Shown here piece by piece: positions 1 to 64,000 of a stretch of DNA of 64,000 bases. Made by a program: the position numbers and the translations under genes. Position 1 is the stretch's first letter. Each line of letters starts with the position of its first letter. The notes under the pieces are model-generated. The model saw only the letters and a program-made list of their open reading frames with translations. It made no database searches and was not told the origin of the DNA. Origin of the DNA: Pecten maximus (Eukaryota); the NCBI RefSeq assembly GCF_902652985.1, contig NC_047016.1:23250001-23314000 (forward strand), read 5' to 3'.

Positions 1-12404: not shown

Positions 12405-14590
12405 ACGTAAACGCACGTGTCTTTAGCAGAAAAGCCTAACGACTTACGTAAGTGTGCATTGTACTTCTTTTGCTTTATCTGTTAAACGCGATATAAGTGT
12501 TTTGTAACCGATACATATTTTGTTTTATTAATAAAATGCTTAGGTATAATAAACGAAAAGAATTTTATATTTTGTTGTGTTTGAGGTATAAATTAACTAA
12601 ACGTTTCGATGTGAGCCTGACAGGCGACGATCAACACGAAGACACTAGAGGACATGTAACGTTAACAGATATGGTCATTATCAAGAAAACATCGATCTAT
12701 TGCCAACCATGAATAATTCGAAGTCCCGCTGTTTCGAAGTTTTTCTGTTAGTCCCTTGAACTTCGAAACATCGAAGTTTGACTGTATATTGTAATCAGGG
12801 CGAGGTGTAGACATCGAGGATCTGAATATGAAGTAAATTCATCCTAGGTACACGATATTTGCGCTATGTTGTGAAAATGATATAAATCTGTCCAGGTCTC
12901 GCACAACTTATTATTTCACTGTAATTTATTACCAATGACTCAATCCCCTCAATCGCTCGTTTCAAGTTCAAATGTTGTGAAATTTATATCAAATTAAAGT
13001 TTGAAGATTTCCCTACCAGAAAAATGATGTTATTGGATAGGTTTAATAGCATATAAGAGCACATCTGTACTTGGAAGACAGTAACCCTGGTATTTGCAAT
13101 GCACAGGGGAACCCCGACCTGGGGAATTCCCGCCTTTTTACACCTTGATTCCTACATCTTTCTATTTACACCAGGAGTGTATATTTTTGATTTTTAAAAC
13201 CACAATACCCTACTTTTTATTCTCGTATATAGAAAGTACCCATTGCGTGTGTTATTTACTCAGGAAATAGCTACAAACCCAAGAAATACATTTTCTTCAG
13301 GGACTTGGTTCAGGTGAAACAGACCTCCAGGGGTTTAAGAGATACCTGGTACGTGCAAACAAGACCTATCAATTTTGACCTTTCGACTTTCACCCAAGAC
13401 AACCTAAATCATAAATGTAAAACTTATGACACGATGCTATGGCATGAATATGAATTGCCTGGGGTTCATGGTATACACAAAATTGTTAAGGATGGACAAA
13501 CTCGCTAAGTAACGTTCACCCCCCTCCCCTTACAAACAATTTACTAAAGTGGGGATATAAAAACCCCTGAACGAGAAGACTGCCAATAAAAACCCCAACA
13601 TTTTTCTATCTCTCGGGCTTTTTAAAGCAACAGCGACCTCGACAGTCCTCCAGAATTTCTGAAGATTTCATTACAAAATTTGGTTTAACTTCAGTCTGTA
13701 CTATTAAGGACCTGTAGTATTGTCTCAAGCTAGCCTGGACTTGCAAGGACGATTTCAGCATGCATTGCACATCTACTTTTCAGAGTATTAAGCTATCCAG
13801 AAACAATTTTTTTATTTTTAAGAAGCACTGGATTAAAGTCAGGAGAGCAATTGGTCAAACAGAAACCAACAAACAAGCAAGTTCCTTTAGCGCTAGCATT
13901 ATTTCAGATACAAGACTATTATTGCCCTTCATAATAGCCAATTTAGAAAGAACGACAAGAGGCAGTAATTTTTTTTTTGCTCTGGCTCTTTTATTCAATT
14001 TTTTAACATTTCTTTTTTCTCTTTTTTTTCTTCTTCTTGCACGTTGAATACTTTTCATCTTTTGAAAAAGCATATATTTGTGTATGCGACTTGTCACATT
14101 TGCACATTACTAGGGGTTGTTGCAAAGCTTGACATTAATATGATCAGTTATCACATCCGATACAATGGAATGATGGAAATGGTCAAATGGTAAAGAAAAC
14201 CACATTTTAACCTTTCGTGATAAGATAAAGAGTTAACTCGATGGAAATAAATGAAACTAAACTGAACTGAAATTTCTTTGTAACAGTTATGTAATTGGCA
14301 ATTGAGCATTCAAAACTTATTTGTCCATCTTCCTACACTGCAGTTTGTTTCAAAGCATTAAGCATGTGCAGCAAACATTTATCAAAATAAGCATGTTTTC
14401 CATTGGTCTTTGTTTTGATGGACACAGAATCTTCACATTGGACTAGTTTTTGTATTACCATGATCAGTTGGGTAGATTTTCAAGTCTCTATCTTAACAGT
14501 GTTCTAATTATGATGGCTTGTAATTGAAACAAAAAATAAATTAGTTTTGAATTTTGTAAGCTTGATCTTGGTCCAGAATTTGTCCTGTAT

Positions 14591-19950
<5,360 letters not shown>

Positions 19951-21081
19951 ATTGCTGGAAAAAAAACCCAAATAAAACAAAAATTGTTAAATAAATATGC
20001 CAACAGGATCTTAAAAAGACTTAACCTCAAATTGTATTATGAATAAGCACAGTGATCAATGTTCATTAAAAAAAACCATGGTAGGCGATTTGCTTAAATA
20101 GGGGTACAAGATAATGAACGGGCACAGGCAAAACGTATATAAATATATTCGTGACATTTGTGATATTTCCTTCATTTTGGGTAATACCAGTATTATACCA
20201 CCATTTTAAACTAGGTTAAGAAACTTGAATTCACAACCAATTTGTACATTGTTCAACCAGAGGCAGATTTAAAATAAAACATGGACCCTGATTAAGGTGT
20301 TTGAACAATGAATTCTTCACGAGATATTGCAGGTCTACACAGGTTGTAGAAAACCACGAACTTGTAATACGCAAACTCGCCAGTTGGAGTATGGATTTTC
20401 ATTTACATTAAAGTCCACGATCTGTGGGTTTCACTGAAAGAACTAAGCATCATGTTTAAATAAACAAAAGTATCAGCAATGTTTGAATTACACAATACAT
20501 ATAAGTGTAAGTATGGGCTTCTTTTTATAGACCACCCTCTACGATGCGTAATTGAACCACATGACCAAGCCCGGATGCTAATAGAATTTGCTAGAAGCCG
20601 AGCAACATGTTCAAAGTCCATAGAAAACGAAAGCATATATTCTGTAAGTATTTATTACTTCGATCAGTTTCTTCTCAGGTGATGTAAAAACTTTCTTTTT
20701 TAAATACAATGAAACTAAGGAAAGACAGTTTTGTGTACCGCGTCTAGCCAAATACCTTAGATCTACTAGCGCACGTGGTGCGTGTTTGGTGGCAACATAC
20801 ATTGTATTTAAACCAAGACCTTACCTACAGACTTTCACTTTGACAAAGCACACTTCCAATCAGATTTGTAAACCAAAAACTACTCGTGAATTAAAAGTAT
20901 AAATTATTAACATCCCCATTTAACTTTTCGATAACGCTAGCTAGAACGACGAAAAATGCCGGCCATTGTCTGCACGAGGACTCCTCCCTACAATTTATTC
21001 CAACAAATTTTACAGAATCGCCCGAAAGTAATGGCCCATTAATCGAACACAGATGCGTCTCAAACCGTTCTATAAACTTAC

Positions 21082-21170
21082 CTGTTGTTTTTAGTGTTTT
21101 ACTTGAATATTAGAGCCAGATATTTCAATGTTCTTGTCTCAGCTAAAACCCCTCGCTCCGGTTAGTTCTT
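21082..21170 (-). other. HSPA8: Putative non-coding first exon of HSC70
   Basis: Consensus donor CAG|GTAAGT at 21082/21081, just downstream of the promoter elements; TSS position approximate. Confidence 0.65.
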
Positions 21171-21192
21171 GGTTCCCGGCGTTATGCGACCC

Positions 21193-21301
21193 GTATTTAA
21201 TGCACACCGGAGGATATGACGTCAAATCTAGAAAATTCCAGAAGACGAGTAATATCCACCAATCAGAGCAGAGAAAAGAGACACGTGACTAATATGCTAA
21301 T
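21193..21301 (-). promoter_or_regulatory. HSC70 promoter: TATA-like, CRE, heat-shock element, CCAAT, E-box
   Basis: TTAAATA (~21194-200), TGACGTCA (21217-24), HSE aGAAa-aTTCc-aGAAg (21230-44), CCAATC (21259-64), CACGTG (21282-87). Confidence 0.8.
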
Positions 21302-21839
21302 TATTATTACATTCTAGACAAGCGTGTGATTTACGGCTCTAATATATAGAATTCTAGGCCTATATATATATAATATATATATTGTATCGATAAAATGATC
21401 AAGCTAATATATATGGTACAAATCAGTTTCTAATATTACATCGGCATTCAGTTAATTTCATTTCATGGAAGTAGATCGAGTAGACTAGCTATATCATGTA
21501 AAATGTTTCCAACTTCAAAAATGTACACGAAAGTGCAGATGGACAAAAGCACAAAAAATGTGTAAAATTTACTATCATATACTTTCTGTTTCTGCGTTAC
21601 TGTCTCATATATATGCTCTGTATCACACAAAATATAATTTCGTTCATATAGTAGATATGTACAGCTGTGTAGAGTCTAGTAAGAAATAATTATCTGTGCA
21701 AAGATTTAAAATTATTTTCAATGGCGATAAGAATATTAATTGTCTTAGAATAGACTTACAAAGTGTCCACGGAATGCTTTACAATACTCAGTTTGAAAAT
21801 ACAACATTTATAAAACAAGAAAGCGCGAACGCCAACGCA

Positions 21840-22053
21840 AAGAAATCGCGATTTTTCTGGAAATTTTGCCTGTTGACAACGTTTCCGTGTCACATGACGA
21901 TGAGTCGGACACCGTAGTCTGTATTATGTGTACTGTGTACGTTTGAAGGGAAGCTACTCCCACAATATTCAGTGACTTGACAACATGTAAACAAACAATG
22001 GTATCATAGGCACATGTGCACTGCAGATAGAGGATATCTGTCTGTAATATTAG
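21840..22053 (+). promoter_or_regulatory. Possible divergent promoter and non-coding exon for the plus-strand Hsp70 paralogue
   Basis: HSE-like tTTCt-gGAAa-tTTTg (21854-68), GTCACATGAC E-box palindrome (21889-98), strong donor AG|GTAAGG at 22053/54. Confidence 0.35.
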
Positions 22054-22297
22054 GTAAGGAAAATGAGGTATACAATAGCTATTTTCATTTCGAATGTTGA
22101 ACTCATGACACTGGCATCGCCAGCAAACACACCCATAACAATTATCACTAGATTATAGGCCTACTTCAGGCAGTAACATATATATCGTCCTTAATTTATT
22201 CAGATCGTGAATGTTCTCGAGTCGTTTCTCTTTCAATATTTTCCAACGTGTATACGTATACAATCGATATTGGAGGCCATCGAAATTCAGACGAGAC

Positions 22298-24809
22298 CCG
22301 AACTGAATCTGATTTGGGGAAAAGACAAATTCACTTTTTTAGGAATAGACTTTTCTGTGGATCTTAGTGAAATCCCTAGAATGAATTTTGACAAAAAGTT
22401 GGTGAAACTTAAATCTCTAATCAATATATGGAGTAGGAGGAACTTAACACCTCTTGTTAAAATTAACATAATCAAATCCTTACTAATCTCTCAATTTAAT
22501 TATCTATTTATTACCCTACCAAGTCCACCTGAAAAATATATTACTAAACTGAATTCTATATTATTCAACTTTTTGTGGGGTGGTAAACCTCATAAAATAA
22601 AAAAAGGATGTTGTAATTCAAGATTATGTAGATGGAGGGTTGAAAATGGTTGATCTGCATGCATTTATTGATTCTCTTAAGCTAAGTTGGGTCAGGAGAG
22701 TTTTTCAGTCATCAGGGACATGGAATGTACTTTTAAATTTGACTGTTGATATAAAAAAAAATACAAAATTGTGGCAAGGAATATATTAGTACATGTGTTT
22801 CTAATTGTAAAAATAAATTTTGGAAGGAAATCTTCAAATGTTGGGTTAGATTGAATAACTCAAATTATATGAGGGTGATACGCCAAGATTCTATATTAAA
22901 AACACCACTTTGGTATTATAATGACATACAAGTAGGGAATAATTTGTTTTCTATCCACACTGGTTTAAAGCCACTGTTTATACTATAAATGACCTTGTCA
23001 AAAATATTTGTGATATGACTTTTTATTCCCTTAATGAATTCCGTCAAAACTATAGAATAAATACAAATTTTCTACAATATCATGGTCTAGTCACAGCTGT
23101 AAAGCATTTTCTTAGAAGATTTGAGTTTATGATAGAAAGACCAGTCTTACCATTTTTACCATCAAACATAGAAATATTTTATAAGAGTAAAAAGGGATTT
23201 AAAGACTTTTATAACTGCATCATTACAGCACCATCAACACCAAATGGGGTAAGAAAATGGAATGAAGAATTTGACTTTGAGTTTAATCATGAAAAATGGG
23301 TTAAAATACTTAAACTTCCATTTACTATCACGAAAAGTTCTAAATTGCAATGGTTTCAAGTTAGAATATTACATCATATTCTAGTAACTAACACTTTTCT
23401 TTTTAAAATAAACATATACCCTAGTCCTTTATGTACACTCTGTAACATGGAAAGAGAAACTATTGTCCATTGTCTATGGGAATGCACAGAAGTGCAGGAA
23501 CTACTACAGCGATTTGAAACTTTATGTGACATTTTCCTCATTCCTATTTTTATAAATAAAGAATCTTTTCTTTTTGGTATACTATCACCTCAAGCAAATA
23601 TGGTTGATAACGAAATTTTAGTAATCATAAAACACTACATCTATAAAAGTAGATGTCTACATAAATTTTTGAGTCTGAATGCTCTTATCAATGTCATTAA
23701 AGACCACTTCATTGTTCAGAAATATATCATCAGCAGCAAAAATTAATACATGTGTAACAGAGCGCATGATAAATTAAATTTAAATCACTGCCTCCGCTAG
23801 GGATGGAATGCGGGACCTCTGGCTCACTAGTCTTACGCTCAACCGATCGAGCTAAAGAGAAGATCTCTCTAGCCGAGCGGTGTATTGCGGCTAGTATTTT
23901 ACCAGGGTTACACATGAAAAGGAAATTTGAAATTAACTGGAGGAAATGGAAAGCCATTGTTGAAATGTAACAGTAGTACAAATAATATTATTAATACTGT
24001 ATGCCCATCTTACATGTTTTTTATTGTTAATGCTATCGCATGCTCTGACTTTTGCCTGTTGTTCGAAAATGTAATGTTTTAATACTCAAATTATACAAGG
24101 AATTTTGAATATATTTCGGATATTTTAGCTATGGGACCTCTAACTTCATTTTCTTTCCTACCTACACCCTTTCTCTCTCTCTCTCTCTCTTTCTCTCTTT
24201 CTATGTTGTGTGTGTCTCTGTTTCCTACAATATTTAGTCTTACTATTTAGATTTAATACAGTTAATTTTTATCTCTTCAATGTTTGTCTGCTGTATTATC
24301 CTGGTATGCATGGTGAATGGTTGTAAAGGTATGTATGTTTGTGAGATATGTACATATGCACACACATAAAAAAGTTATAATTTAAAAAAGGAAAACTGTA
24401 TATATGAAAGAGATGTGTATGTTTCTTGATTATGTAATATTACGTACAGTGTTTATGTTACATGTTACTGTTGATATTATATAGCAATTTGGATATACAT
24501 ATAACTTTATATATAGCATTAATATTTTGGACAACTTATATGTACTTAAAAGTTCTTAAGCAATATAGTGACTATTATGCCGTTTAATTAATTAACTATA
24601 CTCAATATTATAGATCAGTTGACTTTTGACAATTTCATATATATTTATTATTCCATAATACAGTAATGAAATAAAACACATTAATTGACAGTTTGGTTTT
24701 CTTCAATATATATGTGTGTGAATGTGAAGTGTGTGAATGTGATGTTTATTGCCTTGTAATCCAAAATGAAATGTCTTTGAAAATAAAAAAAAAAATATTA
24801 AAAAAAAAA
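22298..24809 (+). mobile_element. 5'-truncated L1/Tx1-clade LINE
   Basis: Frameshifted ORF2 C-terminal part (FTFLGI, IIKSLLISQFNY, FLWGGK, zf-RVT CTLC..ETIVHCLWEC); AATAAA plus A tail; 16-bp TSD GAAATTCAGACGAGAC (22282-97, 24810-25). Confidence 0.9.
23753..23912 (-). mobile_element. 160-bp TGTAAC...GTTACA element (solo-LTR-like) carrying a tRNA-like sequence
   Basis: 6-bp terminal inverted repeats, 4-bp TSD CATG; minus-strand A-box-like TAGCTCGATCGG, anticodon-loop-like CTAGTGA and degenerate T arm at ~23789-23862. Confidence 0.65.
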
Positions 24810-25382
24810 GAAATTCAGACGAGACAGGTTTTTGTATTGTAACTAATTTTTGTCTTCGTTAATATTGATTTAATGCCATTTAACCTGATTCTCGAATTAA
24901 TTTATCGTCCTCTCACATTTTTCCTTGATTTTTATAAAATGCTTAATAATCTCAACTAATTTCTTAATTAAAGGCTTCATACAGCCCCATATACACATAT
25001 ATAACAAAAAGTAACATTCCCCCTCGACAACCATGCATACGCATGTGGGTACGATATAACCAGTTTAAAAGCAAATCACAAACAAAGGTTGTCAGTGTTG
25101 TGATGATATCACTGTATACACGACACCATGGACACTATAGGAAGAGTACTGACAAATCTATTAGTGTGAAGAAGAGAGAGGTACACGTGAAGGTTTGGAG
25201 AGAGGAAGCATTCATGTTTTTTAACGAATAAACTTATGTAAAGCTAAGTGAAAGTAAGTTTTCCTGATATATCAACAGGATGTAAATATGTTAAGATAGA
25301 GAAATGTTTATAATACAAATGCATTTGAGTATTGTTAACATAATCTTATTGTTTCAGACATTTGTAATTCAAGTATCGCAAA

Positions 25383-25620
25383 ATGCAAGAGAAAGCTCCG
25401 AGGCGAAAACCAGCCTCCCCCCGAATTATCGGACTGGACATAGGTGATACAACTTGTAGAGTAAGCACATGGTCATCTAAATCAGGAAAACCAGAAACTG
25501 TGGTGGACGAGTTGGGTAACAGATGTATACCATCTGCTGTGGCGGTTACTGACACAGGGGTGCTAGTGGGGCACGAAGCTCTTGGAATCCTGGCCAAAAA
25601 TCCTCACAACGTCTTTACAG
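25383..25620 (+). CDS. Hsp70 paralogue coding exon 1
   Basis: IIGLDIGDTT..DELGNRCIPSAVA; acceptor TTTCAG at 25357; phase-1 donor. Confidence 0.85.
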
Positions 25621-28600
25621 GTATAACTTAACACAAGTAAGATGTAAGTTCAGGTACCGTTTGAACTGATAACATAAGTTTCTTATTTAGTAGATAATCG
25701 CAAACACGAAATATGGATACTTGTTTCGACTTGTTTTTACTGTTACTACAGTTGCTATTATGAGAATAAGCTAAAACCTTGACAACAATTCGTTTCATAA
25801 GGAATCGAGCACGACGATTTAAATGCTGATGAAATAAAGAAATATAAGGGGAAATTAAGAAACAATTAGCATCATACCTTGGAATTAAGACACATATAGA
25901 GTCACAACCGGGAATAAAGGTGTCATTAGAGTCACACCTGGGAATAAAGGTGTCATTATAGTCACACCTGGGAATAAAGGTGTCATTAGAGTCAATACCC
26001 GGGAATAAAGGTGTCATTATAGTAATACCCGGGAATAAAGGTGTCATTATAGTCACACCCGGGAATAAAAGTGTCATTAGAGTAATACCCGGGAATAAAG
26101 TTGCCATTATAGTCACACCTGGGAATAAAGGTGTCATTATAGTCACACCCGGGAATAAAGGTGTCATTAGAGTAATACCCGGGAATAAAGGTGTCATTAG
26201 AGTAATACCCGGGAATAAAGGTGTCATTATAGTAATACCCGGGAATAAAGGTGTCATTATAGTCACACCCGGGAATAAAGGTGTCATTAGAGTAATACCC
26301 GGGAATAAAGGTGTCATTAGAGTAATACCCGGGAATAAAGGTGTCATTATAGTAATACCCGGGAATAAAGGTGTCATTAGTCATACCCGGGAATAAAGGT
26401 GTCATTATAGTCACACCCGGGAATAAAGGTGTCATTATAGTCACACCAGGGAATAAAGGTGTCATTAGAGTCACACCCGGGAATAAAGGTGTTATTAGAG
26501 TAATACCCGGGAATAAAGGTGTCATTATAGTAATACCCGGGAATAAAGGTGTCATTATAGTCACACCCGGGAATAAAGGTGTCATTAGAGTAATACCCGG
26601 GAATAAAGTTGCCATTATAGTCACACCCGGGAATAAAGGTGTCATTATAGTCACACCCGGAAATACAGGTGTTATTAGAGTCACACCCGGGAATAAAGGT
26701 GTCATTAGAGTCACACCCGGGAATAAAGGTGTCATTAGAGTCACAACCGGGAATAAAGGTGTCATTATAGTCACACCCGGGAAAAAAGGTGTCATTAGAG
26801 TAATACCCGGGAATAAAGGTGTCATTAGAGTAATACCCGGGATTCTACCATGTTTGCTATGCAACGCCAGTTTTGATTGGTTTAAAACCATGTATTATTT
26901 TCCAATTATACACGCTCGTGTCAATAATACACGTTTGTGAGTCACGGCTGTTACAATTTTATGTATCTAATATTCACCCGTTAATAATACTGTTACTTTA
27001 GCCGAGTGGGCTAATGGGTTAGTCTTTCTGTAACTTTTATCACGACGCGAGTTCGAATCCTACGAAGGCCGTTTTTTTGTTTTTTTCATCCCTTTTTTTT
27101 TTAAATTTCAAAATCAATGCCATATGATAGATGTTCTTGATCGTCGTACTGTAGTGCCTGTAAAGAAATGTATATTTCATCAACAAATAATGCAATACTC
27201 AAGAAATACGGGGTTTCTTTGCCGTTTTTCTATTAGACTTAGAGGTAGATCTCAAAATTAAACAGTACATGGTAGAATAGAAATAATCAACTTTGACTCG
27301 TGTATTGTTGCAGGATATACAACTCGGACTCGGATATTTTGCAATTTTAATTGATAACTCAGGCCTGCGGCCTTCGTTATTAATTTAATTGCAAAATATC
27401 CTCGTCCTCGTTGTATATTCTGCAACAATACACGAATCATCGTTAATTATTTCTTAAATAAAGGTGTCATTAGAGTAATACCCGGGACTAAATGTGTCAT
27501 TAGAGTAATACACGAGAGTTAAGGTGTCAGTAGAGTAATACACGAGAGTTAAGGTGTCAGTAGAGTAATACACGAGAATAAAGAATCCAAAAGAGTCATA
27601 CACTGAAATTAAGTTGCCAAAAAGTGATACCGGGGAATCAAGATGCCAATAGAGTGATACCGGGACTAAAACGTGCTAATAGAGTCATAACCGGGAATTA
27701 AGGTGTCAATAGAGTCATAACCGGGAATTAAGGTGTCAATAGAGTCATAACCGGGAATTAAGGTGTCAATAGAGTCATAACCGGGAATTAAGGTGTCAAT
27801 AGAGTCATAACCGGGAATTAAGGTGTCAATAGAATCATAACCGGGAATTAAGGTGTCAATAGAATCATAACCGGGAATTAAGGTGTCAATAGAATCATAA
27901 CCGGGAATTAAGGTGTCAATAGAGTCATAACCGGGAATTAAGGTGTCAATAGAGCGATACCCGGGAATTAAGGTGTCAATATAATCATAACCGGGAATTA
28001 AGGTGTCAATAGAGTCATAACCGGGAATTAAGGTGTCAATAGAGCGATACCCGGGAATTAAGGTGTCAATAGAGTCATAACCGGGAATTAAGGTGTCAAT
28101 AGAGTCATAACCGGGAATTAAGGTGTCAATAGAGTCATAACCGGGAATTAAGGTGTCAATAGAATCATATCCAGGAATTAAAGTGCGAACAGAGCAACAG
28201 AAACATCGACGTCGAAACAGAAGTGTTCATATATGATGTTTGTCACGGAAATTTCCAAATTGAGAGAAATATAAGGACTTGACATGAACTTTCAACCCAC
28301 GGTCTATATAATTACATGTGTTATATGTGGACCGTGGATTAGAAATTCGTGCCAAGTCCTGTTTAGCTGACGTATAAGTGTACATAATTTCATATGTTCA
28401 GGTATTATAGGCCTCTTGAAAGAAGATCCAGAAGAAAGACGACTTAAAGTGGAGGAAAATGGTAAAGATGTGACTTTCTCACCAAAGGATATTCTCACTC
28501 ATCTACTGGTTAAAGTGGCAGACATTGTCCATGAAAAATTTGGCAAAGTGAGTGACTTCCCCTTGAATACATCCCCATTAAATTATGTTTGATGATCTAA

Positions 28601-29690
28601 ATGGCACAGGCGCTAAGTCTTTAAAAAACTAAAGCGTGAAAGGAAATATAAATGTTGGTAGTATTTATACCGTTATTACTATGGTTGTTTTCGGCTTGTC
28701 ATTTTGACGGTATTATTATATTCTACTGTGACAGGACACTGTTGACACTGTAGTGGCCGTTCCTGTGGATTTGTCTGACGCTGGTCGACAGGCCGTCAAA
28801 GATGCGTGTAGTGATGTGGGTCTCAACATACTGAGGGTCATTAATGAAGCAACAAGTGCGTGTATTGCTCACGAACTTGATAATAAGGTAAATATTATAT
28901 TGGCAATTTTGAGTAACCCCTCCCCTGGAAGTTGCACCAATAGAACAAAGGGCAGACAGAGCAATGAGGAAAGAAAGGAAGGATTTAAGATCACAAGTGT
29001 TCCGTGTCTTCAATGACCCCTTAATAGAAGACACATAAAAAATCCCCGATTCATAAGTAGGCCCACTTTTAATTGCCTTTTACGACCAACATGTAACGTA
29101 ATGTAAACAACCCGGGTATTATGTAACATCCTTACTATACATTCAATGTAAACGACCCGGATATGATGTAACATCCTTACTATACATTCAATGTAAACGA
29201 CCCGGATATGATGTAACTATACATTCAATGTAAACGACCCGGATATGATGTAACAGCCTTACTATACATTCAATGTAAACGACCCGGATATGATGTAACA
29301 TCCTTACTATACATTCAATGTAAACGACCCGGATATGATGTAACATCCTTACTATACATTCAATGTAAACGACCCGGATATGATGTAACATCCTTACTAT
29401 GCATTCAATGTAAACGACCCGAGAAGGATGTAACAGCCTTACTATACATTTAATGTAAACGACCTGAGTATGATGTAACAGCCTTACTTCAATTCAATTC
29501 AATTCAATTTATTTCTCTTTAACCATACATAACAGTACAGAGAAAACATATTTACACAATACAAAAGTTATATACAGTTGTTCAGCCAGTGTATAAAGTA
29601 TGCACACGCAGACTGTATCAATTAGTTTATCAAAACATCTGATATTTAACCATATCGTTACGCATGATACCATTTTATATAATTTCAAAT

Positions 29691-29725
<35 letters not shown>

Positions 29726-32700
29726 TCAAGTCAAGATGAACATGATGTGTAACATCATGCTATGGAGGACACATTGCTAAAGATAATACTAATGAATTTA
29801 CAGAGTTTTTTCAATGTATTTACGTGGTTTGAGTTCATAAGATCTCTAAATTTTAATATGTTCGGCCTTGTATAATAATATTTATTTAGATATAATTTTC
29901 TATGCGCAGCTAATGACTGGCATTCTAGCAGATAATGGAATTCATCTCCTATTTGTTGACTATTACAAAAAGTACATATTCTTTCGTGGCGTTCAATATT
30001 ATTCCACCTTCCAGTTTCAATAATCAGTCTATGATTTGTAGTTCTGAACTTACAAAAAGTATTTCTTTCTTTATCTGTAAGAACGTCTAGATAGCATTCA
30101 AAACCAAATTTGTTTTTAAAAATTCTGTAACAACCAAACTTAGAAGAATTAAATACATCATTTTCCCACTGCTGTATAAACTGATCATGGAGTGTTTGTT
30201 TTACATATGACTTTATCCAAGAAGTATCTAATTCCTGGATATACTGGATATTCCACACATAGCTAATACCACATTCATCTAATAATTGTTGTATATAACG
30301 TATATAGGGAACATTATTATTACGGTATTGGTTTAGACATAACAGTTTATAAGTTATTACATTTAGTTTGTTTTCTTTTGAATTAATCAATTGAGACCAA
30401 TAGGTCAACATTCTCGTCTTAACTGAGATATTCAAAGGATAAGCTCCAAGTTCACCATAAACCATAGACGTTGGTGTACTTCGTTTGACCCCTAATAATA
30501 ACTTACAAAACTTTAAGTGCGCTCTCTCAATGACTTGTAGATTTGTAAAACCCCAAATCTCACATCCGTATAACAATATAGGTTTTACAATTTTATCATA
30601 CAGATCATATATACACTGAACAGATAAGTTATATAACCTTCCTTTCTTTAAAACATCATACATAGCAATTGTTGCTTTTTTAACATTGTAATTTTTAGCT
30701 TCATTAAAAGAACCTGTGCGTGAAAAAACAGTGCCCAGGTATGAAAAACTTTGGACAATTTCTATGTCTTCAGTATCAAATTTGAATTGTAATCTGTTAT
30801 TTAGACGACCTTTACTGAATATCATACATTTTGTTTTCTCACTGTTAACTTTCAGTCTCCATATTTTACAATATTCACTAAAAACATTTAGCTGCATTTG
30901 CAGGTCTTCTGGGGTGTCAGAAAATAAGATTGTATCGTCAGCATACAACAAAATAAATAGTTTAATATACATATGTAAATCAACTTCAAGTTGGTTTGTC
31001 AGGCACTGTAAACCGGTAACATTATTTCTAGTCATAAACTCCTCAAGGTCATTCAAATATAAACTAAATAAAAAAGGAGACAAGTTTTCCCCTTGCCTCA
31101 ATCCATTATTGCATGCGAAGAATGCAGAATTCTGACCATTAAATGATATGTTAGATTTAATACCTTGATACATATTGTAAATAATTGTATACATTTTGCC
31201 ATTTATATGATTTAACAACATTTTGTTCCACAGACCATTTCTCCAAACTTTGTCAAAGGCCTTTTCAAAATCAATGAAAATACAGTACAGCTTCTTTTTC
31301 ATCATATTAGTAAGACTAATTAGGGAATACAGCACAAAAATATTATCTATAGTTGAATACTTCTTGCGAAATCCAGCTTGGTTTTCACATATTAGATTAA
31401 CTTCGTCGGAATACTTTAATAGTCTTGCATTTAAAATACTTGTGAATAGTTTGCCGATGCAACTTACAATAGTAATCGGCCTATAATTTTTAGGGTCTGA
31501 GGGAGAACCCTTATTTTTATAAATAGGTACAATAGAGCCTCGAAGCCAGCTTTCAGGGATTTTCCCTGTGCTAAAAATAACATCAAATAATATAACATAG
31601 AGATCAATCATTTTAGAGGACGAATATTTAATATATTCATTAATGATGAGATCATCCGAGCAAGCCTTATTGTTTTTCAGTAGCTTAATAGCATGTTCCA
31701 CCTCCTCTCTGGTTATATTACTATTTAATACATTATTTACAGGACCCATATCAATATCATTATTATCAAACATGTTATCATCTACTCCAACATTTAAGGT
31801 TTTAAAGAAATTAAAAAGCGTGTCAATCGATATGTTACCTTTTTTGTTTTTATGTGTACTATTAGAACTTTTAAGTAGTTTCCAGTAATCCCGTGCATTA
31901 CTACTTTTCATATCTTTCAACTTACGACGGAGGTCTCTTCTGAATTTATTAATACTTTTATCCATTGTATGTTTGTAAGATTTTTCTGATTCTTTATATT
32001 TATTGAAGAAATAATCATTTTTGTGACGTCTGTACATACCTTTATGGCGTCGGAATAACTTCCTGGCCGCCTTACATTCACCGTCAAACCAGGGTTTAGA
32101 ATTTGATTTTGGCTTTTTACATATATTAGTATGGTTATATTTGTATATACCAAAAGTTGACTTAGCAGCACTTACAAGCACATCACTGCAGTCTGCCATA
32201 AGTGTATTGACATCTAGGTCGTTCGTATTACTGCATTGGTTAATTGTATCAATAATATTCTGAATTTTGTCATCGTTTATATTCTCAATAAAATGTTGGA
32301 TTTTCTCAGTCTCCCAGTTTTTAATACGTTCAGTATAATCTGTTGTATCATGTGTATTAATGTTATCATTGGTAACTGTATTGGCCATACCACCTATAGT
32401 AAGAGTTAGGGGACAATGTGCATCTGACATAAGAGGGCTAAAATCTAAAACATCAAAGTCACGTATGCGTTTTAGGAGCTCAGAGGAACATATGACATAA
32501 TCGACAACGCTAGAACTTTTACAGGTGCACTTACCTATATCTCTATCACGACCAACTCTACCATTACAGATAAAAATGTCATTATATTTACAAAAATCCA
32601 ATAGTCGATTCCCAAAATTATTTTTGTGTAAGTCCTGACTTTTTCTGTTCTTAGCAAAACCGGAATTTTCAAATACATTCATGTATGTAGCTTCATTTAG

Positions 32701-35700
32701 GATTTCAGTTGTTAATTGATCTCTATCGTCTATTTCATTGTAATCAATAAAATCTACAGAGCTCGCAGTTCTTGCATTAAAATCTCCTAACAAACACACA
32801 TTTTTGTAATTAGCTGATAACCTCAAGTATTCAGTTTCAATTTCCAAATATGGATCACCAATACAGTATGTAGAATTCTCGGGTGGGACATAAACCATTC
32901 CAAATAAAAAATCATCATCACTTTGTAACTTCGCGCCATCTAACCTAAACCAGCTTACGTATTGACTATCACTTTGTACTTCATAGACATAATCTTCCAA
33001 GTCATATTTATATGCTATAACTATACCACCCGACTTCACTTTTTTAAACTTTGCCCTATTTTTCATTACAGTTTTAAAACATGGCAAATCAATGACATCT
33101 AAATCATCAGTTTTGGATTCACAGAGACATAAAATATCAAAACTATTTACAAATTCACGAAACTCAGGATATTGAGCTTTTCTCACTAAGCCACAAACAT
33201 TTAACGACAGTATTTGTATTGTACATGCATTATAGTTACTTTTTCCACCACCACCATATGTATTAATCGGCTCGTTTGAAACCAAACTAGTGTCTATATT
33301 TTGCCCTCCGGCGCGTCCCTATTCGTGCTGATTTGAAATCACCCGTCTACGTTTCGAGCGCGGTTGTTGAGTGGGCGTATGCTGACTGGCCATGGGCTGA
33401 ACATCCGGGCCCTTATATAGTACACCATCTATGTACAGCTGATCTCTGTTCAACACAGTTTTTTTCCCGTTTTTCCTAGCTTCTTTCGCTACCGGATATA
33501 AAATTTTCCTTTTGTCTTCAATTTTCTTTGGAAACTGTTCGTTTATACCAAAATGTGACCCTTTTAGTTCTTTAGCACTCCGCTTGACTCTCAGTAAATC
33601 CTTGTAGTAAATAAACTTTGCTATGATTGATCTTGGCCGTGTACCGGTACGCCTGTCGCGTTGGCCGATTCTATGGACGTTGGCCATAGCAATGTCATGG
33701 GCGTTTACAATTTTGAGTTTACTTTCAATGAAATTTTTCAATGTTATTTCATCATCATCTAGACTCTGATTTTGGTCCCAAATTTTCTCTGGAATACCTG
33801 AAAATATCAGATTATACTTCATGCTCCTGCACTGTGCATCAGTAGCCCTATCTTTCATTTCCTCTATCATTTCGTGCAATTCATCAACTTCATCTAGGAC
33901 TTCATTTTCATTTTTTTCCAATTTGTCAATGCTTTTCTTCATGTTTGTAACGTTTCTGCCGACTGTATCATTTGCAGCCTTTACCCGATCCATGATATCA
34001 CTGTTACCCTGTATGTCACTTTCCATGTCCCTTATCTTATTTTTCATACAACTGATATCTGTTTCTGATCTTTCTACCCTCACAGTTAGGTTGCTGAGTT
34101 TTGTGTTAATCTCCTCGAGAGTGCTGGTATTTTCCTCAATTTTAGACAGTCTTGATTTCACTTCAGTAAACATTTCAAAAATAGAATTGATCGTGTTTTT
34201 CATTGTTGTGGTTTCAGTACTGACATCAGTTTCACTAAATAATGTTTCCCTACACTCTGCTAAAACTTTGGATGTAGACATACCTGTATTGTCCAGTGCA
34301 GCCATATTGGTGAGTTCAAGTCCTCAGAGTAAGATTTTCAAATCACAACAAAAGTTCATTTTCCCGGATAATTCCCGAATTTTTCCAGAATAATACCGAA
34401 CAGGATGCTAATCCAGCACTTACACAGCATTTTCAACAGTTTATAATGTTAATGACCCTACATTTTAGATAAAAACCAGCAAATTTCCTCTCCCAGATTT
34501 TTCATGTGTGTAGACACCTGGCTGAACACTACTCATGTCCTGAGTATGATGTAACAGCCTTACTATACGTTTAATGTAAACGACCTGAGTATGATGTAAC
34601 AGCCTTACTATACATTCAATGTAAACGACCCGGATATGATGTAACAGCCTTACTATACATTTAATGTAAACGACCTGAGTATGATGTAACATCCTTACTA
34701 TACATTCAATGTAAACGACCCGGATATGATGTAACAGCCTTACTATGCATTCAATGTAAACGACCCGAGTATGATGTAACATCCTTACTATACATTCAAT
34801 GTAAACGACCCGGATATGATGTAACATCCTTACTATACATGCAATGTAAATAACCCGGATATGATGTAACAGCCTTACTATACATTCAATGTAAACGACC
34901 CAGATATGATGTAACAGCCTTACTATACATTCAATGTAAACGACCCGGATATGATGTAACAGCCTTATTATACATTCAATGTAAACGACCTGGGTATGAT
35001 GTAACAGCCTTACTATACATTCAATGTAAACGACCCGGATATGATGTAACATCCTTAATATACATTCAATGTAAACGACCTGGGTATGATGTAACAGCCT
35101 TACTATACATTCAATGTAAACGACCTGAGTATGATGTAACATCCCTACTATACATTCAATGTAAACGACCCGGGTATGATGTAACAGCCTTACTATACAT
35201 TCAATGTAAACGACCCGGATATGATGTAACAGCCTTATTATACATTCAATGTAAACGACCTGGGTATGATGTAACAGCCTTACTATACATTCAATGTAAA
35301 CGACCCGGATATGATGTAACATCCTTAATATACATTCAATGTAAACGACCTGGGTATGATGTAACAGCCTTACTATACATTCAATGTAAACGACCTGAGT
35401 ATGATGTAACATCCCTACTATACATTCAATGTAAACGACCCGGGTATGATGTAACAGCCTTACTATACATTCAATGTAAACGACCCGGATATGATGTAAC
35501 AGCCCTACTATACATGCAATGTAAATAACCCGGATATGATGTAACAGCCTTACTATACATTCAATGTAAACGACCCAGATATGATGTAACAGCCTTACTA
35601 TACATTCAATGTAAACGACCCAGATATGATGTAACAGCCTTACTATACATTCAATGTAAACGACCCGGATATGATGTAACAGCCTTACTATACATGTTAA

Positions 35701-38700
35701 CGGCCCGGACATGTTTTTAACATTTATATGTAAAAAGTATTACATGGTTACCATTCATAAACACGATGCTTACATTTAGCCCAAAAGTTGTCTGGATGTT
35801 GCTCTCAAGTTATATAAATAGATTTTAAGTAATAAAGAGTGATCACGTACGGATTCAAGACATAACACTTGTTTAAATACAGTTTCCAGATAAAGAGATC
35901 CACGCGTTGGTAATTGACATGGGCGGAAGTACCTTCAATCTTACTATTCTACTCATTGAAGATGGAATATACGAAGTAGTCCATACAGCTGCGCATTCAG
36001 ATGTTTCCGGAAATAAATTTGACGAACGTTTGGCAGATTTTCTTATCAACGCACACGACAAGAAAAACAAGACTAACCTGCGGGATGATGCAAGAATCAT
36101 GCAACGCATGCGCACTGCATGCTGTAAGGCAAAAGAATGTCTTTCGTCGTCTTCATATACGAACATACTTATCGAAAACTTGCAAAATGACAAAGATTAC
36201 AAAACCAGCGTAACAAAACCAAAATTTGAAGAGTTGAATATGGACCTTTTCCACAATGCTGTTAAACTGGTCGATGGATCATTGAAGAATTCACACTTGA
36301 GTGAAGAAGATATTTATGTGGTGGTGATGGTTGGAGGCTCAACGAAAATACCAAAGTTAGTGGAAATGATGACCGACAGATTCCAAGGACGTGTGTTAGC
36401 GAGTAGCATTGACCCAGAGGATGTTGTTTCATTTGGCTGTGGTACGTGTCAGTTAGTCATCTTTAAAATAAAATAATTGCAAGTTTCAAAAGTTTTCAAC
36501 CAGATAGACCAAGCTACCGGTCAGCGTTTTGCTGCCTGTGAACTGATTTGTTCTTATTTTATATGAAGCTCATTATATTGAAGAGCTTATCAGAACAGGT
36601 AACAGATACATTGAAAAGCCCTTCAATTTCACCTATAATTATATTGACGATGGGCTATCTTTAGATAACAAAAACTATTGACCATGTCGACCGGATAAAC
36701 CCTGTAGAACTTCAATCCAAGGGCACTCCCGACTCCAACATCAGCAGCTTATCTCGAATTTTACTTACAACAGCATAAGTAACATAGGCATCTTACAGAT
36801 AAGCTGTATCATCAGCCTGATGATTTAAATTTTAAAATGAATATTTTCCATTTCTAGACAGTAACATCCCTACTTCCCATACCTACGGTGTTTACATGTC
36901 CTAGTTGATTCAATATATATAGGCTTGTTCCCATTATTACAATTTCCGTGACAGATGTCATCTACTACGAAGAGTAACAACACAGGGTTAGAAATACAGC
37001 TTGATGAAGACAAAGGGAAATATTTATGGTTGATATCATGATTTTATTTGTAAATATTATATTATCCTTACGCGATAAGAAGTCTGCCGTGTTTGGCGAT
37101 TATTGATATCCCTAATAATTTAATATTGTTACTTAACCCGGATTTGAACTTGACCTGTACTATTATGGCGGGTGTAGTCGATGAAGCAGAAGACGCTTAC
37201 TCTTCCGTAGTGCGCGGTCTTATTCTCCTTGTACTTTTTAAGGAGTCATCTCACAAATCTACATTTTTGTTCATATTTTGCATTCGTTTAATCTTTTTTG
37301 AGTTTGAATAATGTTTTTTTATTAAGTCGGATTTCTTTGTTTTATGAGTTGATCCGATAGTAAGGGGTGTAAGTGTGAATGCATCTAAACTCAAACGCTT
37401 TATTTTACATGTATCTTTGATAGTTGATTCCCATGTCATATATCATCGTGTTATTTCTTTGGACAGTTATGCAGGCGATGGTGCTGGCAGGAAATGTTTG
37501 TCCTGGACAGTTGACCGACCTCCTCTTGCTTGACGTAGAACCCTTGTCATTAGGTTTGGAAACTGCAGAAAATGTCATGACGGTTATGATACCTCGAAAC
37601 GCAACAGTGCCTTGTAAAAAATGTATGACATTTACAACTTATCATGACAACCAGGTCACAATGCTGTTCCGGTTGTTTGAAGGCGAACGATGTTTCGCCA
37701 CTGATAACAACGACCTCGGTATGTTTGAAATGACTGGGATTTGGGCTGAGCCTCAAGGTCGGGCACGGATCGACGTTACGTTCGATATTGATGCAAATGG
37801 CGTACTTACTATAACGACAGTAAACAGGTTTTCCAGGAAGACGCAGTCGTTTTCTTTGACGAATTTCAAATGTAAGTTTCATATTGTTATCTGGGCCTCA
37901 ATTTTATCATGCTATTCGGTTATTTTGTTTGTATCTATTTTAAAATATCAAGCATTTAATGTAGCTTTAGTTCTGTGTAAAGTTACACATTCCAGGTTTA
38001 TGTTATCTTATATCACATTGTTACATTATTTCATACAACATTGTAACATTAGTTTTATACCACTTTCTAACATTATCTTATACCACATCGTTGTATTATT
38101 TGTTTTTAATGTCTTTTTTTTTTTAACATAATTTTAGACATTATTGTTACATTTTTTCATACATCATTGTTATTTTAGTTTTAAATCACGTTGTTGCTTT
38201 AGTTTTTTATCACATTGTTACATTATCTTTTACCACATTGTTGCATTATTTGTTTTTAAAAGTCATCTTTTTACACAATTTCATACATCATTGTTACAAT
38301 ACTTAACGCAACATTTTTATCAGTTTTGAAGTCATTTGCATATACAGTATATGGTGGTACATTTGTAGAATACATATACAGTATATGGTGGTACATTTGT
38401 AGAATATATATACCGTATATGGTGGTACGTTTGTAGAATACATATACAGTATATGTTGGTACATTTGTAGAATACATATACAGTATATGGTGGTATGTTT
38501 GTAGAATACATATACAGTAAATGGTCGTACATTTGTATAATACATGGTGGTACATTTATAGAAAACATATACAGTATATGGTGGTACATTTGTAGAATAT
38601 ATATACCGTATATGGTGGTACGTTTGTAGAATACAAATACAGTATATGGTGGTACATTTGTAGAATACATATACAGTATATGGTGGTATGTTTGTAGAAT

Positions 38701-40489
38701 ACATATACAGTATATGGTGATACGTTTGTAGAATACATATACAGTATATGGTGGTACATTTGTAGAATACATATACAGTATATGGTGGTACGTTTGTAGA
38801 ATACATATACAGTAAATGGTCGTACATTTGTATAATACATGGTGGTACATTTGTAGAATACATATACAGTATATGGTGGTATATCTATATAATACATATA
38901 CAGTATATGGTGGTACATTTGTAGAATACATATACAGTATATGGTGGTACATTTGTAGAATATATATACAGTATATGGTCGTACATTTGTATAATACATG
39001 GTGGTACATTTTTAGAATACATATACAGTATATGGTGGTACATTTGTAGAATACATATAGAGTATATGGTGGTACATTTGTAAAATACATATACAGTTAA
39101 TGGTGGTACATTTGTAGAATACATACATGTATACAGCATATGGTGGTACATTGGTAGAAGACATATACATATACAGTATATGGTGGTACATTTGTAGAAT
39201 ACATATACAGTATATGGTAGTACATTTGTAGAATACATAAACAGTATATGGTGGTACATTTGTAGAATACATATACAGTATATGATAATTTTCATTATAG
39301 AACACAAAACAGTGTCAAATGGTACAGTATAGATGCATTTCAAGAAGTAGTGGATTGTAAGTTAAACTATAGAACTACTAATAAGTTATGATATAGTAGA
39401 CAATTATTGGTATAAGCTGACGATACTGCAATGATATGTTACAGGAAGGTGATTTTTAATATAAATAGTGACGAACAAGAGAAAAGTCAGCAATATTACA
39501 GAAGATTGATATTGTGGAGATTCATCTCCCTTTGACTTACACCCTATATTTTCTGCGTATAATTAAATCTATCACATGGAGCTCTACCATTGAATTAATT
39601 TATAACATGTAAATGTCAAGTAATGGATGAAAAAGGATTCGTTTTTTTTCTTTTAGTTGTTTTAAACCACATTCTTACGTTATTTTAAACCACATTCTTA
39701 CATTATTGTATACCACAGTTTTACATTTTTTTGCCACATATGTACATTATTTTATACCACATATGTACATTATTTTATACCACATATGTACATTATTTTA
39801 TACCACATATGTACATTATTATAAACCATATTTCTTACGTAGTTTATCTCCGCCCGTTTGGTTAAATCAAACTGTAAATTGTCGGATGGTTTTTCCTTTA
39901 GAGTTTGAAAATTCTATATTCACAAGGTCAAATTAATAGTTTGATAAAGCATTGCTTTATATTTATAGCTTATTACGACATGGATGAGCTCGAGGACATC
40001 ATTGAAACTGCAAACGATACACGAGAAAGTGATGAAAAGAAGATGTTAGTGCTAACGTCAAAACTGCTTCTATTAAGCTTCATAACCAACTTGGAGTCGG
40101 CTATGGAGGAGAGGGAAACGGATATAAATATTGATGTGAAAGAAACAGTAACGAAAAAATGTAGAGAAGTGAGAGACTGGATGGCAAATCAAGAATCTGT
40201 CGAACAAAGCATGTATGAAGAAAAGTTGTCCCTACTAGAGAATGAGATCTGTAGCCATAGAAACCTTAACCGTGACATAGTAACGCAGTGTAGAAATCAT
40301 CCGTTACACTTTATCAGTGGTCGAACTGTTAATAATGGCGCTACAAAATCCCAGGGGCTAGCCAAGGGGTGGGGCAAGGGGAGGGTCAAGGGGAGGACGA
40401 GGGGAAACGCCTCATCTACACCTGTCGTCAGTGTGCCCTCCACTCGGCCTGTTCCAGCCGTGGAGTTCCCAATAGAGGAGGTGGATTAA
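25383..40489 (+). CDS. Divergent cytosolic Hsp70 paralogue, 673 aa, 6 coding exons
   Basis: Exons 25383-25620, 28402-28547, 28735-28887, 35883-36441, 37467-37871, 39969-40489; all GT-AG, 2022 nt in frame. Motifs GLDIGDTT, INEATS, IDMGGSTFN, VMVGGSTKIP, DLLLLDV, FEGER, FDIDANG, IEEVD*. Confidence 0.88.
25897..28190. repeat. 30-bp tandem array (CCCGGGAATAAAGGTGTCATTAGAGTAATA and variant), split by an insert at 26843-27457
   Basis: Directly visible tandem units. Confidence 0.95.
26843..27457. mobile_element. Interspersed element with internal inverted repeats and a tRNA-like box (possibly Crypton-like non-autonomous)
   Basis: IR ATTCTACCATGT/ACATGGTAGAAT; long hairpin 27298-27435; TAGCCGAGTGG...GAGTTCGAATCC A/B-box-like at ~26999-27060; ends TATTTCTTAA. 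Confidence 0.55.
28402..28547 (+). CDS. Hsp70 paralogue coding exon 2
   Basis: ..LKVEENGKDVTFSPKDIL..KFGK; CAG acceptor, GTGAGT donor; not in the supplied ORF track. Confidence 0.8.
28735..28887 (+). CDS. Hsp70 paralogue coding exon 3
   Basis: VVAVPVDLSDAGRQAVKDA..LRVINEATSAC; 153 nt, as in HSC70. Confidence 0.88.
28915..29095 (-). mobile_element. Degraded SINE fragment (Meta/MESC-like central motif)
   Basis: TTAATTGCCTTTTACGACCAACATG resembles the reverse complement of the CATG..GTCGTAAGAGGCGACTAA motif. Confidence 0.35.
29755..33318 (-). CDS. LINE ORF2: APE endonuclease, reverse transcriptase, C-terminal CCHC-like domain
   Basis: LSLNVCGL, LCES, GDFNA, DY, SDAH (APE); NYRPITI, QAGFR, FIDFEKAFD, GLRQGENLSP, LLYADD, YLG (RT); CTFC..GDEFHYLLEC. 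Frame open from the ORF1 stop. Confidence 0.95.
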   Translation of the reverse strand, partial: GRAGGQNIDTSLVSNEPINTYGGGGKSNYNACTIQILSLNVCGLVRKAQYPEFREFVNSFDILCLCESKTDDLDVIDLPCFKTVMKNRAKFKKVKSGGIVIAYKYDLEDYVYEVQSDSQYVSWFRLDGAKLQSDDDFLFGMVYVPPENSTYCIGDPYLEIETEYLRLSANYKNVCLLGDFNARTASSVDFIDYNEIDDRDQLTTEILNEATYMNVFENSGFAKNRKSQDLHKNNFGNRLLDFCKYNDIFICNGRVGRDRDIGKCTCKSSSVVDYVICSSELLKRIRDFDVLDFSPLMSDAHCPLTLTIGGMANTVTNDNINTHDTTDYTERIKNWETEKIQHFIENINDDKIQNIIDTINQCSNTNDLDVNTLMADCSDVLVSAAKSTFGIYKYNHTNICKKPKSNSKPWFDGECKAARKLFRRHKGMYRRHKNDYFFNKYKESEKSYKHTMDKSINKFRRDLRRKLKDMKSSNARDYWKLLKSSNSTHKNKKGNISIDTLFNFFKTLNVGVDDNMFDNNDIDMGPVNNVLNSNITREEVEHAIKLLKNNKACSDDLIINEYIKYSSSKMIDLYVILFDVIFSTGKIPESWLRGSIVPIYKNKGSPSDPKNYRPITIVSCIGKLFTSILNARLLKYSDEVNLICENQAGFRKKYSTIDNIFVLYSLISLTNMMKKKLYCIFIDFEKAFDKVWRNGLWNKMLLNHINGKMYTIIYNMYQGIKSNISFNGQNSAFFACNNGLRQGENLSPFLFSLYLNDLEEFMTRNNVTGLQCLTNQLEVDLHMYIKLFILLYADDTILFSDTPEDLQMQLNVFSEYCKIWRLKVNSEKTKCMIFSKGRLNNRLQFKFDTEDIEIVQSFSYLGTVFSRTGSFNEAKNYNVKKATIAMYDVLKKGRLYNLSVQCIYDLYDKIVKPILLYGCEIWGFTNLQVIERAHLKFCKLLLGVKRSTPTSMVYGELGAYPLNISVKTRMLTYWSQLINSKENKLNVITYKLLCLNQYRNNNVPYIRYIQQLLDECGISYVWNIQYIQELDTSWIKSYVKQTLHDQFIQQWENDVFNSSKFGCYRIFKNKFGFECYLDVLTDKERNTFCKFRTTNHRLIIETGRWNNIERHERICTFCNSQQIGDEFHYLLECQSLAAHRKLYLNKYYYTRPNILKFRDLMNSNHVNTLKKLCKFISIIFSNVSSIA
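33319..34305 (-). CDS. LINE ORF1 (coiled coil plus L1-ORF1p-like RRM/CTD), 328 aa
   Basis: Heptad-rich N-terminal half; NLIFSGIPE, VHRIG, PRSIIAKF, INEQFP, LYIDG motifs; basic C-terminal RSKRRR. Confidence 0.9.
   Translation of the reverse strand: MAALDNTGMSTSKVLAECRETLFSETDVSTETTTMKNTINSIFEMFTEVKSRLSKIEENTSTLEEINTKLSNLTVRVERSETDISCMKNKIRDMESDIQGNSDIMDRVKAANDTVGRNVTNMKKSIDKLEKNENEVLDEVDELHEMIEEMKDRATDAQCRSMKYNLIFSGIPEKIWDQNQSLDDDEITLKNFIESKLKIVNAHDIAMANVHRIGQRDRRTGTRPRSIIAKFIYYKDLLRVKRSAKELKGSHFGINEQFPKKIEDKRKILYPVAKEARKNGKKTVLNRDQLYIDGVLYKGPDVQPMASQHTPTQQPRSKRRRVISNQHE
35883..36441 (+). CDS. Hsp70 paralogue coding exon 4
   Basis: IDMGGSTFN...VMVGGSTKIP...IDPEDVVSFGC; 559 nt. Confidence 0.9.
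36600..37300 (+). mobile_element. Degraded Penelope-like element RT C-terminal fragment
   Basis: Frameshifted KLY..DD.NF / FPFLDSNIPTS..YGVY.S motif followed by a GGCGGGTGT..GACGCTTACTCTTCC tail motif. Confidence 0.55.
37467..37871 (+). CDS. Hsp70 paralogue coding exon 5 (linker plus SBD-beta)
   Basis: DLLLLDVEPLSLGLETA...FDIDANG; 405 nt. Confidence 0.9.
38339..39283. repeat. 34-bp tandem array (TATACAGTATATGGTGGTACATTTGTAGAATACA)
   Basis: Visible tandem units in the last intron of the paralogue. Confidence 0.95.
39660..39840. repeat. ~24-bp minisatellite (TTATACCACATATGTACATTATTT)
   Basis: About 7 degenerate units. Confidence 0.75.
39969..40489 (+). CDS. Hsp70 paralogue terminal exon (lid plus IEEVD)
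   Basis: ..KKCREVRDWM..LENEIC..FPIEEVD*; TAG acceptor at 39968. Confidence 0.85.
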
Positions 40490-41115
40490 ACGTCATCCTT
40501 AGTCTCCATTCTGATCATCATCGCCACAACATACGGACCGAACGATGTCTTCTAAACTGATCAATCATATTGGAAACTCCCGGCTATTCATGGTTTTACT
40601 GTTGCAACGAGTACATATACATTATAAAATCAAATGAAATAGGGACTAGATATACCTATCATTGTTGTACCTGTATACTGTCCAGTAGTTAATTATTGAA
40701 ATTGCGTGGGAGTCTACTCGTGCTATAGGAATTTATCAATATATAGTGTACAGTGAGCATGTCATCTGTCAGTCATACGTTAGTGTAGATCATAGTTGGA
40801 CTGATATCGGAATTAACTCATACAATGTATTCCCCCAAACTAAAATAGCATTGGTATGCTTTGTACATGTAGGTATCAATCTTGTAGGAATGTGTTGTAG
40901 TCAGAATTTTAAAATCATATAGATAAAACTACAAGTGGTTGAGTTATCAATTGTTGTTGATTTTTACCTCAATATAATTACCACGGCGAAATAATAATAT
41001 CAGCTTCTTTATTTGTTTGGTTCAGAATCACTATGGCAGTCAAATATATAGATACTTGTTCTGTTTTGATGTTATAGACGTTTATATTACCTACTAGAGA
41101 GAATACTAGTCCCGT

Positions 41116-42662
41116 GTATGTTACTGTACGTAACAGTATCTTAGTGTCCACAGAATTATGGGGACTATATGGTATGTTACTGTACGTTACAGTATCTTAG
41201 TGTCCAACAGAATTACGGGGACTATATGGTATGTTACTGTACGTTACAGTATCTTAGTGTCCAACAGAATTACGGGGACTATATGGTATGTTACTGTACT
41301 TTACAGTATCTAAGTGTCCAACAGAATTACGGGGACTATATGGTATGTTACTGTACGTTACAGTATCTTAGTGTCCAACAGAATTACGGGGACTATATGG
41401 TATGTTACTGTACGTTACAGTATCTTAGTGTCCAACAGAATTACGGGGACTATATGGTATGTTACTGTACTTTACAGTATCTAAGTGTCCAACAGAATTA
41501 CGGGGACTATATGGTATGTTACTGTACTTTACAGTATCTTAGTGTCCAACAGAATTATGGGGACTATATGGTATGTTACTGTACTTTACAGTATCTTAGT
41601 GTCCGACAGAATTATGGGGACTATATGGTATGTTACTATACTTTACAGTATCTAAGTGTCCGACAGAATTATGGGGACTATATGGTATGTTACTGTACTT
41701 TACAGTATCTTAGTGTCCAACAGAATTACGGGGACTATATGGTATGTTACTATACTTTACAGTATCTAAGTGTCCGACAGAATTACGGGGACTATATGGT
41801 ATGTTACTGTACTTTACAGTATCTTAGTGTCCGACAGAATTACGGGGACTATATGGTATGTTACTGTACTTTACAGTATCTTAGTGTCCGACAGAATTAT
41901 GGGGACTATATGGTATGTTACTGTACTTTACAGTATCTTAGTGTCCGACAGAATTATGGGGACTATATGGTATGTTACTGTACTTTACAGTATCCTAGTG
42001 TCCGACAGAGCTACGGGGACTATATGGTATGTTACTGTACTTTACAGTATCTTAGTGTCCAACAGAATTACAGGGACTATATGGTATGTTACTGTACTTT
42101 ACAGTATCTTAGTGTCCAACGGAATTATGGGGACTATATGGTATGTTACTGTACTTTACAGTGTCGTAGTGTCCAACAGAATTACGGGGACTATATGGTA
42201 TGTTACTGTACTTTACAGTGTCGTAGTGTCCAACAGAATTATGGGGACTATATGGTATGTTACTGTACTTTACAGTATCTTAGTGTCCGACAGAATTACG
42301 GGGACTATATGGTATGTTACTGTACTTTACAGTATCTTAGTGTCCAACAGAATTATGGGGACTATATGGTATGTTACTGTACTTTACAGTATCTTAGTGT
42401 CCAACAAAATTACGGGGACTATATGGTATGTTACTGTACTTTACAGTGTCGTAGTGTCCAACAGAATTACGGGGACTATATGGTATGTTACTGTACTTTA
42501 CAGTGTCGTAGTGTCCAACAGAATTACGGGGACTATATGGTATGTTACTATACTTTACAGTATCTAAGTGTCCGACAGAATTACGGGGACTATATGGTAT
42601 GTTACTATACTTTACAGTATCTAAGTGTCCGACAGAATTACGGGGACTATATGGTATGTTAC
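41116..42662. repeat. 57-bp tandem array
   Basis: GGTATGTTACTGTACTTTACAGTATCTTAGTGTCCAACAGAATTACGGGGACTATAT, about 27 units. Confidence 0.97.
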
Positions 42663-43466
42663 CCCATCATTTTGATGGTTTGGAATAAAACTTACATTCA
42701 CATCACTTATATACATGATGTCAATGATGTCGGGTCTCGTAAATGTAAGTGCGTCCTATAAATACAAATCCTACCGTGATGTTTATTAGTAATTTTGCAG
42801 TGGAGGATTTCACTTAGCAAGGGGGAAAACCCAGACATCCTTATATATGTTGGTACAGTCATACCGGGAAATCCTGTATGGAGTTAAGTCACGACAAAAA
42901 AAGTTAAGTACAACACTTATAATACTCATGTGATAATTACACACAAAATAGATGTGCACGTGTGTTTAGTCGTAAAGCCATGGTACTGCTACAGCCGTGT
43001 ATTTAGTCATGGTGGTAATCCGCAATAAAAAGGAAGAAGGAAATTGAAAACAATAAGACTGTCAAACACTAAAAAAAATATCGAATACGTTTGCAATATT
43101 TCATTAAAGCATATTTTAAAATAAAATCAAAATCAAAACACATAAAGGTAAGCAAACAATTTTAGAAAACATTATAATTTAGTTATTAAGCTATGAACAC
43201 GCTGATAGCAGGCAACACGAGGAAATTGAATGACTCCATTCAACATTATGTTATAATTGAACCTGTACTAATATAAGCTAAACATAGGTCAATAAGTAAT
43301 ATGTTTGTCAATCAGTAAATGAACATGTTTTTTATTCAGACCATACACAAACTTGAACCAATACATAATTTGAGTATGATATCTTATACTGAAGTCACGT
43401 TATGTCAGTTATACACACTGTAATTTTCTACGAAATACTATTAATTAATATGGGAAAGTAGATTAA

Positions 43467-45806
43467 AACACTGAGAGAATAATTCACAATATAACACACA
43501 CTGAGAGAATAATTCACAATATAACAAACACTGAGAGAGTAATTCACAATATAAAACACAGAGAGAGTAATGCACAATATAACACACACTGAGAGAGTAA
43601 TTCACAATATAACACACACTGAGAGAGTAATTCACAATATAACACACAATGAGAGACTAATTCACAATTTAACACACTGAGAGAGTAATTCACAATATAA
43701 CACACACTGAGAAAGTAATTCGCAATATAACACACACTGAGAGAGTAATTCACAATATAACACACAATGAGAGACTAATTCACAATTTAACACACTGAGA
43801 GAGTAATTCACAATACAACACACACTGAGAGAATAATTCACAATATAACACACACTGAGAGAGTAATTCACAATATAAAACACACTGAGAGAGTAATTCA
43901 CAATATAACACACACTGAGAAAGTAATTCACAATATAACACACACTGAGAGAATAATTCACAATATAACACACACTGAGAGAATAATTCACAATATAACA
44001 AACACTGAGAGAGTAATTCACAATATAAAACACAGAGAGAGTAATGCACAATATAACACACACTGAGAGAGTAATTCACAATATAACACACACTGAGAGA
44101 GTAATTCACAATATAACACACAATGAGAGACTAATTCACAATTTAACACACTGAGAGAGTAATTCACAATATAACACACACTGAGAAAGTAATTCGCAAT
44201 ATAACACACACTGAGAGAGTAATTCACAATATAACACACAATGAGAGACTAATTCACAATTTAACACACTGAGAGAGTAATTCACAATACAACACACACT
44301 GAGAGAATAATTCACAATATAACACACACTGAGAGAGTAATTCACAATATAAAACACACTGAGAGAGTAATTCACAATATAACACACTGAGAAAGTAATT
44401 CACAATATAACACACACTGAGAGAATAATTCACAATATAACACACTGAGAGAGTAATTCACAATATAACACACACTGAGAGAGTAATTCACAATATAACA
44501 CACACTGAGAAAGTAATTCACAATATAGCACACACTGAGAGAGTAATTCACAATATAACACACACTGAGAAAGTAATTCACAATATAACACACACTGAAA
44601 GAATAATTCACAATATAACACACACTGAGAGAATAATTCACAATATAACACACTGAGAGAGTAATTCACAATATAACACACTGAGAGAGTAATTCACAAT
44701 ATAACATACTATGAGAGAGTAATTTACAATATAACACACACTGAGAGAATAATTCACAATATAACACACTGAGAGAGTAATTCACAATATAACACACACT
44801 GAGAGAGTAATTCACAATATAACACACATTGAGAGAGTAATTCACAATATAGCACACACTGAGAGAGCAATTCACAATATAACACACACTGAGAGAGTAA
44901 TTCACAATATAACACACACTGAGAAAGTAATTCACAATATAACACACACTGAGAGAGTAATTCACAGCATAACACACACTGAGAGAGTAATTCACAATAT
45001 AACACACACAGAGAGAGTTATGCACAATATAACACACACTGAGAGAGTAATTCACAATATAACACACACTGAGAGAGTAAGTCACAATATAACACACACT
45101 GAGAGAGTAATTCACAATATAACACACTGAGAGAGTAAGTCACAATATAACACACACTGAGAGAGTAATTCACAATATAACACACACTGAGAGAGTAATT
45201 CACAGTATAACACACAATGAGAGAGTAATTCACAATATAACACACATTGAGAGAGTAATTCACAATATAACACACACTGAGAGAGTAATTCACAGCATAA
45301 CACACACTGAGAGAGTAATTCACAATATAACACACACAGAGAGAGTAATGCACAATATAACACACACTGAGAGAGTAATTCACAATATAACACACACTGA
45401 GAGAGTAAGTCACAATATAACACACACTGAGAGAGTAATTCACAATATAACACACACTGAGAGAGTAATTCACAATATAACACACTGAGAGAGTAATTCA
45501 CAATATAACACACGGAGAGAGTAATTCACAATATAACACACAATGAGAGTAATTCACAATATAGCACACACTGAGAGAGTAATTCACAATATAACACACA
45601 CTGAGAGAGTAATTCACAGTATAACACACTGAGAGAGTAATTCACAATATAACACATTGAGAGAGTAATTCACAATATAACACACAATGAGAGTAATTCA
45701 CAATATAACACACAATGAGAGAGTAATTCACAATATAACACACTGAGAGAGTAATTCACAATATAACACACACTGAGAGAGTAATTCACAATATAACACA
45801 CACTGA
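43467..45806. repeat. 30(28)-bp tandem array
   Basis: CACTGAGAGAGTAATTCACAATATAACACA units. Confidence 0.97.
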
Positions 45807-45893
45807 TGAAGTAATATACAGGTAAAGTATGTGATTGAGGGATATAGCAAGTTTCTGATGTCCCGAGACCAGGTTTATTTCCCGAGGCGAAGC

Positions 45894-48800
45894 ATATACT
45901 GGAGTGTGACCATTACTGGAGTGTGACACATACTGGAGTGTGACCTAATCTCAAGTGTGACATATACTGGAGTGTGACCTAATCTCAAGTGTGACATATA
46001 CTGGAGTGTGACCATTACTGGAGTGTGACACATACTGGAGTGTGACACATACTGGAGTGTGACCATTACTGGAGTGTGACACATACTGGAGTGTGACACA
46101 TACTGGAGTGTGACCATTACTGGAGTGTGACACATACTGGAGTGTGACACATACTGGAGTGTGACCATTACTGGAGTGTGACACATACTGGAGTGTGACA
46201 CATACTGGAGTGTGACACATACTGGAGTGTGACCATTACTGGAGTGTGACACATACTGGAGTGTGACACATACTGGAGTGTGACCATTACTGGAGTGTGA
46301 CACATACAATATAACACTGATAAATATTACATTGGAGTGTGAGGATAAGGAGTTAACGTTATTTCCACTGAGGACTACTGGGTGACAATACGAGTGATTA
46401 TATTGACCTAACGAGTACTATCTGGAGTGACTTACTGGAGGTGACATTACTGGATGGATAACTATGTGACATCTGGAGTGTGACTTACGGTGTGACCTAC
46501 TGGAGTTATATATGGAGTGTGCCATACTGGGTGACCTATACTGGATTGACATTACTGGAGTGTGACTATACTGGAGTTTGAATATGAGTTTGACCTATAC
46601 TGGAGTGTGACTTCTGGTGTACATACTGGAGTGTATCTGATGTGACCTATCTGGAGTTGATTACTGGAGTGTGACCTATCTGGGTGTAATACGGATTGAC
46701 AATACTGGAGTTGACTATCTGGATGTGACTATACTGGAGTGTGACCTATACTGGAGTGTGATAACTGAATGTGACATCTGAGTGTGACCTTACGGAGTGA
46801 CTTACTGGAGTGTGACACTGGATGTGAATATACTGGAGTGTGACCTATACTGTGTGCCCATACTGGAGGTGACATTACTGGAGTGTGACACACTATCTGC
46901 AGTGTGACCTTACTGGAGTGTGACCTGTACTGGAGTGTGACTTAAACTGGAGTGTGCATGATAATAACTGATGTACTATACTGATGTGACTAACTGGAGT
47001 GTAATTCATATATGAGTGTGAATTACTGAATGTGACATCTTATGGATTACTGGTGACTTACTGGATGTGACAATACTGGAGTGTGACCATTACTGGATGT
47101 GACTATACTGGTATGTGACTACGATGTGACTTACGAGTGTGACTACTGGAGTTGACATATTGAGTGTGACTATACTGGAGTTGACTATACTGAGTGTGAC
47201 TATACTGAGTGTGACATATACTGGAGTGTGACATATACTGGAGTGTGACATATACTCGGAGTGTGACCTATATGGAGTTGACATATACTGGAGTGTGACC
47301 TATACTAAATGTGGGACCATTTACTGGAGTGGAAATTATACTGGAGTGTGACCTATACGAAAGTGTGAACCTTACTGGAGTGTGACCATATACTGGAGTG
47401 TGAATATACTGGGTGTGGACCTATACTAAGTGTGACATATACTGGAGTGTGACCTATACTAACGGGTTTGACATTATACTGGAGTGTGACATATATGGAG
47501 TGTGGACCTTACTGGAGAGTGTTGACATACTACTGGATTGTGACCCTATACTTGGCGTGTTGACCTATCCTGGCGATTGTGACCTATACTGAAGTGTTGA
47601 CCCTATACTGGAGTTGTGACCATTATACTGGAGTGTGACCTAATCTCGAGTGTGACCATTACTGGAGTGTGACATATACTGGAGTGTGACCTGTACTGGA
47701 GTGTGACCTATACTGGAGTGTGACCTATACTGGAGTGTGACATATACTGGAGTGTGACATATACTGGAGTGTGACCTATACTGGAGTGTGACCTATACTG
47801 GAGTGTGACCATTACTGGATTGTGACATATACTGGAGTGTGACATATACTGGTGTGTGATCTATACTGGAATATGACCTATACTGGAGTGTGACCATTAC
47901 TGGAGTGTGACATATACTGGAGTGTGACCATTACTGGAGTGTGACATATACTGGAGTGTGACCTGTACTGGCGTGTTACCTATACTGAAATGTGACCTAT
48001 ACTGGAGTGTGACCTATACTGGAGTGTGACATATACTAGAGTGTGTTATATACTGGAGTGTGACCTATACTGGAATGTGACCATTACTGGAGTGTGACAT
48101 ATACTGGAGTGTGACATATACTGGAGTGTGACCTATACTGGAGTGTGTTATATACTGGAGTGTGACCTATACTGGAATGTGACCATTACTGGAGTGTGAC
48201 ATATACTGGAGTGTGACATATACTGGAGTGTGACATATACTGGAGTGTGACCATTACTGAAGTGTGACCAATACCGGAGTGTGACCTATACTGGAGTGTG
48301 ACATATACCGGAGTGTGACATATACTGGAGTGTGACCTATACTGGAGTGTGACCTATACTGGATTGTGACATATACTGGAGTGTGACAAATACTGGAGTG
48401 TGACATATACTGGTGTGTGACCTATACTGGAGTGTGACATATACTGGAGTGTGACATATACTGGAGTGCGATATATACTGGAGTGTGATATATACTGGAA
48501 TGTGACTTGTACTGGAGTGTGACTTATACTGGAGTGTAACATATACTGGAATGTGACAAATACTGGAGTGTGACATATACTGGAATGTGACCTATACTGG
48601 AATGTGACATATACTGGCATGTGACCTATATTTCAGTGTGACCTATAATGGAGTTTGACCTATTCTGGATTGTGACCTATGCTGGAGTGTGACCTATACT
48701 TGAGTGTGACCTATACTGCAGTGTGACATTTACTGGAGTGTGACCATTACTGGAGTGTGATCTATAATAGAGTGTGACCTACACTGGAGTGTGACCATTA

Positions 48801-51800
48801 CTTGAGTGTGACATATACTGGAGTGTGTTATATACTGGAGTGTGACCTATACTGGAATGTGACCATTACTGGAGTGTGACATATACTGGAGTGTGACCTA
48901 TACTAAAGTGTGACATATACTGGAGTGTGACATATACTGGAGTGTGACCTATACTAAAGTGTGACATATACTGGAGTGTGACCTATACTAAAGTGTGACA
49001 TATACTGGAGTGTGACATATACTGGAGTGTGACCTATACTGGAGTGTGACATATACTGGATTGTGACCTATACTGGAGTGTGACATATACTGGATTGTGA
49101 CCTATACTAAAGTGTGACATATACTGGAGTGTGACATATACTGGAGTGTGACCTATACTGGAGTGTGACCTATACTGGAGTGTGACATATACTGGAGTGT
49201 GACCTATACTGGATTGTGACATATACTGGAGTGTGACCTATACTGGAGTGTGACCTGTACTGGAGTGTGACCTATACCGGTGTGTGACATATACTGGTGT
49301 GTGACACATACTGGAGTGTGTCATATACTGGAGTGTGACTTGTACTGGTGTGTGACACATACTGGAGTGTGACATATACTGGAGTTTGACCTATACTGGA
49401 GTGTGACCTATACCGGTGTGTGACCTATACTGGTGTGTGACACATAGTGGAGTGTGACATATACTGGAATGTGACCTATACTGGAGTGTGACATATACTG
49501 GAGTTTGACCTATACTGGAGTGTGACCTATACTGGTGTGTGACCTATACTGGTGTGTGACAAATACTGGAGTGTGACATATACTGGTGTGTGACACATAC
49601 TGGAATGTGACATATACTGGCATGTGACCTATATTTCAGTGTGACCTATAATGGAGTTTGACCTATTCTGGATTGTGACCTATGCTGGAGTGTGACCTAT
49701 ACTTGAGTGTGACCTATACTGCAGTGTGACATTTACTGGAGTGTGACCATTACTGGAGTGTGATCTATAATAGAGTGTGATCTACACTGGAGTGTGACCA
49801 TTACTTGAGTGTGACATATACTGGAGTGTGTTATATACTGGAGTGTGACCTATACTGGAATGTGACATATACTGGATTGTGACATATACTGGAGTGTGAC
49901 CTATACTGGAGTGTGACTTGTACTGGTGTGTGACACATACTGGAGTGTGATATATACTGGAGTGTGACCTATACTGGAGTGTGACTTGTACTGGTGTGTG
50001 ACATATACTGGAGTTTGACCTATACTGGAGTGTGATCTATACTGGAGTGTGACCATTACTGGAATGTGACCTATACTGGAGTGTGACATATACTGGAATG
50101 TGACCTATACTGGAGTGTGACTTGTACTGGTGTGTGACACATACTGGAGTGTGATATATACTGCAGTGTGACCTATACTGGAGTTTGACCTATACTGGAG
50201 TGTGACCTATACTGGTGTGTGACACATACTGGATTGTGACATATACTGGAGTTTGACCTATACTGGAGTGTGACCTATACTGGAGTGTGACCTATACTGG
50301 AGTGTGATAAAAACTGATATGTGACCTATTCTTGAGTGTGACCTCACTGGAGTGTGACCTATACTGGAGTGTGATAAAAACTGAAATGTGACCTATTCTT
50401 GAGTGTGACCTATACTGGAGTGTGACATATACTGGAGTGTGACCTATACTGGAGTGTGATAAAAACTGATATGTGACCTATTCTTGAGTGTGACCTTACT
50501 GGAGTGTGACCTGTACTGGAGTGTGACATAAACTGGAGTGTGACAAATACTGGAGTGTGACATATACTGGTGTGTGACCTATACTGGAGTGTGACATATA
50601 CTGGAGTGTGACATATACTGGAGTGCGATATATACTGGAGTGTGATATATACTGGAATGTGACTTGTACTGGAGTGTGACTTATACTGGAGTGTAACATA
50701 TACTGGAATGTGACAAATACTGGAGTGTGACATATACTGGAATGTGACCTATACTGGAATGTGACATATACTGGCATGTGACCTATATTTCAGTGTGACC
50801 TATAATGGAGTTTGACCTATTCTGGATTGTGACCTATGCTGGAGTGTGACCTATACTTGAGTGTGACCTATACTGCAGTGTGACATTTACTGGAGTGTGA
50901 CCATTACTGGAGTGTGATCTATAATAGAGTGTGATCTACACTGGAGTGTGACCATTACTTGAGTGTGACATATACTGGAGTGTGTTATATACTGGAGTGT
51001 GACCTATACTGGAATGTGACATATACTGGATTGTGACATATACTTGAGTGTGACCTATACTGGAGTGTGACATATACTGGAGTGTGACCATTACTGGAGT
51101 GTGACCTATACTAAAGTGTGACATATACTGGAGTGTGACCTATACTAAAGTGTGACATATACTGGAGTGTGACATATACTGGAGTGTGACCTATACTGGA
51201 GTGTGACATATACTGGATTGTGACCTATACTGGAGTGTGACATATACTGGATTGTGACCTATACTAAAGTGTGACATATACTGGAGTGTGACATATACTG
51301 GAGTGTGACCTATACTGGATTGTGACATATACTGGAGTGTGACCATTACTGGAGTGTGACATATACTGGAGTGTGACATATACTGGATTGTGACCTATAC
51401 TGGAGTGTGGCCTATACTGGAGTGTGACCATTACTGGAGTGTGACCATTACTGGAGTGTGACCATTACTGGAGTGTGACCATTACTGGATTGTGACATAT
51501 ACTGGAGTGTGACATATACTGGTGTGTGATCTATACTGGAATATGACATATACTGGAGTGTGACCATTACTGGAGTGTGACATGTACTGGAGTGTGACCA
51601 TTACTGGAGTGTGACATATACTGGAGTGTGACCATTACTGGAGTGTGACATATACTGGAGTGTGACCATTACTGGAGTGTGACCATTACTGGAGTGTGAC
51701 ATATACTGGAGTGTGACCTGTACTGGAGTGTTACCTATACTGAAATGTGACCTATACTGGAGTGTGACCTATACTGGAGTGTGACATATACTAGAGTGTG

Positions 51801-54800
51801 TTATATACTGGAGTGTGACCTATACTGGAATGTGACCATTACTGGAGTGTGACATATACTGGAGTGTGACATATACTGGAGTGTGACCTATACTGGAGTG
51901 TGTTATATACTGGAGTGTGACCTATACTGGAATGTGACCATTACTGGAGTGTGACATATACTGGAGTGTGACATATACTGGAGTGTGACATAAACTGGAG
52001 TGTGACCATTACTGAAGTGTGACCTATACCGGAGTGTGACCTATACTGGAGTGTGACATATACCGGAGTGTGACATATACTGGAGTGTGACCTATACTGG
52101 AGTGTGACCTATACTGGATTGTGACATATACTGGAGTGTGACCATTACTGGAATGTGACATATACTGGAGTGTGACCTATACTGAAGTGTGGCCTTTACT
52201 GGAGGGTGATCTTTACTGGAGTGTGACATATACTGGAGTGTGACTTATACTGGAGTGTGACCATTACTTGAGTGTGACATATACCTGAGTGCGACATATA
52301 CTGGAGTGTGACATATACTGGAGTGTGACATATACTGGAGTGTGACCTATACTGGAGTGTGACCTATACTGGAGTGTGACATATACTGGAGTGTGACCTA
52401 TACTGGAGTGTGACCTGTACTGGAGTGTGACCATTACTTGATTGTGACATATACTGGAGTGTGACATATACTGGAGTGTGTCATATACTGGTGTGTGTCA
52501 TATACTGGATTGTGACCATTACTGGAATGTGACCATTACTGGAGTGTGACCTATACTGGATTGTGACCATTACTGGAATGTGACCATTACTGGAGTGTGA
52601 CATATACTGGATTGTGACCATTATTGGAGTGTGACATATACTGGATTGTGACCATTACTGGAGTTTGACCGATACTGGAGTGTGACCTATACTGGAGTGT
52701 GACCTGTACTGGAGTTTGACCTATACTGGAGTGTGACCTGTACTGGAGTGTGACCTATACTGGAGTGTGACCTATACTGGTGTGTGACATATACTGGAGT
52801 GTGACCTATACTGGAGTGTGACCTGTACTGGAGTGTGACTTATACTGAAGTGTGAGCTATACTGGAGTGTGACATATACTGGAGTGTGACATATACACTG
52901 TACTGGAGTGTGACCTATACTGGATTGTGACCATTATTGGAGTGTGACATATACTGGAGTGTGACCTATACTGGATTGTGACATATACTGGAGTGTGACC
53001 TATACTGGAGTGTGACCTATACTGGAGTGTGACCTATACTGGAGTGTGACCTATACTGTAGTGTGACCTATACTGGTGTGTGACATATACTGGAGTGTGA
53101 CCTAAACTGGAGTGTGACCTATACTGAAGTGTGAGCTATACTGGAGTGTGACATATACTGGAGTGTGACCTGTACTGGGGTGTGACTTATACTGGAGTAT
53201 GACATATACACTGTACTGGAGTGTGACCTATACTGGAGTGTGACCTATACTGGAGTGTGACCTATACTGGAGTGTGACCTATACTGGTGTGTGTTATATA
53301 CTGGAGTGTGACCTATACTGGAGTGTGACATATACACTGTACTGGAGTGTGACCTATACTGGAGTGTGACCTATACTGGAGTGTGACCTATACTGGTGTG
53401 TGACATATACTGGAGTGTGACCTAAACTGGAGTGTGACCTATACTGAAGTGTGAGCTATACTGGAGTGTGACATATACTGGAGTGTGACCTGTACTGGGG
53501 TGTGACTTATACTGGAGTATGACATATACACTGTACTGGAGTGTGACCTATACTGGAGTGTGACCTATACTGGAGTGTGACCTATACTGGAGTGTGACCT
53601 ATACTGGTGTGTGTTATATACTGGAGTGTGACCTATACTGGAGTGTGACATATACACTGTACTGGAGTGTGACCTATACTGGAGTGTGACCTATACTGGA
53701 GTGTGACCATTACTGGAATATGACCTATACTGGAGTGTGACCATTACTGGAATGTGTCATATACTGGATTGTGACATATACTGGAGTGTGACATATACTG
53801 GAGTGTGACCATTACTGGAGTGTGACATATACTGGAGTGTGACCTATACTGGATTGTGACCTATACTGGAGTGTGGCCTACACTGGAGTGTTACCATTAC
53901 TGGATTGTGACATATACTGGAGTGTGACCATAACTGGAATGTGACATATACTGCAGTGTGACATATACTGGAGTGTGACCATTACTGGAGTGTGACATAT
54001 ACTGGAGTGTGACCTATACTAGAGTGTGACCTATACTGGGGTGTGACATATACTGGAGTGTGACCTACACTGGAGTGTGACCATTACTGGAGTGTGACAT
54101 ATACCGGAGTGTGACCTATACTGCAGTGTGACATATACTGGAGTGTGACCTATACTGGAGTGTGACCTATACTGGAGTGTGACCTATACTAGAGTGTGGC
54201 CTACACTGGAGTGTGACATATACTGGAGTGTGACCTACACTGGAGTGTGACCATTACTGGAGTGTGACATATACTGGAGTGTGACCTATACTGCAGTGTG
54301 ACATCTACTGGAGTGTGACCTATACTGGAGTGTGACCTATACTGGAGTGTGATATATACTGGAGTGTGACCATTACTGGAGTGTGACCTATACTGGAGTG
54401 TGACATATACTGGTGTGTGACACATACTGGAGTGTGACCTGTACTGGAGTTTGACCTATACTGGAGTGTGACCTGTACTGGAGTGTGACCTATACTGGAG
54501 TGTGACATATACTGGAGTGTGACCTATACTGGAGTGTGACCTGTACTGGAGTTTGACCTATACTGGAGTGTGATCTATACTGGAATGTGACCATTATTGG
54601 AGTGTGACCTATACTGGAGTGTGACATATACTGGATTGTGACCTATACTGGAGTGTGACATATACTGGAATGTGACATATACACTGTACTGGAGTGTGAC
54701 ATATACTGGAGTGTGACATGTACTGGAGTGTGACCTATACTGGAGTGTGATCTATACTGGAGTGTGACCTATACTGGAGTGTGACCTATACTGGAGTGTG

Positions 54801-55258
54801 ATCTATACTGGAGTGTGACCTATACTGGAGTGTGACCATTACTGGAGTGTGACATATACCGGAGTGTGACCTATACTGGAGTGTGACCTATACTGGAGTG
54901 TGACCATTACTGGAGTGTGACATATACTGGAGTGTGACCATTATTGGAGTGTGACCTATACTGGATTGTGACCTATACTAAAGTGTGACATATACTGGAG
55001 TGTGACCTATACTGGATTGTGACCTATACTAAAGTGTAACATATACTGGAGTGTGACCTATACTGGATTGTCACCTATACTAAAGTGTGACATATACTGG
55101 AGTGTGACATATACTGGAGTGTGACCATTACTGGAGTGTGACATATACTGGAGTGTGACCTATACTAAAGTGTGACATATACTGGATTGTGACCTATACT
55201 GGAGTGTGACATATACTGGAATGTGACATATACAAGAGTGTGACCTACACTGGAGTGT
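45894..55258. repeat. 17-bp satellite, ~9.4 kb
   Basis: TACTGGAGTGTGAC(A/C)TA units. Confidence 0.97.
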
Positions 55259-55329
55259 TATTCGTGAATGACACAACTGAGGCCAAGAAAAAATTACTGT
55301 GAAATCGTGGCAGTAATTTAATTTCTAGC

Positions 55330-55445
55330 TGACATTTCCAGTTTGGTGGCAAACTCTAGATTATTGGCATTCTCATGGGAACAGTTGTGACCCTCTCTTG
55401 GCCGACATGTTCTTGTTTTCATACGGGGTTGATTTCGTCGAAGGG
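55330..55445 (+). mobile_element. Degraded Penelope-like RT fragment
   Basis: FQFGGK..IGI.MGT..PLLAD.FLFSY motif, frameshifted. Confidence 0.5.
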
Positions 55446-56041
55446 CTTATCACACGGTCGCCAGCCTTCCTACTCACAACCATTCTGATATGAAAAAGTG
55501 GGCGTGCGTGCGTGTGTGGTAGGAGTTGGCTGCCTGAGGGATTTGAACACGAATGTCCACCTATCTGTAGGTTTTGTTTTTGGGGGATGCCAGGTTATAC
55601 CAGACAAGGGCATTATTATTTTTCTTGTCATAAATTTTAACAGTAGTCTACGAGTAACAAATAGAGATCAAATCACAGATTCGTTTACAAGTCAGTCTTC
55701 ACTTGTTTACTTCTATACCAAAACCTCCCACCTTATGCCCCCTATGCACATAGGCATATACTAAAATCAGAAAAACAAATATGCAACAATTTACAATTGA
55801 TATAATCACCAAGAAAACAATTCTCCTTTAGGTCAGTTCAGCGAGTATAAATACCTCCGATCAGAAAGTCTCGGTTCGCACAGCTCAGTATTATTAAGAC
55901 ATGATTCGATTGGTAACGTGATAAAATGGTCTTTTGTGTTTGAGTGATTAGACAGTTTTATATATTTATAACCCAAGCAGTTGAATGCTCACTGATTTAT
56001 CAGAAAAAAAAGCCAAGGGAAATTGCTTTACTGTTAATTTG

Positions 56042-56042
<1 letters not shown>

Positions 56043-56088
<46 letters not shown>

Positions 56089-56095
56089 TTATTTA
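56043..56095. repeat. (TTTA)n microsatellite
   Basis: Directly visible. Confidence 0.9.
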
Positions 56096-56622
56096 TATAT
56101 TTACTATTTTTATTTTTAAATAATTAGTCTACCCTGAACGGCATAACCTGGATTTATTATGTTTGATAAAACACATGGCCGAACCTGTGCCACCATAAAC
56201 AGCGTTGTTCTATTATGTCCACTTTAAAAGTTTGAAGCGATATACTTATGAATTATATATTTCGGCATATACATTATGCAAAGGCCTGTACAAATGAAGC
56301 TAAACATCTCATATTGCAAACTGCTAGCAACAGTGTTGTGCAACATACCGATATTAATACAAATCCTTATTTCCTACTGAAAATCGATAAAACAAGGGAA
56401 ACAATCTGTGAAAATGATATCCTGTTAGTCATTGATATATATATAACTACATAAAAAAGGGTGAAATACTGCATTAATACTTAGTCAATAAATTATACCT
56501 TAATAACGTACTATGTAGCTATTACATGTCCTGGACACGTCAAACCTTAGCTGAATGATGGCGATCACTGGGGTCTTCTGTACACTCAACATATTTCTCA
56601 TTAATGTTGTAACTGATTTGTG

Positions 56623-58524
56623 ATGTCACTGTAATGATTGGTGTCATATACATCAACTCAGTAATGATTGGTGTAATATACATAAACTCAGTAATGATTG
56701 GTGTCACTGTCTATATACATAAACTCAGTAATGATTGGTGTCATATACATAAACTCAGTAGTGATTGGTGTCATATACATAAACTCAGTAATGATTGGTG
56801 TCATATACATAAACTCAGTAATGATTGGTGTAATATACATAAACTCAGTAATGATTGGTGTACTATACATAAACTCAGTAGTGATTGGTGTCACTGTCTA
56901 TATACATAAACTCAGTAATGATTGGTGTCATATACATAAACTCAGTAATGATTGGTGTAATATACATAAACTCAGTAGTGATTGGTGTCACTGTCTATAT
57001 ACATAAACTCAGTAATGATTGGTGTCACTGTCTATATACATAAACTCAGTAGTGATTGGTGTCACTGTCTATATACATAAACTCAGTAATGATTGGTGTC
57101 ACTATCTATATACATAAACTCAATGATGATTGGTGTCACTGTCTATATACATAAACTCAGTAATGATTGGTGTAATATACATAAACTCAGTAATGATTGG
57201 TGTCACTGTCTATATACATAAACTCAGTAGTGATTGGTGTCACTACCTATATACATAAACTCAGTAATGATTGGTGTCACTACCTATATACATAAACTCA
57301 GTAATGATTGGTGTCACTGTCTATATACACAAACTCAGTAATGATTGGTGTCATATACATAAACTCAGTAGTGATTGGTGTAATATACATAAACTCGGTA
57401 ATGATTGGTGTAATATACATAAACTCAGTAATGATTGGTGTCACTATCTATATACATAAACTCAGTAATGATTGGTGTCACTGTCTATATACACAAACTC
57501 AGTAATGATTGGTGTCACTGTCTATATACATAAACTCAGTAATGATTGGTGTCACTACCTATATACATAAACTCAGTAATGATTGGTGTCACTGTCTATA
57601 TACATAAACTCAGTAATGATTGGTGTCACTGTCTATATACACAAACTCAGTAATGATTGGTGTCACTGTCTATATACATAAACTCAGTAGTGATTGGTGT
57701 CACTGTCTATATGCATAACTCGGTAATGATTGGTGTCACTGTCTATATACATAAACTCAGTAATGATTGGTGTAATATACATCAACTCAGTAATGATTGG
57801 TGTCACTGTCTATATACATAAACTCAGTAATGATTGGTGTAATATACATAAACTCAGTAATGATTGGTGTCACTGTCTATATACATAAACTCAGTAGTGA
57901 TTGGTGTCATATACATAAACTCAGTAATGACTGGTGTCACTGTCTATATACATAAACTCAGTAATGATTGGTGTCACTGTCTATATACATAAACTCAGTA
58001 GTGATTGGTGTCATATACATAAACTCAGTAATGATTGGTGTCACTGTCTATATACATAAACTCAGTAGTGATTGGTGTCATATACATAAACTCAGTAATG
58101 ATTGGTGTCACTGTCTATATACATAAACTCAGTAATGATTGGTGTCACTATCTATATACATAAACTCAGTAGTGATTGGTTTCACTGTTTTTATACATAA
58201 ACTCAGTAGTGATTGGTGTAATATACATAAACTCAGTAATGATTGGTGTCACTGTCTATATACATAAACTCAGTAATGATTGGTGTCACTATCTATATAC
58301 ATAAACTCAGTAATGATTGGTGTAATATACATAAACTCAGTAATGATTGGTGTCACTGTCTATATACATAAACTCAGTAATGATTGGTGTCACTACCTAT
58401 ATACATAAACTCAGTAATGATTGGTGTCACTGTTTTTATACATAAACTCAGTAGTGATTGGTGTCACTGTTTTCATACATAAACTCAGTAATGATTGGTG
58501 TCACTGTTTTCATACATAAACTCA
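56623..58524. repeat. Mixed 30/37-bp tandem array
   Basis: AAACTCAGTAATGATTGGTGTCA(CTGTCTA)TATACAT. Confidence 0.96.
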
Positions 58525-59025
58525 TTCCCATTATGTTCTATAAACACTCATATAGTCCTACATTTTAAAGTAAATTACCGTTATGAACATCGACAAGGAA
58601 CACAATGCTTACAATATCATGAAGCTTTATCATAATGGACATTCGTTAAATCATTAATTAATTTTGTACAATGACGTTTTTTGCTCTATTGTTAAAATAT
58701 TTCCATTATATTGCCCTAATCCCATATACCGCGTGCGTACCAGCTTAAAACCTATTTACGCCGTTTTACACCCCTCTGCATTTGAAACAATTCTGTGTTA
58801 ACTTGGTCTGAATACATCCTATAGCGAGCCTCTCGATCTGTCTGGTTGATGTAACGGGTGAATTGGTGGAGCGGCGATATTCTAATTGAACCATAATTTA
58901 TAGAAATCAATAGTAGATACACATCTATATCAATACTATAAACATTTGCCGCAATTAAGTAAAGCACAACCAATGCCACTCGTTTCCGAATCAATGACAC
59001 AAGGCTACAGCCACACTATGGTAAA

Positions 59026-59414
59026 TGTAGTTCGATCTCAGTTCAAACAACATCCATTGGAAAATATCCGATTTATTAAATAAGCCATACTACTATCTGG
59101 AGTAACTCGCTTCAGTGGTAGAATTTCTTCAGTGATATCACGACGGACTGCTCGGCTGATAGTCAGACAAGCTTGAGAGATAGAACGTAACAGGACGAGT
59201 GAGCGCTGCAGCGCGAGACTACATTGCACGGTACAGCAATACCAAACGTAGACTAGGACCGAGGAAAAATCAATACGGATGTCTTTCGACTGCAAAGGCA
59301 TGAACACTGGGGCATAAATAAAAGGGCTATATGCACAAGCAACGGAGGAATGGGTGATATCGACAGTACAGTTGTATTTGTACACGCAGGGAAGTGAACG
59401 TAAACTGGACTACA
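59026..59414. mobile_element. Possible LTR-like segment
   Basis: TGTAGTTC...GGACTACA termini and internal AATAAA; no TSD seen. Confidence 0.3.
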
Positions 59415-59678
59415 TCCGGCTGGGAAGGCTCACCTTACTCACACCTCTTTCGTAAGTACATTTTTACAATTGGAATGTCCACCTACCATTCATAACTACA
59501 TCTGGTCGTACTATCGATGAGACAGGGGCTACTTTTAGCTTAAGGTAAATTGTACCGGCTTCCTTTACTCTTCTCAATGGCCTTCTGGTCGACTTTTACC
59601 TCAAGCAGTATACAGGTTATAGGACGATTTCTCTGTTTGTTATTTGGCCTCTTTCTCCAATCCTGAAGCGCCGCTGGG

Positions 59679-61259
59679 CTGTGATCACATTTGCCCTCTT
59701 ACTGCCATTATGACTATGTGGACCTATGATCTGTGGACCTATGATCACATTTGCCCTCTCACTCCCATTATGACTATGTGGATCTGTGATCACATTTGCC
59801 CTCTTACTGCCATATGACTATGTGGACCTGTGATCACATTTGCCCTCTTACTGCCGTATGACGATGTGAACCTATGATCACATTTGCCCTCTTACTGCCG
59901 TATGACTATGTGAACCTATGATCACATTTGCCCTCTTACTGCCATTATGACTATGTGGACCTGTGATCACATTTGCCATCTTACTGCCATTATGACTATG
60001 TGGACCTGTGATCACATTTGCCCTCTTACTGCCATATGACTCTGTGGATCTGTGATCACATTTGCCCTCTTACTGCCATATGACTCTGTGGATCTGTGAT
60101 CACATTTGCCCTCTTACTGCCGTATGACTATGTGAACCTATGATCACATTTGCCATCTTACTGCCATTATGACTATGTGGACCTGTGATCACATTTGCCC
60201 TCTTACTGCCGTATGACTATGTGAACCTATGATCACATTTGCCCTCTTACTGCCATATGACTCTGTGGATCTGTGATCACATTTGCCCTCTTACTGCCAA
60301 TATGACTATGTGAACCTGTGATCACATTTGCCCTCTCACTCCCATTATGACTATGTGGACCTGTGATCACATTTGCCCTCTTACTGCCATATGACTATGT
60401 GAACCTGTGATCACATTTGCCATCTTACTGTCATTATGACGATGTGGACCTGTGATCACATTTGCCCTCTCACTCCCATTATGACTATGTGGATCTGTGA
60501 TCACATTTGCCCTCTTACTGCCATATGACTCTGTGGACCTGTGGTCACATTTGCCCTCTTACTGCCATTATGACTCTGTGGACCTGTGGTCACATTTGCC
60601 ATCTTACTGCCATTATGACTATGTGGACCTGTGATCACATTTGCCCTCTTACTGCCGTATGACGATGTGAACCTATGATCACATTTGCCCTCTTACTGCC
60701 GTATGACTATGTGAACCTATGATCACATTTGCCCTCTTACTGCCATTATGACTATGTGGACCTGTGATCACATTTGCCATCTTACTGCCATTATGACTAT
60801 GTGGACCTGTGATCACATTTGCCCTCTTACTGCCATATGACGATGTGAACCTATGATCACATTTGCCCTCTTACTGCCATATGACTATGTGAACCTGTGA
60901 TCACATTTGCCCTCTTACTGCCATATGACGATGTGAACCTGTGATCACATTTGCCCTCTTACTGCCATATGACGATGTGAACCTGTGATCACATTTGCCC
61001 TCTTACTGCCATTATGACTATGTGGACCTGTGATCACATTTGCCCTCTTACTGCCATATGACGATGTGGACCTGTGGTCACATTTGCCCTCTTACTGCCA
61101 TTATGACTATGTGGACCTGTGATCACATTTGCCCTCTTACTGCCATATGACTATGTGAACCTGTGATCACATTTGCCCTCTTACTGCCATATGACTATGT
61201 GAACCTGTGATCACATTTGCCCTCTTACTGCCATTATGACTATGTGAACCTGTGATCAC
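59679..61259. repeat. 44/45-bp tandem array
   Basis: GTGATCACATTTGCCCTCTTACTGCCAT(T)ATGACTATGTGGACCT. Confidence 0.96.
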
Positions 61260-61517
61260 TCATAGCCTCCTGATGACACAGATCAGAAAATAATTATATG
61301 TGCCATCAATATGATTTATTGGTAACACATGCGAAGGGGAATTCACGCGAAATAATCAGCATATGGATCACATATTATCATAACGGAAGCATTTACCAGT
61401 TAGAAATATATCTAAAATATAATGTAATTATGTAGGCCTAGATTTTGTATTTAACTTATACATTGTACTTGGTTTAGTTATAAATGACCCGACCTCGGAC
61501 TACACTGGGTTCAGATA

Positions 61518-64000
61518 CTGTATATAACCTGTACTGGGGTTAGAATGTATATAACCTGTACTGGGGTTAGTCTGTATATAACGTGTACTGGGGTTAGTCT
61601 GTATATAACCTGTACTGGGGTTAGTCTGTATATAACGTGTACTGGGGTTAGTCTGTATATAACCTGTATTGGGGTTAGTCTGTATATAACGTGTACTGGG
61701 ATTAGACTGTATATAACGTGTACTGGGGTTAGACTGTATATAACCTGTACTGGGGTTACACTGTATATAACCTGTACTGGGGTTACACTGTATATAACCT
61801 GTACTGGGGTTAGACTGTATATAACATGTACTGGGGTTAGACTGTATATAACCTGTACTGGGGTTTGACTGTATATAACCTGTAATGGGGTTAGACTGTA
61901 TATAACCTGTACTGGGGTTACACTGTATATAACCTGTACTGGGGTTACACTGTATATAACCTGTACTGGGGTTACACTGTATATAACCTGTACTGGGGTT
62001 AGACTGTATATAACATGTACTTGGGTTAGACTGTATATAACGTGTACTGGGGTTAGACTGTATATAACCTGTACTGGGGTTAGACTGTATATAACCTGTA
62101 CTGGGGTTAGACTGTATATAACCTGTAATGGGGTTAGACTGTATATAACCTGTACTGGGGTTACACTGTATATAACCTGTACTGGGGTTACACTGTATAT
62201 AACCTGTACTGGGGTTAGACTGTATATAACGTGTACTGGGGTTAGACTGTATATAACCTGTACTGGGGTTAGTCTGTATATAACCTGTACTGGGTTTACA
62301 CTGTATATAACCTGTACTGGGGTTAGTCTGTATATAACGTGTACTGGGGTTAGACTGTATATAACCTGTACTGGGGTTAGACTGTATATAACCTGTACTG
62401 GGGTTAGACTGTATATAACCTGTACTGGGGTTAGACTGCATATAACTTGTACTGGGGTTAGACTGTATATAACCTGTATTGGGGTTACACTGTATATAAC
62501 CTGTACTGGGGTTAGTCTGTATATAACGTGTACTGGGGTTAGACTGTATATAACCTGTATTGGGGTTAGTCTGTATATAACGTGTACTGGGGTTAGACTG
62601 TATATAACTTGTATTGGGGTTAGTCTGTATATAACGTGTACTGGGGTTAGACTGTATATAACTTGTATTGGGGTTAGACTGTATATAACCTGTACTGGGG
62701 TTAGTCTGTATATAACGTGTACTGGGGTTAGACTGTATATAACCTGTATTGGGGTTACACTGTATATAACCTGTACTGGGGTTACACTGTATATAACCTG
62801 TACTGGGGTTACACTGTATATAACCTGTACTGGGGTTACACTGTATATAACCTGTATTGGGGTTAGACTGTATATAACCTGTACTGGGGTTTGACTGTAT
62901 ATAACGTGTACTGGGGTTTGACTGTATATAACGTGTACTGGGGTTACATTGTATATAACGTGTACTGGGGTTAGACTGTATATAACCTGTACTGGGGTTA
63001 GACTGTATATAACCTGTACTGGGGTTAGACTGTATATAACCTGTACTGGGGTTAGACTGCATATAACTTGTACTGGGGTTAGACTGTATATAACCTGTAT
63101 TGGGGTTACACTGTATATAACCTGTACTGGGGTTAGTCTGTATATAACGTGTACTGGGGTTAGACTGTATATAACCTGTATTGGGGTTAGTCTGTATATA
63201 ACGTGTACTGGGGTTAGACTGTATATAACTTGTATTGGGGTTAGTCTGTATATAACGTGTACTGGGGTTAGACTGTATATAACTTGTATTGGGGTTAGAC
63301 TGTATATAACCTGTACTGGGGTTAGTCTGTATATAACGTGTACTGGGGTTAGACTGTATATAACCTGTATTGGGGTTACACTGTATATAACCTGTACTGG
63401 GGTTACACTGTATATAACCTGTACTGGGGTTACACTGTATATAACCTGTACTGGGGTTACACTGTATATAACCTGTATTGGGGTTAGACTGTATATAACC
63501 TGTACTGGGGTTTGACTGTATATAACGTGTACTGGGGTTTGACTGTATATAACGTGTACTGGGGTTACATTGTATATAACCTGTACTGGGGTTAGACTGT
63601 ATATAACCTGTACTGGGGTTAGACTGTATATAACCTGTATTGGGGTTACACTATATATAACCTGTACTGGGGTTAGACTGTATATAACCTGTAATGGGGT
63701 TAGACTGTATATAACCTGTACTGGGGTTAGACTGTATATAACCTGTACTGGGGTTACACTGTATATAACCTGTACTGGGGTTTGACTGTATATAACCTGT
63801 ACTGGGGTTAGACTGTATATAACGTGTACTGGGGTTACATTGTATATAACCTGTACTGGGGTTAGACTGTATATAACCTGTACTGGGGTTAGACTGTATA
63901 TAACCTGTACTGGGGTTAGACTGTATATAACCTGTACTGGGGTTACACTGTATATAACCTGTACTGGGGTTACACTGTATATAACCTGTACTGGGGTTTG
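61518..64000. repeat. 27-bp tandem array (runs off the window)
   Basis: CTGTATATAACCTGTACTGGGGTTAGA. Confidence 0.97.

What the first reader, a model, noticed from the sequence alone, without database searches (positions are those of the whole stretch)
25383..40489. Intact but apparently ATPase-impaired Hsp70 paralogue that keeps the linker and EEVD, head-to-head with HSC70
Seen: six exons splice in frame to 673 aa with the same intron positions and phases as the neighbouring HSC70 (238/146/153/559/405/521 vs 214/206/153/556/402/443 nt), so it is an inverted local duplicate. Aligned on HSC70 numbering: GTTY->GDTT (T13D), DAKRL->GIIGL (K71 lost, with a ~20-aa deletion in that exon), PAYF->[10 protein letters not shown]->GGSTFN (D206N), GGED->SGNK, CERAKR->CCKAKE. 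D10, E175, D199, T204, the DLLLLDV linker and the terminal IEEVD are kept. Known: K71 is required for Hsp70 ATP hydrolysis, T13 for allosteric coupling, and EEVD binds TPR co-chaperones (HOP, CHIP). Inference: a selectively maintained pseudo-ATPase Hsp70 (holdase, co-chaperone decoy or Hsp110-like regulator) paired with its parent.
Basis: partly seen in the sequence, partly recalled or inferred. Interest (0 to 1): 0.8.

Follow-up and report, generated by a model that had tools for sequence, protein, structure and literature searches.

The report
Scallop Hsp70 paralogue with degenerate ATPase
Beside the ordinary HSC70 chaperone gene of the king scallop sits an intact, fast-evolved copy, conserved in other scallops, that has lost key ATP-handling residues but keeps its client-binding domain and co-chaperone docking tail. 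It probably acts as an ATP-independent helper or regulator of the chaperone network, which nobody has yet tested.

Summary
Six GT-AG exons (25383-40489, +) give a 673-aa open frame with the same five intron positions and phases as the HSC70 gene lying head-to-head upstream. The window is Pecten maximus, and the model is identical to RefSeq XP_033731888.1 ("heat shock 70 kDa protein-like"), an automatic, uncharacterised annotation.

- **Orthologues:** intact six-exon orthologues exist in Argopecten irradians and Ylistrum balloti, and a partial one in an unidentified species.
- **Synteny:** the position next to HSC70 or its promoter is conserved in all three named genera.
- **Selection:** pairwise dN/dS is 0.17-0.20, with pN well below pS in every exon, so it is not a pseudogene.
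- **Divergence:** it is only about 40% identical to HSC70.
- **ATP site:** K71, T13, Y15, D206, E231/D232, E268 and R272 are replaced in every orthologue seen. E175 and T204, kept in Pecten, vary among orthologues.
- **Conserved parts:** the DLLLLDV linker, the SBD-beta and a terminal I-[E/D]-E-[V/L]-D are conserved.
- **Pattern of loss:** the loss is NBD-wide, not confined to the ATP site.

ATPase loss and a holdase or decoy role remain inference. I found no expression or biochemical data. I rate it a new variant of a known kind, of moderate interest.

The parts
25383..25620 (+). Paralogue exon 1 (ATG; NBD phosphate-1 loop reads GLDIGDTTC; 8 extra N-terminal codons; ends in phase 1)
   Evidence: (PF00012 E=6e-10)
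28402..28547 (+). Paralogue exon 2 (K71 region reads G-IIGLLKED; 20 codons shorter than HSC70 exon 2)
   Evidence: no Pfam hit when scanned alone
28735..28887 (+). Paralogue exon 3 (VPVDLSD in place of VPAYFND; N174 and E175 present in Pecten)
35883..36441 (+). Paralogue exon 4 (NBD lobe II: DMGGSTFN, SGNKFD, CCKAKECLSS, GGSTKIP)
   Evidence: (E=2e-46)
37467..37871 (+). Paralogue exon 5 (DLLLLDV linker plus SBD-beta; the most constrained exon)
   Evidence: (E=6.5e-35)
39969..40489 (+). Paralogue exon 6 (helical lid, a basic Gly/Lys/Arg-rich tail predicted to be disordered, terminal IEEVD, TAA stop)
14591..19950 (-). Canonical HSC70 gene, the presumed parent. Six coding exons: 19950-19737, 19384-19179, 18968-18816, 18442-17887, 17659-17258, 15033-14591. 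All catalytic motifs are intact.
20895..21287 (-). HSC70 core promoter (E-box, CCAAT, HSE at 21231-21243, CRE, TATA-like) and non-coding exon 1. The block is conserved in three scallop genera and lies between the two genes.

Best explanation
This is a scallop-lineage paralogue of cytosolic HSC70, made by an old DNA-level inverted duplication next to the parent gene. After a burst of divergence it has been held under purifying selection.

Shown here:
- the ORF and splice sites are intact;
- orthologues are intact in Argopecten and Ylistrum, with a partial one in a fourth species;
- the position beside HSC70 or its promoter is conserved;
- dN/dS is about 0.2;
- the Hsp70 fold is retained in the prediction;
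- K71, T13, Y15, D206, E231/D232, E268 and R272 are replaced in every orthologue, and E175, G203 and T204 are free to vary;
- the DLLLLDV linker is conserved, SBD-beta is the most constrained part, and the terminal I-[E/D]-E-[V/L]-D is conserved.

Inferred:
- the NBD no longer runs the ATP hydrolysis cycle and probably binds nucleotide poorly;
- the protein would therefore sit in a nucleotide-independent state, binding clients through its SBD without ATP-driven release;
- it would still dock TPR co-chaperones (CHIP, HOP) and class-B J-proteins through its C-terminus;
- it would then act as a holdase or triage adaptor, or as a competitor for HSC70's co-chaperones, much like a natural counterpart of the engineered dominant-negative K71 mutants.
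For: - **Gene model:** the six exons and their phases are verified. The model equals RefSeq XP_033731888.1 (P0151), checked against the window exon by exon.
- **Open frame is not chance:** 0 stops in frame against 42 and 56 in the other frames, P about 1e-19.
- **Orthologues:** A. irradians P0152 and Y. balloti P0156 have the same six exons. Partial exons 3-5 come from Logan contigs L001 and L005.
- **Selection:** exon-by-exon pooled NG86 gives omega 0.18 (Pm-Ai), 0.20 (Pm-Yb) and 0.17 (Ai-Yb). Against the fourth species omega is at most about 0.1, with saturated dS. Every exon has pN well below pS. For comparison, HSC70 Pm-Ai has omega 0.069 and dN five times lower.
- **Synteny:** in A. irradians HSC70 lies head-to-head 5.3 kb away. 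In Y. balloti the contig starts inside the conserved HSC70 promoter block, 1.7 kb from the paralogue's ATG.
- **Residues:** see the site table and alignment.
- **Domain contrast:** of columns invariant in at least 35 of 36 canonical cytosolic Hsp70s, the paralogues keep 33% in the NBD and 60% in the linker plus SBD-beta.
- **Fold:** AF2 gives NBD pLDDT 80-95 and a disordered tail over residues 612-673. The best Foldseek hit is bovine Hsc70 1-554.
[quoted passage not shown] P5 Ile, P3 Glu and P1 Asp are invariant in the three orthologues.
- **Established knowledge (from memory):** K71 is essential for Hsc70 ATP hydrolysis (O'Brien, Flaherty and McKay 1996). T13 couples ATP binding to the conformational change (Sousa and McKay 1998).
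Against: - I obtained no transcript or protein evidence. That RefSeq's two isoforms imply RNA-seq support is my inference.
- There is no biochemistry.
- The NBD is still under purifying selection (pN about 0.15-0.25 against pS about 0.45-0.70).
- Twelve of 25 ATP-site positions survive: D10, G12, T14, P147, D199, G201, G202, D234, K271, S275, G339 and S340. Modified nucleotide binding therefore cannot be excluded.
- Loss is no more frequent at ATP-site positions than elsewhere in the NBD (Fisher p = 0.12). The ATP site was not singled out.
- An invariant Lys at HSC70 position 75 (Pecten K86) lies four positions, about one helical turn, after the K71 slot. The alignment there is ambiguous, and I could not inspect the model's coordinates.
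- The second tandem copy in A. irradians carries a nonsense codon, so the gene can be lost when redundant.
Confidence: 0.7

Rival explanations
1. It is a decaying pseudogene copy of HSC70 that happens still to be open.
For: It is only about 40% identical to its neighbour, and catalytic residues are lost. Its introns are bloated with a LINE and minisatellites. One of the two A. irradians copies has a premature stop.
Against: There are no stops in 670 codons (P about 1e-19) and all ten splice sites are canonical. Intact orthologues exist in three genera with omega 0.17-0.20 and synonymous sites at or near saturation. The SBD-beta, the linker and the C-terminal motif are strongly conserved.
Confidence: 0.03
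2. It is still a working, nucleotide-cycling Hsp70 that uses a rewired active site, for example the invariant Lys at position 75 or other compensating residues. On this reading it is simply a fast-evolving specialised chaperone.
For: The NBD is under purifying selection. D10, D199, G201-G202, K271, S275 and G338-S340 are kept in all orthologues. K at HSC70 position 75 is invariant. The linker and R171/N174, which serve J-domain and allosteric contacts, are kept. The NBD fold is predicted with confidence.
Against: K71, T13, D206, E268 and R272 are replaced together in every orthologue. The residues that contact the gamma-phosphate or Mg (positions 13, 71, 175, 204, 206) differ between orthologues: D/D/N, I/T/R, E/Q/E/A, T/T/S/S and N/K/K/S. 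A rewired but functional catalytic centre would be expected to keep them fixed.
Confidence: 0.13
3. It is a dedicated partner of HSC70, working either as an Hsp110-like nucleotide-exchange factor or as an Ssz1/HSPA14-like non-hydrolysing subunit of a complex, rather than as a client holdase or decoy.
For: It has stayed next to HSC70 throughout scallop divergence. Atypical Hsp70s that do not need hydrolysis are known to act this way (established knowledge of Sse1/Hsp110 and Ssz1).
Against: Hsp110 exchange activity needs an ATP-bound NBD, and here the adenosine and phosphate contacts are lost. Relative to HSC70 there is no Hsp110-type insertion in the SBD or lid exons. The only length differences are N-terminal, a 20-aa deletion in exon 2, and the tail. 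Unlike Ssz1/HSPA14 it keeps a full SBD, the lid and an EEVD-like end. The BAG/NEF-contact residues E283 and D285 are changed (one search list).
Confidence: 0.1

Closest known systems
HSPA8 / HSC70 (canonical cytosolic Hsp70), here the adjacent gene at 14591-19950 (-)
   Same: Same six-exon structure and intron phases. Same domain order: NBD, DLLLLDV linker, SBD-beta, helical lid, disordered tail, I-E-E-V-D end. HSC70-type proteins are the best PDB and Foldseek matches.
   Different: About 40% identity. PF00012 scores 436 bits against 876 for oyster HSC71. K71, T13, Y15, D206, E231/D232, E268 and R272 are replaced. There is a 20-aa deletion in subdomain IB. The GGMP-type tail is replaced by a basic Gly/Lys/Arg-rich tail. 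dN is five times higher.
Engineered ATPase-dead Hsc70/Hsp70 mutants (K71 substitutions, T13 mutants) used as dominant negatives
   Same: The catalytic Lys and the coupling Thr are missing from an otherwise complete Hsp70 that still has an SBD and an EEVD end. This is the basis of the proposed mode of action.
   Different: This is a natural, conserved gene with many further NBD changes, not a point mutant. No dominant-negative behaviour has been tested.
Ssz1 (yeast) / HSPA14 (animals), atypical Hsp70 of the ribosome-associated complex
   Same: A member of the Hsp70 superfamily whose function does not depend on ATP hydrolysis.
   Different: Ssz1/HSPA14 are ancient, widely conserved, have a shortened SBD and no EEVD. 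They are not HSC70-adjacent lineage-specific duplicates. N. subnodosus has a separate HSPA14 (PMC11750468).
Hsp110 / Sse1 (HSPH)
   Same: A relative of Hsp70 that regulates Hsp70 rather than folding clients by cycling.
   Different: Hsp110 has long insertions and an extended C-terminus, needs bound ATP, and lacks EEVD. None of these applies here.
HSPA12-type expansions of bivalves
   Same: A lineage-specific expansion of Hsp70-superfamily genes in bivalves (PMC11268181 and PMC10939072, listed).
   Different: HSPA12 proteins have an atypical NBD and no canonical SBD, lid or EEVD. This protein's nearest relatives are HSC70/HSP70 of any eukaryote at 37-40% identity.

Membership tests
Hsp70 family (Pfam PF00012) | Significant full-length match to the HSP70 profile | tested here: met
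   P0151 scores 436 bits (E=2e-130) over profile positions 1-588 of 599. Exons 1, 3, 4 and 5 each match on their own.
Hsp70 family (Pfam PF00012) | Two-domain architecture: actin-like NBD, hydrophobic linker, beta-sandwich SBD, helical lid | tested here: met
   The AF2 secondary-structure order and confidence fit. The Foldseek top hits are two-domain Hsc70, BiP and DnaK. DLLLLDV is invariant.
Canonical cytosolic HSC70/HSP70 (HSPA8/HSPA1 type) | Catalytic and coupling residues K71, T13, E175, D206 and T204 conserved | tested here: not met
   K71 is I/T/R, T13 is D/D/N and D206 is N/K/K/S. E175 is E/Q/E (A in the fourth species) and T204 is T/T/S/S.
Canonical cytosolic HSC70/HSP70 (HSPA8/HSPA1 type) | Hsp70 signature 1 (IDLGTTYS, as quoted in PMC11750468) | tested here: not met
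   The paralogue reads LDIGDTTC, LDIGDTNC and LDIGNTNC in the three species.
Canonical cytosolic HSC70/HSP70 (HSPA8/HSPA1 type) | Adenosine-pocket residues E268, K271, R272 and S275 | tested here: not met
   E268 is C/C/C/S and R272 is E in all. K271 and S275 are kept.
Canonical cytosolic HSC70/HSP70 (HSPA8/HSPA1 type) | C-terminal EEVD co-chaperone motif | tested here: met
   IEEVD in Pecten, IDEVD in Argopecten and IDELD in Ylistrum. P5 Ile, P3 Glu and P1 Asp are invariant. Actual binding was not tested.
Canonical cytosolic HSC70/HSP70 (HSPA8/HSPA1 type) | ATP hydrolysis stimulated by J-proteins | not testable with these tools
   Needs recombinant protein.
Hsp110 (HSPH) | Large insertion in the SBD, extended C-terminus, no EEVD, ATP-bound NBD | tested here: not met
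   The protein is 673 aa. Exon 5 aligns to HSC70 with a single 1-residue gap. It ends in EEVD, and the nucleotide contacts are lost.
Ssz1 / HSPA14 | Truncated SBD, no EEVD, ancient orthologue group | tested here: not met
   The SBD-beta and lid are complete and the end is EEVD-like. Relatives above 40% identity were found only in scallops.
Pseudogene | Stops, frameshifts or broken splice sites, or dN/dS near 1 | tested here: not met
   The only exception is the redundant copy b in A. irradians, which has one nonsense codon.

The most novel reading that the evidence does not exclude
Scallops have carried, since before the Pecten/Argopecten/Ylistrum split, a natural EEVD-bearing Hsp70 pseudo-ATPase beside HSC70. 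It would work as a built-in dominant-negative-like regulator. It would trap clients without ATP-driven release and compete with HSC70 for CHIP, HOP and class-B J-proteins, so setting the balance between folding and degradation. As far as I know this would be the first natural Hsp70 of this kind.
Probability: 0.3. Interest if true: 0.7.

Novelty: new variant of a known kind. Interest (0 to 1): 0.5.

Why it matters
Hsp70 function is normally inseparable from its ATPase cycle. The known exceptions (Hsp110, Ssz1/HSPA14, HSPA12, HSPA13) have all lost or changed the canonical SBD, lid and EEVD module.

This protein does the opposite. It has lost the catalytic Lys, the coupling Thr and the adenosine contacts, while keeping the linker, the SBD and the co-chaperone docking motif under purifying selection. 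That makes it a natural experiment on what an Hsp70 can do without cycling.

It could also show how co-chaperone competition at the EEVD motif is tuned in vivo. Bivalves are models for stress tolerance with large Hsp70 expansions, and a conserved non-cycling member placed beside the housekeeping HSC70 is a concrete, testable candidate regulator.

If the protein instead proves to be an active ATPase, it would show that K71 is dispensable in a natural Hsp70, which would be at least as interesting.

Tried and rejected
- **Phylogenetic placement.** The three paralogues form a 100%-supported clade on an extreme stem branch, about 10 changes per column under the mixture model. The clade falls near the base, a long-branch artefact. 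The tree says nothing about origin. The AU test only shows that a sister position to oyster HSC71 is not rejected (p = 0.244).
- **Word search with a three-species alignment of exon 6.** No hit. This says nothing about proteins outside the 0.55-1.75 length window.
- **Word search with exon 4.** It found only one Logan fragment. This is why the big search was used, since the question of selection needed orthologues.
- **Species of Logan runs SRR26445941 and SRR27895284.** Not identifiable. A literature search for the accessions found nothing.
- **Exact look-up of isoform X2, P0002.** Not on record, so its alternative first exon could not be located.
- **Literature.** No paper describes this gene. 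The 'HSPA2' with EEVD in Nodipecten is a 47-aa fragment 70% identical to human, so it is not this paralogue.
- **Heat-shock elements.** None lies within 2 kb upstream of the paralogue's ATG in Pecten or Argopecten. The only window HSE near the locus belongs to the HSC70 promoter.
- **ATP-site enrichment.** The idea that loss is focused on the ATP site was tested and not supported.
- **Joined models.** Full-length work used the database entry P0151 that one search returned, checked against the window exon by exon. The window's own HSC70 was used only exon by exon, so it is absent from the tree and the full-length alignments, where oyster HSC71 (P0163) stands in. In one search the letters of the six exons were pooled only to count base composition.
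- **Human sequence.** No contig that I took for human was met.
Full report
**1. The observation**

The region holds six exons on the + strand: 25383-25620, 28402-28547, 28735-28887, 35883-36441, 37467-37871 and 39969-40489. Their lengths are 238/146/153/559/405/521 nt. All introns are GT-AG, the phases are 1,0,0,1,1, and the three split codons read G, V and S. The sum is 2022 nt, or 673 codons plus TAA.

The frame has no stop. The other two frames of the same exons hold 42 and 56 stops. From base composition, an open frame of 670 codons has a probability of about 1e-19.

HSC70 lies head-to-head upstream on the minus strand, with its ATG at 19950. Its coding exons are 214/206/153/556/402/443 nt with the same phases. 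Aligned exon by exon, the two genes match end to end, so all five intron positions coincide. Exon 2 of the paralogue is 20 codons shorter, and overall identity is 40%.

Pfam HSP70 matches exons 1, 3, 4 and 5 individually. Exon 4 aligns without gaps to bovine HSC70 residues 192-372. Its best PDB sequence hit is an Hsc70 point mutant that, like the paralogue, reads GGGTFN at position 206.

**2. What it is and where it comes from**

I searched the spliced model exon by exon, by reference, and did not join the window's exons for any search.

- The word search with exon 4 found a single 179-aa Logan fragment, 59% identical. It comes from a 2.2-kb genomic contig carrying exons 3-5 with the same boundaries and short introns. 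A second run of the same unidentified species gives the same protein.
- That tool cannot see full-length relatives of a single exon, and the claim turns on whether orthologues exist. I therefore used the one big search with exon 4.
- The top hit is 100% identical. The cluster look-up names it: Pecten maximus XP_033731890.1 (isoform X2, 546 aa) and XP_033731888.1 (isoform X1, 673 aa, P0151), 'heat shock 70 kDa protein-like'.
- P0151 maps onto the six window exons residue for residue. The window corresponds to chromosome record LR736839.1, with the gene at 23265383-23300489.

So the gene model is already in RefSeq as an automatic, uncharacterised annotation. From here on I used P0151, a database entry returned by a tool, for full-length work.

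**3. Orthologues and synteny**

- The word search with P0151 found Ylistrum balloti LOC132546059 (P0156, 664 aa, 66% identical over the full length). It also found the Argopecten irradians cluster (P0152, 663 aa, 69%).
- Everything else is canonical Hsp70 from any eukaryote at 37-40% identity. The clade is therefore scallop-specific as far as these collections show.
- Both orthologues have the same six exons.
- In A. irradians a canonical HSC70 lies head-to-head 5.3 kb upstream, against 5.4 kb in Pecten. The whole [HSC70(-), paralogue(+)] module is duplicated in tandem.
- In Y. balloti the contig begins 1.96 kb upstream of the gene. Its first 286 nt match a block conserved in all three genera at 76-78% identity (window 20895-21287).
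- Read on the HSC70 strand, that block contains an E-box, a CCAAT box, an HSE, a CRE, a TATA-like box and a non-coding exon ending CAACAG|GTAA. It is the HSC70 promoter.

The pairing with HSC70 therefore predates the split of the three genera.

**4. Selection**

I computed Nei-Gojobori counts exon by exon on in-frame codons and pooled them, with no joined sequence.

| Comparison | dN | dS | omega |
|---|---|---|---|
| Paralogue, Pecten-Argopecten | 0.195 | 1.09 | 0.18 |
| Paralogue, Pecten-Ylistrum | – | – | 0.20 |
| Paralogue, Argopecten-Ylistrum | – | – | 0.17 |
| Paralogue, Pecten vs the fourth species | pN 0.21 | pS 0.73, saturated | at most ~0.1 |
| HSC70, Pecten-Argopecten (94% aa identity) | 0.039 | 0.57 | 0.069 |

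- Every exon has pN well below pS. Exon 5 (linker plus SBD-beta) is the most constrained, with pN 0.10-0.13.
- The paralogue changes about five times faster than its parent but is clearly under purifying selection.
- One qualification: the second tandem copy in A. irradians has a single in-frame TAA in exon 4 and is otherwise open. Between the two copies pN/pS is 0.41. That fits recent redundancy.

**5. The ATP site**

Positions use HSC70 numbering, checked on a coelacanth HSC71 whose NBD numbering matches D10, K71, E175, D199 and D206. The order of residues is Pecten / Argopecten / Ylistrum / fourth species, where the last is available.

| Position | Residues in the orthologues |
|---|---|
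| T13 | D/D/N |
| Y15 | T/N/N |
| K71 | I/T/R |
| Y149 | D/S/W |
| E175 | E/Q/E, and A in the fourth species |
| G203 | S/K/S/S |
| T204 | T/T/S/S |
| D206 | N/K/K/S |
| E231-D232 | NK/SR/NK/NK |
| E268 | C/C/C/S |
| R272 | E in all |
| R342 | K in all |
| D366 | E/E/E/D |

Kept in all orthologues: D10, G12, T14, P147, R155, K159, R171, N174, D199, G201, G202, D234, K271, S275 and G338-S340.

- The residues that touch the gamma-phosphate and metal are not just replaced. They differ between orthologues, which is what loss of constraint on catalysis predicts.
- The loss is not focused on the pocket, however. Of 225 NBD columns invariant in at least 35 of 36 canonical cytosolic Hsp70s, only 33% are kept in all three paralogues.
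- ATP-site positions fare no worse: 12 of 25 kept, Fisher p = 0.12. In the linker plus SBD-beta, 60% are kept. Domain limits in that call are approximate, because the reference has a 6-residue insertion after about residue 373.
- The K71 neighbourhood aligns ambiguously, either as a 3-residue deletion or as K71 aligned to I/T/R. An invariant Lys sits at HSC70 position 75. I could not inspect coordinates, so this caveat stands.

**6. What is kept**

- DLLLLDV is invariant. The SBD-beta keeps the ETA...FTTY core, with hydrophobic replacements in the pocket strand. My assignment of pocket and arch residues is from memory.
- AlphaFold2, run on an alignment of 39 sequences, predicts a confident NBD (pLDDT 80-95). 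The SBD-beta is less confident (55-70) and the helical lid scores 75-86. The tail from residue 612 is disordered.
- The best structural matches are two-domain bovine Hsc70 and other Hsp70s.
- In place of HSC70's Gly/Met/Pro repeats the tail is basic and rich in Gly, Lys and Arg. It has conserved islands (CRN..L.FISGR, GW, STRP.PAV.F) and ends IEEVD / IDEVD / IDELD.
[quoted passage not shown] P5 Ile, P3 Glu and P1 Asp are invariant here.

**7. Most likely mechanism**

Shown: this is a conserved, selected, HSC70-derived protein. Its catalytic centre is degenerate, and its client-binding and co-chaperone-docking parts are preserved.

Inferred: it does not cycle on ATP. It would bind clients without ATP-driven release while still engaging TPR and class-B J co-chaperones. 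It would thus act as a holdase or triage adaptor, or as a competitor for HSC70's partners, by analogy with engineered K71 mutants.

Rivals:
- a rewired but active ATPase (0.13);
- an Hsp110- or Ssz1-like partner of HSC70 (0.10);
- a pseudogene (0.03).

**8. Origin**

Identical exon structure, adjacency and inverted orientation point to a DNA-level local duplication of an HSC70-type gene. The tree cannot confirm this. The clade sits on an extreme branch and is drawn to the base. A sister position to oyster HSC71 is not rejected (p = 0.244).

No HSE lies within 2 kb of the paralogue's ATG in Pecten or Argopecten. A polypyrimidine-AG 25 nt upstream of the Pecten ATG hints at a 5'-UTR intron, but I could not find the first exon.

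**9. Comparison, novelty and verdict**

It is a member of the Hsp70 family, scoring 436 bits on PF00012 against 876 for oyster HSC71. It fails the defining catalytic features of canonical HSC70/HSP70, and it does not fit Hsp110, Ssz1/HSPA14 or HSPA12.

I found no paper that describes it. I rate it a new variant of a known kind: an atypical Hsp70 that has lost the ATPase signature while keeping the linker, SBD and EEVD.

Interest is moderate (0.5). The gene is real, conserved and testable. Its function rests on sequence inference, and atypical non-hydrolysing Hsp70s are already a known theme.

Noticed in passing
window 7234-12404 and 12402-17574: A direct tandem duplication of 5.17 kb at 99.9% identity. 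It repeats HSC70 exon 6 (second copy at 9865-9423) and the last 315 nt of exon 5 (12403-12089). The collection lists two 657-aa HSC70 models here. I did not decide whether it is a real recent duplication or an assembly artefact.
   Followed up: partly
window 29755-34305 (-), within intron 3 of the paralogue: An apparently intact non-LTR retrotransposon. ORF2 is 1176 aa with endonuclease and reverse-transcriptase domains, and ORF1 is a 328-aa coiled-coil protein. It is inserted into a 45-nt minisatellite that now flanks it on both sides, at 29100-29488 and 34544-35695.
   Followed up: partly
window 20895-21287 (-); L002 6275-6667; L003 1-286: The HSC70 core promoter and non-coding exon 1 are conserved at 76-78% identity in Pecten, Argopecten and Ylistrum. 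The block holds an E-box, a CCAAT box, an HSE (21231-21243), a CRE, a TATA-like box and the exon-1 donor CAACAG|GTAA. In Ylistrum it lies only 1.7 kb from the paralogue's ATG, so shared or bidirectional regulation is possible.
   Followed up: partly
L002 and L004 (Argopecten irradians CM084267.1, about 24.34-24.39 Mb): The [HSC70(-), paralogue(+)] module is tandemly duplicated. Paralogue copy b (L004 7299-12460) has one in-frame TAA in exon 4 and is annotated as two separate genes of 234 aa and 413 aa. It is otherwise open. Between copies a and b, pS is 0.062 and pN 0.025.
   Followed up: yes
window 25897-28185, 38339-39284, 41116-42662, 43468-63998: Minisatellite and satellite arrays fill introns 1 and 5 of the paralogue and nearly all of the last 20 kb of the window. 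Units are 30, 34, 57, 30, 17/34 (9.4 kb), 37, 44 and 27 nt. They account for the long repetitive 'ORFs' and the strong GC skew at 46-55 kb.
   Followed up: no
window 22207-23746 (+): Retrotransposon remnants in the spacer between the two genes. One 243-aa ORF carries a zf-RVT domain.
   Followed up: no
window 21946-21995; L002 8908-8957: A 50-nt block 82% identical between Pecten and Argopecten in the intergenic spacer. It lies 3.4 kb and 1.05 kb upstream of the paralogue's ATG respectively. It is unexplained and could be a regulatory element, a 5' exon or a shared repeat.
   Followed up: partly
window 40300-40486 (paralogue tail): The disordered C-terminal tail has swapped HSC70's Gly/Met/Pro repeats for a basic Gly/Lys/Arg-rich stretch. 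It has islands conserved across three genera (FISGR, GW, STRP.PAV.F). These suggest a binding function of their own, such as nucleic-acid binding or nuclear import, which was not tested.
   Followed up: no

Follow-up and report, generated by a model that had tools for sequence, protein, structure and literature searches.

The window analysed here is a stretch of 64,000 nucleotides from Pecten maximus (RefSeq assembly GCF_902652985.1, contig NC_047016.1, positions 23,250,001 to 23,314,000 of the forward strand), and all positions below are those of the window. Its minus strand carries at 29488..34535 a full-length, young non-LTR retrotransposon of ~5.05 kb that is RTE-group-like and lies inside an array of a 45-bp satellite, found on both sides of the element (29100-29488 and 34544-35695). 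The 5' boundary at 34530-34536 is common to full-length copies. The ends of the element in the window show an apparent duplication of ~25 bp; the flanks of other copies are unrelated, and a long duplication is not obvious there. Also present are a 30-bp tandem array (27457-28185) and, on the plus strand at 35877-36476, a reading frame that from its translation we presume to be Hsp70-like.

ORF1 (33322..34305, minus strand) encodes 328 aa from the first ATG at 34305, within an upstream frame of 334 codons from stop to stop (34323-33322, minus strand). It has a coiled coil and an RRM/CTD region that is weakly L1-ORF1p-like: the ORF1 family profile gave weak matches to L1 ORF1p chains (E about 0.008-0.009), and a Pfam search with ORF1 returned no family above cut-off. 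ORF2 (29755..33318, minus strand) encodes 1187 aa, comprising a 33-codon linker, an APE endonuclease (EN) and a reverse transcriptase (RT); its Pfam matches above cut-off were PF03372 and PF00078, and EN and RT were the only domain families matched. The 3' UTR (29488..29754, minus strand) ends in AATAAA and then an (AATTG)n tail. Together with 5'-truncated dispersed copies, the combination of ORF1, an APE-RT ORF2 and a simple-repeat tail marks the element as an APE-type non-LTR retrotransposon. Mytilus and Patella supply the closest named proteins, and the protein atlas yielded no more than eukaryotic clusters without a name and a lead to a Baculo_FP-type family. In an RT tree without named tips, these elements stand apart from single-ORF AUG-started LINEs. 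We tentatively take the clade to be RTEX/Proto2 (RTE group), helped by passages in PMC10294476 and PMC3905857; no match for the clade name was obtained in the 12 of 33 PMC10294476 supplements that were searched.

A TAG at 33319..33321 (minus strand) is the sole stop between ORF1 and ORF2 and is predicted to be a readthrough codon. An earlier note on this DNA, made from its letters alone, had read the minus strand here as CAG CAC GAA TAG GGA CGC GCC GGA GGG CAA with ORF2 continuing in the ORF1 frame after a single stop. The reading is correct, with TAG at 33321-33319, and the frames 34323-33322 and 33318-29755 are in one phase, such that reading TAG through would give 1516 aa. Directly after the stop lies a spacer of 8 bases (+4 to +11, 33311..33318) whose first base is G, a type III-like context. 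The first ATG of ORF2 is codon 85 (33066), which lies 3' of the catalytic residues Asn40 and Glu67. Neither varies when 18 family representatives are aligned, and both fall inside the stretch over which the ORF2 endonuclease profile aligns with L1 EN, from L1 residue 5. Because the catalytic residues precede the codon-85 ATG, an AUG start would remove them from the endonuclease, as the earlier note had argued.

To judge whether this arrangement is peculiar to one copy, other copies of the window family were compared. TAG-GGA was present in 18/18 junction-covering copies among 30 window-family loci, and when the stop was masked as NNN in the search pattern, 17/17 matches read TAG and none TGG. 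The sense codon that would have marked a copy-specific mutation was therefore seen in no copy, and since TAG occurs in all masked-stop matches and young copies, the window element is not a broken copy. Naturally fused copies were absent among the matches listed (the best 150 candidates being scored each time), where no open frame exceeded 1196 aa.

Distant relatives were collected from the same genome as 60 and then 40 regions around endonuclease matches, with ~29-63% identity to the queries. Ten of the first 60 regions were dropped, five with the TAG-G motif displaced in frame and five without a clear junction, and 91 regions were scored, the window counted in. In 69/91 the C-terminal domain of ORF1 could be recognised. 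ORF1 was open and in frame up to the stop before the endonuclease in 64 of these 69, and that stop was TAG in 63/64, the sole exception (L122) having TAA with the TAG motif displaced; the remaining ORF1-positive regions were one with an extra stop and four decayed copies out of frame. Counted by family, 31/44 clusters own an open-ORF1 copy and 30/31 of these have TAG. Frame and stop are thus kept across distant families, with no pattern of the variable frame offsets that the earlier note had held would speak against its reading. A panel of 54 lineage representatives was picked because their junctions are intact; L122, L146 and L226 are not in it, nor are holdout rows that were truncated or decayed. 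Within this panel the junction stop was TAG in 54/54 and +4 was G in 49/54. At the nucleotide level, conservation is seen only at the stop, at +4 and in a purine patch spanning +12 to +19. The ends of ORF2 (n=36) were TAA in 25, TGA in 8 and TAG in 3 representatives, and the upstream stops of unrelated AUG-started LINEs were mixed (6 TAA, 6 TAG, 2 TGA). An outlying element, L241, carries an in-frame TGA in place of TAG. Judged from these counts, the stop is not a copy-specific defect and the trait is clade-wide.

The same junction was found outside the P. maximus genome. A search by whole-ORF2 alignment found 161 external loci, the endonuclease start being present in 65, and one partial locus in viral contigs. 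Among 19 external loci assigned to the same group by tree (two, too short for the tree, by similarity), 11 had the same open in-frame junction, six had no detectable ORF1 and two were broken. From their record titles, the contigs of the external loci are evidently animal DNA within metagenomes and symbiont bins. Many full-length LINEs of animal type (L223-L302; proteins P0022, P0037, P0069, P0081, P0107, P0112) sit in bacterial bins of animal symbionts and go under the name of bacterial reverse transcriptases; they are likely host DNA.

The absence of a usable AUG is equally general. No ATG precedes the catalytic Asn in 51/54 lineage representatives, an in-frame linker ATG being present in L225, L229 and L319. 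Linkers are 12 to 47 codons long, except for two of 193 and 309, and the frame is kept throughout. In L235 an AUG-free linker of 193 codons would lack a stop by chance with probability 0.0003; the support that this lends is weak, since ORF1 of the same copy contains an additional stop. The stop lies just 6 codons 5' of the catalytic Asn in L252, L258 and L260. Public Mytilus gene models (P0005, P0008, P0009, P0010, P0040, P0045 and others) place ORF1-like sequence and endonuclease in a single protein, which may stem from a skipped stop, a false intron or a natural fusion. The in-frame arrangement and the missing AUG are conserved over dozens of families and several hosts.

Small hairpins downstream of the stop had been put forward in the earlier note as stimulators of readthrough. 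They can be drawn, yet the window junction folds locally no better than shuffled sequence (z -0.16), and the same was true of 38 lineages, where five windows of local folding gave no signal (mean z -0.09 and 0.02). A compact local pseudoknot of the gammaretrovirus type was not found with a folding program that does not model pseudoknots, and the extended local stem-loop that carries the proximal site in tombusviruses was absent in the local folding of the 38 lineages.

A scan of each element for partners of the post-stop bases repeatedly returned the end of ORF2 or the 3' UTR. Pairing was tested by comparing +9 to +26 with the 700-nt window around the ORF2 stop of the same family (cognate) and of other families (swapped); these test windows were picked after the partner scan and then fixed before held-out families were analysed. 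In the discovery set, from which 9 of 38 lineages without a usable 3' end were left out, the 29 remaining lineages gave a cognate mean of -16.6 against a swapped mean of -14.1 kcal/mol, and 0/100,000 permutations were as good. The signal was localised: it appeared in 2/41 query windows (+7 and +13) and in 3/22 target windows, all at the ORF2 end. The 14 held-out families, fetched later and tested with the windows fixed, reproduced it (z -4.9, 0/100,000 permutations) with the same localisation, and the pooled 43 lineages gave z -8.1. Between 21 non-overlapping closest (sister) pairs, cognate pairing was better in 13, worse in 4 and tied in 4 (p 0.025), and a control region gave 9 versus 11. No cognate-pairing signal was found in 10 AUG-initiated LINEs (z +1.2). 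Taken together, these comparisons demonstrate, at the level of predicted pairing, a family-specific complementarity between the post-stop bases and the 3' end.

The predicted helices share a position at the stop and vary elsewhere. The proximal strand begins at +9 to +14 in 26/26 strong predicted helices, the query window itself having begun at +9, and pair types differ among lineages (e.g. G-C, A-U and C-G at +14). The best ungapped helix falls inside the 3' window, ~18% of the length, in 28/43 lineages and outside it in 15/43; the position of the distal site ranges from the last 500 nt of ORF2 to the end of the 3' UTR. In L083, L095 and L304 the distal partner is within ORF2 coding sequence, 250-470 nt 5' of the stop, and in their relative L134 it is in the 3' UTR, so that the predicted site has moved between them. 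Several external lineages have a helix of just 6-7 bp. When five 3' ends were extended, L109 gained an 11-bp partner without mismatch at +438, right next to the tail, and L128 and L132 gained helices with interruptions; L117 was still weak. Six outlying in-frame-TAG elements gave a weaker signal (z -2.1, p 0.046), to which L154, L256 and L260 contribute most. In L154, a LINE that is only distantly related and reads TAG-CAA, the bases from +12 are predicted to form a perfect helix of 14 bp with the 3' UTR of the same element, which 0/500 shuffled queries match. Two further distant elements with an in-frame TAG, L174 and L189, have a 13-bp complement that starts at +4 and lies only ~343 nt 3'. 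At the 3' ends of L315, L317, L319, L321 and L325, inspection by eye shows a small hairpin whose loop contains GTAA; it adjoins the tail and is possibly an RT recognition site.

In the window element, the predicted proximal element GGAGGGCA (33302..33309, minus strand; +13 to +20) lies within the conserved purine-rich patch, and its predicted partner, the distal element TGTCCTCC (29764..29771, minus strand), occupies the final ORF2 codons about 3.53 kb 3'. The helix 33309-33302 / 29771-29764 has 8 bp, one of them G-U, and alone is not significant, since 19% of shuffled queries equal it somewhere in the element. The distal site is intact in 30/30 young 3'-end copies, and the kin L141, L142 and L223 have a partner at the same distal site, which is read there in another frame.

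These features resemble two viral systems in which a UAG stop is recoded. In passages of PMC13517186 and PMC3159437, the UAG-G of Moloney murine leukaemia virus (MoMLV), type III in the Beier-Grimm scheme, needs a downstream structure, from +12 after an 8-nt spacer. Here too a structural and a polymerase ORF are in frame across UAG-G, and the predicted helix begins near the same point, ~8 nt past the stop; L134, L138 and L326 read TAG GGG TGT CAG, which fits the gammaretroviral UAG GGR NGU CAG cited in parts of the same two papers. Unlike MoMLV, this is a non-LTR element with EN and RT as the only families found in ORF2, no compact local structure and a predicted partner kilobases away. For carnation Italian ringspot virus (CIRV), as described in part of PMC3234231, a readthrough structure pairs over >3.5 kb. 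The likeness to the PRTE-DRTE interaction of CIRV and turnip crinkle virus (TCV) extends to UAG-G, to pairing over ~3.5 kb of a site 3' of the stop with the RNA 3' end and to a polymerase made as the readthrough product (same passages). However, the viral proximal site lies in the bulge of a large local stem-loop and here begins from ~+12 with no conserved local fold, and the viral pairing is proven by compensatory mutants, the present one resting on covariation. Lacking both the local pseudoknot and the stem-loop, the element belongs to neither the gammaretrovirus nor the tombusvirus element family.

Among retrotransposons, readthrough was suggested from consensus sequences for the Paramecium Group 3 non-LTR elements, LINEs that also have ORF1 and ORF2 in one frame; these belong to a ciliate clade, and the relevant passages of PMC5405496 give no signal, stimulator or test. 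Other routes to LINE ORF2, as outlined in parts of PMC5972666, PMC5009743 and PMC3894237, are stop-start coupling in SART1, unconventional reinitiation in L1 and 2A peptides. Human L1 and silkworm SART1 share with the present element a bicistronic LINE RNA and low ORF2 output, and ORF1 here is weakly L1-like, but both have an ORF2 AUG (after a 63-nt spacer in L1, overlapping the stop in SART1), and their two proteins are separate (PMC5972666 and PMC3894237, in part). Candida Tca2 also has an in-frame stop between gag and pol, but it is an LTR element with a UGA stop and a mechanism that PMC2194720 leaves unresolved; in that study the junction alone did not direct readthrough.

We consider it probable that type III UAG readthrough produces an ORF1-ORF2 fusion, with long-range 3' pairing as the predicted stimulator; readthrough by whatever stimulator is, in our judgement, highly probable. 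The majority of ribosomes would terminate at UAG and set ORF1p free. Some few would meet the helix, which starts near +12 and hence 8 nt past the stop, at the mRNA entry channel, a near-cognate tRNA would insert an amino acid at UAG, and the ribosome would proceed through the variable stop-free linker into ORF2 to yield the 1516-aa ORF1-EN-RT fusion. More speculatively, the fusion might join ORF1p assemblies via the coiled coil, as Gag-Pol does with Gag, and the enzyme might be made solely from transcripts that retain their 3' end. Programmed readthrough to such a fusion, as the earlier note proposed, stands as the best explanation of the sequence pattern; its local hairpins do not, and pairing with the 3' end is likely the stimulator instead.

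The main rival, which we think rather unlikely, is that ribosomes terminate at UAG and then restart in frame independently of AUG, making a separate ORF2p, with 3' pairing holding or repositioning the ribosome. Passages of PMC5009743 describe L1 ORF2 initiation as unusual and AUG-independent, so a missing AUG alone is no proof of fusion; in SART1 the coupling uses a downstream structure (PMC5972666, in part), and most linkers here contain some near-cognate codon. However, restart gives no reason for a fixed UAG-G or for an ORF1 frame kept over many linker-length changes, and in L125, L258 and L260 the sequence up to the catalytic Asn is devoid of near-cognate codons. Moreover, a TURBS-like TGGGA within 100 nt upstream occurs in just 5/54 representatives (1/54 for a control window) and is not general, and TTG 33285, the non-AUG start that the earlier note named as a potential refutation, is not conserved.

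An unlikely alternative is that local context alone directs readthrough and that the 3' pairing serves another purpose, for instance to circularise the RNA, to shield it from nonsense-mediated decay or to pass the 3' end to the new RT. It would suit a distal site that shifts in position and sits close to where reverse transcription begins, but not a proximal strand that stays fixed at about +9 to +14 in the strong helices, even allowing for the +9 start of the query; type III context is also weak without structure, according to part of PMC13517186.

Neither editing nor splicing nor a nonsense mutation is a likely explanation. A-to-I editing could turn UAG into a Trp codon, as at the hepatitis delta amber/W site, and would fit a stop that is nearly always UAG. 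Against this, the predicted helix starts past the stop, whose A stays unpaired, none of the 17 masked-stop matches has TGG, L241 has TGA, and RNA-type contigs were unchanged at 33320, bearing in mind that such contigs drop rare variants and may hold DNA; we hold editing to be very improbable. Equally improbable is that TAG|G is a splice acceptor, with ORF2 expressed from spliced RNA. The splice acceptor consensus includes AG|G, with which the junction is compatible, but the triplet is never CAG, no pyrimidine tract precedes it (C+T 0.48 at -22 to -3, equal to background), and among RNA-type contigs from 4 runs (one on record as RNA) there was no splice joint and three contigs crossed the junction unspliced. 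A nonsense mutation in one long ORF, or a host that reads UAG as sense, found no evidence in its favour and has a negligible probability, as the stop is common to all young copies and distant families, and ORF2 frames of >1100 codons lack internal TAG and end in TAG in 3/36 cases.

For UAG readthrough stimulated from the far 3' end, the reporter with ~100 nt of 3' context suggested in the earlier note would probably return a false negative. The failure of the Tca2 junction alone (PMC2194720, in part) likewise urges caution with short, junction-only reporters.

Our search of the literature, which covered largely open-access papers and 12 of the 33 PMC10294476 supplements, found no account of readthrough at UAG or of a long-range pairing for this clade, and passages of PMC10294476, PMC11203168, PMC5753468, PMC3905857 and PMC12477816 make no mention of either. 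Readthrough in a LINE has thus been suggested before, in Paramecium, and for the long-range pairing we found no earlier report.

In summary, we lean towards the view that a broad, old LINE lineage makes a Gag-Pol-like fusion by UAG readthrough, switched on by pairing with its own 3' end and hence on complete transcripts only, with L154, L260 and L256 suggesting a reach well beyond molluscs. Part of PMC3894237 describes ORF2 translation in LINEs as an open question, to which this clade offers a precise answer in the form of a conserved stop context and a named pair of sites. On this model the elements are mis-annotated, with ORF2 proteins predicted to start at ATGs inside the frame and both ORFs joined in some gene models. 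If the model is true, a recoding device of plant RNA viruses would be present in animal genomes, in convergence with retroviral Gag-Pol, and dozens of natural readthrough cassettes would be at hand. It would also provide these retrotransposons with a route to cis preference and to quality control against truncated transcripts.
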